From the NCBI GenBank assembly GCA_002269645.1, contig NIVC01000110.1, positions 248,001 through 312,000 of the forward strand: a stretch of DNA of 64,000 nucleotides. The letters run 5' to 3'. This stretch comes from Macrostomum lignano. Lineage: Eukaryota. The translations under genes and the position numbers were made by a program. Shown here one piece after another: positions 1-64,000 of the stretch (its first letter is position 1; the number at the start of each line of letters is the position of its first letter). The notes under the pieces are model-generated. The model searched no databases. It saw nothing but the letters and a program-made list of their open reading frames with translations, and had not been told where the DNA came from.

Positions 1-63
1 CCGGGGCTCAGGATAACTTATATGGTGTGGTGAGAGCACTCAGTCACAGGGTGAACCGATGCC

Positions 64-475
64 CTAGGCTATGGGATGAGCACACCCTGATTTAGAATGA
101 GGACATCCCGATATAGAATGAGGACATCCTGATATAGAATGAGGACATCCCGATATAGAATGAGGACATCCTGATATAGAATGAGGACATCCTGATATAT
201 AATGAGGACATCCTGATATATAATGAGGACATCCTGATATAGAATGAGGAAATCCCGATATAGAATGAGAATATCCTGATATAGAATGAGGACATCCTGA
301 TATAGAATGAGGACATCCTGTTATAGAATGAGGATATCCTGATATAGAATGAGGACATCCTGATATAGAATGAGGACATCCTGATATAGAACGAGGACAT
401 CCCGATATAGAATGAGGACATCCTGTTATAGAATGAGGATATCCTGATATAGAATGAGGCCATCCTGATATAGAA
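64..475. repeat. 21-bp minisatellite (GAGGACATCCTGATATAGAAT)n
   Basis: Tandem units directly visible; they explain the repetitive ORFs 64..522 and 92..646. Confidence 0.95.
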
Positions 476-723
476 AGAAGACAAACACAAGCTATCGCTA
501 TCAGACCAATTTTGGTGCTCAAGCTCCAAGTTAACGTAGCGGTGGCGCACGGTTTTCGAACTTGAGTACTCTAGCTGAGAGAGTCTGGCATGTGAACTGA
601 TGAGCTGCTCTGCGACATACATGTACCAAGGTGCAGAGAGAGTCAACCTGCAACCCCTTGGGGAACCGTTTGTCTCATTTCAAGTCAGAACTTGCTATTT
701 TTAATGGCAAAATTGTCTCGCAG

Positions 724-2394
724 TTCGCCTACAGTCGACTCGGCACCTGCCTGTATGTTGCCGCCATCTCAAGCGCCGACCTGGTCCTTTTACTTGTTCG
801 ATGCGGCGATCTGTGGCTTCGCTGCGCTTTGGACATTAGTCCAGTCAGCATGGCGCTGACTCAGTCGAAGACCGCCTGCAGCGTTTTCCCGTTCGCCTAC
901 GGCTGCGTGGTGCACATGCGGGGCTTTGCCCACCTTGCTCTGGCCTGGGACACCGTCAGCCTGTATTGGCGGCCCGTGAAGGCCTGGCAGAGCCTGCGTC
1001 CTGATCGAGTCGGGAACACCCTGATCGCGTTCTGCGCCACCTTTCTAGTGCTCAACTCACAGTACCTGTGGACCTATTCGTTGCAGGACGTGCGACTAGA
1101 GAGCAGCGATGCTAAGGGTAATGAGTTCAAGCATTAGGTTAAACATTTCAGTATTATGAATGCGCATTCAAAACTCAGACAGGCAACAATCCATATATTA
1201 GACTAGAGTAGTGCGTTTTGAAACAGTTCTACAAATCAATGATTAAAATATCGCATCATTTAGGCAGCAGGAGGGTTGAGGACTCTTCAGCTTGCTCAAC
1301 GCCCTGGGAGACATGTCCCATAAATACAATGGGGCAATTCTTCCCATTTCGCTGACTGATTCCCGAACACATACAAGCGTACTCTATCAAGACATAGGGT
1401 GTACAGCGGTCCTGGCTTTTCAATCCTCAGGCATGTACACTCTCTGTGCCTTAGCTGTTGGCCCTCAGAGGTTTGAAGAGCCGATTTTCGTGCTTACAAG
1501 CCCCAAATGAATGAGATCACGCACGGAACCGAAAAGGAAGACGCGTTTACCGCTGAGCTGCTCTGTCCTCTCTTCAGAGAGTGGAACAAAACGGGTTTAC
1601 TGAATATGTTAGTGGCCAGATGCACAGTTTCAATGCTGCAATTGTTCGCATCATTTACCACCTCCTCAGAGAGTCTCTGCACCGTAGCGTCTACGTGGAT
1701 AGCCCCAGCATGGCGCAACACTGTGTGGCCGCTCATCGATTTTCTTGTATCGGACGCCCTGCCTCTGACGGTGATTTCTATCGCGGCTCTGCTAAGTTTC
1801 GGATGCGCCATGCGCCACGCCTTCGCATCCTCCTCTGCTTTGTCGCGTCGCACATCCGGTATCCTGGGAGACGAATCACACTGCTTGACCACCACGCCAG
1901 ATGACCGGCTGAGCACGGAGAGACTGATGCAAAAGTACATTGTCGATTGCCCGACATTCAAACAATTGCGCGTCTGTTTTCTAAGCATCTCCGTTATGTA
2001 CGTGATCGCCACCGTGCCCGAGACGGTGACCTACGTGACCAACTTTCTCAGCTTCTCGTCAGTGCGCGGCTCCGTCAGGCTGTCCGGCCGTCAGACTCTG
2101 GCCAGAGCCGCGCCGGACTTGGCGCTGGGCGAGGACGCTCGCCGACTGTGGCTCGAGCTGGCCTGCAGACTGCTGGCTTTTGCCGGCGCATCCTTCAAGC
2201 TGGTGCCGTTTCTGGTCTGCTGTCCAGCCGCTCGGAGCCGCGTTGTTCGATGGTTCGACAGCGTGATCAGCCGCCTCTGCTGTTGCTGCTTCTGCCGCTG
2301 CTGTCCTAGGAAACGTCACAATCAGCGTCGACAAAGCGACAATGGCCGTCGGACTCGTAGAGCGACAGTTGATCTGTCGTTGAGAGAAAATTGA
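724..2394 (+). CDS. Divergent rhodopsin-family (peptide-receptor-like) GPCR, 5'-partial; exons 724-1117 and 1670-2394
   Basis: TM2 YVAAISSADLVLL, Cys before TM3, ECL2 Cys, TM5 DFLVSDALPLTVI, TM6 SISVMYVIATVPE, TM7 and Cys-rich tail. The GT-AG intron 1118-1669 joins in phase 1 (AKE-SLC). TM1 exon not identified. Confidence 0.75.
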
Positions 2395-2884
2395 CCTGGG
2401 AATTATAAAAAACCACCCAGCGAGTTGTCATTTTGTAGTGAAAATATTTCGTCTGTAACAATCAATCTATACATTTAAGCTCAAATGACAATCATGAATG
2501 TAAATTTATTGTTAGCTAGCATCATAACTCAAACAGTTCTCTATTCTTAAAGCTTGTTTGCAGACAAATCCACGTCAAACAATGAGAGCTGTGTGCAACT
2601 TGTGCACTGGTATGAGTAGATACACAAAGTCTCACCTCCGAAACTGCCTGTACAATGCGCTGTCAGACACAGCTACAGTCAGACGCGCAAATTTAAGCCT
2701 AACTATGAGCACGTGGAACTGTTTCACAAATGAGAAATGTGCAAGGCTTTTTAATAGCTGTCTGTTTACTCTGCTATTCGAGGCTGGGCACGATGTTTCC
2801 TGTCTATATAAATTTGAGATTTCCTAGCCCTTCTAGCCAGGTATATTTCCACAGCTTTCGCGTGCAGAATTAAAGCTTTGAGCC

Positions 2885-6352
<3,468 letters not shown>

Positions 6353-7039
6353 ATTGCTCCGTTCGTTTCTTAAATACGAACTACAAGGCTCGGTTAATTT
6401 TAGCTAACTTTAAGTCACAATTTTACGGGTTGGGTATTTGTGTTTCCTAGAAAAATGCCGTTAAAATTGTTTAGATTCGCAAAATTGCTCATTAAAATAA
6501 ATCAATTAATCTATAAATCAGCGGAAATCTGTTCTTGTTGTTGGAATTTCGATGAAAAATATTGAATTTATCTTTATATTTTACTATTAAAACAAAAGTA
6601 ACAAATGATAAACTGCTGCGAAGAAATAATAAAATAGGTCAATTTCGTTGCGCACAAGTTTTGGGCTACTTTCTATCGGAAAAAGCAAGTTACAAGATAT
6701 CAGCAGTTTTACTATTTATCCTTTATAGAATACTTCAGAAGTAGTTAATTTTCAATAAATTTTATAGGAAGTGTGAGTCTTTTCAGCAGTCTTATCAATC
6801 AGTCAAGTATGACACACGTCAATTTCGATTGACAGACAGGTAACATGTAAAGGCAACGTGGTCAATATTAGCGAAAGAGCAGTCTTCTCATCAAACTATG
6901 AAACTTTTTTATGCCCTTATTTTGATCAAAACTTCAGCAGAAGAGCAAGTAACACATGTACTTTGTCGGCGCATGAAAACTAAATTAGAATGACGCTACA
7001 CGTTGCAAAATTTGCCTGATTTGCGAGTATGACGTCATT

Positions 7040-10000
7040 CTAAGCCTTCAGCTCCGGGGTCAGCAGTCTACTCGAATGCGAAGCCATCGGAGTTTTCTGT
7101 CTCGGCTGACTGCCGCTCTTGCCGCTGCTCCGCCTGCTGCTCTGCTTGCTGCTCTTCTTGCTAGCCGCTGCTGAACCTGCCACTGAACCTGCCGACGCCG
7201 CCGTCTCCAAGCCCAGAGCATCGCGAAACAAAAACGACCTGCTGTCCGACGTCAGATGGGCGGCTGCCTCGCCTCGGTAGCGGCGGACAACCTCGTCAAG
7301 ACGTTTGCGTCGTTGAATGTCCAGCACGGACTTGCAGGCGAACAGCTGCTCGCGGAACGGACGCTCATCTGCGACGGTGCTCGCTGGACGCGGCCGCGGC
7401 GCCTTCGTCTCTTCCTCTTCCGGCGACTCGTTCAGGTCTTCGCCATCGCCTTGAGCGTCTCGCCGTTCCGCTCCAACGTCGCGCATCTCTCGGCGGTCGC
7501 TGTCGCCGGTCAGTGCCGCTTCGGGATGTCGCGAGCGGACGTTGAGTCGCAGCGGATACGAGTTGGCCGGGTGCGGCAGCCGAGTGAAGTTGTCACGCGG
7601 GTAGACGTCCTCGAGGCGCGGCTGGTAGGGATTGAAGCAGATTGACACCTTGGTGGAGTGGTTCCAGTCCTGCAGCGTTCGAAGGAATGAAAGCAACGCT
7701 TGGATGAAATCTAAAGAATGCTTTTGTTCAAACTTTAAAATAAGTTATTTTCATTGATAGCCTGTAAATTTTTGTAGGGCTGGTAATCCGAGTTAACTAA
7801 TGAGTCACTAGCCGTATGAAACGTTGGCGCATTTAAAGACAGCGTTTTAAGTTAAGTAGAGTTGACTATGGTTAGCACATAGATGAAGAGGGGCCGTAGC
7901 TAGGTAGTCTGATGTGCCAGCGGCCCAGGCTCGATTCCAAGTGCAGTCACATTAATTTGGAGCTAAATTGGAATCTCGGCTTGGCTCTGCTCGTGCAATT
8001 AACGGCCTTGAGGGCCAACCCCAAAGGCACAGTGAAGTGTACATGCACAACGATAAATAAAGTTAGGGCCGCTGTACACTCCTGTGTGTGTGTGCCTGTG
8101 CGTATGACTGCGTATGTATCCGCGCGCTTGTGTGCCTGCTCAGGGGAGTCGGCGGAATGGGCAGCAATGCCTCTCGCCGGTTGTGTGACAATGTCGCTTA
8201 AAGTGCGTTAGAGTGCACCACAGCCCCCTGCGTCTAATAAAATTTTGGCACCTGCGGATGATGAGCCAGTCTCAACGGCGGCCGCTGCTCCTGTCCGCCG
8301 CGCTCGCCAAGAATTTCATTCGCCTCGTCGATGACTTCGCGAACTTGCGTCTGCAGTTTGTCGGCTTCTGCGTCCTCCTCTGTCACCGTCGGCTGGCGAT
8401 AGCGTTCAGCTGGAGAGGCTTCGAGCTGTTCGTCTTTTCTCGGCGGCTGCTGCTGCTGGTCTGGCCGTGGCTGCTTCTCCTCCGAACTGCGATGGCGCTT
8501 TTTGTGACTGACTTTGGTCTCCTCGACTTGCTGGACCCACTCGTTGAAAGCTTCGTTACCTGAGTGCGTTTGTGAAATTTTTATTATTAGATAGGCTTTA
8601 GCACCAGGGGCTTTAGCACCAGGGACTTTAGCACCAGGGACTTTAGCACCAGGGGCTTTAGCACCAGGGGCTTTAGCACCAAGGGCTTTAGCAGCAGGGG
8701 CTTTAGCACCAGTGCTTTTAGCACCAGGGGCTTTAGCACCAGTACTTTTAGCACCAGGGGCTTTAGCACCAGTTGCTTTAGCACCAGGGGCTTTAGCACC
8801 AGGGGCTTTAGCACTAGGGGCTTTAGCACCAGTGCTTTTTAGCACCAGGGGCTTTAGCACCAGTGCTTTTAGCACCAGGGGCTTTAGCACCAGGGGCTTT
8901 AGCACCAGGGACTTTAGCACCAGGGACTTTAGCACCATGGGCTTTGGCACCAGGGGCTTTAGCACCAGGGGCTTTAGCACCAGGGGCTTTAGCACCAGGG
9001 GTGCCAGCACCAGGGGTGCCAGCACCAGGGGTGCCAGCACCAGGGGTGCCAGCACTAGGGGTGCCAGCACCAGGGGCGCCAGCACCAGGGGCGCCAGCAC
9101 CAGGGGTGCCAGCACAGGGGTGCTAGCACCTGTGAGCAAGCTAAGTATCCCAATTAGGGAGCAGAGCAGAAGACGAATACCTGAGCAATCAACTCACCTT
9201 GGTATCTCATGTCGTGAGCAACCTGTTCCTCTTTTTCAAACTGCTTCAACAAATCCTTCATAGCCAGTCTCTTCTCCATCTTGAGCTTCCTGGCCACCTG
9301 GTCCTTCTCCCGGTGCCAAGTCTCGGTGGCCAGCAGCTTGGCGCACTTCCGGTGGCCCCAGATTTTGGCCATGTCGATTGGCCGGAAGCCGCGAATGTCG
9401 GTTTGATCCAGCTTGGCTCCCAGCTTGATGAGCAGCTGCAGGGCCTGAAGGTGGCCCTCGCTGGCGGCCTGGTGCACCGGCGTCACCTTACAGTGATTGT
9501 TTAAGTAATTAAAATTGAATACAAATCAGACATATTATTATAAGTAGTTACCGTGAGTACTTCTATCTGTTCAAAAAAGAATAACTTGTTTCTTAGAAAA
9601 TACTTCGAAAGTTCACAACATCGTTATTTGTCATGATGCTAAGTGTGAACTGATATAACGTGATTACGTGAAGAAAATTGCTTTTAGCAAGTGTAAGCAT
9701 TTTTTAATTAATTTGAGTCGGTGTGTGATATTTTGCTGCTCACCAGTCCTTAGTGAATATTCCTTCGTATTCTGTGCAGCAATTTAAGGATGAGTTCAAG
9801 GCAATAAGTTTCAGAATGGACAGGTACATGTGGACAGGTACATATGAACAGGTAGATATGGACAGGTAGATATGGACAGGTAAATATGGACAGGTAGATA
9901 TGGACAGGTAGATATGGACATTTGTAGATATGGGCAGGTAAATATGGACAGGTACAGATGGACAGCAGTTAGATACGGACAGGTAGATATGGACAGGTAC

Positions 10001-10942
10001 AGATGGACAGCAGTTAGATACGGACAGGTAGATATGGACAGGTAGATATGGACAGGTAGAGATGGACAGGTACAGATGGACAGGTACAGATGGACAGGTA
10101 GAGATTGACAGGTAGAGATGGACAGGTACAGATGGACAGGTACAGATGAACAGCAGGTAGATACGGACAGGTAGATATGTACAGGTAGAGATGGACAGGT
10201 AGAGATGGACAGGTAGAGATGGACAGGTAGGTAGGTATTGACAGATATAAAACTGACGCGTAGAAACAGACAGATAGAAGCGGTCAACGGTAAGTTCGAA
10301 ACAGACAGGTCTCATAGAAACGGACAGGTCTCATAGAAACGGACAGGTCTCATAGAAACGGACAGGTCTCATAGAAACGGACAGGTCTCATAGAAACGGA
10401 CAGGTCTCATAGAAACGGACAGGTCTCATAGAAACGGACAGGTCTCATAGAAACGGACAGGTCTCATAGAAACGGACAGGTCTCATAGAAACGGACAGGT
10501 CTCATAAAAACGGACAGGTCTCATAGAAACGGACGGGTAGAAACATACTATTCTAACTCACGAAGTCGTCATTGACGCAGGAGTGATCAGCCCCTTTGTC
10601 CAGCAGGTAGAGCAGGCACTGCAGTGACCTGGGCCCAGTCTGCGCACTGATGCACAGGTGCACCGGTCTCCAACCGGTACTACTAGCTGAGTTAACGTCG
10701 CAACCGTTCTGCTCAATCAGCAGTCGAAGGCATTCGAGTCTGCCGTGAATGGCGGCCAGGTGCACAGCTGCCAGGCCGTTTCTGTCGAAAGCTCCGGCTG
10801 AAGCTCCTGGCTCTCGGAGGCTCTGCCGGAGCCACTCTACGTCGCCAATGGCAGCGGCCATGAACTGGTCCTCGGGCGAGGCCTTCCGAGCGGCCCCGGA
10901 CCCAGTCGCTTTCCGCCGTCTCACAGGAGGTCGAGCCGCCAT
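7040..10942 (-). CDS. ANKRD53: Ankyrin repeat domain-containing protein 53-like; exons 10942-10562, 9486-9198, 8559-8252, 7669-7040
   Basis: FMAAAIGDVEWLR, LLYLLDKGAD, TPVHQAASEG and FRPIDMAKIWGHRKCAKLL match recalled ANKRD53 motifs (AVGNVEWLR, YKPIDFCKIWNHRACARFL). GT-AG introns are phase-consistent; the last acceptor is less certain. Confidence 0.8.
7890..8212 (+). mobile_element. tRNA-derived SINE-like repeat, copy 1
   Basis: Head GGGGCCGTAGCTAG and B-box-like GGCTCGATTCC (7928-7938); body shared with copies at ~15480-15795 and ~26376-26640. Confidence 0.65.
8593..9130. repeat. 15-bp minisatellite GGCTTTAGCACCAGG grading into GGTGCCAGCACCAGG (ANKRD53 intron)
   Basis: Directly visible. 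Confidence 0.95.
9815..10245. repeat. ~14-bp minisatellite (GGACAGGTAGATAT)
   Basis: Directly visible. Confidence 0.9.
10300..10535. repeat. 19-bp minisatellite (ACAGGTCTCATAGAAACGG)
   Basis: Near-perfect tandem units. Confidence 0.95.
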
Positions 10943-11242
10943 GCTGAAACCGATGAAGACGTCTCAGAAGTTGAGCAACCAACAAATTGAATTGAGCAGT
11001 TCAAAAGAAGAAGCTCCAAAAATCCAAGAAGAGTTTTTTAACCGTCACTGTTCACAGGTGTGCACTGAGCAATGGAGGTGTACGCTCTTTCCTAACCAAC
11101 CCCGCCAGGGTGGGTCTGGAGCGTACATTTCACTCCATTCCTTACCGCTCCTGCCCACTCTATGCACTGGGCGGTTGACAGAAAGAATAGAGAGGGAGAG
11201 AGGGAGAGAGAGCGGACAGAGAGGGGAAGGAGAGAGGTGCGC

Positions 11243-11257
11243 GTTGCCATTGACAAC
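11243..11257. promoter_or_regulatory. Candidate RFX X-box GTTGCCATTGACAAC in the divergent ANKRD53/MORN2 promoter
   Basis: Fits the GTNRCC-N(0-3)-RRNAAC X-box pattern; lies between two head-to-head genes whose ATGs are 440 bp apart. Confidence 0.55.
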
Positions 11258-11382
11258 AAGCGAGGTGACAAGAGAGATTTTTTGAAGTTAGAAGTAAGCC
11301 TGCAGCTGCAGAGAGCGGTGGCTGTCGTCTTTGCGAAAGCAGGCCTCTCTAAGTCCAGCAATCTCAGCAAGTCTCTATCGAA

Positions 11383-11826
11383 ATGCCGCCAAAGAAGGGC
11401 AAAAGCAAGGAGCCAGCAGAGCCGGTCGCTCCTCCCACGGGCACGTTTTTCTTCTCCAATGGCGACAAGTACGAGGGCGAGTACCTCATCGGCGAAGGTG
11501 GCGCGCTGCAACGCCAAGGCAAGGGACGGCACACTTCCAGCGACGGCCTGCAGTACGAAGGTGACTTCGATAAGGACGCCATGAGCGGCACTGGACGTCT
11601 GTTTTTTCCTTCAGGCGCCGCATACGAAGGCCAGTTCCACGAGAACCAGATGCACGGCCGTGGCTGCTACAGGTTCCCGGATGGAAGCTGCTACGAGGGC
11701 GACTTTATTGAGAATCGACTGGAGGGCAACGGCAAGTTCACGGACACCAACGGGCAGGAGTGGGTCGGCAGCTTCCTGTTCCGGTCGGCTCCCGGGCTCC
11801 GGTTCAACTTGAGAATGGAGGCGTGA
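11383..11826 (+). CDS. MORN2: MORN repeat-containing protein 2
   Basis: MORN repeats (YEG-F/Y...G-G) and C-terminus GQEWVGSFLFRSAPGLRFNLRM, resembling MORN2 ([22 protein letters not shown]); intronless ORF. Confidence 0.88.
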   Translation: MPPKKGKSKEPAEPVAPPTGTFFFSNGDKYEGEYLIGEGGALQRQGKGRHTSSDGLQYEGDFDKDAMSGTGRLFFPSGAAYEGQFHENQMHGRGCYRFPDGSCYEGDFIENRLEGNGKFTDTNGQEWVGSFLFRSAPGLRFNLRMEA

Positions 11827-11884
11827 GGGAAACTGGCCTGTTTTGACTGTCTGTTCGCATGGGTGCGGTAACTTGATGGAGAGT

Positions 11885-12383
11885 CAGTGGCGTACGCAGA
11901 GGGGGTCAAGGGGGGTCCCGACCCCCTTCCAATCGTTCTCACAAAATTATTATGCTACTCTAAAACTAAATGAAGAAAGAGGTAGCCAAGCTAAACGAAT
12001 GAAAGTCGATCTTTTGGACGTGGCTGACCACCTGATCTGGACATAGGGGTACGAGTGCCCACCAAGAGACAGCGGCGCAAACCAAGAGACAGGGGCGCCC
12101 ACCAAGAGACAGGGGCGCCTACCAAGAGACAGGGGCGCCTACCAAGAGACAGGGGCGCCCACCAAGAGACAGGGGCGCCTACCAAGAGACAGGGGCGCCT
12201 ACCAAGAGACAGGGGTGTCCACCAAGAGACAGGGGTGTCCACCAAGAGACAGGGGCGCCTACCAAGAGACAGGGGCGCCCACCAAGAGACAGGGGCGCCC
12301 ACCAAGAGACAGCGGCGCCAGCGACTGGCGCGCACAACAAATATTGGCACCCCCTCAAAATAAAATTGCTGCGTACGTCACTG
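11885..12383. mobile_element. MITE with 13-bp TIRs and an internal 21-bp array (CCACCAAGAGACAGGGGCGCC)
   Basis: CAGTGGCGTACGC at 11885 and GCGTACGTCACTG ending at 12383 (1 mismatch); no clear 8-bp TSD. Confidence 0.75.
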
Positions 12384-13221
12384 GTGAAGGTTCCTTGTGG
12401 CTAACATGATCGCGTAGACTGATGTGAGTTTTTTTGGCTTTGTGGCTGAATTTTCTAATCGCTTTTCTGTCTGTCGGCCTTGCAGAGGTACTATTATATT
12501 TTTGAATACTGTTATTTGTACTTTTGAAACTGTATAAATAAAACTTATTTCATCGCAAAACTTATTTTCCTAATCGCATTCGCGCTCAAAAGTCTGACCT
12601 TTGACCTTGCTGTATCGCATGCCAGATGAATTCCAAGTGTTTTTTAGTGGATAATAAATTTGAATAATTGCTTTACAACTTAGACGTCTTTGTATTCCCG
12701 TCTGACTCCCGCGACACGTGAGCCCTGGCTCAATCCCATGCGCAAACTTTTTTATTTGGGACTTGTGAGCGCGAAAATTTGCTTTTTATACTACTTAGTA
12801 CTTTTTATCAGTAGAATATATGGCGCATTATCTGTTAAGCAGGAAAAAACCTTATATTAGCAGTTTTCCATGGGAAATAAAATTGATCTTTTTCGGAATT
12901 TAAGAAGCATAATAGTATCGGTTCTGGTGATACGGTTTGACGCTCGTAATTTAAAGAAAGAAACGCATTCGTTTCGCACTTGATACGTGTTTTTATTGCA
13001 TGTGCGCATATTAAATAAGACCGCACCGACGGCTGCAGGCCAGCAGTAGGTTCATAAATAAAGTCACATTCAGCGAAATGGAATGGAATGCTGCTGGTCG
13101 AGAAATGCCTAATTTTTTACACATTATTACAGTGTACATGTAAGCTGATTTGACAAGTTGCAGTGCCTCTAATAAAACTTTTCCTGATATTCTAACAGCG
13201 TCACTTTTCTGCGCAAAATTT

Positions 13222-14430
13222 CTTTACCTGTGTGTCTACAGTACTTTACCTGTGTGTCTAATAGCTCTTTACCTGTGTGTTTACAGTACTTTACCTGTGT
13301 GACTAATAGCTCTTTACCTGTGTGTCTAATAGTTCTTTACCTGTGTGTCTAATAGTTCTTTACCTGTGTGTCTAATAGTTCTTTACCCGTGTGTCTAATA
13401 GTTCTTTACCTGTGTGTCTAATAGTTCTTTGCCTGTGTGTCTAACAGTGCTTTACCTGTGTGTCTAACAGTTCTTTACCTGTGTGTCTAATAGTTCTTTA
13501 CCTGTGTGTCTACAGTGCTTCACCTGTGTGACTAACAGTTCTTTACCTGTGTGTCTGATAGTTCTTTACCTGTGTGTCTAATAGTTCTTTACCCGTGTGT
13601 CTAATAGTTCTTTACCTGTGTGTCTACAGTGCTTCACCTGTGTGACTAACAGTTCTTTACCTGTGTGTCTGATAGTTCTTTACCTGTGTGTCTAATAGTT
13701 CTTTACCTGTGTGTCTAATAGTTCTTTACCTGTGTGTCTAATAGTTCTTTACCTGTGTGTCTAATAGTTCTTTACCTGTGTGTCTAATAGTTCTTTGCCT
13801 GTGTGTCTAACAGTGCTTTACCTGTGTGTCTAACAGTTCTTTACCTGTGTGTCTAATAGTTCTTTACCTGTGTGTCTACAGTGCTTCACCTGTGTGTCTA
13901 ACAGTTCTTTACCTGTGTGTCTGATAGTTCTTTACCTGTGTGTCTAATAGCTCTTTACCTGTGTGTCTAATAGTTCTTTACCTGTGTGTCTAATAGTTCT
14001 TTACCCGTGTGTCTAATAGTTCTTTACCTGTGTGTCTAATAGTTCTTTACCTGTGTGTCTAATAGTTTTTTACCCGTGTGTCTAATAGTTCTTTACCTGT
14101 GTGTCTAATAGTTCTTTACCTGTGTGTCTACAGTGCTTCACCTGTGTGTCTGATAGTTCTTTACCTGTGTGTCTAATAGTTCTTTACCTGTGTGTCTAAT
14201 AGTTCTTTGCCTGTGTGTCTAACAGTGCTTTACCTGTGTGTCTAACAGTTTTTTACCTGTGTGTCTAACAGTGCTTTACCTGTGTGTCTAACAGTGCTTT
14301 ACCTGTGTGTCTAATAGTTCTTTACCTGTGTGTCTAACAGTGCTTTACCTGTGTGTCTAATAGTTCTTTACCTGTGTGTCTAATAGTTCTTTACCTGTGT
14401 GTCTAACAGTGCTTTACCTGTGTGTCTAAC
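13222..14430. repeat. ~22-bp minisatellite (TTTACCTGTGTGTCTAATAGTTC)
   Basis: Directly visible ~1.2-kb array. Confidence 0.96.
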
Positions 14431-15479
14431 ATGGGTTTTTAAAGATATCCTGTTACAATTTCTACCCTTGGGGTAAAATTAAATATTTGTTTTATTGCGC
14501 CATCCAGCAGCACAAGAACCGGAAGACAGAAAATGCAAAACATTTAGAGATTTTGGTTAATTTTTAAAAGCTCTGCATTTTCAGCCTAATAAGCGAAGGC
14601 AGTGAAGAAAATGCCTGCTTATGTTTATGACTAACTGTAAATTACTGATTGGGAATCTACACGTAGCATAAGCATGCTTATCAAGAGAGCCCGAGGTCCA
14701 AGAGCTGACTGACCTTAGTAAGTTAAATTTCGTACATTCCATTTTGTCGGTTGAGATATAAAACTTGCGTTTAGCGTGTTATCAGCCAATGCTAATCCAG
14801 AGCACAATCAGCTGGATGAGGCTTCACTGAGTAGAATATTACATACTCTAAGAATAAATATTGCAATGGCTTACAAATTGTTGAAATTATATTTTTAAAC
14901 AATTATAACAATATTTACAACCACTGGGTCACCAGACAACTGATGTTTACTATGTAACAATGAATTTAAATAAATCGTATGACTTTTAATTATTTTGATT
15001 GCGAAATGTTGCAACTCAATTAGGAATGACGCAATAATGACGCAGTTGACAAGCTGACAAATATTTGTTTGTACACACGCAAAACAAATTTAATAATGCA
15101 ATTAGACTGAATGCAATTCAAGCGTTTGAAAGCCTGGTCTGTTTGACATTTCTCATTAACTAGAAAAAACGAAGTGTGGGATAAAAGGAAAACCAAAGTC
15201 AAATTAGGCGTGTTGACAAGAAGACCGAAGTGAGGTGGACTGACTAAAATAGCTGTTGACCCAATTGGAAAATTAACTAGATATGTAAATTTACGAGTAA
15301 GTGCATCCTTTCATACGTAAGCAGTTACACATTTATTGAATTAAACAGAAGCTATTTGTTCTGTTCACAAGATCCATTCACTAAAAATGGTTGGTCTGTA
15401 GGTAGGTGTGTGTGTGTCTGTGTGATCGATTTAAGAAAAAAATTGCTTAACCGAGTTTCTTTACTCTCTAACGCTCTTC

Positions 15480-15795
15480 AAGCGACATTACCGGCGAAAG
15501 GCTTTACTGCCCATTCCACCGACTCCCCTGAGCAGGCACACAAGCGCGCGGATACGTACGCAGTCATACGCACAGGCACACAAGCGCGCGGATACGTACG
15601 CAGTCATACGCACAGGCACACACACACAGGAGTGTTCAGCGGCCCTAACTTTATGCACACTTCAGTGTGCCTTGGGGGTTGGGCCCTCAAGCTAGGCGTT
15701 GACTGCACGAGCAGAGCCAAGCCGAGATTCCAATTCAGCCCGAAAGTAATGTGACTGCATTTGGAATCCAACCTGGGCCGCTGGGCTAAGCCCCC
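15480..15795 (-). mobile_element. tRNA-derived SINE-like repeat, copy 2 (shortened head)
   Basis: Reverse complement of the 7890 element. Confidence 0.65.
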
Positions 15796-15942
15796 ATCAA
15801 AGTTGACTGTTAGGGTATAGATTAGTGTTGTGAAACCGAACAAATAGTTTATGTCACCATGTACTTCTATAGTACTGGTTTTAGCGGACGAATAATGACT
15901 GCTATCTTATGCATGTACAGAATATCGGATCAATTGTTTGCA

Positions 15943-16620
15943 TTACTTTGTTGATGTCTCCGCCTGACTTTGACTGCCTGCATCTGCCTCAGTCGACTGA
16001 CCAGAAGCCGGTCCGCCAAGCTCGCTGCACTGCATCTGCTGCTGGAACAAAAACACATTGGCCCGGGCGAACGCCCTGTAAGGGTGGTAGATTAAGCTGT
16101 GCGTCACCAGAGCCCCCAGTCCGGAGAGCTGCGCCAGCAGGACAAACAGAACTAGCAGAGACGCGTTGAGCAGCTGGGTAGACGCGCTGGAGTCGCGCTG
16201 GCTGAAGTACAGGCCCAGCAGGATGCAGCTGACGCACAGGCCGGTGCCAGCAAACGCCATGGCGATGAGGTTGGCCCCGAACGCCAGCAGCAAGCTGATC
16301 CGGCCGCGACCGACCCACAGGTTGGCGAGTCCAGCTGCCAGCATGACGGCGCCAACCCACTCGGCCGAGTGAGCGTCCTGCAGTCCGGCCGACAGCCGGC
16401 CAGCTCGGGTTGCCGAGTTCAGCGGCGCTGGCGGCATGACCGACACGAAGCCGATGGTGGCCAGGGAGAGGGACAGCGCGCCGCAGGCGGCCACGAACTT
16501 TGCTAGGTAGGCGTGAACTCGGAGCTTCCAGCCCAGACGCAGAATGAGCTCGCCAGTGGCCTCAGCCTGGGAAGAAGACGAGGTCAAGGAAGCGGAGACT
16601 TCCTCCTGGGTGAGGGACAT
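15943..16620 (-). CDS. Four-TM protein, CD20/MS4A-like
   Basis: Four hydrophobic helices; WVGAVMLAAGL resembles MS4A TM2. Start codon uncertain (acceptor-like site at 16690). Confidence 0.55.
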   Translation of the reverse strand: MSLTQEEVSASLTSSSSQAEATGELILRLGWKLRVHAYLAKFVAACGALSLSLATIGFVSVMPPAPLNSATRAGRLSAGLQDAHSAEWVGAVMLAAGLANLWVGRGRISLLLAFGANLIAMAFAGTGLCVSCILLGLYFSQRDSSASTQLLNASLLVLFVLLAQLSGLGALVTHSLIYHPYRAFARANVFLFQQQMQCSELGGPASGQSTEADAGSQSQAETSTK

Positions 16621-17984
16621 GCAGGAGGCATTGGACAGCAGGCAGAGCTCCTGCTGCTTGACCAGCGGCACGTTTAACTTGTTTGGCACCTGCAGAGACG
16701 CCGGTGATATTGGGGCATCCGGCATATGATGAAGCTTTAGGATGCTGTTTCGGGGATTGTTGGGTTTCTTTCCGAGCGGGAGAGACTCCTTCGAGTTAAC
16801 CTTGGCTTGCTTTGGCTAACTAAAGTCGCTTTGCCCTTAAATATATTCTTCGCTTCGCAATAAAAGGGCCTGCATGAACGGTCCTCTCTCCGTGTCTCCT
16901 CTGCTTGTGCTATTCGCAAGTCCAGGCCAATGAGAGGCGAGTTGGGCCCAGGTGGGCGGTAGAAGGATAGAAGGTTATGAAATTGTTTCGCTCGAGTACA
17001 TAGGTCCCGTCGAGGGGTCTGGGCGGCCCTATGTGAAGTGGCGTCCCTTATCTTATTCGAGCCCCTTTTTTCTCTTGGCTCGCTTTAGTGGGGGAACTTG
17101 TCCTGTTTTTTGGCTTTTCTCTACGAGAGCTATCTCTCTTTTAAGTGTTTGTTTTTTTAGGCTTGCATGTACTTGCTAAATGCCCAAAATCTGCAGTTTA
17201 GATCTGCCAGCTCCCTGGTCTCTGTACCTGTCACCACCTTAAGACGCATAAGATCGCGCAATTAATTGTCTGTCAGAGCGGTAAAATAAGTAGGCAAAGA
17301 AAAACAACAAAATGTCTTTGCCGTACAATATTTGTTTAGAAGGACTAGGCACCCGTCCCCCCGGCGGAGGAATGCACAAAAAGGCTTGCCTTCTTCATGG
17401 AAGCTTCTTCCATTGTTTTACGATTGCACATTCAATATGGCGTGACATTAGCGAAAAAACTGGTCGTGGCTCGTTCCATTATTTATTTTGTTGCCAGTTA
17501 ATTTCGGAATTTTCCAGATTTTTCAATGCCGTTGTCGGCTTGCCTTTAAAAATATCTTTGTGCTCATTTTTTTCTACTTCAAGGTAGTTTCAATCAATTT
17601 TCCAATGGTCCTAATGTACCTGTTCTCGCAATAAATTCAATCAAGAATAAACACAATTAAATCCGCATCAGTGTCACGTGCGCTTCTGCAATACTTTATA
17701 CGGTACAAAGTTTTAAGAGGAATTCAAACACAGACGCACTGTACTTTGCAAGCGGTTCCTTCAGAAGTGGCTGGATGAATGGATGGATGAACGTCATTGG
17801 ACGGGCAAGACGAGAAAGATCATGCCATGGCATTTTTTTGACTTTGCACTGTTCCGAATCAGATCTTTGGTGCAGCAAAATGGGCGTTAAGTTGGTGGAG
17901 TTTAGGGTTTGTAGGGTTATTGCAGTTGGGCAAAAAATAGACAAGGAGTTGGGCTTACAGTTCACGTATTGGTAGAACTTTGGT

Positions 17985-18602
17985 CAAGGGCGTGGCGTAG
18001 CCACTGGAGGGACAGGGGCACATGACCCCCCCCCCCAGTAAAAGCTATGGGGAGGACATACCGCACCTTGTAACCCGTGTTAGAGATCAATAATTTTACT
18101 TCAGGGCGTCAAAATATAGCGCCTGTGGCGCCTAAATGATTGTCTGTGGTGCCTAAATGTGTGCCTGTGGTGCCAAAATGAGTGCCTAAATAAGTGCCTG
18201 TGGTGCCTAAATGAGTACCTGTGGCGCCAAAATGAGTGCCTGTGGTGCCTAAATGAGTGCCTGTGGTGCCTAAATGAGTGCCTGTGGTGCCAAAATGAAT
18301 GCCTGTGGTGCCTAAATGAGTGCCTGTGGTGCCTAAATGAGTGCCTGTGGTGCCTAAATGAGTGCCTGTGGTGCCTAAATGAGTGCCTGTGGTGCCAAAA
18401 TGAATGCCTGTGGTGCCTAAATGAGTGCCTGTGGTGCCTAAATGAGTGCCTGTGGTGCCTAAATGAGTGCCTGTGGTGCCTAAATGAGTGCCTGTGGTGC
18501 AACACTGATTCTGAAAAAATGTACATGTTTTAATTTAGTCATGTACGTATAAAATTCTTGGCTTTGTCCTCCCCAAGCAAAAAATCCATGGCGACGCCCC
18601 TG
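17985..18602. mobile_element. hAT-like MITE with an internal ~20-bp array (GCCTAAATGAGTGCCTGTGGT)
   Basis: TIRs CAAGGGCGTGGC...GCGACGCCCCTG; 8-bp TSD ACTTTGGT/ACATTGGT (7/8 match). Confidence 0.8.
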
Positions 18603-19458
18603 ACATTGGTCATTGGATTAGATTGCAGAACCCCTCGCCAACCAACCAAAAATACAACATAGAACTTGGATTGGAAACGACCTTCGTCCATTCCCCACGC
18701 CCACACTCGGGGCAGACGCGGCGGAGAAGAAGACTAGCTAAGCAAAGGGCAACAGAGGGGAATGGGGTGCATTTTCCGCGCTGGCGTATAACTTTAAGTG
18801 CAAGAGCAGGGACAGACAATCCATCTGGAGTAATGTAGAATCGTCCATATGCTAAACTATATTTAACATTTCTAAGAAGCAAAGAAGCAAGACAGGGACT
18901 CCTATTGACACTCACCTGGACTAGAAAGACGGTTATGCGTAGAAAACTGCAGGGCTAAATTTAAACTGGTGAACTGCATTTCAACAAGCAAATTGCGCAC
19001 AGAATTCCTTTCAAAACGTTCAAAAAATGAATCCTTTAAAGTTTTGTTGGATTTAATATGAACGTACTTGGAGTCTACAATATTCTACATTTCAAATGAA
19101 ATGATATAGAGTGTTATAAACAATTATTATAGTATAAACTACGTAGTTCAAAATTATTTGACCGGGTCCAAAGCACCATAGTGGCTTAATTGTGAATTTT
19201 TTGCGCAATGCTCACTTATAAATTCGGCTGATAATGACGATAACTCATTCATTATCTAAGTTTCGAAAACTATATTTTACTGCACTGCTGAACACCGGTC
19301 CAGAAAAGTTTTTGCTGTCCATGGCGCTAGCGAACGCAATTGACAGAGGAAGAAAAGTTTGTTGCAGGCACATGACAGGCGCTCGACACCCATCTGTCTA
19401 ACTCGGCGTCTCGTGACATTCCTCTCGTCTCGTGACGGCGTCTCGTTGAATTCCTAAA

Positions 19459-21975
<2,517 letters not shown>

Positions 21976-22265
21976 AATGCATGGACTACTGCGCTACGAA
22001 GCACCCCTAGCTGTGTTAGGAAAATCTGCGTCCATACATATGCATCAGTTTGTCAATTTGTCAATACTGACTATTGTCAGACTGTCTGTGTCCGGTGTTC
22101 GATAGCAGCTTGCTCATGTGTCATCGATGGCAAACACTGGTGCCTCCCCTATTACTCTTTCCGGTCTCAGGTTTCGCAAGCCTGCGTGAAGGTGTAAGGA
22201 ATTATGCGGAATGTGGAATTAGCTCATAATTGGAATCAGCAGAAAGGAACGGTTGCGGGTTGCGG

Positions 22266-23630
22266 CAGAGGCGTCGCCACCGACGGGGGGGGGGACAGGG
22301 GGACATGCCCCCCCCCAGTAAAAGCTATGGGGTGGACATGCCAATGCTTTGTCCCCCCACACCACCTTGTGACCCGTTGTGGAAATCAATCATTTTGTTT
22401 CAGGGCGCTAAAATAGAGCACATTTGGCGCCAAAACTAGTGCCTGCAGCGCCAAAATGAATGCCTGCGGCGCCAAAATGGAGTGCCCACGGCGCCAAAAA
22501 GAGTGCTTGTGGCGCCAAAATGAGTGCTTGTGGCGCCAAAATGAATGCTTGTGGCGCCAAAATGGAGTGCCCACGGCGCCAAAAAGAGTGCTTGTGGCGC
22601 CAAAATGAGTGCTTGTGGCGCCAAAATGAATGCTTGTGGCGCCAATATAGAGTGCCTGCGGCGCCAAAATCAGTGCTTGTGGCGCCAAAACTAGTGCCTG
22701 CAGCGCTAAAATGATTGCCTGCGGCGCCAAAATGGAGTGCCCACGGCGCCAAAATGGAGTGCCCACGGCGCCAAAAAGAGTGCTTGTGGCGCCAAAATGA
22801 GTGCTTGTGGCGCCAAAATAGAGTGCCTGCGGCGCCAAAATCAGTGCTTGTGGCGCCAAAATAAGTGCTTGTGGCGCTAAAATGACTGCCTGCGGCGCCA
22901 AAATAGAGTGCCTGCCGCGCCAAAATGAGTGCCTGCGGCGCCAAAATAAGTGTCTTTTGTGGCAAAATGAGTGCCTGCGGCGCTAAAATGATTGCCTGCG
23001 GCGCCAAAATGGAGTGCTTCTGGCGCCAAAATGAGTGCTTGTGGCGCCAAAATAAATGCTTGTGGCGCCAAAATAGAGTGCCTGCGGCGCCAAAATCAGT
23101 GCTTGTGGCGCCAAAACTAGTGCCTGCAGCGCTAAAATGATTGCCTGCGGCGCCAAAATGGAGTGCTTGTGGCGCCAAAAAGAGTGCTTGTGGCGCCAAA
23201 ATGAGTGCTTGTGGCGCCAAAATCGAGTGCCTGCGGCGCCAAAATCAGTGCTTGTGGCGCCAAAATGAGTGCTTGTGGCGCCAAAATAGAGTGCCTGCCG
23301 CGCCAAAATGAGTGCCTCTGGCGCCAAAATAAGTGTCTTTTGAGGCAAAATGAGTGCCTGCGGCGCCAAAATGAGTGCCTGCGGCGCCAAAATAAGTGTC
23401 TGTGGTGGCAAAATGAGTGCCTGCGGCGCCAAAATGAGTGCCTGCGGCGCCAAAATAAGTATCTGTGGTGGCAAAATGAGTGCCTGCGGCGCCAAAATGA
23501 GTGCCTGCGGCGCCAAAATGAGTGTTGACAACACCAATTCTAAAAATAATGTGAGCACACAATTTAGTCATTAACATGCACATATAGAATTCTTGGCTTT
23601 GTCTCCCCACCAAAAAATCCATGGTGACTG
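22266..23630. mobile_element. MITE of the 17985 family with a greatly expanded 20-21-bp array (GGCGCCAAAATGAGTGCTTGT)
   Basis: Left TIR CAGAGGCGTCGCC; shared subterminal AGTAAAAGCTATGGGG; degenerate right end. Confidence 0.75.
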
Positions 23631-24401
23631 CAAGCACACAAAAGAACAAACTAAAGACGTTAGAACTTCAAAAACGTGTTGACTTCATGTAACTTTGCTG
23701 TCTCAAGCTCTACCACGTTTCAGATGCTTGAGTATGAATTTTCAGTCTCTGTGCTCTTCAAAGTCAACATAGCCAGCTACGAGTATCAAGCAGTACTCAC
23801 TCCCAATGGAATTTTCAAACCGTGACTCTATTGCCATGGTATTACACAGTAGCATTTTTATTAAAAGTTTACGTTCTACTTTCGGAGACAGTTTCAGTAC
23901 ACCCCTCGCAGTAACCTCGTTAAAACTGGTGCGATAATGAAATCGAGCAGTTCACAGAAATGAGAAATCCGCACAGTCTACTCCTCCAATAAAATCCGTG
24001 ACTATTCGAGGTCACCGAGGCCACAGAGTTCAAATTCGCTACTGCCGCTGTATTTCGTGTCCGAGCGAGCTCTTCTTGTCGAAAGCGTTGATTCTTCCAC
24101 TCACTCTCTCTCTCTTCCCCGTCGAAGCTAGCAGGCAGTCCCCGGGCAATATACCTGGCAATTAAGTCAAGAGACGCTGAGGCAGGGATGCGCGAGAGAG
24201 AATTGCGGAGCCTTGCAGTCTGCGCTCACCCGAGGTGAACCCATCGGTGGGGAGTGGTCTAGATGAGGAATCCAATCACGATAGGGAGAGAGATCTCCCC
24301 CCTACAGAAATCCCATAGGGTATAATTTACCTGAGATCTATTCTCTGCAGATCTGCTTTTAGAGGTGTTGGCAAAGAACCCAGAAAACTCTGTCTGTCGC
24401 C

Positions 24402-27400
24402 ATGGCCTCAGTCGAGCAGCACCAGGACGTTGCCAAGCGGATCTACCAAGTCTACCTGACCATCCTGCTGTTCGGCGGCTTGGCTGGCCACTTGGCCTCT
24501 GCCGCGGTGTTTTGGCGATTCCCCAGTCTGGCCAGCGCGAACACTCGCAGGTTTTTTATCTGCCTAGCAGCCGCCGATGCAGCCGTACTGCTCACCGCTG
24601 TGCTCAGGTACTGGCAGATGCTGCTGATAGACTTCGACATTCGAAGCATCGGCTTGGCCGCCTGCAAGATTCACACTTTTGCCGTGTACCTGTTTGGCGA
24701 CCTGGCGCTGTGGCTGCTGGTGGCTCTGTCCGTGGTTCGGCTGCTTTCCATTGTCAGGTGGGAGTCAAATGACCTTAGAATAGACATGACCGAATCGAAA
24801 TCTTAAACCTAAACTATGACCTAAACTATTTATGACCAAATACAAATCACATGACCTTAGCTATCTATGACAGAATCGAAATCGTATGACCTAAACCAGT
24901 TACTCGTATGACCGAATCTAAATCTTATGACCTAAACTATTTATGACCGAATTGAAATCGTATGACCTAGGCCAGTTATGACCGATTTGAAATCGTATGA
25001 CCTAAACTAGTTATGACCGAATTGAAACTGTATGACTTAAACTAGTTATGACCGAAATGAAATCGTATGACCTAAACTAGTTATGACCGAAATGAAATCG
25101 TATGACCTAAACTAGTTATGACCGAATTGAAATCAGATGACCTAAGCTACTCGTAGTTATGACCGAATTAAAGTCGTATGACCTAAATGTAAGCTAGTTA
25201 TGACCAAATCGAAGTCTAAAAATGACTGAGCACATACGCTCGTAACGCACCTTCCTCAAACCGCTCCCCATTGCCCTTATTGCAGACCCACCTGGCGCAA
25301 GCCGCACACCTCTCCCAGCTTCGTGCCGGTCCTCATCGCCCTGCTGACGGCAGCCTCAGTGGCAAGGAACTGGCCGCTGCTGCACTACCTCAGCCTGGAG
25401 TCGCCGTCGCCAGCCTCACCGGCCAATTCCAATTCGGCAAACTCAATCACCAACTCCACCGGTTTGGAGTCCGGACAGTCTCAGAATGAACCGAAGGTGT
25501 GCGACTTCTCCAACCCGTTGGTTAATCGGGCATTCGTGGCCGCTGATTTCGTGATGTACAGCGCCTTGCCCTGCTTCCTGCTGGCCGGCTGCAACATCTG
25601 CCTGGCGGCGCTCATGTACCGGGCGGCAGCGCGGCGCCGGCTACAGTTCGGAGTTGGGGTCTCCGCCGCGGTGAGCATTTGTTCTCCGACTCATGTACAG
25701 ACCCCTCTTTTAGTAACTCACTAACCCACCTTTCAACTTATAAAGTCACTCGTGAACTCTCCAATGACCTCATGGACTCTTCAATGACCTCATGGACTCT
25801 TCAATGACCTCATGGACTCTCCAATGATCTCATGAACTAACTCGTGAACTTTCCAATGACCTCATGGACTCTCCAATGATCTCATGGACTCTCCAATGAT
25901 CTCATGGACTCTCCAATGACCTCATGAACTCTCCAATGACCTCATGAACTAACTCGTGAACTCTCCAATGACCTCATGGACTCTCCAATGACCTCATGAA
26001 CTAACTCGTTAACTCTCCAATGACCTCATGAACTCTCCAATGACCTCATGGACTCTTCAATGACCTCAAAAACTCACTCATAAACTCATGAACTCACTCA
26101 TAAACTCATGAAGTCACACATGAACTCATAAACTTTTGCAATCACTCACATGCCAGAAACTCACATTTTCAACGAAATAAGTTTGCTTGAATGATTCTAT
26201 TTTTAACATCGCGTGCTCCGATGACCCTGTCTAGGAACTAACAGTTAGCTTCAATTAATATAATTAGTTTTGGTAGGCAATTCGTTCTGGTAGTTATGAA
26301 ATTGATCATGCAATATCTAGTTTGATCAAGTTTAATCAAGGTAAAGCCTAAACAGTATGTTCGATTTAGTGGGTTGGGGGCGTAGTCCAGTCATCTGGCG
26401 CGGCCAGCGGCCCAGGCTCGATTCCAAGTGCAGTCACATTAATTTGGTGCTTTTTTGGCGAAATTGGAATCTCGGCTTGGCTCTGATCGTGCAATTACCG
26501 CCATTGAGGGCCAACCCAAGTCGGCGTAATGGGCAGCAATGCCTCTCGCCGGTTGTGCGACAATGTCGCTTAAAGTGCGCCAGGGCGCACGGAGCCACCT
26601 GTCTCTGTGTGAAGTTATGAGCCGAGTTCGCAAACGAGACGAGTATTTGCAAATTGGAAGTAGAAAAACACACGCAAACTCTTATGCGCGGTGCCGCAGC
26701 ATTTATTAAATTGAACTCACTGAGTCAGCATAAATTACTAGATTGAGATTAGGGGTGGGTGTCGCGCTGGCCAACAAGGAGAGAAAAGAAAGTGAAGTAG
26801 ATAACTCCAGCCCCCCGACGCCGGGATGGCAAGGGCGCACTTGAACTAAAACTCAAATAACAAATAATAATAATCTAACTGAGTGAACTATTAAGTGGCC
26901 AATGCCATACGTATAAATAAGCTATCTGACACTCTCAATGCTTTAAAAATGCTTTGAAAGCAGATTCAAGGGCAATTAAGAGTCCATGGCCACCAAGGCT
27001 GGTGCCTCCCGGACCCTAACAAAAATGCACACGCATGCCAAAAGACTGTAGTAAAGTTGGTGGTGCAATTGCACGAGTGCGACTCAGACTTCTGACTCAA
27101 TGATTTCTTGTTTCGTTCGAGTGAGCACCCAGTGTCCTTGATCTCAAATCTAGAATTCTGGTGAGCTTACTTGATAGGAACAGATCATCTCATAATCAAG
27201 AGAATTAATAATTATTAATTGGACAAAATTATGATTTTTAAGTTGTTATAATTGAATTACATAACTCGTTTGTTCAGATATTAAAATTATAGTCTCAAAA
27301 TTATTGATAGTCATAGAGAGAATCTAGAGAATATGAGGGGCGTCGCTACCAGGGGTGAGGCACAAGGGGGTCATGCCCCCCCCCTTAGTAAAAGCTATGG

Positions 27401-30400
27401 GGGATGCAAAGTCTTTGTGCCCAGTTGTGGGAATCAATAATATTCACGTTGCCAAAATGAGTGCTAGAAACACCGATTCTCAGAATGATGCAGGAATTTA
27501 GTCATGTAGGGGGGGTTGTCCCCTTTCCCCCACAATAGAATCTGTGGCGACGCCTCTGCGAGAATACAGAAAAAGACAGTTACGAGGGTATATTCATGAA
27601 TAAAATGTAATGTAAAAGTATACACTGAAAGATGATCAAAAGGAAAATGTCTGCAGTCAGACGGCGCTTTTGTGTTTCAAAAAAAAATTGATCAAAAGAG
27701 TTTGTGAGAGGCACGGGTCCAGCCTCTTTATGCTCAGACTTCCCATCCGGGAAAAATCATGCAAATTGAAATGTCAGTCAGCAGGGATCCAAATCCATGG
27801 AGCAGTCAGCCCTCAGCATCCTCTTGCGACCCGGTCAGTTGCCGCATCTCGCCAGCTTCATCTTCGGATCTCAGCCTCTCAACTGCATCCAGCGCCATGG
27901 GCAGCAGCTCCGTGGTTAGGTTTAGGTCGCAAAAGTACAACAGTGAAATTCACACTTTACTGACAATTGCAAGGATTAACAACTACTGGAACTTTACAAG
28001 GCTAAATTGAATTTGCAAAATAAGTTTGTTAAAATATTATTCAGATTCGAATTGCGTACGAGTTCATGACTTTACGCCAAAAATGCCTGTATGAAGTTGA
28101 AGCTGCCTCATCCTAAGCAGCCAGACTCGCAAGGAGTTTTCTAAAATCTACTGGGAGAATCAGTGACCGGCCAAGTTCAGGTGCAAAACTGTCTCGCAAG
28201 ATAATCGTGAATAATTTCTCTTAGCAGAATCCTGATGGCAGGAATCCAAAATCCAGTTTCTCTTCGAACACAAACTGAAGGACCGTGGCGGAGTCGGTCT
28301 CCTCCAGGTGCCGCCACACGAGCTCCTTCGCCTCGCCCACCGACAGCAGCTCGCTGCCTCCGCCAGGACTCTCCGGACACTCGATGCCGCTGCTCTCCTG
28401 GCCCGTCAGTCCTGCTGCAGCATCGGCCGCATCCAGCGGTGCTCCGACTTTGAGATGCGCCATCAACCTGAGGCTCTCTCTGGCTGATCTGGCGCAGTCT
28501 GGCAGCTCACCGATCAGCTGCAGCAGCTCCGACAGTCTAAGGTGACGTCAATGTCGGAGTTCGGGCTGATCTCCCCGTTCAGAGTCTCCAGGCTGCTGCC
28601 CCACCCGTCTGCGAAGCTACCGAACACAAAGAAGTCGTTGTAATCCATCGGGTGTCTCAGGATGTCCTGCAGCGCCGCTCTGAACTGCCGCGTTGGCCTG
28701 CTTGAACCCGGCGGCTCGCATGGCTTCGGACAGCCGCGAGCTGCTCCTGGCGCTGCTCCTCCGCTGACCGGACGGTCGGCGCTGCAAGCGACGGGGCGGC
28801 TGGGCAGGGCGCTATAGGGGCTGAGAAGAATGCAGAAAAAATATCTTAATCGCATCTGGTGGCGATTCCGCTCCAGCAGCAATTAAAAATTCTCTGACTG
28901 AGTCATTGCCTGGAAGCATCATAGTAAACAACGACAGCGTGAAGACCATCGGTCCTGGCTGATCCCAGCTGACACCAGCATCGATCAGAAGTTGCACCGC
29001 CTCTGTGAACCCAGCTGCTTAGGCAACTATAAACCACTCTAAGCTGTTTTTTCATTGATGTCTGCAGAAGCCTCAATCAGCATCCGAGCCATGGACAGCT
29101 ACCGACGCTCGATTGCCTGCTTGACCAAATCCTCGTTGTTATCGCTGCTCATATCGGCTGAAGCTCCAGCTCGAATCAGCTCTCCGGACGATCTCCGGAG
29201 TTTTTCATATAAACAGCCAATGCCAGGGGAGTTCGGCCATTGCAGTTCAGCAGTTCGACCCTGGCTCCAGCTCTGAGCAGCATGGCAACCAGCTCTGCTC
29301 TTCCTTTACGAACTGCAGTGTGCAGCGGCGATATTCCGCTTCACGTCCTCCTTATAATAAGACCAGACTGCGAAAAAAAAATACTTTAAACGATTATCTA
29401 ACCTTTCTGGAGATTAATCAACATTGGCTCGGGCTTTGGTGAGAACTGCGGCTGCCTCAGTGCTCAAGTTGCTTTCTGCCGCACGGTGAACAGGAGTGAA
29501 GCCTTCTTCATCCGTAATTTCGGTATTCACACCTGCGCTAATCAGCTGGCTCATGACGTCAATGTTCCCAAATTGTGCAGCCTCATGCAGTGGAGTTGAA
29601 CCACGAGGGCGGTTCGAGTTCCGCCTGTCGGGATCTGCAGCGGCACGCAGCAATATTCGAACGATTTCGACATTGCCCGTCAGAACGTCCACAACGCCAG
29701 CCCGGCCGAGCAGGACGCACAGAAACAGCGAAGTCGGCAGCGGGACGGCGGCTCCCGAGACCGGTGGCGGCTCCTGACGGCTGTCGGTGGCAGCGCAGGT
29801 CGGTCCGTCCCCGTCCGGACAGCTGGACTCGCTCCGGCTCGCAGCAGCCAGCAGCCGCGTCAGTCGCTCGCTGCTGCCGAGGACGGCACAGTGCAGCGGC
29901 GTAGAGCCGTCAGCTGCGGCCAGGTTGACGTTTGCAGAGGCCTCCACGAGCAGCCGCGCGGCCTCTGCGTTTCCTAGAAAGCTGGCGACGTGCAGGAAGG
30001 ACCTGCCGAGAAAGTCCTGCCCGCCACTCACTGAGGAGGCCGCAGTCTCCCGACTCGAGCGACTCGAGCACCGACTCGAACTGCGGCGGCTCAGGTGGGC
30101 TGAGAGGTCGCCCTGATGTGACCGGAGGCGGCTGATGGGCCGTCATGGCTGTCTGTGCTGCACTGTGTTCTGTTTCTAAGAAATAAAGTGCAAGTTAAAA
30201 GCTTCACCAGTGGCGAACTTTTGCGAAAGAACAATGATGCAACCGAGTCGGTGCCTCCTCTTTGCTGACTTTCGCAGCTGTCTCTGATTTCTCCTCAATT
30301 GCTACTCTGGGCTCCCACCTGATCGCCATCCTCGATTCATCTCAGACTCACAATCTGCCTTTTGCTTTATTGTGACTTTTTCGTGTTATAAGAAATGCAG

Positions 30401-31272
30401 GAGGCCTGCGGGCACCATGGCGCAACGCATTCTGCCAATTTCCGTGCACAAGCCCCAACTGAATGAGCCGCGCACGAGAGTCAGACGCGTTCTTTTGTTG
30501 TTTTTGTTGTGCTTTTGTTGTCAGAGTTGTTTTTGTTGTGCGTCTTTCTGCCGGTCAGACAGACCTTGCATGCTTTGAAGCCGAATCGCACAAATATGCA
30601 GTGCCATCGCTTGTGCTGCAGGAGTTGCGCCGTGTTAAACACTGTAAACTGAAATTTGGTGACTGCATAGCAACTAATTGCTTGAATTCATTTAAAACAC
30701 ATGAGAACCAAACAAATCTAATTAGACCCAGCGGTTTACCTGGTTTTTAGTGCGCATCATCTGTTAGATTACGTAACTGTTACACAATGAATGGACCTGA
30801 CAAACAGTTAAAACACACAAACACAGATAGCCCATTGGGAACCGTTTACTTATTTAGTAAGACAGTTTTTGAAGTAACAAATTTGTTGTAGAATTTTATC
30901 ATCCTGAATAGAAAATTTCCGGGAAACATGACCAATTAATTATCGCATGTATTTTCCTTACAGGCTTACGAAGAGTCCGAATCCCAAAGCCGCTCAGGCA
31001 GTCAGATGGTGTTAATCCTGTCGGCATTCTACCTGTGCTCGAACCTGCCCAGCATTGGCTTCTCAGCTCTGAGCTCGGTTTTCAACGGTAATCTCGGCCT
31101 GAACCCAGCAGTAGCCAACCTGCTTGCCGACTACCTGGTGATGTTTCACTTCAGCGCCAATGGCACCAGCTTTCTGTTTTATTGTTCGTTCAATGCCAAC
31201 TTTCGCAGATGCTTGAAGAAGCTTTTCTTGTGCAAATCTGGCACAGGATCGGTGCAGCCGTTGGTGGCATGA
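24402..31272 (+). CDS. Divergent rhodopsin-family peptide-receptor-like GPCR; exons 24402-24757, 25286-25670, 30964-31272
   Basis: Seven TMs: TM1 GLAGHLASAAVF, TM2 CLAAADAAVL, CKIHTF at TM3, TM5 YSALPCFLL, TM6 FYLCSNLP, TM7 NGTSFLFY. Phases 2 and 0 are consistent; an extra ICL3 exon cannot be excluded. Confidence 0.8.
24790..25230. repeat. ~32-bp minisatellite (TATGACCTAAACTAGTTATGACCGAATTGAAATCG)
   Basis: Directly visible. Confidence 0.85.
25755..26130. repeat. ~20-bp minisatellite (CATGGACTCTCCAATGACCT)
   Basis: Directly visible. Confidence 0.85.
26376..26640 (+). mobile_element. tRNA-derived SINE-like repeat, copy 3
   Basis: GGGGGCGTAGTCCAG head with A-box-like and B-box-like motifs; body shared with copies 1 and 2, with an internal deletion. 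Confidence 0.65.
27335..27558. mobile_element. Short MITE of the 17985 family with a single array unit
   Basis: GAGGGGCGTCGC...GGCGACGCCTCTG; GAGAATA on both flanks; one GCCAAAATGAGTGC unit. Confidence 0.75.
28177..30146 (-). pseudogene. Ankyrin-repeat + Mab21/cGAS-like nucleotidyltransferase pseudogene, antisense within the GPCR intron
   Basis: Several ankyrin repeats (FLHVAS, TPLHCAV, TPLHEAA, TPVHRAA, TPLALAV), then FVFGSFADGWG...SDIDVT; frameshifts and in-frame stops. Confidence 0.65.
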
Positions 31273-32345
31273 GAAACAAGTGTGTATTGAGCACACCCAG
31301 CTGCACAGCAATAGGGAAAAAAGAAAGCAAGGAAGAAATGAGGATAGGGGGTTAGCGGTCACTATTTGACCAAAATTCGAATCAAAACTCGCACCTCATG
31401 TGAGAACTCAGCAAATTGCGGTCCATTCCATAGCAAAAAATCTTTATTTAGCTGATGCGTAATATGCATGGTGTCGAAGCATGGAAAAACATTTCCTATA
31501 GAGAAATTTAGAAGCGAGAAAGATCTGCGGCCAGAGTAATCAAATTTGATGTAAAATTTAAAATTTTTTTTAGTTTTAAGCTTAAATTTCATCCCTCTTC
31601 TCGAGACTGAACGAATGCCGCTACCATACGCTCGGTATGCTCTTGATGAATAGGTTTTCTCCTCCGGCTTTGTTGTCTATGGTAAAACCCCATTCAGCTC
31701 TCTCGACAAATATCTAATTTCTAAGAAACTCCAGTCTGGCGTCCTTCTACCATGCGTGAAATCCCCGACTAAATGCATTCGCGTGCCGACTAAAAGTCTG
31801 CGTTTTTTGCATGCTGGATCCGCCCTGCATCCTTGATGGGAATTGACAAACAACTGGCAGGGTCTCACGTTTCAAAGGCTTTGATTGCTCGGGGCTGCAC
31901 GCGTGGGAGCGCGCCAGACAAGGTTCAGAATTTTGCAACCACAAGGAAATATGGTTAATTTAATTATTCGGAATTCATTCATTAATGTTAGCCAACTTAC
32001 TGTTTTACGACCAATATTTATCCTCTGATTCAAGCTTTGTTCAACATAGTCTGCACTTTTTGTTGGTTCTGTTTAAACACTTTTTTCTCTGACTCCTTTT
32101 TAGTTATTGTGCGAGTGCGATGTTCTCAGTAATCGGTTATTTTCCTAGCTTCTTAGCTTTACAATATATTGCTTGCCTATCTATCATTTTGGAGTCACTG
32201 CTATCCCGTTTGCGCTCAGTTCGAAGCACTTACCCAGAGCAATTACCCAGAGCAATTACCCAGAGCAATTACCCAGAAAACATCATAAATATACTTTTTT
32301 TTCAATTAAAACAATTCTACGCTTCTAATTAAAATTTAAATGCCT

Positions 32346-32609
32346 ACCAGTACAAATGAACTCACTCATGAACTCACTCATGAACTCACTCATGAACTCA
32401 CTCATGAACTCACTCATGAACTCACTCATGAACTCACTCATGAACTCATTCATGAACTCACTCATGAACTCACTCATGAACTCACTCATGAACTCACTCA
32501 TGAACTCACTCATGAACTCACTCCTGAACTCACTCATGAACTCACTCATGAACTCACTCATGAACTCACTCATGAACTCACTCATGAACTCACTCATGAA
32601 CTCACTCAT
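32346..32609. repeat. 12-bp minisatellite (ATGAACTCACTC), left part
   Basis: Directly visible; the array continues at 45152-45590. Confidence 0.95.
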
Positions 32610-33021
32610 AAAGTTGTAGTAAATCAGCTATGCTGCTTGTTTAAAGTGGTTGAAAACTACGAGAGAGCTATCAAAGCTCTGATGTCTGTATTTATATTGT
32701 AAAGCGATGCTACGTGCGCGAGAGTGATGACATAATTTAAGCATACACAATTTGCCCATAACTCAAATAGCAATAACTCAAACCTAACGTGCCAAGCTTG
32801 CGTAGATAATAATAGAGAAAGAAATAATAGGAAAGTACAAATACAAATCAATACTCGTACTGAGTGCAAGCACATACTTGTAGCTACACGACACTTCCTC
32901 CCCACAGGGAGTTAAAACTCGAAAAAAAGCATGGTGATTCAAGATTAGTTTGTGAGTCAAGTCAGTGTCACAAGGTTCAATCACTGCCCGCCTGAAACCT
33001 GGCAGGCGCGAGCCGTATGCG

Positions 33022-35371
33022 TTATGGATATCGGCGCATTGCTCCGGCCTGCTGTCCGGCGACTTCCGTGATCGGAGCAGGAGCAGGTCCAGCAAGAGCA
33101 GCTGTCGGAGCCGCTGCCGAAGTCTCCGAAGTTGAGCTGTCCGGGCCCACCTCAGACGGCGGTGTCGGTTCGGAGATTGACGGTGGTACTCGATCGGGTG
33201 CCGCGACAGCCGGTACTACTGGAGGCTGCTGACGCTGCTCTGGCAGGAGTTGGTCGATGTGGCGCTGGACGATGCCCTCGCCGACCTTGACATCGTAGTT
33301 GCGCTTGCCCGCCGCCATGACGAGGCCGGGCCGCCAGCCGGCATCCTTGCCGAAGGTCTTCACTCGCACGGTGTCACCAACTTCGAAGGACCGGGCTTGG
33401 CGGGGCGTCGAGTCGGTGCTCGCACTCTGACGGTGTCGCATCTGTTCAGTCAGGGACGGTCGCAGGAGGTCCAGCCGGGATCGCAGGCGACGTCCGAATA
33501 GCAGTTCGCTTGGTGAGGCACCGGTGCTCGAATGCGGCGTGATCCGGTAGGCAAACAGGAAGCGCTGCATGGCTTCCGCTGAGTGACCCGACTTCCTGAT
33601 GTGAGATTTCAGCGTCTGCACGAATCTTTCGGCCTGTCCGTTGGTGGCCGGGTGGTAGGGCGCTGAAGTCACGTGCCGGATCCCGTTGCTACGCATGAAG
33701 TCAGCGAACTCACGAGAGGCGAACTGGGGGCCGTTGTCGGAGACGAGAATCCTTGGCAGGCCCAAGTGGCAGAATACGTCACGGAGATGCCCGATGGTCC
33801 CGCCAGCAGACGTGTCGCTGATGAGGCGAACTTCGGGCCATTTGCTGTAGGCGTCGACAATGACTATGTACATTCGACCGTTGACTGGGCCGGCGAAGTC
33901 GACATGCAGGCGGCTCCATGGTTCGTTGGGGAACAGCCAGGGATGCACTGGAGCCTTTGCTGGGTCTGCCTGATGAGCTCTGCAGGTGTCGCACTCTCTC
34001 CCGAGCTGCTCTAGTTCCTTGTCTAGCCCAGGCCACCAGACGAAGCTCCGTGCGAGGGCCTTCATTCGGCTCGCACCGGGATGTGCGAGATGCAGCTCCC
34101 GCAGCACCGACTTGCGCAGGGTGTCCGGGATAACGACGCGAGATCCCATCAGCACACAACCGGCTTCGACTGAAAGCTCTGCTTGACGATGGGCGAAGTC
34201 CGGGAAGTCGTTAGCTGGCAGCTCCTGTCCCGACCGCAGGGCCCACAGCAGCTTTGACAGTGCCGTGTCGGCTTGAGTTGCCTTGGCAATGGCAGCAGCA
34301 GTCACTGCGACGCTCGAATCGTCCTCTAGAGTGAGCGAGTGCACCGCGGCTTCTTCGACGAAGTTGCCCTTGAGCGGCAGGCGGGAGAGGGAATCGCAGT
34401 TTCCGTGCTTCTCGGTCGGCCGGAACTCCATGGAGTACTGGTAGCCCGATAGTCGGATGGCCCACCTCTGCATTCTGGCAGCAGCGCGCGTCGGGATTTC
34501 CTTGTCCGGGCCCAGCAGTCCGAGGAGCGGCCGATGATCCGTCACGATGGTGAAGTGGCGACCGTAAAGAAATTGGTGAAAGCGCTGCACGCCGTAGATG
34601 ATTGCCAGCGCCTCCTTGTCCAGCTGGGAGTAATTGCGCTGGGCTGAAGTCAGAGACTTGCTGGCGAACGCGATCGCTTGGTCTTGGCCGTTCACGCGGT
34701 GGCTGAGCACGACGCAAATGCCGTATGCTGACGCGTCGCACTCCAGCCGAAGAGGCAAGTCCGGGTTGAAGTGCATCAGGGCACCAGAATCCAGCAACAG
34801 CTGCTTTGAAGCACGGAAGGCCTGGTCCTCGGGATCGCCCCACTTCCAAGTTGCGCCCTTGGTAAGCAGGTGGTTGAGAGGTGCTACAACCGACGCCAAG
34901 TTGGGCAGGAACTTTGCATAGTGAGTCAGCATGCCCAGGTAGGAGCGTACCTGACTCACATCGGTCGGCGCCGGCGCACGCTGCACGGCCTCGATCTTGT
35001 CAGCGAGTGGCCGCAAACCGTGACGGTCGATCCGGTGACCCAGGTAGTCGATCGAATCTCTGAAGAAGGCGCACTTGGTCACGTTGATGTGCAGACCGGC
35101 CTCTTGCAGCTTGTGCAGCACTTGCATCAGGTTGGCCTTGTGCGCAGCCAATGTAGAGCCCGTCACCAAGATGTCATCCTGGTAGACTTGAACACCGTCG
35201 AGGTGCCCCACCAGGGTGTCGAGCACGCGCTGGAAGATGGCGCTGGCCGAGCAGATGCCGAAGGGCAAGCGGTTGACTTGAAACAGTCCTCGCTGGGTGT
35301 TGACGACGAGGAACTGCTTGCTATCCTCGGAGATCGGCAGCTGCATAAACGCCTTGGCCAGGTCGAGCTTG
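33022..35371 (-). pseudogene. Element A pol, 3' part (RT YQDD, RNase H, integrase)
   Basis: KLDLAKAFMQL, YQDD, ECDAS, HHCC and DDE (DFAGP / SDNGPQF / NGQAER) motifs; severed from its 5' part by element B. Confidence 0.9.
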
Positions 35372-35989
35372 TGTTGTATCCCCCTTCCTCGCTGGCACGG
35401 CCGGGTTGGGCGACGGGTAGCGGTGTCGGGGTTCGGGTACTGGACTGCCCAGGGCTTACGAGCTCGATCGGCGACCCCGAGGCGTACGGACACTTCGGGG
35501 GGAGGTCAAGGTTGAGAAGTCGAGAGAGAGGGTAGGGGCGGCTGTGGGCGGGCGGCCACTCGACAGCCTGGTGAGTCAAGGAAGAGAGAGAGGGCTGCGG
35601 GCGGTCGGCCACTCGACAGCCTGGTGAGTCAGACTGAGGAGAGAGTGAGAGAGAGAGAGAGAGAGCAGAGGCCCAGCCAATCAGCACGGCTAGCCAAAGG
35701 GCTAAACAGCCAAGGCGAGAGAAAGAGAGCAGAGGCTCAGCCAAAGGGCTCATAGCTCCAGACTGGCTTGAGCCGGGGGGGGGGTAACAATAATCAACTA
35801 CCAAAGTCAACAACTATCAAAGTGCACTTGCACCAAGGGAGCACTGTGACACAGGTCACAACACCCTCCCCCCTAAAAAAAAAAAAACGACGCGCTTTGA
35901 CTGAATGAAAATGAAAAAAAAAATGTAATGAAATGAAACTGAATGAAAGAGACCAAGAGTGTCAGGCAGCGGCCGAGAGCGCAGGACAG

Positions 35990-36335
35990 GGGCCGAGGAT
36001 GTCGGACAGGCCGAGAACACCGGACACGGCCGAGAATGCCGGACTGTGGCCGAAAACGCCGGGCATGGCCGAGAATGCCGGACAGCGACCGAGAATGCCG
36101 GGCAGCGGCCGAGAATGCCGGGCAGCGGCCGAGAATGCCGGACAGCGACCGAGAATGCCGGGCAGCGGCCGAGAATGCCGGGCAGCGGCCGAGAATGCCG
36201 GGCAGCGGCCGAGAACGCCTGGCATGGCCGAGAATGCCGGACAGCGGCCGAGAATGCCGGGCAGCGGCCGAGAATGCCGGGCAGCGACCGAGAACGACTG
36301 GCAGCGGCCGAAAACACCGGGCATGGCCGAGAGTG
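35990..36335. repeat. GC-rich 21-bp array (GCCGGGCAGCGGCCGAGAAT) in the 3' region of element B
   Basis: Directly visible. Confidence 0.9.
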
Positions 36336-36465
36336 TTCCCCGCCCTTCCTTCGGGGCCGCTCCCAGTGCCAAACAGAGGGATCACAACGACGATCAGATG
36401 AGAGATGGGATGAAATGAAGGAGTGAAGGTCTCTTGCCCGCCCTGGCATCCTGCCCCAGAACCCC

Positions 36466-37347
36466 CTAGACCGCCACCTCCGCCGCCCGGCGCAACAACC
36501 CCAACACGCGTCCTCCGTCGATTAGTTCAAACTGAGGGATCGCAACACTCATGACGAACCGAGTGCTTCGCTTGAAGGCAGGCCGCCGCCAGACACGCCG
36601 AGCATGACCCCGACACTTGGCGCTGATGTCACGGAGAATGAACTTGACAGTCTGAGCCAAAAGCTCGGCGATTTCGCGTCGATGATCCAGCCGCTCGCTG
36701 CCGCACAATCCCACCATTTCAGTCAAAAGCCGGAACATCGCAGCTGGACTCCCCGACAACAAAGCGTGCCGAAGCTCCGACCGGATTCGAGCTCTTCGCT
36801 GCGTTGCCTCCCCGCTCCAGGTGTATTCCACCTCGGTACTCGGCTCGCTCCTCATCAGCCACGCTGGCGACTCCCGTTGGTCGATGACGAGCTCCGGTTC
36901 GTCTTCTGACATCGAAGTTTCGCCGTCGAATTCATTCAAGAGCTCTTCTTCCTCTGACTGAGTGATTTCACAGCAGCTCTGAGCAGTCTCCTCGCCGCCG
37001 CAACCACCACGCTCGCTTCCTTCCGACTCCCTGTCCTCGTCTGACTCTTCTGTTTCGTCTTCAATCGTTACGACAAACTCCTCCGGGACGCACATCCCAT
37101 CCGGCGGGACAAAATACCGGGCGCACTCGAGCGGGTTGCTAACGGCATCCTGCCCGAACCGGTCGTACAGCGCTCGTCGAAACGGACACAGCAGGACCGC
37201 ACTCGCATGCTGCAGCCTCTGGAAATTCTCCGTTCCACCGGGTCCACACTTGTCGGGGTGCCGTCGCAGGCTCTCACGGCGGTACGCACGTCGCAGCTCC
37301 TCCTCCGTCGCGAAGGGGCTGACACCAAACTCGGCGTAGAGGTCCAT
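36466..37347 (-). CDS. J-domain (DnaJ-like) accessory ORF of retrotransposon B, 293 aa
   Basis: MDLYAEFGV...EEELRRAYRRESLRRHPDK...FQRLQHASAVL...RRALYDRFG (HPD motif); acidic linker; helical C-terminus; lies between integrase and the 3' LTR on the sense strand. Confidence 0.85.
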   Translation of the reverse strand: MDLYAEFGVSPFATEEELRRAYRRESLRRHPDKCGPGGTENFQRLQHASAVLLCPFRRALYDRFGQDAVSNPLECARYFVPPDGMCVPEEFVVTIEDETEESDEDRESEGSERGGCGGEETAQSCCEITQSEEEELLNEFDGETSMSEDEPELVIDQRESPAWLMRSEPSTEVEYTWSGEATQRRARIRSELRHALLSGSPAAMFRLLTEMVGLCGSERLDHRREIAELLAQTVKFILRDISAKCRGHARRVWRRPAFKRSTRFVMSVAIPQFELIDGGRVLGLLRRAAEVAV

Positions 37348-37544
37348 GCCCGGAAAGCAGTGCCTGCAACAACCACGACTCACTTTTGAGAGCAGGGCAA
37401 TGGTTCCTTCGAGCCTCTTTGGGGCGCCGATCCTTCATCCCTGATGGCAGGGTTGGGCAGGTGGGACCTCCACTGACGGGCCTTAAGAGGGGAAATATAT
37501 ATTTTTGTTTGTGAAGCAGAGGCAATAACACGAGCCCAGTTTTC

Positions 37545-37745
37545 AATAACGCGGGTGATGACGCAGACGATGCTTCGAACCAAATGTTGATGACGCAGGT
37601 GATGACGCGGATGATGCTTCGAACCAATTATTTATGACACAGGCGATGACGCGGATGATGCTTCGAACCAATTATTTATGACGCAGGAGATGACGCGAAT
37701 GATGCTTCGACCCAATTATTTATGACGCAGGAGATGACGCGACAT
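37545..37745 (-). promoter_or_regulatory. ~44-bp tandem repeats rich in ATGACGC (CRE/ATF half-sites) upstream of the J-domain ORF
   Basis: Repeated TGACG motifs and a TATATAT at ~37495-37501; promoter function is inferred. Confidence 0.4.
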
Positions 37746-37768
37746 TGCGCACGCACTCACGTCCGCTC

Positions 37769-40700
37769 TTAATAATACACGGGCGTTCCATAACGCTGCG
37801 GAACCCTTCGATCCCTCTGGGGTCGACCTTCGATGACTTCAACTGGCGCTTCCGGCTGCGGCTGCACTCCTGGCTGCTGCACATCCATTGGTTCTCCCTC
37901 CTCTCGAACCCGCCCGGAATGTCGCCACCATCGCTCCCCATCCTCATCGTCTGATTCCTGCGAGTCCTCCCTGACGGATTCCGTCTCTTGAGCAGGACCT
38001 GGGTGGTACCTCCTTGGTGCAGGACGCCGAGGGCCACCGGTGCCGTCGACCGGGTACTTCCGGTACCGAGGCAGGAGGTTGTTAAAGTGCACCACTTTGA
38101 TCGGCTTCCGTCGACCTTCCTGTCGAATCCTATAGCGCGTCTCCGACAGCTTCTCGAGAACTACGGCAGGTCCGGTCCAGGGTGAGTGGAGCTTCGCTTT
38201 GGCACCGGCCTTCAACACGGGGTTGTAGACGAACACCTCGTCGCCAGCCACGAATTCTCGACCCTTCACCTTCCGGTCGTACCAGTCTTTCTGCACTCGT
38301 TGATATGACGTTATTCTCTCACGCACCACCCGATGGGCTTCCACGAGCGTCTCCCGCAGGTTCTGGACTTCCTCGCAGTACGGTTCGATGTCCAGTGGGC
38401 GCGCCACTCCCAAGTCAACTGGCAGAGACATCTCGCGACCATGCAGAAGGAAGAAGGGTGAGTAGCCGGTGCCGCGGTGCACACTGGAGCGATACGCCAT
38501 GAGCGCCGGGGCAACGAATTCGTCCCACCGCCTCTGATCCGGCTCCTTCACCAGGTGCGCCCGGATCACTGCAGTCAGCGTCTTATTGAAGCTTTCCACT
38601 TGGCCGTTTCCAGAGGGGTGATAGGCGGTCGTACGCGTCTTTCGGATATTCAGACTTTCGCACAGCTGGCCGATCAATTGCGACTCGAAATTGGCTCCCT
38701 GATCCGAGTGGATTGTCCCTGGGGCTCCGTAGTGACAGACCCACTCCTCGAGCATTGCCCTTGCACAGGTGCTGGCCGTCTGATCTGGCACCGGTAGTGC
38801 CACTGGCCACTTACTGAACGCGTCCTGCATCGTCAGTATGTATTTGTTGCCTCGGACGCTGGTTGGCAGTGGTCCAATCAAATCCACCATCACTCTTTCA
38901 AACACATGGCTGCTGGGGATCGGCTCCAATGGGGCCTTCCGCCGCATCCCGGGCTTGCTCCGGTTACAGTCGTCACACCTTCGCACAAACTCCTCGACCT
39001 CTCGCTTCAAGCCGGGTCTCCAGAATCGGTTCCTGACTTTCTCCAGAGTCTTTGCTACGCCGAAGTGTCCACCTCCTGGTCCAGAGTGCAGCGTCTGCAG
39101 AGCGTCGGGGATCATTTCTTCGGGAGAACAGCCCGCGGTGGGTGACGTCCCAGATCCTTGATGACGAGGGTGTTGTCCACAATTTCCAGCCGAGGCTTTT
39201 GTGCCCAGATGGCTCGGGTCGTTGGTGACGCACCCCGAGGTGGCTCTTCGTTTGCTCGGCCGGCGTGCATCGACTGGTAAACTGGAGCGATGTCGTTGTC
39301 CACAGCTTGTGCTGCTGCCAGCTCATCTCGGCTGAGCAACCCGAGCAGCGTCGTTACCCTGACCCCGGGGAGGTCATCAGTCCGGCACGACGGGCAGTTA
39401 TCCATTTCGGGATGTCGTCGCGGCGGCTTGCGTGACAGCGCGTCCGCATTCTGATGACGCGCCCCTGGCCGATGCTCCACTGCGAAGTCGAATGGCGCCA
39501 ACCTCTCCATCCACCGAGCCAACTGGCCTTCCGGCTGCCTCATACTTCGGAGCCACTGCAGACTTGCGTGGTCGGTGCGCACCCGGAACCTCCGGCCAAG
39601 TAGATAGTACCGGAACCTCTCTGCGAATGTCACCAGCGCCAGGAGCTCGATTCGTGTCGTGCAATAGTTGAATTCGGCCCCTTGCAGACGCCGACTCCCG
39701 TACGCAATAACCCGCTCTGACCCGTCTTCTTGTACCTGCGACAAGACTGCTCCGAGACCCTGTCGGGTACTTCCATCGGTATCCAAGATGAACTCACCAG
39801 CCGTGGGGTCGAAGTTCGGGTAGGCCATCACGCGGCAACCGGTCAATTCTTCTTTCAGCTTTTTGAAGGCCTCATCGTGTTCCTCTCTCCAACTGAACGG
39901 CTTGTCTTTCTTTGTCAGATCAAAAAGTGGTGCAGCGACTATCGAGAATTCTGGTATGAAGTTTCGGTAGTAACCAGCCAGACCCAGGAACGACTGAAGG
40001 TCTTTTGCATTTCTTGGAATGCTCCAGTCACGGACTTCCTTGATCTTCTCCGGGTCGACATCGATTCCGTCCTTGACACGACGTGGCCAAGGAATTTGAC
40101 CTCATCGGCCAGGAATCTGCACTTAGATGGCTTTAGCCTCAAGTTGGCTGCGCGCAGGCGCTGGAATACCGCCTCGAGATTCGTTAGATGCTCGCTGACA
40201 GTTCGGGACCAAATGATGATATCGTCGATGTAGACGAGCGCCATTTCCACAGAAGGTCGTGTAGTACCATATTCATCAACCTTGTGAATGTCGCCGGCGC
40301 ATTGGTCAATCCGAAAGGCAGCACCTTAAACGCGAATTGCCCCCGATGCGGAATGACAAAAGCAGTCTTTTCTTGATCCTCCCTTTTGACCTTAACTTGC
40401 CAATAGCCGGAGCAAAGGTCGAGCGTCGAAAATACAGCCGCACCTCCGAGCGCTTCAAGTGCGTCATCGACACGCGGGATTGCTATGGCGTCCTTGACAG
40501 TTCGTTGATTCAACTCTCTGTAGTCGACACACAGTCGCAGTTCCCCATTCTTTTTACGGACACAGACCACTGGCGAACTCCACGGCGATTGGGTCGGTTC
40601 AATCATCTTCGTTGCCAAAAGCTCGTCGATTTGTCGGTCGACTTCGCCGCGCCAATGTGGCGGTAGCCGTCGCGGAGGCTGTTTTACGGCTGTTCCGGTG

Positions 40701-41600
40701 GTCTCAATTTCATGCTGCACGATGTCCGTCGTCCCGAGGCGCGCTGTACTCTCTGCGAAAACATCTGCGTATCGATTCACCAATCTTAGGAAACTCGCTT
40801 TGTCTGCCCCCGTGAGCTGCTTGGAGCCGTGCTGGTTCAGTGCCGCCTCTGGGTCCCATGGATCGCAGCTGGGTCGTAAAACCGACGCTTGCTCTTCGAT
40901 GCTGGCTACCAGAACCTCTTGAGCCGGATCTGATGGTCGAAACCAGCCGATGACAGCTCCCTTCCGCAGCCGCAGCTCGGAGTCCGTGACATTCGCGAAG
41001 TGAACTGGTAGGGTGTTGCCCTGCTGGATGAGGCAGACGCTCCTGGCTAGCATTGGTCTCTCATCGCTCTTCAGTTTTTCGTCTGGTTCGGCGACGCCGA
41101 GCACTCCGGAATTCTGTGTCGCTGTTCTCCGAATCCTGGCTGAGACGGTCCGTTCGTGATTGGCCGGAATGATCAAGTTTTCGTTCAGGTACAACCGGCA
41201 GACGACTGGTTTGTGCTTGGTCTCTCGGATTGGCACACGTGAACCGTTCACGCGGAAAACTCCTCCGGCGAAATCGATTTGGCACCGGTGGCGGCGTAAG
41301 AAGTCGGTGCCTAGCAACAGTTCGTAGCCGACCCCTTGGACCACCGCAATTGGCGTCTGTAAAGTTTCTGATCCGAACTGTAGGGGAAGCGACGCGCATC
41401 CTAACACATTCATGGGAGTTCCGTTCGCTGAGATCAGGTGGGTTTCCGAAGGGCTGAGTTCAACTCGACCGACTTGCTCAACTGCCGCCAGGTCCTCTCG
41501 TTCACCAGCGACATGACCGAGCCCGAATCCAACAGACACGGCAACTCAATCTCGCCAATTTTTACCGACACGTAGATTGACACGGGATTAAAAGCTGTTG
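37769..41600 (-). pseudogene. Element B pol (PR, RT YIDD, RNase H, integrase) with frameshifts
   Basis: Fragments 40184-41539, 39939-40250, 39112-39846 and 37769-39115 carry successive domains; DDE motifs DLIGP / HSDQG / NGQVE. Confidence 0.9.
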
Positions 41601-41687
41601 CAGGTTGATCTCTATCTCTTGAGCAGTCCGCCGGACATCCTGCTGCACGTCGCTCCGGGGCTGCATCTTCGTCTCGGGTTGGGGCCT

Positions 41688-42669
41688 CTACTGTCTCGGC
41701 GGAACTCCCTCGCCCCTGCGGAAGTTCCCCTTGCCGTTTCCCTGTTGCTGACGGGTTGGGCAGTTAGTCGCGATGTGCCCTGGCTTGTTGCAGAAGAAGC
41801 AGCGAATTCCTCCCGTTCGTCGAGGCTTCTGATGGTCGCCTTCGTCGGAGTCGGTCGGTCGAGCTGCGGCGCTGCTATGCGGTTCCGCTCTCAGCGACTC
41901 GAGCTGAACCACTTTGCCTTGAAGCTGCCTCACCAGTTTCTTCAACTCCTCGAGCTCTTTGTCCTTTTCTTGGGAGTAGGCTCCATCCTCCCGAGGCACA
42001 GATTCCGCCGCGCCGCTCACCACGAAGACTCCTCGGTGGCCGCTGCCAGTTGCTCCAGCCGATCTCGGTCCCTTCGCCGCCTTGGACGCCGCCTCGAGCT
42101 GCCTCACCGCGCGTTGTGCTGCCACCAGACCTTCGGGCTGCTGCAGGTAGAGCTTCTCTCGCTGGAGGTCGGAGAGTCTCACCCCTTGCATGAAGCGATC
42201 CTTCGCGAGGTCGTCCTGCAGCTCGGCAGTTGCCGCCGGGTAGGCACAGCGCACCAGTTCAAGGAGAGCATCTGCGTAGGCCTCCAACGACTCGCCATCC
42301 TTCTGATCTCGGTTTTTTAGCTCGACCTTGCTGTCCTGCTCTGTCCGGTACCGGGAGAAGCGAGCCTCCAACCGGGCGGTGAATCCCTCGTAGTCCAGCG
42401 GATCCACCAGGATCGTCGGGTCCCGGCAGGTTCAGATTATCGACCGCAGCGTACGCCGTAGCGAGATCCAGCATGCTCATCAAGTGCTCGCGGCGATGTT
42501 CCTCGTCAATCTCGGCGGAGTCGCAATAAGCGTTGAAAGAGCGCAGCCAGAGTCGAAAATTCATGCTTGACGTGTACTTCACGGGCTTCGGGAGTCTCGG
42601 TGGCTGGGCTGGTCCATCCGCTCGCAGACGCTCGGCTAGCAGCCGAATCAGTTCGTCCACATTCGCCAT
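41688..42669 (-). pseudogene. Element B gag (one frameshift; CCHC knuckle CFFCNKPGHIATNC)
   Basis: ORFs 42259-42669 and 41688-42407. Confidence 0.85.
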
Positions 42670-43312
42670 GACAGCTCACAAGCAAACTGAGCAGTCCCTG
42701 TTCGGGCGCCAATGTTGTATCCCCCTTCCTCGCTGGCACGGCCGGGTTGGGCGACGGGTAGCGGTGTCGGGGTTCGGGTACTGGACTGCCCAGGGCTTAC
42801 GAGCTCGATCGGCGACCCCGAGGCGTACGGACACTTCGGGGGGAGGTCAAGGTTGAGAAGTCGAGAGAGAGGGGAGGGGCGGCTGTGGGCGGGCGGCCAC
42901 TCGACAGCCTGGTGAGTCAAGGAAGAGAGAGAGGGCTGTGGGCGGGCGGCCACTCGACAGCCTGGTGAGTCAAGGAAAAGAGAGAGGGCTGTGGGCGGGC
43001 GGCCACTCGACAGCCTGGTGAGTCAAGGAAGAGAGAGAGGGCTGCGGGCGGTCGGCCACTCGACAGCCTGGTGAGTCAGACTGAGGAGAGAGTGAGAGAG
43101 AGAGAGAGAGCAGAGGCCCAGCCAATCAGCACGGCTAGCCAAAGGGCTAAACAGCCAAGGCGAGAGAAAGAGAGCAGAGGCTCAGCCAAAGGGCTCATAG
43201 CTCCAGACTGGCTTGAGCCGGGGGGGGGGTAACAATAATCAACTACCAAAGTCAACAACTATCAAAGTGCACTTGCACCAGGGGAGCACTGTGACACAGG
43301 TCACAACACTTG

Positions 43313-44874
43313 CTTCACTTGTAGCCGCCGCCCAGCCGTGCGAACAGGTCCTCGATCCTCGGCAATGGATAGTGCTCCTGCTTGGCCACGCGGTTGAAGG
43401 TGCATTTGTAGTCTCCGCATATGCGCACCGAGCCATCCTTCTTAACGACCGGAACAATCGGCGCCGCCCAGTCGGAGGTGGTGATTGGAGTGATGACGCC
43501 CTCTGCTTCCATTAGCTGCAGCTCCTTGTCTACGCTGTCACGCAGGGCGTAAGGTACTGGCCGGGCCTTGTAGAAACGGGGCGTGGCGCTGTCCTGGACG
43601 TGCAACTTCACCTCCCCCAGTCGGTACTTGCCCAGGTTGTCCGCGAAGACGTCTGGAAACTGCTGAATTATTTCTGCAGCGATGTCGTTGGGGTTCTCCG
43701 CTACGGCGTTGACTGGAGCAGTCAAGCGGGGCCAGTCCAGTCGGATGGCCATCAGCCAGTTGCGGCCAAGGAGCCGAGCGCCGCCTTCGGACACGATGAG
43801 CAGTGGCAGCGCATAGGACTGTCCCTCATAGTTGATACTGACAGTCACCTCGCCGAGCGGGCAAAACTCCTGGTCAGTGTAGGTACGCAGTGTGGTCCTC
43901 GATGGGCGCAGCGGTAGGTGGCTGAGATGCTGGTCGTAGAAGGACTTTGGTGCCAAGCTGACAGCTGATCCGGTGTCCAGCTCAAACTGCGTCAGCGTCT
44001 TTTCCACCTGCAGAGGCACCATGATGGCCGACCGGGAGGCGCTCGATACGTGGAAGATGGGCTCCTCCTCCTGTTCGTCCTCTGTGGCGGAGTCAGACTC
44101 GTCTACCATCTTGATGGAAGCATTGGATGAACGGCAGACCTTCTTGAGATGACCGAGCCTGCCGCAGCCGTGGCACTTGGCGCTGCGATGCCTGCAGGTC
44201 TGTCGCGAATGAGAGCCTCCGCAGCTGTCGCAACGGTTAGTCTAGGGCGATGCCGCGCCGGCAGATGGTCTCATCGAGTTGGCTTGCCTGCTGCTGGGGC
44301 GTGCGGTTGCAGCTGGTTGAGCCGTGACTCGGTGTGTAGACGACGGTAGCGACATTTCGTTTGAAGATCTCTGCGAAGTCTCCAAGGAAATAGCCAGGGT
44401 GGTCAGCGCCTCGTAGGAGTTGTTCGCACTCTCCAACAACTTGGAGCGCATTGCATCGCTACTTATGCCAAATACCAGCTGATCACGAAGTCGCTCATTC
44501 AGTGTTGAGCCGAAATTGCAGTGCACCGCCGCAGACTTGAGACCTGCCAGGAAGACTGTGAACGATTCGCCTTCTTGCTGCATCCTGCGCTGAAACTTGA
44601 ATCTGGCAGCAATCTCGGAAGGAGCAGGTGAGCAGTGGTTCTTTAGGACGTCTCTAAGTTGCTCGAATGTCTTAGTGGTCAGCTTGTCCGGATGGCACAG
44701 GTCCCGAAGCAGTTTGTAGTGTTTCTCTCCAATGGCAGTGAGAAATGTAGCGCGCTTGGCCTCGGTGGACTCGACCTTGTTGCAGATGAAATACTGCTCC
44801 ATTCTCTCCGCGTAAACCTCGAAGTCGGAGTCTTGTGTGAGCTCCGGAATCCGTCCATTTGAACTCGTCGCCAT
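43313..44874 (-). pseudogene. Element A gag-protease-RT 5' part with two in-frame stops
   Basis: TAG at 44242-44 and TGA at 43315-17 in one frame; LDTGS protease motif; WAAPIV...DYK RT start. Confidence 0.88.
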
Positions 44875-45151
44875 TGTAGTAAATCAGCTATGCTGCTTGT
44901 TTAAAGTGGTTGAAAACTACGAGAGAGCTATCAAAGCTCTGATGTCTGTATTTATATTGTAAAGCGATGCTACGTGCGCGAGAGTGATGACATAATTTAA
45001 GCGTACACAATTTGCCCATAACTCAAATAGCAATAACTCAAACCTAACGTGCCAAGCTTGCGTAGATAATAATAGAGAAAGAAATAATAGGAAAGTACAA
45101 ATACAAATCAATACTCGTACTGAGTGCAAGCACATACTTGTAGCTACACAA

Positions 45152-45590
45152 AAGTCATGAACACACTCATGAACTCACTCATGAACTCACTCAAAAACCT
45201 ATGAACTCACTCAAAAATCTATGAAATCACTCGTGAACTCACTCATAAAGTCATGAACTCACTCATAAAGTCATGAACTCACTCATGAACTCACTCATGA
45301 ACTCACTCAAAAACCTATGAACTCACTCATGAACTCACTCATGAACTCACTCATAAAGTCATGAACTCACTCATGAACTCAACCATAAAGTCATGAACTC
45401 ACTCATGAACTCACTCATGAACTCACTCATAAAGTCATGAACTCACTCATGAACTCACTCATGAACTCACTCATGAACTCACTCATGAACTCACTCATAA
45501 AGTCATAAACTCACTCATGAACTCACTCATGAACTCACTCATAAAGTCATGAACTCACTCATGAACTCACTGATGAACTCACTCATGAAC
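45152..45590. repeat. 12-bp minisatellite (ATGAACTCACTC), right part
   Basis: Continuation of the 32346 array. Confidence 0.93.
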
Positions 45591-45614
45591 TGAACATAGC
45601 CTTATACGGCAGTA

Positions 45615-45627
45615 TCTAACTATCTAA

Positions 45628-45695
<68 letters not shown>

Positions 45696-45696
45696 G

Positions 45697-45760
<64 letters not shown>

Positions 45761-45793
45761 AATCTATCTATCTATCTATCTATATATCTATCC

Positions 45794-45839
<46 letters not shown>

Positions 45840-45907
45840 ATATCTATCTATCTATCTATCTATTTATCTATCTATCTATCGATCCATCTATCTATCTATC
45901 TATCTAT
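45615..45907. repeat. (TATC)n, left flank of the Ngaro insertion
   Basis: Directly visible. Confidence 0.95.
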
Positions 45908-46333
45908 TTAATGTCCGGAGTGACGAGGCGGAGACGGGGCAAGTGGCGTTCGAGGCGAGGCAGGCCCCAAAGCGATTTGGGGACGCATTGTTCGAATGTA
46001 TTGATTAGAATTGATTGATTACAATGATTAGAGAAATAAAAAAAATTTTGAGCGGCAGCAGCGCCCTTTCGCGCTGAGCTGAGCAACATATAAATACGCT
46101 CGTAAAGCACATGCACACCGGGGGTTAGGGGTGCTAGTCAGCACGTATGTACAGCGCGTAAAACCAGTATGAGTACAAGGCGATAAAAAAGGGGGCAGCG
46201 AGGCGGGTCGCTCCGCCATTAAAATCGGGTAAAGCCCACTTGCTTTACCCGCCCATTAATGTCCGGAGTGACGAGGCGGAGACGGGGCAAGTGGCGATCG
46301 AGGCGAGGCAGGCCCAAGGCCAAAAGAGAAGAG

Positions 46334-47360
46334 TTAGGAGCGGCGAGAGGACGGGGGGCGGCTGACGATGTGGGCTGACGCTGCTTCCACCGTGCGCCGG
46401 CGAGCCTCGACATCAGATTCAATGTAGCGGAACACGGAGTCGCTTCGCCAGTCACCCAAGGCCATCACTTCGTGCACAGACGCGCCTGAGCTGGCGAAGA
46501 AGGTCGCCCCGCCTCTGCGCAATGAATGCCCGGAGATTGCCGTCGGGTCGAGGCCGGCCGCTGCCGCCGCTTTGAACAGCTGTTTGGAAAACTGCGGTCG
46601 ACACACCGGGACCAGTCGTTGGCTCGCTCGAAAAGCAAACAGGAGTGAGTCGGGTCCGTTTCCGGCGATATTGTTGCGCTTGAGGTGGACGAGGACCGCG
46701 CAGAACGGCAAAGCGGATGAGGAGACCCGTTCGCAGCAGGCAGTCGTGGCAGCCAGACCAGGTGCTGCCGCTCAGCAAACTGGATTGTCTTGCTGCGCCG
46801 GACCCGCAGTTCGATGCCGTTGTCGCGCAGCTGCAGGTCGTTCAGCCGCACCGCTCCGGCTGACAACTGCTGGCTCCGAGCGGCTGACGCAGAGGGGAGG
46901 CACAGATTGTCCGCACGCAGCAATCCCCAGAACCCGACCAGCAGACAGCACCAGAAGGCCGCGCTGCGGCAGGATGTCGTGTCGATGTGTGACTTGAGCT
47001 ACTTCAGCATGGCGGGTGTTAAGCCGACTTTCTGTCTCGCATGGGCGCCCCGTTGCCGTTTGACGCCTTGGAGGGCGAGTCGCACTAGGGGGTGAGCAGT
47101 CGGGTCGGCCCTCCCAGCCAGCTTGTAGAGCCACGACACCGCGTGCAGGTAGGTGGAGAAGCTGGCAAATGCGGTCAGGTGCTTGAGGTGTAGGTGGGAG
47201 ACGTAGAGTGACACCGTCGGTCCGTCGGCCTCTAGAGGGTGCACGCTGATCTCGCTGCAGAAGCGCTCCCAACACATCAGCTGGGACCGGAGGGCTCGTC
47301 TTGTATTCGGTGCCAGGGCTTGGTTGAGCAGCCGGTCTCGTTCCGTCCTCAGGGGCTCCG
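46334..47360 (-). pseudogene. Tyrosine recombinase of the Ngaro element (one stop, one frameshift)
   Basis: ALAPNTRR, GLLRADN (R), RSKT (K), GHSLRRGGAT (HxxR), GDW and FRY (catalytic Y). Confidence 0.88.
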
Positions 47361-47699
47361 CTGCAGCTGTTGAACCTGTGAGAGGAGAGATTGATAGGAA
47401 GCAGCAGACAGGGCGTGCGATGCGATGACAGATGGGTCAATGTAGATAGTTCCATAGTAACGAAATAAAAAGTTGATCAGGCCATGCTTATGGCTCAGGC
47501 GAGAAGCTGGGTCACTAAAAATTTGAAACCGGCCACGGACATGAAACACCTGGAAGTGAATGCGGTGCTTCAGCGCGAGTAAAATAGCCGTGCGCATCAG
47601 CGCCTGAACCACCGGGGGCTTGGCAGAGCCCTTGCGCAGCATCCCAGCATCAGACGAGTCGTCGGTGTAAAAAACGATGTGGCAGTTAGCTAGGTGCTC
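47349..47699 (-). pseudogene. Ngaro RNase H, C-terminal half
   Basis: EHLANCHIVFYTDD...HVRG...SDPASRL; rejoins the 60568-61842 frame when the Polinton and one TSD copy are removed. Confidence 0.8.
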
Positions 47700-48731
47700 A
47701 GTAGTAGGAAAGTGGTACCCTCTACCGCCATCGCACGGGATTGGCCGGGGCACCCGGCCAATGAGGGGAGAGGGCGCCCCGAAGACGCCCACCCCGACGC
47801 CAAACCCACCCCGACCCCCAAACCCACCCCGACCCCAAACCCACCACCGCCACGCACCCAATCCCGACCCCAAACCCGCACCCACCCCCGACCCCAAACC
47901 AGGCCCCCTCCTGTCCTACACCCCTCCTGTCCTGCACCCCGTGCATCCCATACCAAGACCCCCTCCTGTCCTGCACCCCGTGCATCCCATACCAAGACCC
48001 CCTCCTGTCCTGCACCCCGTGCATCCCATACCAAGACCCCCTCCTGTCCTGCACCCCATGCATCCCATACTAAGACCCCCTCCTGTCCTACACCCCTCCT
48101 GTCCTGCACCCCGTGCATCCCATACCAAGACCCCCTCCTGTCCTGCACCCCATGCATCCCATACCAAGGCCCCCTCCTATCCTACGCCTTGCCCCATCCC
48201 ATGTAGCAAGGTCCTTCTATCCTGTACCCTAACCAAAACCAATTCCCCCCTCCTAATTCCTAAACCCAAGTCTTATTACCTGTCTCACTTACCGCCTTTA
48301 AAGCTAGCCAAGGCAAAACCCTCATTCCATGCTTTGGTTGTACTGTATCTTGCTGTGGCGGGTACAGCGTGAGGTCGTTAGACCTAGAACGCTACTTCTT
48401 GGCGGCCAGAGGGCCGCAAGAAGGTCCCGCCACCTCCTGTTACGTTGATGGCTGAGACTTTGTTAAGGCCCGAGTTCCTGCGAAAGGGCTGCTGTGTGGG
48501 GGTTGGATTTGGGGTTCGGATTAGTTATTTCTATGGAACAGGAGCTGGTTTCTAAATGGCTGAGTGGTCCCCGGAAGGGCTCCTGATTTGCCGAGAGTTC
48601 CTGTGAGAGGGCTGTTGTGTGGGGTTGGATTCGGGGTTCGGATTGGTTATTGCTATGGAGCGGGAGCTGGTGTTACTTACCAACTCTCGTCGTATATAAT
48701 CTCGCACACAGCCGGAAGGAAAGCTCACAGT
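47700..48731 (+). repeat. Polinton left TIR (hairpin, C-rich tract, 33-bp array, TATA at 48693)
   Basis: Reverse complement of 59440-60567 apart from array copy number. Confidence 0.95.
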
Positions 48732-48788
48732 TTTTCGGTCCTAGAGTTTTATTTAAAGACTTTAAATTTTGCGTTCTAAATTTTAAAC

Positions 48789-50879
48789 ATGACATTTTGT
48801 GAATACTGTAGTCAGACAGTGCCCGGTGACATATTAGCTCACTACTCAGTGTGCCCAATTATTCCAACTTTATTTTCTGATGAACCATGTCAATTCCAAT
48901 TAATTAAAGAAGCATTTTTCGGCCAGACGCGACTCTATCGGCGGATCGTTGCCGGCGATCCCATCGACGCCCTGGAGTCATCCATTGCTTCAGGCACAGA
49001 ACTCCTGGCAGATCTGCGTTCGAAACCAGGCTTTGCCATCAAGGTCCAAATCCGACTCGGTGTGCCAATGCAGCGTTGGGCTGGTGGCAGCTTTGTGGCG
49101 CAGAGCACAGCCTGGTTTGCCAGTGAAACGGCCGAAGTCCTTTCAGATGAGGAAGAAGATTTCTTTGTTCGGGAAATCCCACTTATTTTGGAACGACTGA
49201 GCAAATACCTTCGCAATGGCAGTGGGTGGACAATTGACTCCATTCGCCAGCTCGCCGATGTGTTCGAGGCGTTTCGTCGAATGAGCCTCACTTCGGATGG
49301 GCTAGACCCAGTGCATTTTATAACGACGCCGGGAATGTCTTTCGAAGCAGCGCTTAAGTACTGTAAATTGGAGCTTGAATTGCTGCAATGTCCAGAGTTG
49401 TACAGCTTATTTGAAGAGGGTACTCGTGGTGGTATGACATTTGTCAACACACACAGAGCCAAAGCCAACCATCCCGGACTCGGTGAGCTGTATGATTCGC
49501 ATCAACCTCAAACCTATCTTATCCCCATCGACGCCAACAACCTCTACGGACACGCCTTGTCCACCAAACTGCCATGGTGTGGGTTCCAAGTGCTTGACAC
49601 TGTACCACCAAACAATGAGGTTGAGAGATGGATCAGGGATGAGTTTGACCCAGAGGGCGATGTTGGATACCTGCTAAAGGTTGATCTCCATTACCCCCCA
49701 GAGTTGCACGACAAGACATCAGACTTGCCCCTTGCTCCAGAGAAGGCGCAGCCTCAATGGGAATGGATGCCGCCGCATCAGCAGCAGCTCTGGGAACTAC
49801 TTTCTAGACAGAGGCTCTCTTGCGGAGGATATAATTCAGGAGGCGACAAGTTGATGTTGACATGCTTTGATAAAACCAGCTATGTTGTACACGCCAGAAT
49901 CCTACAGTTTTATCTCCGTCTAGGTCTTAGGCTGCGTACTGTCCACTGCATTGTTCGCTTTCAGCAAGCAGCAGTACTCGAGCCTTACATTCGACGTAAT
50001 AGTGAGCGGCGTGCACAAGCCAAAAATGAGTTTGAAAAGGATTATAATAAGCTGCTGAACAACTCTCTGTTTGGAAAGACCATGGAGAACGTGCGCAAAC
50101 GCGTCGACTACCGCCTGGTCAACTCAGCAGAGAAGTTGGAGAAGCTCGCAGCTAAACCTAACTTTGAAGATCAAGAGATATTTAATGAGAATCTTGTTCT
50201 CGTCCACATGCGCAAGACAACAGTCGAGCTCAACAAACCGGTGTACATCGGACAGTGTGTCCTTGATAACAGCAAACTCATTATGTACAGCTTGTGGTAT
50301 GATAAGCTGCTTCCGCTGGTCAATCAGTTACCGTGTGCGAGCCTCAGTCTGCTCGGCGGTGACACTGACTCTTTCTTCCTCCACTTAAAGAATGCTGATG
50401 GCGAGCGATGGTTTCTGCCTAAACTGTGCGAAATGGAGCTGCTGGACACCTCTAATTATCCCAAGGACCATTGCTTGTATACTTGCGAACGCAAAGCAAG
50501 GTTAGGCTGTGTAAAGGATGAGAGCGATGGTACAGCGAACTTTTATGAGTGGATCCTGTTGCGTCCCAAGCTCTATTCCTTTGCTGCAGTAAACTCCTCC
50601 AAGGACAAGCGTCGTGCTAAGGGTGTGCAGCGATCTGTAGTGCAAAATGAAATCTGCCACGCCGACTACTGCGAAACTTTGATGAAAATGGAAGAAAAGT
50701 CCTGGCTGACGCGTCGTATTGCCAGTGAGCATCATGAGTTGTTCACCACTGCCACCTTGAAACGCGCACTCTCGTTTTGGGAGGACAAGAGGGCATGGCT
50801 CGCGGCAAATCAGAGCCTACCCTACGGCCACTGGCGTCTAGAGGCTGAGAAGCGAAAGCGACCCTGCCCGTTTGACTAG
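48789..50879 (+). CDS. Protein-primed family B DNA polymerase, internally shortened
   Basis: DANNLYG (motif A), KLLNNSLFGK (motif B), GDTDS (motif C); GSGW...LADVFEAFR juxtaposed, so the exonuclease region is absent. Confidence 0.9.
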   Translation: MTFCEYCSQTVPGDILAHYSVCPIIPTLFSDEPCQFQLIKEAFFGQTRLYRRIVAGDPIDALESSIASGTELLADLRSKPGFAIKVQIRLGVPMQRWAGGSFVAQSTAWFASETAEVLSDEEEDFFVREIPLILERLSKYLRNGSGWTIDSIRQLADVFEAFRRMSLTSDGLDPVHFITTPGMSFEAALKYCKLELELLQCPELYSLFEEGTRGGMTFVNTHRAKANHPGLGELYDSHQPQTYLIPIDANNLYGHALSTKLPWCGFQVLDTVPPNNEVERWIRDEFDPEGDVGYLLKVDLHYPPELHDKTSDLPLAPEKAQPQWEWMPPHQQQLWELLSRQRLSCGGYNSGGDKLMLTCFDKTSYVVHARILQFYLRLGLRLRTVHCIVRFQQAAVLEPYIRRNSERRAQAKNEFEKDYNKLLNNSLFGKTMENVRKRVDYRLVNSAEKLEKLAAKPNFEDQEIFNENLVLVHMRKTTVELNKPVYIGQCVLDNSKLIMYSLWYDKLLPLVNQLPCASLSLLGGDTDSFFLHLKNADGERWFLPKLCEMELLDTSNYPKDHCLYTCERKARLGCVKDESDGTANFYEWILLRPKLYSFAAVNSSKDKRRAKGVQRSVVQNEICHADYCETLMKMEEKSWLTRRIASEHHELFTTATLKRALSFWEDKRAWLAANQSLPYGHWRLEAEKRKRPCPFD

Positions 50880-51703
50880 ATTTTTCTGAATACGAAACTT
50901 GTACCTACCTTGTTTATTGATAATAACGATGATGTTTTGTTTTATTCTGCTGTCTAGATAATAAAAATACCATTGATACCATTTTTTAATATAATCAGAA
51001 TGTTTTGGCCGATAATACTGCCAATGTGTGCGTTGCATTTTTGTACGTTTCATTTGCTGATTTTTAATTACTAACGAGGAATTATGGCACTTTTTTAATA
51101 AACATGAAATGTATATATGTTAGTTTGAGTTGAGGCTGGTAAAAAGAAAATTTTTTTTTATTTATTTTCATAAAGTAAAAAGGGTTTAAAACTGTCGATA
51201 AAATAATATATAAAACAAACTAAATTCAAATCGAAATACTAGTTTTTGTGTAAAATTAAATCGTGTAAAACAATGTAAAATTTCATGCACTTAAAAAAGG
51301 TTAAAAATCTCCATTGAAATACATGTGTTTTATGCAAAAGTATGCAAGTTTTCGTCCAGTGATTAAAAGTATGCAATACGGCGTGAATTTTTCGACAAAA
51401 TGCGTCTACTTTCATGCACAGGTTCGGGTACAAATCCCTATTGAAATACATGTATTTTGTGCACAAGTATGCAAGTTTTCGTGCACAGTGTTAAAAAGTA
51501 TGCAAAGTGTTGAGGTTTTTTGTGCACACATTCGGGTAAAAATTCCCATCGAAATGTATGTATTTTGTGCAAACATGCATGCTTTTTCGTGCACAACAGA
51601 GGCTAGAAACGCTAAATCCGCAGAAACTGGTGGGGTGGGCAGTTTTTTTTTTCAAGCCGGGTGTTTGGCATAAGAAAATGATAGGTACTAGAAATTCGGT
51701 AAA

Positions 51704-52928
51704 ATGAAAACGAAAAAGGCAATTTCAAACCTTCTGCCAGGTATTTATTTTGACTGCAGTAGACCGGGCAGCTATGGCGGCTATCAGGCATTAAAACGAG
51801 AGTTGCACAAACACCACGGACCCAAGTTTAGTGTAGGGCAGGTATGCATATACGATATACTTCTAAACCAATGATTTTCTAGAAAATTCCAGCTTAGGTT
51901 TTTAGTTTTATCCACTAACTAGCAATTTCCAGTTTTTTTTTTTACAATTAAAGGTAAAAACGTGGCTCCAAGACCAAGATGTCTACACACTGCATAGAGA
52001 TAAACGCAAAAACTTTTGTCGAGCACCGATTGTGGTGCGGGGCATGGATGACCAGTGGGAACTGGACCTTGTTGAAATGCTGCCGTTCGCTAAGTACAAT
52101 GGCGGCGTACGATATATTCTATGCTGCATTGATGTGCTCAGCAAGTTTGCCTGGGTTCAGCCAGTGCGCCGCAAGACAGCCGAGGAGGTTGCAGCCGGAT
52201 TCGAAGCGATCCTAAATCGAGCTCACCCTCGATGCCCACGAGCAGTTCGGACCGACCGTGGAAAAGAGTTTTGCAACACCCAGTTCCGAGCCCTCTGCGT
52301 AAACCACAAAATTCATGCATTCACATCAAGTAGTGACCAGAAATGCGCAGTCATTGAGAGATGGAACCGCACACTGAAATCCCGAATGTGGCGGTACTTC
52401 CGTCACAAGTCAACATTAACCTGGACCGATGTGCTTCAACCCTTAGCAAAAGCATACAACCAGAGTATTCATCGGAGTATTCAAAGCCGACCAGTTGATG
52501 TCGACAGGTCAAACGAGATGGAAATTTGGCAGCGGCTTTACGATGGGAAGCTTCCTGAGACTCGTGAAAAGGTCTCCAGACCAAAGTTCAAGGCAGGAAT
52601 GATGGTGCGAATCTCTCTTCGCAATCTGGCCAACCCATTCACCAAGGGATACACAAGGGGATGGAGTGAGGAAGTATTTGAAGTCAAGTCCCTCCACCCC
52701 AAGCATTATCCATACATGTACACTCTGATCGATGCCCGAGGTGAAGAGTTGGAAGGCAAGTTTTACGAGCCGGAAATGCAGCAAGTGACTGGAAACAAGA
52801 AGTTGTGGATCATCGACAAGGTTCTCAACATTAAGAAGCTGAAGAGTGGAAAGATTCGGTATTTGGTTCAGTGGCGCGATTCAGAAAGACCCAGTTGGAT
52901 TGACGAAAAAGACTTAAGAAAAATATGA
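51704..52928 (+). CDS. Retroviral-like integrase with C-terminal chromodomain; exons 51704-51841 and 51954-52928
   Basis: YFD-SRPGSYGG...Q|VKTWLQDQDVYTLH joined across a GT-AG intron; DDE (DLVEM / TDRGKEF / IERWNRT); chromo-like YLVQW...SWI. Confidence 0.88.
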
Positions 52929-53707
52929 AAAGGCAAAGATTTCAGGTAATGTCCGGCCCCGATGATGACCCGGCCAACTTTACTGCTGAGCTGCTGCATC
53001 CTGTGCTGCTGGATTCTGCTTTGGACTATGAGCTGGGTCTGCTTGGAATCAGTTTTATCAACTGCATCTACACCATCCCTCATCCATTGTCGCTATATTA
53101 TCAGCTTGAGGGTTCAATGCAATGTGCTGAAATTCCAGCTGGGCGCTACAATGACTTGAATGAGCTGATTGATGCAGTAAATGCCCTACTGATTGTGAAA
53201 GATTTTGATGAGTCTGGAATTGGCGAAACACCTATAAATGTGCATCTAATTAAATTTACCCTTGATTCAGTTAGCCATCATGTATACTATCAAATGGCTG
53301 GGATCTGTGGGAGATTTATCTTTCCAGAAAACAGCCAGCTGGGGAAAATCTTTGGTGCTGCGCAGACAACCTATAGCGAGCAGGCAGGATGTTTTGAACG
53401 ACCTGGCATGAACCCGGCCTGGAATACGGATTTGCTGCTTGTTGAGTGCGATCAGATTAGCCCGCGCTGTATTGGAAATCAGTTTACTCCAGCACTGCAG
53501 ACTTTGAATATTGGTGGTCTTTTGCAGGGTCACCGGTCGGAACTCATCTATAAGAATAAGCTGTTCTTCCCAATAGCAGCAAACCACCGCTTAACACACA
53601 TGCAAATACGGCTACGACCGATCAACTGTATCGAATCTATCCGATTACTCTTTGGACCCACAGTCTTGACTTTTGAGCTGCGTGAGTCATGGACATTCGA
53701 CAAGTGA
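52925..53707 (+). CDS. Minor capsid (penton-like, single jelly-roll) protein
   Basis: NFTAELLHPVLL...YELGLLGISF and C-terminal VECDQI...IG..F.PAL patterns typical of Polinton mCP; canonical position after integrase. Confidence 0.7.
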   Translation: MKRQRFQVMSGPDDDPANFTAELLHPVLLDSALDYELGLLGISFINCIYTIPHPLSLYYQLEGSMQCAEIPAGRYNDLNELIDAVNALLIVKDFDESGIGETPINVHLIKFTLDSVSHHVYYQMAGICGRFIFPENSQLGKIFGAAQTTYSEQAGCFERPGMNPAWNTDLLLVECDQISPRCIGNQFTPALQTLNIGGLLQGHRSELIYKNKLFFPIAANHRLTHMQIRLRPINCIESIRLLFGPTVLTFELRESWTFDK

Positions 53708-53916
53708 CCGAGTTTTATCGAGGCAGTTGCTTCAAACTTCCTCATGGGCACGGATATCCCACATCGCTGCTATCTCGACTGCCCCCTGAGACTCATGAAA
53801 ATGCAGTTCTCCTTTCCCGCATACCACCTCCATCGCAGAAAAAACATAAGAAGACGCCAAAAATCAAACCAAAGAAGAGCAAGCCAGTGCCCACAAAAAA
53901 GCGCAAGATATCATAA
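53689..53916 (+). CDS. Small Lys-rich putative core/DNA-packaging protein
   Basis: FYRG...GHG motif and basic tail; lies between mCP and MCP. Confidence 0.45.
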   Translation: MDIRQVTEFYRGSCFKLPHGHGYPTSLLSRLPPETHENAVLLSRIPPPSQKKHKKTPKIKPKKSKPVPTKKRKIS

Positions 53917-53949
53917 AAACAGTCAACGAGTGCTCGATTCACTCTCATA

Positions 53950-55219
53950 ATGTATCGGACAAATCCACGGCTCAACCTGTTTGAGCCAAAGACGCATGAA
54001 ATTGGAGTGGATAGGTCTCACTTCATGGACTTTCATCCCATCGGCAGTCTCACGACTCCTGATGCACCGATTGAATTCGACTGCCACGCCTCCTCTGAGG
54101 ACTACACCGATCTGCACGCCACAGTGCTGCAAGTCACTTGCGGATAACTCGTGTGATAAACAATGCAGAGCTGACTAATGAAGATGATGCCCATGTCGGA
54201 CTATCGAATCTCCCGCTTGCCAGCCTGTTTCGTGATGTCACTGTAAAACTCAACCAGCGGGTTGTGAGTGGTGGGGACCAGCTCTACCCATATCGAGCAA
54301 TGCTTCAAGTGCTGACCAGCAGCAATGCCAACCAGCTTCAAGAACTGGCGGCCGCAGGTTATTATCCAGACACCGCTGGAGAGAGTGACACCATTGGGGA
54401 GCAAAATCATGGATTCACAAATCGTGCGAGATTGCATGAGGCTTCTGCTGTTGTGCAATATGCCGGCCCGTTGTTTTCAGACATTTTTCAATCCGGCAGT
54501 ATCTGCTAAACCAAATCAGCCTGCAGGTCAAATTGACCCGGCATTGCAGCGCTTTTTCGTTGATGGTACCCAATAATGGAGTTCAATATCGTATTGAAGT
54601 CGACAATGCTATTCTGCTTTTGAGGCGTCTCCGAGTAAACCCAACAGTGGCTCTCGCACATGAACAGGGGCTCTCACAACGTAATGCTCTCTACCACTTT
54701 GATAGAAGAGAGCTTCAGACATTCACATTTTCTGTTGGGACAAGAAACAAGAGTCTCGATTCAATCACGCATGGTCAGCTGCCAAAATTTGTGCTCCTTG
54801 GAATGGTCAGCCAGACTGCTTTCAATGGATCTCTGCACCACAACCCGTTTTGGTTCCAAGCATTTGGATTGAATAGTTTAAGCCTGTTTGTCAATGGAGA
54901 GCCAATTACTGGGCAGCCCATAGAACCACAGCAGCAGCACTCATCCGAATTTTTGCAGTTTGCCCGCAGTCTCGGTGGAAAATATTGCATAAGCTTTGAT
55001 GAATTTCGAAATAGTGCCTATCTGCTTGCGTTTGACCTTAGTCCAAGTGGCGATGAAGTAGGCAGCTGGTTTGGTCATAGGCAGGGTCAACTACGACTGG
55101 ATATTCGCTTTTCCAACGCTCTCGCACAGCCAGTCACACTCATCTGCTTGTGCGTGTATGATTCATGCATGGAAATCACTAAAGAGAGGGATGTGCTGCT
55201 GGATTATCGCAGAGCATGA
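53950..55219 (+). pseudogene. Major capsid protein (double jelly-roll) with two 1-nt frameshifts
   Basis: LNLF...PIEF, SLF..V.V.LN, YPYRA, GQLPK, AFNG...NPF.F, AFDL, R.V..DY; breaks at ~54141 and ~54499. Confidence 0.85.
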
Positions 55220-55689
55220 ATTCCGAAGAGTTGGAAGCGTTCATTTCTCGCTGCCCCACATCTGTGCGGGATGCCTATTGCGGAAATTTTACAGTTGGAA
55301 CAGTGACACCATTTTTCGATTCAACCTGCCGACCCTGCTGCTTCATTTTGTATGAGCCATGGAATGATGAGTGCGGTCACTGGATTGCTGGAGTAGTAAC
55401 CAGTAAAGTGCATTGTGAAATTTTCAACTCTTTGGGAGGCTTGAGTAAAAATATGAAGAGCTGGTTAAAGAAAACTAAACCGACGCGGATGGTGCTACAA
55501 TGGAATACGGTCCCTGTTCAGCCCAGTTCGTCAACTCTATGCGGCTGGTATTGCATTTTTTACTTGATCCATCGACTACATAAGAGAATGTCATATAATG
55601 CCTTGTTCATCAAGGTTTTGCACCCGGCAGCTGTGGCTCAAAACGATGCAATCATACTCAGACTCAAAAATCAGTTGCAAGGTGTTTGA
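55216..55689 (+). CDS. Adenain-like (C5) cysteine protease
   Basis: GHW (His), FNSLG, Q..S.LCGWYC (Gln and Cys). Confidence 0.85.
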   Translation: MNSEELEAFISRCPTSVRDAYCGNFTVGTVTPFFDSTCRPCCFILYEPWNDECGHWIAGVVTSKVHCEIFNSLGGLSKNMKSWLKKTKPTRMVLQWNTVPVQPSSSTLCGWYCIFYLIHRLHKRMSYNALFIKVLHPAAVAQNDAIILRLKNQLQGV

Positions 55690-56304
55690 TTCCAGACTGC
55701 GGATGGGAGGCTGCATGATGGTTTCGGGCCCTTCTCGAGCGGGAAAATCAACATTCTGTTTGCGGTTGCTGTCCCAACGACTGCTTCTGTTCGACCAACC
55801 TCCCAAGCGGATGATTTGGTATCACGGATGCCCGCAGCCGGAACTCCACACGACTCTGCGGCGGCTAGGAGTGCAAGTATGTGAAGGATTATCGAATTTG
55901 GATCTGCAGCCCCATGACCTGATTGTGATTGACGATTTACTGGATGAAGCAGCTGCAAGTCGAGAGCTACGACATCTGTTCACCCGTGAGGCCACCACAA
56001 GCCCTGCTTTGTCATTCTCATCACGCAAAATCTATTTTTCAAAGGCAGAGAGTGGCGCACAATTAGCATAAATTGCACCTACATTGTGTTGTTCAACAAC
56101 CCCAGAGACGCCTCTGCGGTCCAAGCTTTAAGTCAGCAATGCTTTCCCAAACGGCGCACTCTGCTAGTAGAACTGATGGATCGATTGGTGCGAGATGGAG
56201 ATCAGCGCTATCTGCTGCTTGATTTTCACCCCGCTTCACCCCATGAACTGCGCCTGAGAGCCAATTTTCTCCCCGATGAGGCCCCGCAGCGAGTTTATCT
56301 ATAA
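55682..56304 (+). pseudogene. A32/FtsK-like packaging ATPase with one 1-nt frameshift
   Basis: Walker A GPSRAGKS, Walker B IVIDD, then HH...ITQNLF and LFNNPRD in the shifted frame (break at ~55993). Confidence 0.88.
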
Positions 56305-56334
56305 GAATGGCTCAGTCTCTGCACTGAGTTAAAC

Positions 56335-56667
56335 ATGGATAAACACATTGCACTAATAACTGTCTTTTGTGAGGGCACTATATCCTTGCGTCGCTGCATA
56401 CTTACCTATGCAAATAAAAGCACCATTTGCTTTTTGGTCGAGTGTATTATCAACTTACTAGCAGGAAAAGTTGGCTGTGAAGATAGCTTGAAGCGGAGAC
56501 TCAGGCGATATCGAAATACTCTCCGGCTTGTTGCACAAAGCAAAAGTGTGAAAGAGGCTCGGCGCAATCTCTCACACCCGCATATCCTTCGTTGTCTTCC
56601 TCTGATTCTCACCTGTATAAAAAGACATGTACAAGGAAATGATACTGGTACCCCGGTTGCAGTATGA
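56335..56667 (+). CDS. Conserved small Polinton protein (PW-like)
   Basis: ECIINLLAGKV...L..Y...LR pattern recalled from Polintons; sits after the ATPase. Confidence 0.55.
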   Translation: MDKHIALITVFCEGTISLRRCILTYANKSTICFLVECIINLLAGKVGCEDSLKRRLRRYRNTLRLVAQSKSVKEARRNLSHPHILRCLPLILTCIKRHVQGNDTGTPVAV

Positions 56668-57222
56668 GGCACTTGTGAATCAGAGGGGCATGGAGACAGT
56701 CTGTGAACCCGAGCTAGAGGCGGAAAAACGTTGCGCAAGATTAGGGACGAGCGTTGCGTGCAGCAGCTGCAGGCAAGTGCGACCCAAGAACAGCCTCCAG
56801 TAATTCACAAAGAACCGCAGTGGAAGGAGGTTTTATATCTGACGGTGAATCAGAAATGGCATCATCGTCTGCAGGCATTGATTAGCTTCATAACCGTAAA
56901 GTGCAAGTCGATTAGCATAGATGATACGTATGAAGTTTCTGTCAATGGTAAACCGTTGTACAACTCAAATATCGTGGACCTGCTGCATTTCATAGTTAAA
57001 GATACGTACTCTAAGTACCTTCAGCCACCGAATGGGATTAATGAGTTTGTTACGTGTCTTCAAGAAAACCACGTGCCTCTGTCTGCAGTTGGTCTGAACA
57101 CTACAAAATTGCTGGAAAAGCCTCGGGAAGAAAAGTCCAGTCCTAAAAAACCTCGACTGCAAGGCTATAAGAAGACTCAGTCTCAGAAAGGATACGGCAA
57201 GTGGATCAAGTGGCCAAGATGA
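56639..57222 (+). pseudogene. Conserved Polinton hypothetical protein (frameshift in an A-run at ~56728)
   Basis: MILVP start, SNIVDLL, P.G...F...L....VP, terminal KWIKW. Confidence 0.5.
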
Positions 57223-57660
57223 TTGTCATTGATTTTGAAGGATTTCCGCACCTCTACAAAACAGAGGACTTTGTGATTAAGGAAATTGCATGGGTTGAGT
57301 TTGCATGCGGTCAAACGACGGCTCATTACTATTGCTACCGACCGCCGCACAGCTTTGAGCTCTTTGATCGAGGACAGCGACGAACCTGCTACTGGCTCAC
57401 CAATAAGCGGCACGGTCTAGACTGGGACAGGAGTGGGTTCCGACCCTACTCTTGTCTCTGGAGCGATATCTCTCACTTGCAAGGCCCGATATTTAGCAAG
57501 GGGGATGTCAAGTGCCAGTTCCTGTCGCGTCTGCTGCTACAGCCTGTCTACGACCTCGCACACCTGGCCTTTCCGAGTGCCTCGAAGTACGTGCTACCCT
57601 GCGCCCTGGCCAAGGTGGCGCTGTACGCTGATTGGCTGCGGCCTCGCGGCTACGGGTCTA
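57219..57660 (+). CDS. Stand-alone DEDD-type 3'-5' exonuclease-like protein (3' end uncertain)
   Basis: IVIDFEGF...KEIA...HGLDW...KG..K...DL...CAL; ATGA overlap with the upstream gene. Confidence 0.55.
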
Positions 57661-57696
57661 TAAAAGTAGCGATCTGCAGCAGGCACTGGCATTTCT
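57631..57696 (+). promoter_or_regulatory. CCAAT(reverse)-TATAAAAG-Inr core promoter of the TBP-like gene
   Basis: ATTGG at 57631, TATAAAAG at 57659-66, CATTTC 32 nt after the TATA start, ATG at 57712. Confidence 0.55.
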
Positions 57697-57711
57697 CTCG
57701 ATTGTCTAAAG

Positions 57712-58311
57712 ATGGCCGCAGCAATTCGCGTAACAAACATCGTGACAGGAGCCGACCTGGCGACCCGGGTGGCTCTGCCACAACTAGCGAATTTCCTGAC
57801 TCTTCATCTGCCTCAGTATCACACAATCCGCCATCGCCTGGTTCATCCTCGAACACTGGCTGTGGCGATGAAGAGCGGGCAGCATCGAGTAACCGCGCTG
57901 GTGTATCCGACCGGACAAGTGTCTGTCTGTGGAGCCAAAAGCATGGAGGAAGCTCTCGCAGAGACGGAGAAGATTGTGAAGCTGTGTGCGGACTTCTTGC
58001 GATTGACCAGTCTGCCCCAGGTTCGCATCAAGACTATTACCTCTGTGACGGCCTTTCCCGCGGGTCGGCATCCACTCCGGTTGGGGGAAGTCAAGTCTAA
58101 ATGGCCGCATCGGGCCACCTACGAGCCGGAAATGTTTAACGGACTTGTGCTCGAGTTTACTGCCTCTGTAAAGTTGATTTTGTTTCATTCATATCGCTGT
58201 ATAATAGCTGGTGCTCGCAGCGTGGTTGAGGCTCAGACTGCAGCTGATGCCCTCTCCCGCATTTTGCTACCAGATCAAGCATCCGAACCTACTTTGCTGG
58301 ACTCTGACTGA
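57712..58311 (+). CDS. TATA-binding-protein-like protein, 199 aa
   Basis: Two TBP repeats: TNIV..., TALVYPTGQVSVCGAKS, YEPEMFNGL, LILFHS.RCIIAGARS; AATAAA at ~58441. Confidence 0.85.
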   Translation: MAAAIRVTNIVTGADLATRVALPQLANFLTLHLPQYHTIRHRLVHPRTLAVAMKSGQHRVTALVYPTGQVSVCGAKSMEEALAETEKIVKLCADFLRLTSLPQVRIKTITSVTAFPAGRHPLRLGEVKSKWPHRATYEPEMFNGLVLEFTASVKLILFHSYRCIIAGARSVVEAQTAADALSRILLPDQASEPTLLDSD

Positions 58312-58743
58312 GCTCCTCTACGGCATAACAGTAGTAGTGAGATCTGCCTATGCACCGAGTAATAATAATAATAATAATAATAATAATATTTTTCCTATAA
58401 CTTTACTTCTATATTTTTTGTGTACAAAATATAAGAAAAAATAAACGCGAATGCGACTATGTTTGTGCAACAATGCTTACGAAAATGAAATGTTTTTTTT
58501 TGTTTATTTTATTGGCAGGTCCATGGATTGAAAAGCATAAAATTACATGTTAAAAGCTCGTATTAGCACAAAAAAGTTTATTAAGAATGGAAGGGCAGTA
58601 TTAAGGCCCGTCGCCTGTATTTACAAAACAGTATTATCGCCCGGAATCAAAGCATGATGGGGCAATATTATAGCCAGTATTGACAAAGCAGTATATACAA
58701 CAGTGCATGATCAGTACTATGGTTCAAAACTATATTAAAAACG

Positions 58744-59432
58744 TTAATTGACGAAATGACCAGTTGTCGCTTCATGCATTGCGCGTCGCTTCATTGGTGG
58801 CTGGTGGAATGAAGGCTGTTGGTTCTTCTCAGCTGTTGGTGGCTCTTCCAGAGTTTCGGATGCAAATCTCTTTCTAAATTCAGCCTGAACTGCCTGGAAA
58901 GCCTCCCAGTGGTCGTCCCACTCTGCCGGCTGCCTGTCAGGTACTTGTATAAGTTGGTCGAGTGTAAGCCTTGCTGCCCATGCTGCACACTCTTCAGGCT
59001 CCGTAGGGTGGTATCCCATGGATCGCCGATCGGTGGCTTGACCGGAGGTTCTCGCTTGACAATTTTGTCTAGGACCCAATGCTTTTGAGCCCAGACTTCG
59101 CGCCAAAGTTTTGTAGGAAGCGGTAAGGCGTGCCTTAGGTGCACCGGCGGTCCGAGTACAGTTGGAAGGCGCCAGAGTGTGATTACGCCATTTTGCACAA
59201 CCACTTGCCTGTTGCCACCCAGAAGGCATTGCGCATCGATACACTTTCTTGCAAACTCTTCCAGTCGTTCCTTCAGGCTGCCCAAGTGGCAAAACTGGTG
59301 GACGGTGAGCTCCATGCCAGGCAGACCTGGTCGATACTCTTCATCAAATTTGTACCACTTTCTGATGCTGATGCACTTCGAGTGCGACCTGACGCCGATT
59401 CGAAATCTGTTCGATAATGTCTTGAAGTTCAT
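58744..59432 (-). CDS. PC4/Sub1-like ssDNA-binding protein (tandem PC4-like; C-terminal frame uncertain)
   Basis: ISIRKWYKFDEEYRPGLPGMELTVHQFCHL matches the PC4 core IRxxY....xPGxxGIxL...QW..L. Confidence 0.62.
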
Positions 59433-59439
59433 TTTGTTC

Positions 59440-60567
59440 ACTGTGAGCTTTCCTTCCGGCTGTGTGCGAGATTATATACGACGAGAGTTGGTAAGTAACA
59501 CCAGCTCCCGCTCCATAGCAATAACCAATCCGAACCCCGAATCCAACCCCACACAACAGCCCTCTCACAGGAACTCTCGGCAAATCAGGAGCCCTTCCGG
59601 GGACCACTCAGCCATTTAGAAACCAGCTCCTGTTCCATAGAAATAACTAATCCGAACCCCAAATCCAACCCCCACACAGCAGCCCTTTCGCAGGAACTCG
59701 GGCCTTAACAAAGTCTCAGCCATCAACGTAACAGGAGGTGGCGGGACCTTCTTGCGGCCCTCTGGCCGCCAAGAAGTAGCGTTCTAGGTCTAACGACCTC
59801 ACGCTGTACCCGCCACAGCAAGATACAGTACAACCAAAGCATGGAATGAGGGTTTTGCCTTGGCTAGCTTTAAAGGCGGTAAGTGAGACAGGTAATAAGA
59901 CTTGGGTTTAGGAATTAGGAGGGGGGAATTGGTTTTGGTTAGGGTACAGGATAGAAGGACCTTGCTACATGGGATGGGGCAAGGCGTAGGATAGGAGGGG
60001 GCCTTGGTATGGGATGCATGGGGTGCAGGACAGGAGGGGGTCTTGGTATGGGATGCACGGGGTGCAGGACAGGAGGGGTGTAGGACAGGAGGGGGTCTTA
60101 GTATGGGATGCATGGGGTGCAGGACAGGAGGGGGTCTTGGTATGGGATGCACGGGGTGCAGGACAGGAGGGGTGTAGGACAGGAGGGGGTCTTAGTATGG
60201 GATGCATGGGGTGCAGGACAGGAGGGGGTCTTGGTATGGGATGCACGGGGTGCAGGACAGGAGGGGGTCTTGGTATGGGATGCACGGGGTGCAGGACAGG
60301 AGGGGGTCTTGGTATGGGATGCACGGGGTGCAGGACAGGAGGGGTGTAGGACAGGAGGGGGCCTGGTTTGGGGTCGGGGGTGGGTGCGTGGGTTTGGGGT
60401 CGGGATTGGGTGCGTGGCGGTGGTGGGTTTGGGGTCGGGGTGGGTTTGGGGGTCGGGGTGGGTTTGGCGTCGGGGTGGGCGTCTTCGGGGCGCCCTCTCC
60501 CCTCATTGGCCGGGTGCCCCGGCCAATCCCGTGCGATGGCGGTAGAGGGTACCACTTTCCTACTACT
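59440..60567 (-). repeat. Polinton right TIR
   Basis: Inverted copy of the left TIR with extra 33-bp units. Confidence 0.95.
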
Positions 60568-61842
60568 GTGCTCCTTGAAAAGGATAATAAAAAGCAGAGG
60601 CATAACACCCTCCGGGTAGTTGATGTGCAGTCCATGAAGTGCACCACTAAAGTCAGCCAACCAGTTGACATACATCCAGTCGGTCCTTGTTCCGTCAGAA
60701 ATGACTGCTGCGCCACCTGATAGGCAGGCGTCCGTCTCAACCACCAGCCGGTTCGCGAAGGCCGGCCACAGTTCGATTCCATGCATCCAGTTCGTTGCTG
60801 ATCGCCAGAAACGCAGCTGCTCACCAAGTTGACCTTCGATGCGCATCTTGTGGTGAGGCAAGTCCAGGCTGTTGGTCAGGTTGATGAGGCCCCGAAGTAA
60901 CGATCTACCAGCGCGGGCGACCTCGCAGAACCAACCGATTTTTCCGCAGAGCTTCTGCAGTTGCTTTTTGCTGAGTCGCTTGCTGGCAGCTGCGGCGTCC
61001 AGCAGGCTCTGCAAAGATTCGAGTTTCTCCTGCGGGAGAGTCAGGCGGCCTTCAGCCGTATCAATGTGGATGCCGAGAAAAACCATAGACTTGCTGGGTG
61101 GAGATAGGTTCTCCCAGTTGATTGAAAAACCCAGGCGGCGCAGCAGACTCAGAAGAGTGCTATAGGCTTCCTGGCAGGCTTCCAGCGTGCTCGCGGCAAC
61201 GGCAAAGTCATCGAGGTAGTTGCAGATGACGTGGTACCCTCGCCGAACCATCATACGCTTGACGGCTTCCGACAACCGGTGGAAAATGTTGACGCTAGCG
61301 GCGAACCCGAAGCCGAGGCAGGTGTCAACGAGGTACCTGGGCTCACTCTCGCCGCTGAAGGTCCACCGGAGTCCTGTGATGGAGTAGGCTGTAGAGCTGA
61401 CGGGACAGGAGCGGTAGGCTTTGGCCAGATCGATTTTAGCCATAAACCAACCCGGCTTCAGCTTCTTGGTAAATGCGTTGACAGTCGAAAAGCGAAGCTT
61501 CTTGTCCTGCTTAAAGTACTCATTGATGCTCCGGCCGCGAGGCAGACTGGCGTCGTGGATCAGCCGGAGACCTCCAGGAGACTTGGCCACCGCTCCCAGG
61601 GGGCTGACGATGAGCGGTTTATCCTTCACTAACATGTACCTGTTGTTCTTCAGTTCCTCCAGGATCAGCTTCTCAACTTGCTCACGATTCTCAGGACAAG
61701 TGGCAGATCTGTGGTTTTCTTCGCTAGCTGCGAGGATATTGCTCTGGTTGGTGATTTCGAAACCTTTTCTGATGCCGTTCAAGATGAACTCGGTGTCTGG
61801 ATCCGACTGTAGCTCTTCCTCCCATACAGATAACTTATGCAC
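60568..61842 (-). pseudogene. Ngaro RT and N-terminal RNase H
   Basis: KIDLAKAY, LGFGF, YLDD, FLGI.ID, ETDAC; interrupted by the Polinton. Confidence 0.9.
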
Positions 61843-61979
61843 ACCGGGGGTTAGGGGTGCTAGTCAGCACGTATGTACAGCGCGTAAAACCAGTATGAGT
61901 ACAAGGCGATAAAAAGGGGGCAGCGAGGCGGGTCGCTCCGCCATTAAAATCGGGTAAAGCCCACTTGCTTTACCCGCCC

Positions 61980-62552
<573 letters not shown>

Positions 62553-64000
62553 ACCTCAAACCTATGCGTGAGCAGATTTCGCAAGCTGAGGTCAGAGTCG
62601 CCTTAATTCTCTTTTGTTCTCTTGACCCACCGTGAGTGAATGAGTCATGAGTCACCTCAGCTCCGAGCGGCATGGATGCAGCTCCCTGCAACTCAGTCCA
62701 AGCAAAATGCGCACAAAACAGCGTGTAGTAGAAGGAATTCTAAGAAATGTGGACAAGCCGAGAGTGAGGCTAAAGGGGGGCTCGGTGCCCAGCCAAGGCT
62801 GCTCTTTTGAAAAGGCTTTCGCCAAGGACAGGACGAGCCTCGGTTTCAGGTATTGCGAGCAATGCCCACTAATACGCTCGAAGAGGCACTAAATTAATTC
62901 TATAGGGATATATCGTGAGAAATTTTGCTATCGAAAAGAATCTATTTTTTACAAGCATTGGTGCGACGCAATTAGTGCCCTCAGTATTGGCGCTAGAATG
63001 ATTGGCGCCCAAACGATGACGCATCTAATATTGGCGCTAGAATGATTGGCGCCAAAACGATGACGCATCTAATATTGGCGCTGAAATGATGGCGTTTCCC
63101 AATCTTGGCGCTAGACGCCTCCCAATTGGCGCTAAAATGATGGCGCCGCTCAATATTGGCGCTAAAATGATGGCGCCTCCAATGATTGACACGAATGACC
63201 TTCAATTGACCTTGAAACGTTTTAAAACAAAATGCACTCAAGCTAGCTGTTACTACTTAAATAACGTATGAAAGTAGTAAAGTGCGTGAAAATAATAACA
63301 CAATTTAATTTTGGCCTAAGAAATTGACTGAGTGAGACTATTTTCGTTACATTGCCAGTTTTCCGAACCCAGTTTTTTGTTTAACGTGTGCTTTGTTTGA
63401 ACTGGCAGCTTATTTATGTTCCGGTGAAATTTATCGGTAGGAATCGATTCAAATTGTGGGTAATGCGAGCAGAGAAATTTTTGTGGATTCAAAAGCAGAT
63501 ATGCATGGAATACGAAGTAGACAGCACATGTATCCGGCCATACATTGGTCCAGTTCTCTATGATATACTTTTAAAACTGAAGTTTGTTACATCTTCGTGT
63601 TTAAGCCCTTTTAAACAAGTTTTAAACTTTCAACAATAGCAAACACATTCATCTATGGGGTCTGCTATGGGGTGGACATGCCAATGCTCTGGGGCCCCCA
63701 CACCACCTTGTGACCCGTTGTGGAAATCAATCATTTTGTTTCAGGGCGCTAAAATAGAGCACATGTGGCGCCAAAACTAGTGCCTGCAGCGCTAAAATGA
63801 ATGCCTGCGGCGCCAAAATAGAGTGCCCACGGCGCCAAAAAGAGTGCTTGTTGCGCCAAAATGAGTGCTTGTGGCGCCAAAATAAGTGCTTGTGGCGCCA
63901 AAATAGAGTGCCTGCGGCGCCAAAATCAGTGCTTGTGGCGCCAAAATGAGTGCTTGTGGCGCCAAAATAAGTGCTTGTGGCGCCAAAATAGAGTGCCTGC
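62553..64000. repeat. Second copy of the 20493 block, running into a left-truncated MITE array
   Basis: Matches 20493-21975, then resumes at the equivalent of ~22324; runs off the window. Confidence 0.88.

What the first reader, a model, noticed from the sequence alone, without database searches (positions are those of the whole stretch)
36466..37347. LTR retrotransposon carrying an intact J-domain (Hsp70 co-chaperone) gene in the env slot
Between integrase and the PPT/3' LTR of element B is a sense-strand 293-aa ORF: HPD-containing J-domain, acidic linker and an unknown helical domain. It is uninterrupted while gag and pol have frameshifts, and it is intronless. J-domains that hijack Hsp70 are known in polyomavirus T antigens and as captured inserts in pestiviruses. 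I do not recall one as a gypsy accessory gene. It could recruit Hsp70 for particle assembly/uncoating or to remodel host complexes.
Basis: partly seen in the sequence, partly recalled or inferred. Interest (0 to 1): 0.8.

Follow-up and report, generated by a model that had tools for sequence, protein, structure and literature searches.

The report
Retrotransposon-encoded Hsp70 co-chaperone gene
A jumping gene in a flatworm genome carries, where its relatives keep an envelope gene, a long-conserved gene of its own for a protein that should recruit the host's Hsp70 chaperone, a trick known from some viruses but not found described for retrotransposons.

Summary
Confirmed. A 293-aa ORF (37347-36466, minus strand) lies between integrase and PPT/3' LTR of a young Ty3/Gypsy element in Macrostomum lignano (host inferred from a near-identical database model). 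It has an HPD J-domain (Pfam E 1e-12), an acidic linker and a basic five-helix domain (AlphaFold pLDDT 83.5) with no clear fold match. It is not a one-off capture. A second M. lignano copy carries it. Four relatives at 29-37% identity share the C-domain, three of them the whole architecture and a private J-domain signature. Best reading: a class C J-domain accessory protein, probably made from a spliced env-type mRNA, that tethers Hsp70 to the element's own RNA/DNA-protein complex. Hsp70 stimulation, expression and client are untested. Six literature searches found no retrotransposon-encoded J-protein.

The parts
36466..37347 (-). ORF3, 293 aa, class C J-domain protein (the finding)
   Evidence: family
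37162..37344 (-). J-domain, residues 2-62, HPD at 30-32, ending in the family signature LxCP[FY]RR
   Evidence: Pfam E 1.2e-12; signature in 4 of 4 family J-domains and 0 of 111 ordinary DnaJ-type proteins fetched
36796..37149 (-). Acidic, poorly conserved linker, residues 67-184; no G/F-rich segment
   Evidence: net charge -30 here, -13 to -52 in relatives; 3 of 63 positions invariant in 98-160
36469..36813 (-). Basic five-helix C-terminal domain, residues about 179-293, no clear known fold
   Evidence: AlphaFold2 on 5 sequences, pLDDT 83.5, pTM 0.75; 21 of 109 positions invariant, charge +8 to +13; fold searches
42713..43308 (-). 5' LTR of element B (596 nt), TATA-less, CCAAT-like 43126, Inr-like TCAGT 43084, 53-bp repeat x3.7
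   Evidence: promoter reading is inference
42694..42711 (-). Primer-binding site (tRNA-Lys type; assignment recalled, not tested)
41688..42669 (-). gag with CCHC knuckle; one frame break near 42410
41690..41742 (-). Candidate programmed -1 frameshift: GGGAAAC at 41742 followed by a stem-loop (-18.2 kcal/mol)
   Evidence: function inferred
37769..41763 (-). pol in the order PR-RT-RNase H-integrase; frame breaks near 41465, 40245, 40070, 39160
37549..37741 (-). 44-bp tandem array x4.4 between pol and ORF3, with TGCGTCA and CCAAT-like motifs; TATA-like 37501 and TCAGT 37476 follow (possible internal promoter)
   Evidence: function not shown
37364..37369 (-). Candidate splice acceptor 16 nt before the ORF3 ATG; candidate donors at 42800 and 42679 in an ATG-free leader
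   Evidence: the gene model P0118 enters ORF3 at this point; donor-like motifs are common (13 in 7937 nt), so suggestive only
35965..36332 (-). 20-bp tandem array x18.7 in the 3' untranslated region
35864..35874 (-). Polypurine tract
35372..35863 (-). 3' LTR of element B (492 nt; two 53-bp units fewer than the 5' LTR)
32614..45149 (-). Element A, the Gypsy element whose RT gene B interrupts (LTRs 32614-32889 and 44874-45149, 1 mismatch in 276)

Best explanation
ORF3 is a long-resident accessory gene of a Gypsy clade and encodes a class C J-domain protein. (1) Shown: architecture and conservation. (2) Inferred from established J-domain biology: the HPD J-domain stimulates ATP hydrolysis by the host's cytosolic/nuclear Hsc70/Hsp70, locking it on a nearby client. 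(3) Inferred: the basic five-helix domain chooses the client, most likely by binding nucleic acid, so that Hsp70 is delivered to the element's own RNA- or DNA-protein complex and strips or remodels proteins on it (relief from silencing or nuclear retention, or RNP maturation); the acidic linker is a flexible tether and possibly a nucleic-acid mimic. (4) Inferred: it is made like env, from a spliced subgenomic mRNA; an internal promoter is the alternative. My odds: selected accessory gene 0.85; works through Hsp70 0.8; client is the element's own nucleoprotein about 0.45.
For: Four C-domain relatives among 1.84 billion representatives at 37, 35, 29 and 32% identity. Three are full-length with J + acidic linker + C-domain; the fourth lacks an N-terminal J-domain and looks partial. 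J-domain identity to the three is 33/66, 32/66, 32/66 and C-domain 41/106, 32/106, 35/105, against 3 of 63 invariant linker positions; HPD is kept in 4 of 4. The four J-domains form one split (0.911) among 115. A second M. lignano copy with different flanks carries ORF3, 256/271 identical. The best PDB matches of the family profile are DNAJB1-type J-domains (E 5e-21). C-domain charge is +8 to +13 in all four, with invariant Arg at 189, 193, 239, 250, 251 and Trp253. There is no membrane segment. Precedents for the logic: class C J-proteins pick clients through their extra domain, and SV40 T antigen and phage Rki hijack Hsp70 (PMC13254874 passages; PMC3486835 abstract); VANC binds tandem repeats of its own element (PMC5735166 abstract); CERV is a spliced accessory protein acting on element RNA (PMC10309623 abstract).
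Against: No expression, binding or ATPase data. The P0007-P0124 link rests on contig length only: chance about 0.002-0.005, but one coincidental equal-length pair of unrelated records occurred among 57 contigs (0.23 expected). The context of P0004, P0005 and P0006 (contigs of 1.1-2.2 kb) is unknown. No ORF3 was found for the three other M. lignano families of the clade, though the searches are leaky (one search missed P0004 and P0006; one search missed P0118). Intactness in this copy is not informative (P=0.41), and the second copy's model has a frame excursion inside ORF3. Basic charge alone does not show nucleic-acid binding. Splice motifs are not above chance, and an out-of-frame ATG at 37438 complicates the internal-promoter route.
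Confidence: 0.55

Rival explanations
1. Rki-like host sabotage: ORF3 ties up or redirects Hsp70 to switch on the heat-shock response or to collapse the chaperone-dependent piRNA/Argonaute machinery, de-repressing the element in trans.
For: Phage Rki acts this way on DnaK and sigma32 (PMC3486835, abstract). Hsp70 displaces piRNA factors and de-represses transposons in Drosophila (10.1101/423210, abstract). Other M. lignano LTR families exploit heat shock through HSEs (PMC12801592).
Against: B's LTRs and spacers have no canonical or one-mismatch HSE, and B motifs were not found in the paper's supplement on the six HSE families, so an HSF feed-forward loop on B itself is unlikely. A conserved basic domain is not needed for simple titration (inference).
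Confidence: 0.2
2. Auxilin-like capsid chaperone: the C-domain binds the Gag lattice and Hsp70 drives particle assembly or uncoating.
For: Auxilin is the textbook class C precedent (PMC13254874 passage). The gene sits in the structural-gene slot; a relative, P0140, has an env-like membrane ORF fused after pol.
Against: Most relatives in the wider Pol tree have no known J gene, so Gypsy capsids do not generally need one (inference). The invariant residues outside the hydrophobic core are mostly Arg.
Confidence: 0.13
3. A recent, neutral capture of an intronless copy of a little-known host DNAJ gene; the relatives are host genes of other small invertebrates.
For: The J-domain is of cellular type. 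Three of four relatives have no known context. Intactness in a young copy is expected by chance.
Against: No named host protein carries the C-domain, nor does Pfam, although M. lignano proteins are in the collection. Codon-position GC matches the integrase. The 7008-bp contig match involves a Pol from B's own clade.
Confidence: 0.08
4. The protein is selected but its J-domain is a docking or decoy module that does not activate Hsp70.
For: The family replaces the usual Asp before the last J helix by Cys (84 of 95 matched stored J-domains have Asp), and this copy has further departures in helices I and III.
Against: HPD and the basic helix before it are kept in 4 of 4 members across about 50% J-domain divergence.
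Confidence: 0.04

Closest known systems
Ty3/Gypsy LTR retrotransposons with an extra 3' ORF (errantivirus env; bdelloid ORF3s; plant Retand aORFs; orchid Gypsy AlkB)
   Same: Sense ORF between integrase and 3' LTR, tandem arrays beside it, probable spliced expression.
   Different: Soluble J-domain protein with no membrane segment; not among the accessory domains seen in the listings and passages read.
Polyomavirus T antigen J-domain
   Same: Mobile-element-encoded N-terminal HPD J-domain followed by an acidic stretch and a targeting part.
   Different: No LxCxE in ORF3 (LxCxE as the T-antigen Rb motif is recalled), no helicase or origin-binding domain by Pfam, cellular-type J-domain end.
Phage RB43 Rki (057w)
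   Same: Stand-alone class C J-protein encoded by a parasite to use host Hsp70.
   Different: DNA phage of bacteria; no PHROG matches the C-domain.
VANC of VANDAL transposons; CERV of C. elegans Cer1
   Same: Element-encoded accessory proteins acting on the element's own DNA or RNA; VANC targets form tandem repeats.
   Different: No J-domain is mentioned in their abstracts; functional analogy only, homology not tested.
Cellular class C J-proteins (auxilin and the like)
   Same: J-domain plus an unrelated client-selecting domain.
   Different: The C-domain matches no Pfam family, PDB sequence or fold convincingly.
Pestivirus Jiv (DNAJC14) insertions
   Same: A virus captures part of a host DNAJ gene.
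   Different: [quoted passage not shown]

Membership tests
Ty3/Gypsy LTR retrotransposon | Direct LTRs with TG...CA ends, target-site duplication, PBS, PPT | tested here: met
Ty3/Gypsy LTR retrotransposon | gag, then pol in the order PR-RT-RNase H-integrase | tested here: met
   (protease from its position and the Pfam match of the near-identical model P0118)
Gmr1/Osvaldo cluster of Ty3/Gypsy | RT clusters with GyDB reference elements | not tested
   No reference elements among the fetched sequences; the tRNA-Lys-type PBS and 4-bp duplication as hints are recalled
J-domain protein | Pfam DnaJ above the curated cut-off with intact HPD | tested here: met
   48.2 bits against 27.8; relatives 63-69 bits
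J-domain protein | Stimulates Hsp70 ATPase through HPD | not testable with these tools
   needs an assay
Class A/B J-protein | G/F-rich region after the J-domain; zinc finger or beta-sandwich domains | tested here: not met
   G+F 10-17% against 33-50% in three ordinary DnaJs; only the J-domain matches Pfam
Class C J-protein | J-domain plus unrelated domains, no G/F region | tested here: met
   definition from PMC13254874
env of errantivirus-like elements | Position after pol on the sense strand | tested here: met
env of errantivirus-like elements | Membrane anchor and fusogen ectodomain | tested here: not met
   maximum 19-residue hydropathy 0.94-1.56 in the four members against 2.47 in env-like P0140
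Polyomavirus T antigen | LxCxE after the J-domain (motif recalled) and downstream replication domains | tested here: not met
   absent in 3 of 4 members including this one; one unconserved match in P0007; no other Pfam domain
Cobalamin-binding cap four-helix bundle (MetH/CarH type), for the C-domain | Structural and profile-level homology | tested here: inconclusive
   best structural Z 8.4, rmsd 2.4 over 81 residues, within the range common for helical bundles; profile-profile probability 0.9%, E 0.063, 3 of 60 block shuffles scored as high
HSE-bearing heat-induced M. lignano LTR families | Canonical HSE in the LTR | tested here: not met
   none at 0 or 1 mismatch in either LTR

The most novel reading that the evidence does not exclude
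A whole clade of flatworm-associated Gypsy elements encodes its own Hsp70 co-chaperone, whose basic domain of new fold binds the element's tandem-repeat RNA or DNA and directs host Hsp70 to strip silencing or retention complexes from it: an ATP-driven, chaperone-based anti-silencing system, the retroelement counterpart of T antigen.
Probability: 0.3. Interest if true: 0.85.

Novelty: new variant of a known kind. Interest (0 to 1): 0.68.

Why it matters
Parasites known to encode J-proteins are phages, polyomaviruses and Plasmodium; a 2026 review section on Hsp70 hijacking lists these, and the word 'transposon' does not occur in that paper (PMC13254874). A retrotransposon lineage that has kept a J-protein across about 50% Pol divergence would add retroelements to that list. 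It makes the old link between Hsp70 and transposon activation testable from the element's side, in a host with transgenesis and published heat-shock RNA-seq (PMC12801592). The C-domain is also a new, confidently folding targeting domain.

Tried and rejected
Word-index homolog search with the single protein gave one ordinary DnaJ (1 of 2969 candidates); with the family profile it gave only P0007 plus 111 ordinary J-proteins among 8000 scored. The GTDB genome scan had 26 pattern matches, none confirmed. ESM Atlas gave no usable hit for the C-domain and generic DnaJ clusters at 0.82-0.83 for P0007. A single-sequence fold of the whole protein was too poor to use (pLDDT 48). Fold searches of the C-domain found no match at E<=0.001 in PDB or BFVD and a best Z of 8.4 among 48,161 chains; this does not prove the fold is new. 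The cobalamin-cap resemblance was tested and not supported by profiles. The C-domain profile against PDB sequences hit designed helical proteins (best E 0.0026) and weaker chance matches. Complex prediction of the C-domain with the Gag capsid region gave no answer (score 0.00, alignments not used, partner fold uncertain) and is not evidence either way. The idea that B's frame breaks are uniform assembly errors is doubtful: element A has no frameshift in 3897 coding nt (about 4 expected, P 0.019) and the breaks are not in homopolymer runs; B may be a genuinely defective copy. An HSE-driven loop was rejected. Cluster look-up for the Pol proteins could not be made. Branch supports printed were displaced by re-rooting and were re-read by split.

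Full report
Observation. The ORF runs from 37347 to 36466 on the minus strand and gives 293 residues. Pfam finds DnaJ at residues 2-62 (E 1.2e-12; 48.2 bits against a cut-off of 27.8) and nothing else. Only 2 of 20,000 shuffles of its bases keep a frame of 290 codons, and its codon-position GC matches the integrase. It lies inside a complete Gypsy element (B): LTRs 43308-42713 and 35863-35372, 2 mismatches in 489 aligned bases, a 4-bp target duplication, a PBS and a PPT, gag with a CCHC knuckle and pol with RT, RNase H and integrase. B is nested in the RT gene of another young Gypsy element, A (LTRs 1 mismatch in 276). A 44-bp array precedes ORF3 and a 20-bp array follows it.

Host. The top hit of B's integrase is a Macrostomum lignano gene model (P0118, UniRef A0A1I8H0P8) with stretches of 229/229 and 80/80 identity to the window, so the window is M. 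lignano or a very close relative (inference).

The intactness argument. gag/pol have five frame breaks in about 4.9 kb, apart from a gag-pol junction that looks like a programmed -1 shift (GGGAAAC plus a -18.2 kcal/mol stem). At that rate an 882-nt ORF is unbroken with P=0.41. The breaks are not in homopolymers and element A has none in 3897 nt, so B may be a truly defective copy. P0118 shows a seven-residue frame excursion inside its ORF3.

What does show selection. An exhaustive search with the C-terminal 144 residues returned 4 proteins among 1.84 billion (E 4e-10 to 6e-4), all unnamed Logan or JGI records. Three have the full layout, J-domain + acidic linker + C-domain; the fourth lacks a J-domain and looks partial. 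The query held no J-domain, so finding one in three of four hits is independent support. Conservation is modular: 23 of 66 J positions and 21 of 109 C-domain positions are invariant, against 3 of 63 in the acidic core; the linker is always acidic (-13 to -52) and the C-domain always basic (+8 to +13). The J-domains end in LxCP[FY]RR, seen in 4 of 4 members and 0 of 111 ordinary DnaJ-type proteins fetched, and they form one split, support 0.911, among 115 J-domains (the comparison set is mostly bacterial, so it cannot name a donor).

Is the family element-borne? Shown for M. lignano: P0118 joins gag, protease, integrase and ORF3 (256/271 identical) of a second insertion whose downstream acyl-CoA dehydrogenase exons are not in this window. 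Inferred for one more lineage: the ORF3 relative P0007 and the Pol P0124 are both JGI records with contig length 7008. Of 120 Pols listed (278 found; only 906-2585 aa searched), 110 passed coverage filters; with B and A as extra taxa, B groups with three M. lignano Pols and two JGI Pols including P0124 (0.985 RNase H, 0.995 integrase; 100/100 in a 34-taxon IQ-TREE). The chance of an exact length match is about 0.002 for the two JGI clade members and 0.005 for any of 57 short contigs; however, one coincidental pair of unrelated records did occur among those 57 (0.23 expected). A 1254-aa Pol, a 264-aa ORF3 and a gag fit in 7 kb. B and P0124 share only 47% integrase and 64% RT identity, a distance over which a neutral passenger would not keep a reading frame (inference). 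The DNA of that contig and of the other three could not be read. Whether the other M. lignano families in the clade carry ORF3 is unknown. No named host gene with this C-domain appeared, but those searches missed known members, so absence is only moderately informative.

The C-domain. With five sequences AlphaFold2 gives a confident five-helix bundle for residues about 179-292 (pLDDT 83.5). No fold match stands out. Several top rows were cobalamin-cap bundles, so I tested that lead with profiles and it failed (probability 0.9%; 3 of 60 shuffles as good). Invariant non-core residues are Arg189, Arg193, Gln232, Thr233, Arg239, Asp240, Arg250, Arg251 and Trp253. There is no membrane segment, unlike the env-like tail of the related element P0140. 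There is no G/F region and no conserved LxCxE.

How it probably works. By definition this is a class C J-protein, and in that class the extra domain selects the client or place (PMC13254874, passages). The family profile's best solved matches are DNAJB1-type J-domains, so engagement of cytosolic or nuclear Hsc70/Hsp70 is likely but unassayed. A basic, Arg/Trp-bearing domain on an acidic tether fits best with binding nucleic acid and delivering Hsp70 to proteins on the element's own RNA or DNA, for anti-silencing, export or RNP maturation; the flanking tandem arrays are candidate sites by analogy with VANC (PMC5735166, abstract) and CERV (PMC10309623, abstract). I give that client about 0.45. 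Host-wide Hsp70 sabotage as by phage Rki (PMC3486835, abstract), or piRNA collapse (10.1101/423210, abstract), comes second and a capsid chaperone third. For expression, the leader has no ATG before gag, has donor-like sites at 42800 and 42679, and an acceptor-like site lies 16 nt before the ORF3 ATG, where the P0118 model also enters; such motifs are common (13 donor-like in 7937 nt), so this is suggestive. A TATA-like/Inr-like pair after the 44-bp array is the alternative, hampered by an out-of-frame ATG at 37438. B has no HSE, so it is not one of the heat-induced families of PMC12801592 (read: parts 1-3 of 6 of the text, supplement 1 whole, supplement 5 searched for four motifs with no hit; the held text of that archive may be incomplete, and supplements 2-4 were not read).

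Comparison with what is known. Extra ORFs in Gypsy elements are known (search listings only: PMC5408684, PMC9289625, PMC11963269, PMC7264820; passages: PMC6431247, PMC13524379, neither containing 'DnaJ'). Parasite-encoded J-proteins are known from phages, polyomaviruses and Plasmodium (PMC13254874, passages; 'transposon' occurs 0 times). [quoted passage not shown] Six searches aimed at a retrotransposon-encoded J-domain showed none in the listings returned (at most 30 rows each); passages checked in PMC9004415, PMC11071296 and PMC2774666 were irrelevant. The library lacks most subscription journals, Repbase Reports and the earlier M. lignano LTR classification, and bioRxiv supplements were closed, so prior mention in a repeat library is not excluded.

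Verdict. A real, conserved accessory gene: a new variant of a known kind (Gypsy with an extra ORF; parasite-encoded class C J-protein) in a combination I could not find described. Interest 0.68. Element linkage outside M. lignano and all function remain inferred.

Noticed in passing
window 47700-60567: Polinton/Maverick with about 1-kb inverted ends starting AGTAGT and a 6-bp target duplication; polB, integrase, ATPase-like and protease-like ORFs. It also encodes a TATA-binding-protein-like ORF (57670-58311, +; Pfam TBP E 7e-19) and a PC4-like ORF (58791-59471, -; E 6e-5, just under the cut-off).
   Followed up: partly
window 46334-47915 and 59965-61863: A tyrosine-recombinase (DIRS-like) retroelement split by the Polinton: RT on one side, phage-integrase-family ORF on the other, with a 146-bp repeat at 46111 and 61837.
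   Followed up: partly
window 32614-45149: Element A: single-frame gag-pol with one in-frame stop after codon 206 of the piece translated (possible read-through) and no frameshift; interrupted in RT by element B.
   Followed up: partly
window 41690-41742: Canonical-looking -1 slippery heptamer plus stem-loop at B's gag-pol overlap.
   Followed up: partly
protein P0140: A more distant relative has an env-like membrane-anchored region fused in frame after pol, so the same slot holds different cargo across the wider tree.
   Followed up: no
proteins P0002, P0004, P0006, P0007: Two invariant cysteines (54 at the end of the J-domain, 125 in the otherwise variable linker); role unexplained.
   Followed up: no
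window 19917-22659 and 61980-64000: A composite repeat block occurs twice at 91-100% identity.
   Followed up: no
window 29414-30142, minus strand: Ankyrin-repeat coding stretch, host gene or repeat-borne.
   Followed up: no
protein P0130: This clade member's Pol is labelled dUTPase by its source; a dUTPase-like region between protease and RT was not tested here.
   Followed up: no

Follow-up and report, generated by a model that had tools for sequence, protein, structure and literature searches.

TBP-like genes are already annotated in MELD viruses, where they are listed in a figure legend of Starrett et al. 2021 (PMC8502044; preprint 10.1101/697771), and a protein called MOSUB is already annotated in an adintovirus. 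The main-text passages of PMC8502044 at our disposal mention no TBP function, no MOSUB and no PC4, and they describe neither a promoter motif nor an SSB swap. A functional precedent is KSHV ORF24, one of the TBP mimics of beta- and gamma-herpesviruses, in which a viral TBP fold works at late promoters that have a variant box. According to the available sections of PMC12529657, ORF24 replaces host TBP on late promoters carrying the box TATTWAA, which are read by host Pol II; it is one component of a six-protein complex, directly binds Pol II and is devoid of the acidic TFIIB stirrup. On the PC4 side, excerpts of the literature tie a phage T5 homolog to replication (PMC7145618, PMC7549692), and PC4 folds, the T5 homolog and the phage protein Drc are also treated in PMC4350104. 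Similarly partial sources report T7-like SSBs in four giant-virus families (PMC11253617) and include DUF2738/5871 in maps of PLVs, where the protein is marked as unknown (10.1101/2022.07.28.501842). Term searches of the main texts of PMC10748475 and 10.64898/2026.06.19.733378 returned no mention of PC4 or TATA. More generally, the accessible literature on Polintons or adintoviruses combined with PC4, TBP or TAAG promoters contained no account of an SSB swap or of the motif described below; subscription papers for the most part, supplements and figures fall outside this coverage, and the gene maps of Starrett et al. may show more.

The stretch of DNA analysed here, hereafter the window, comprises 64,000 nt of the Macrostomum lignano genome, and coordinates are given in it unless another locus is named. 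Two database proteins matching sister elements, one of them at 100%, are likewise attributed to this flatworm. It contains a Polinton/Maverick (adintovirus) of 12.9 kb at 47700-60567. Inverted repeats of about 1 kb enclose the element, the left one starting with AGTAGT (47700..48731, +) and the right one ending with ACTACT (59440..60567, −), and a 6-bp target-site duplication, GTGCTC, lies on either side (47694..47699 and 60568..60573). The insertion is polymorphic, as contigs from two of four public runs bridge the empty site, and these joints support the left duplication. Hence, the first-pass annotation was right in calling this a 13-kb mobile virus. The terminal inverted repeats (TIRs) and the empty site are covered by contigs of the four runs, which may derive from DNA. 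Small indels separate the run contigs from the window sequence, and some frame breaks in the window copy may be assembly errors or differences between copies. The element sits within a reverse-transcriptase ORF (59965-61635, −), with related pieces at about 46772-47642, which we assign by likeness to a DIRS-like retroelement.

The gene content is the one shared by adintoviruses, Polintons and MELD viruses in the passages available from PMC8502044, namely TIR bounds, pPolB, integrase, protease, ATPase and capsid genes, with pPolB shortened and several frames broken in the window copy. The protein-primed DNA polymerase B (pPolB) gene (48789..50879, +) encodes 696 aa and is internally shortened relative to the 1200-aa gene of a sister lineage, lineage B; its Pfam score is 17 bits, under the cut-off, vs 52 bits in lineage B. 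The region between pPolB and integrase is AT-rich at 51100-51680, where a TTTTGTGCA-type unit recurs in short repeats. A retroviral-type integrase with a chromodomain follows (52044..52928, +; rve, 50 bits by Pfam), the 5' part of which lies upstream in another frame, so that both pPolB and a retroviral integrase are present. The capsid genes gave no Pfam match. The likely minor capsid gene (52925..53707, +) is called from its position, and the major capsid protein (MCP) gene, in pieces at 53950..55219 (+), is presumed to be such from its likeness to Polinton MCP. By Pfam we identified an adenovirus-type cysteine protease (55216..55689, +), weakly in the window copy and above the PF00770 cut-off in the lineage-B orthologue, and a packaging ATPase, in pieces (55703..56305, +). 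Next comes a 110-aa ORF (56335..56667, +), and the lineage-C gene in the same place matches Adeno_PX at the cut-off. The last gene before the TBP-like one is an ORF common to lineages A and B (57219..58100, +), the 3' part of which overlaps the TBP-like gene in another frame. From a motif recognized by eye, we take it to be DEDD-exonuclease-like; neither this ORF nor its lineage-B counterpart (L018:1076-1927) matched Pfam or PHROG families.

The TBP-like gene (57712..58311, +) has an intact frame of 199 aa. Its identity, proposed from the letters of the sequence, was borne out: Pfam TBP (PF00352) scored 68.4 bits over two matching stretches (cut-off 22.9), PDB TBPs were matched from E 1e-9, and the structure model (pLDDT 86) has the TBP saddle topology. 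The best viral fold matches of this model were giant-virus TBPs (E 2e-12), and among the 50 viral matches listed, many of them nameless, none was named as an adintovirus protein. With cellular and giant-virus TBPs the protein shares the two-repeat saddle, the N and V opening repeat 1, the YEPE stirrup and the second-repeat Phe pair. The acidic TFIIB stirrup E-P-E and both second-repeat Phe were present in 12/12 A/B-type rows, and the more divergent lineage-C proteins retain D-x-E-x-F, the Phe pair and the Tyr. The protein differs from cellular TBP in its core, only about 23% identical to that of host TBP, and in its DNA-contact residues. Instead of the four intercalating Phe and both central Asn of a canonical TATA-binding protein, repeat 1 has lost its first Phe and has Tyr in place of the second (11/11), the Asn of repeat 2 is Thr or Ser (Thr in the window), and the Phe pair of repeat 2 is kept in all element rows. 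Contrary to a herpesvirus-type mimic, a large protein with a Pol II-binding domain and no stirrup, the element encodes a bare core of 190-200 aa that keeps the stirrup, in a 13-kb genome and with WTAAG as its candidate box. The N-terminal half of the gene is under purifying selection in lineage B (dN/dS 0.15-0.26); lineage-A copies are too similar to one another for such an estimate. In a tree of 19 TBPs, which took in no giant-virus TBPs, A grouped with B (91/89), C formed its own group (100/100) and the element TBPs were separated from three cellular rows with 76/64 support. A single origin of the element TBPs is neither shown nor rejected by these sequences.

The gene facing it (58744..59432, −) had been described as PC4/Sub1-like and probably tandem, and both descriptions proved accurate. 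The main frame (58791-59432, 213 aa) scored 23 bits with Pfam PC4 (PF02229) over aa 6-50, narrowly missing the cut-off of 25; three of four lineage-B orthologues exceeded this cut-off, the family profile matched human PC4 (E 4e-7), and hhalign to host PC4 gave 96.9%. The model of aa 1-130 (pLDDT 85.8) shows two repeats in one chain, bbbba-linker-bbbba, as in type I PC4-like domains. Its first repeat superposes on PC4 with an rmsd of 1.2, and the closest structure to the whole of aa 1-130 is Pur-alpha repeats I-II (Z 11.4, rmsd 3.6, 121 aligned residues). Among PC4/Sub1, Pur-alpha, Whirly, MRP and the phage T5 homolog, repeat 1 is homologous to PC4, and the two-repeat fold of Pur-alpha corresponds to the entire element domain. 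A Foldseek comparison of the model with the PDB gave nothing at E <= 0.001 (best 0.005), and its top viral fold match was the lancelet adintovirus protein named MOSUB (E 2e-4). Whereas PC4 itself forms a dimer of two identical chains, each with one repeat and an N-terminal arm, the element protein holds an asymmetric tandem of repeats in a single chain, and its C-terminal tail is variable. A frame change near codon 140, beyond both repeats, moves the tail of the window gene into another frame (58744-59229), and twelve close copies comprise five with a single frame of 228-231 aa, three with 213 aa as in the window, three with 145 aa and one with 126 aa. A third repeat in this tail was considered and found no support, as the tail is not conserved. 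The acidic, lysine-rich N-terminal arm of animal PC4 is a coactivator feature. Host PC4 has this arm, while the element protein opens directly with the DNA-binding core and thus departs from the coactivator type both in being armless and in having two repeats. It retains the Arg of the host core, an aromatic residue at the W89 position and the Gln, and PGKKG is replaced by PG(V/L)PG, a change that removes a basic DNA contact. The core is under purifying selection in lineage B (dN/dS 0.05 and 0.12 in two of six pairs, dS being saturated in the other four). Multi-PC4 proteins of 300-500 aa, found among 266 profile matches, were dropped as Polinton relatives; the two with names among ten checked were algal.

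The TBP-like and PC4-like genes converge on a spacer of 432 nt (58312..58743; 32% GC) with an (AAT)n run. The poly(A) signals noted earlier on both strands of this AT-rich spacer are indeed there, with one AATAAA on the + strand and three on the − strand, but they carry no weight as evidence since 20% of shuffled sequences also have the signal on both strands. As a sign of pairing they were rejected, being at chance level and also found on both strands in one of three lineage-B spacers between TBP and pPolB.

To see how the two genes are distributed, we compared related elements, all within this one genome. A search with the TBP-like query gave 150 scored matches out of 207 candidates, which fell into two groups, lineage A, to which the window element belongs, and lineage B, which is 36-41% identical to it. 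In lineage B, TBP faces pPolB in 8/8 elements, and PC4 is the first gene at the opposite end, about 7.5 kb from TBP, in the seven of these eight elements for which its placement is covered (six seen directly, one by search position). From integrase to TBP, the genes of the central block are arranged almost identically in A and B, and the PC4 and pPolB ends are swapped relative to this block; this swap is the reason why TBP and PC4 stand head-to-head in lineage A only. The convergence of the two genes is therefore incidental, and the gene order in lineages B and C rules out the convergent pair as a conserved module. In some rearranged copies, the two ends carry one and the same terminal gene, inverted relative to each other (L119-L120/C272, L132-L133/C1584, C592 and C862).

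Lineage C was found through an MCP search (34-37% identity). At 12/17 of its loci a highly divergent TBP-like gene lies beside a two-exon SSB-like gene, the remaining five loci being cut, rearranged or partly covered; nine of the 12 pairs were located through a search with the SSB-like gene, which biases the pair count and not the absence of PC4. Three of the seven lineage-C TBP-like proteins tested scored above the Pfam cut-off. PC4 was found at 0/17 loci, including four elements covered end to end between their inverted repeats; the best PC4-profile score was E 0.02, against positive controls at E 3e-70 and 2.5e-8, the latter being host PC4. The earlier proposal to examine co-occurrence thus received a split answer across lineages A to C of this genome: both genes are kept in A and B, and PC4 is missing from C. 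The two-exon gene combines a DUF2738/DUF5871-like domain with a basic tail (for example L075:4682-5862 in G000:C1975, and L074:2835-4002 in C1680), and is followed by the TBP-like gene, a deoxynucleoside kinase and pPolB, with a dUTPase past the polymerase in some elements. Its product (P0010) gave no Pfam match. It fell in Nucleocytoviricota clusters of the Atlas at 0.96, and its structure matched clusters bearing DUF2738, DUF5871 and Pox_I3 (TM 0.62-0.69), from an Atlas model that is weak (pLDDT 0.56); an Atlas search with exon 2 alone returned no match. We take the DUF2738/DUF5871 and Pox I3 families to be OB-fold SSBs, akin to the T7 gp2.5-like SSBs of Nucleocytoviricota, and P0010 is likely to be such a giant-virus-type OB-fold SSB. 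The window element has no OB-fold SSB, and lineage C has P0010 where A and B have PC4: the two genes fill the terminal slot in different lineages and were never found together in the elements compared.

A fourth lineage, D, is about 15.5 kb long and very abundant, with 665 candidates, 98 of them scored at 97-100% MCP identity (L126:2196 to L127:7733 in G000:C14). One lineage-D element searched end to end had no match to TBP, PC4 or an OB-type SSB. It has poly(A)-rich leaders and an ORF that, from its motif, we take to be phospholipase-like.

We then looked at the promoters. In the window copy, PC4 and pPolB lie just inside the TIRs, each behind the same canonical TATA box, TATATAAT, found within the left TIR 96 nt ahead of pPolB (48693..48700, +) and, identical, within the right TIR 46 nt ahead of PC4 (59471..59478, −). 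In a second lineage-A copy the sequence ahead of pPolB is different. The two-exon gene of lineage C has a TATATAAG box, as PC4 does in A and B. Ahead of the TBP gene itself stands a canonical TATAAAAG box in lineage A, in the window 53 nt from the start of the gene (57659..57666, +); in lineage B there is a WTAAG motif, and the 130 nt upstream contain no canonical TATA. When 6-mers were scanned without bias, TAAG words ranked first in each of lineages A, B and C. The top word was TAAGAA in A (seven seen, 1.3 expected, none antisense), TTAAGA in B (52 seen, 10.6 expected, six antisense) and TATAAG in C (31 seen, 5.7 expected, one antisense), the B and C counts pooling related, non-independent copies. 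In the TBP-less lineage D, TAAG 6-mers ranked no higher than 390th among 3564. The pattern WTAAG[ACT]A occurs within 120 nt upstream of 5/9, 6/10, 4/7 and 3/8 genes vs 0/11 in lineage D; it was chosen after the scan had been seen, so that its P values are inflated, and one lineage-A start is approximate. Lineage D is the sole negative control, a single element from a distant clade. The motif is strand-biased and precedes many structural genes. It lies mostly 35-58 nt upstream, within a range of 30 to about 110 nt, and is missing ahead of about half of the genes; several copies lie inside the coding sequence of the preceding gene or extend over a stop codon. In the window, a WTAAGAA motif precedes the integrase region (51669..51676, +), for which the start codon is approximate, and TATAAGAA is found 35 nt ahead of the 110-aa ORF, where it overlaps the ATPase stop codon (56300..56307, +), and 53 nt ahead of the exonuclease-like ORF (57166..57173, +). 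The flanks of the motif are lineage-specific, CTTAAGAA, (C/T)ATAAGAA and TATAAGCA, and vary along with TBP. Lineages A, B and C may hold TBP and the motif in common through descent alone.

Altogether, we favour, with moderate confidence, a reading in which the two genes are separate parts, the tandem PC4 being the replication SSB and the TBP-like protein a stand-in for host TBP at WTAAG-type late promoters. An element-encoded transcription function, as first suggested, thus appears likely for the TBP-like gene, and is very unlikely to extend to a joint action with PC4, given the independent distribution of the two genes. That PC4 is simply the replication SSB had been raised only as the alternative, and it is now the better supported of the two: in different lineages, two unrelated folds that both probably bind ssDNA occupy one terminal position, with one type of promoter ahead of it, in the window the TATA box shared with pPolB, and we read PC4 as an SSB for this reason. 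From slot, promoter type and sequence features the assignment is likely, and an additional promoter role for PC4 is possible. Against the need for such a protein, lineage D shows neither kind of SSB, which means that an SSB is not required. For the TBP-like protein, we give moderate odds to a late-promoter factor that recruits host TFIIB. In the proposed scheme, host TBP would first fire the TIR promoters, yielding polymerase and SSB, and during strand-displacement replication the displaced strand would be covered by PC4, a pseudo-dimer in one chain. The element TBP, with its acidic stirrup kept, would then bind the WTAAG boxes and draw TFIIB and Pol II of the host to the genes for capsid and packaging. 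The TBP gene of lineage B, with its WTAAG motif and no canonical TATA, fits poorly with a simple cascade from early to late.

Three other explanations were weighed. It is unlikely, in our judgment, that PC4 is an SSB with a second task, linking replication with late transcription in that it opens promoter DNA, or keeps it open, for the element TBP, in no fixed complex. Drc of N4-related phages, a transcription cofactor that binds ssDNA and has a sheet alignable with that of PC4 (PMC7145618), and the unwinding of duplex DNA by PC4 folds (PMC7549692), both taken from partial text, would suit such a role, and it also fits the SSB swap in lineage C, but the promoter layout gives no call for it. 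The stirrup of the TBP-like protein is better conserved than its DNA-contact residues, and the motif distances are widely spread; both would agree with a decoy for host TFIIB or for TBP regulators, TAAG being read by another factor or serving as an initiator. TAAG is the core of the baculovirus late initiator. We consider the decoy quite improbable, however, as the invariant Phe pair of the second repeat and the Tyr of the first are expected if DNA bending is retained, the motif flanks change by lineage in step with TBP, and the ORFs of the window and lineage-B elements include no RNA polymerase gene. Weakest is the initiation module of the first-pass annotation, in which TBP-like and PC4-like proteins would bind each other as a dedicated complex with PC4 as the coactivator holding the melted promoter: both genes are retained in A and B despite 35-40% identity, and Sub1/PC4 is linked to TFIIB, its ssDNA-binding region including coactivation sequences (PMC9600219, in the part available), but TBP and PC4 are distributed independently, being adjacent in lineage A alone, with TBP facing pPolB throughout lineage B and standing without PC4 in lineage C, a PC4-like MOSUB occurs in the lancelet adintovirus (known here from that protein alone), and the element PC4 has no N-terminal regulatory arm, so that we hold it to be very unlikely.

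Returning to the reading as separate parts, we tentatively extend it to a more general proposal, for which the odds are somewhat below even. A captured TBP with a retuned DNA face might act as a sigma-like factor for WTAAG late promoters, each lineage having its own TBP and box, and the SSB slot might be filled interchangeably by a PC4 tandem or a giant-virus OB-fold protein, giving a two-stage host-Pol II programme in animal Polintons of 13-20 kb. The proposal bears on how Polintons activate their capsid genes and on which protein is their SSB. If it is true, no smaller viral TBP switch would be known, and the Polinton SSB would have a name. The locus supplies a pair of small proteins as candidates, predicted promoter boxes for three lineages, one each, and, within the same genome, a control lineage that lacks TBP, and the TBP-PC4 pair itself is revealed as a tempting false lead.

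Searches for element context outside this genome, in viral contigs (with TBP, host TBP, PC4 and MCP queries) and in metagenome contigs, returned none. Short contigs of other samples carry relatives of the lineage-A and lineage-B TBPs (P0001, P0002, P0004-P0006 and P0008), with 60-63% and 28-35% identity to the window protein, which indicates that both lineages occur beyond the M. lignano genome. The host genes for TBP, a TRF2-like protein and PC4 each occur at three nearly identical sites in this genome, their core frames being free of interruptions (L035:1375-2034, L040:1318-2511 and L043:1219-1692).
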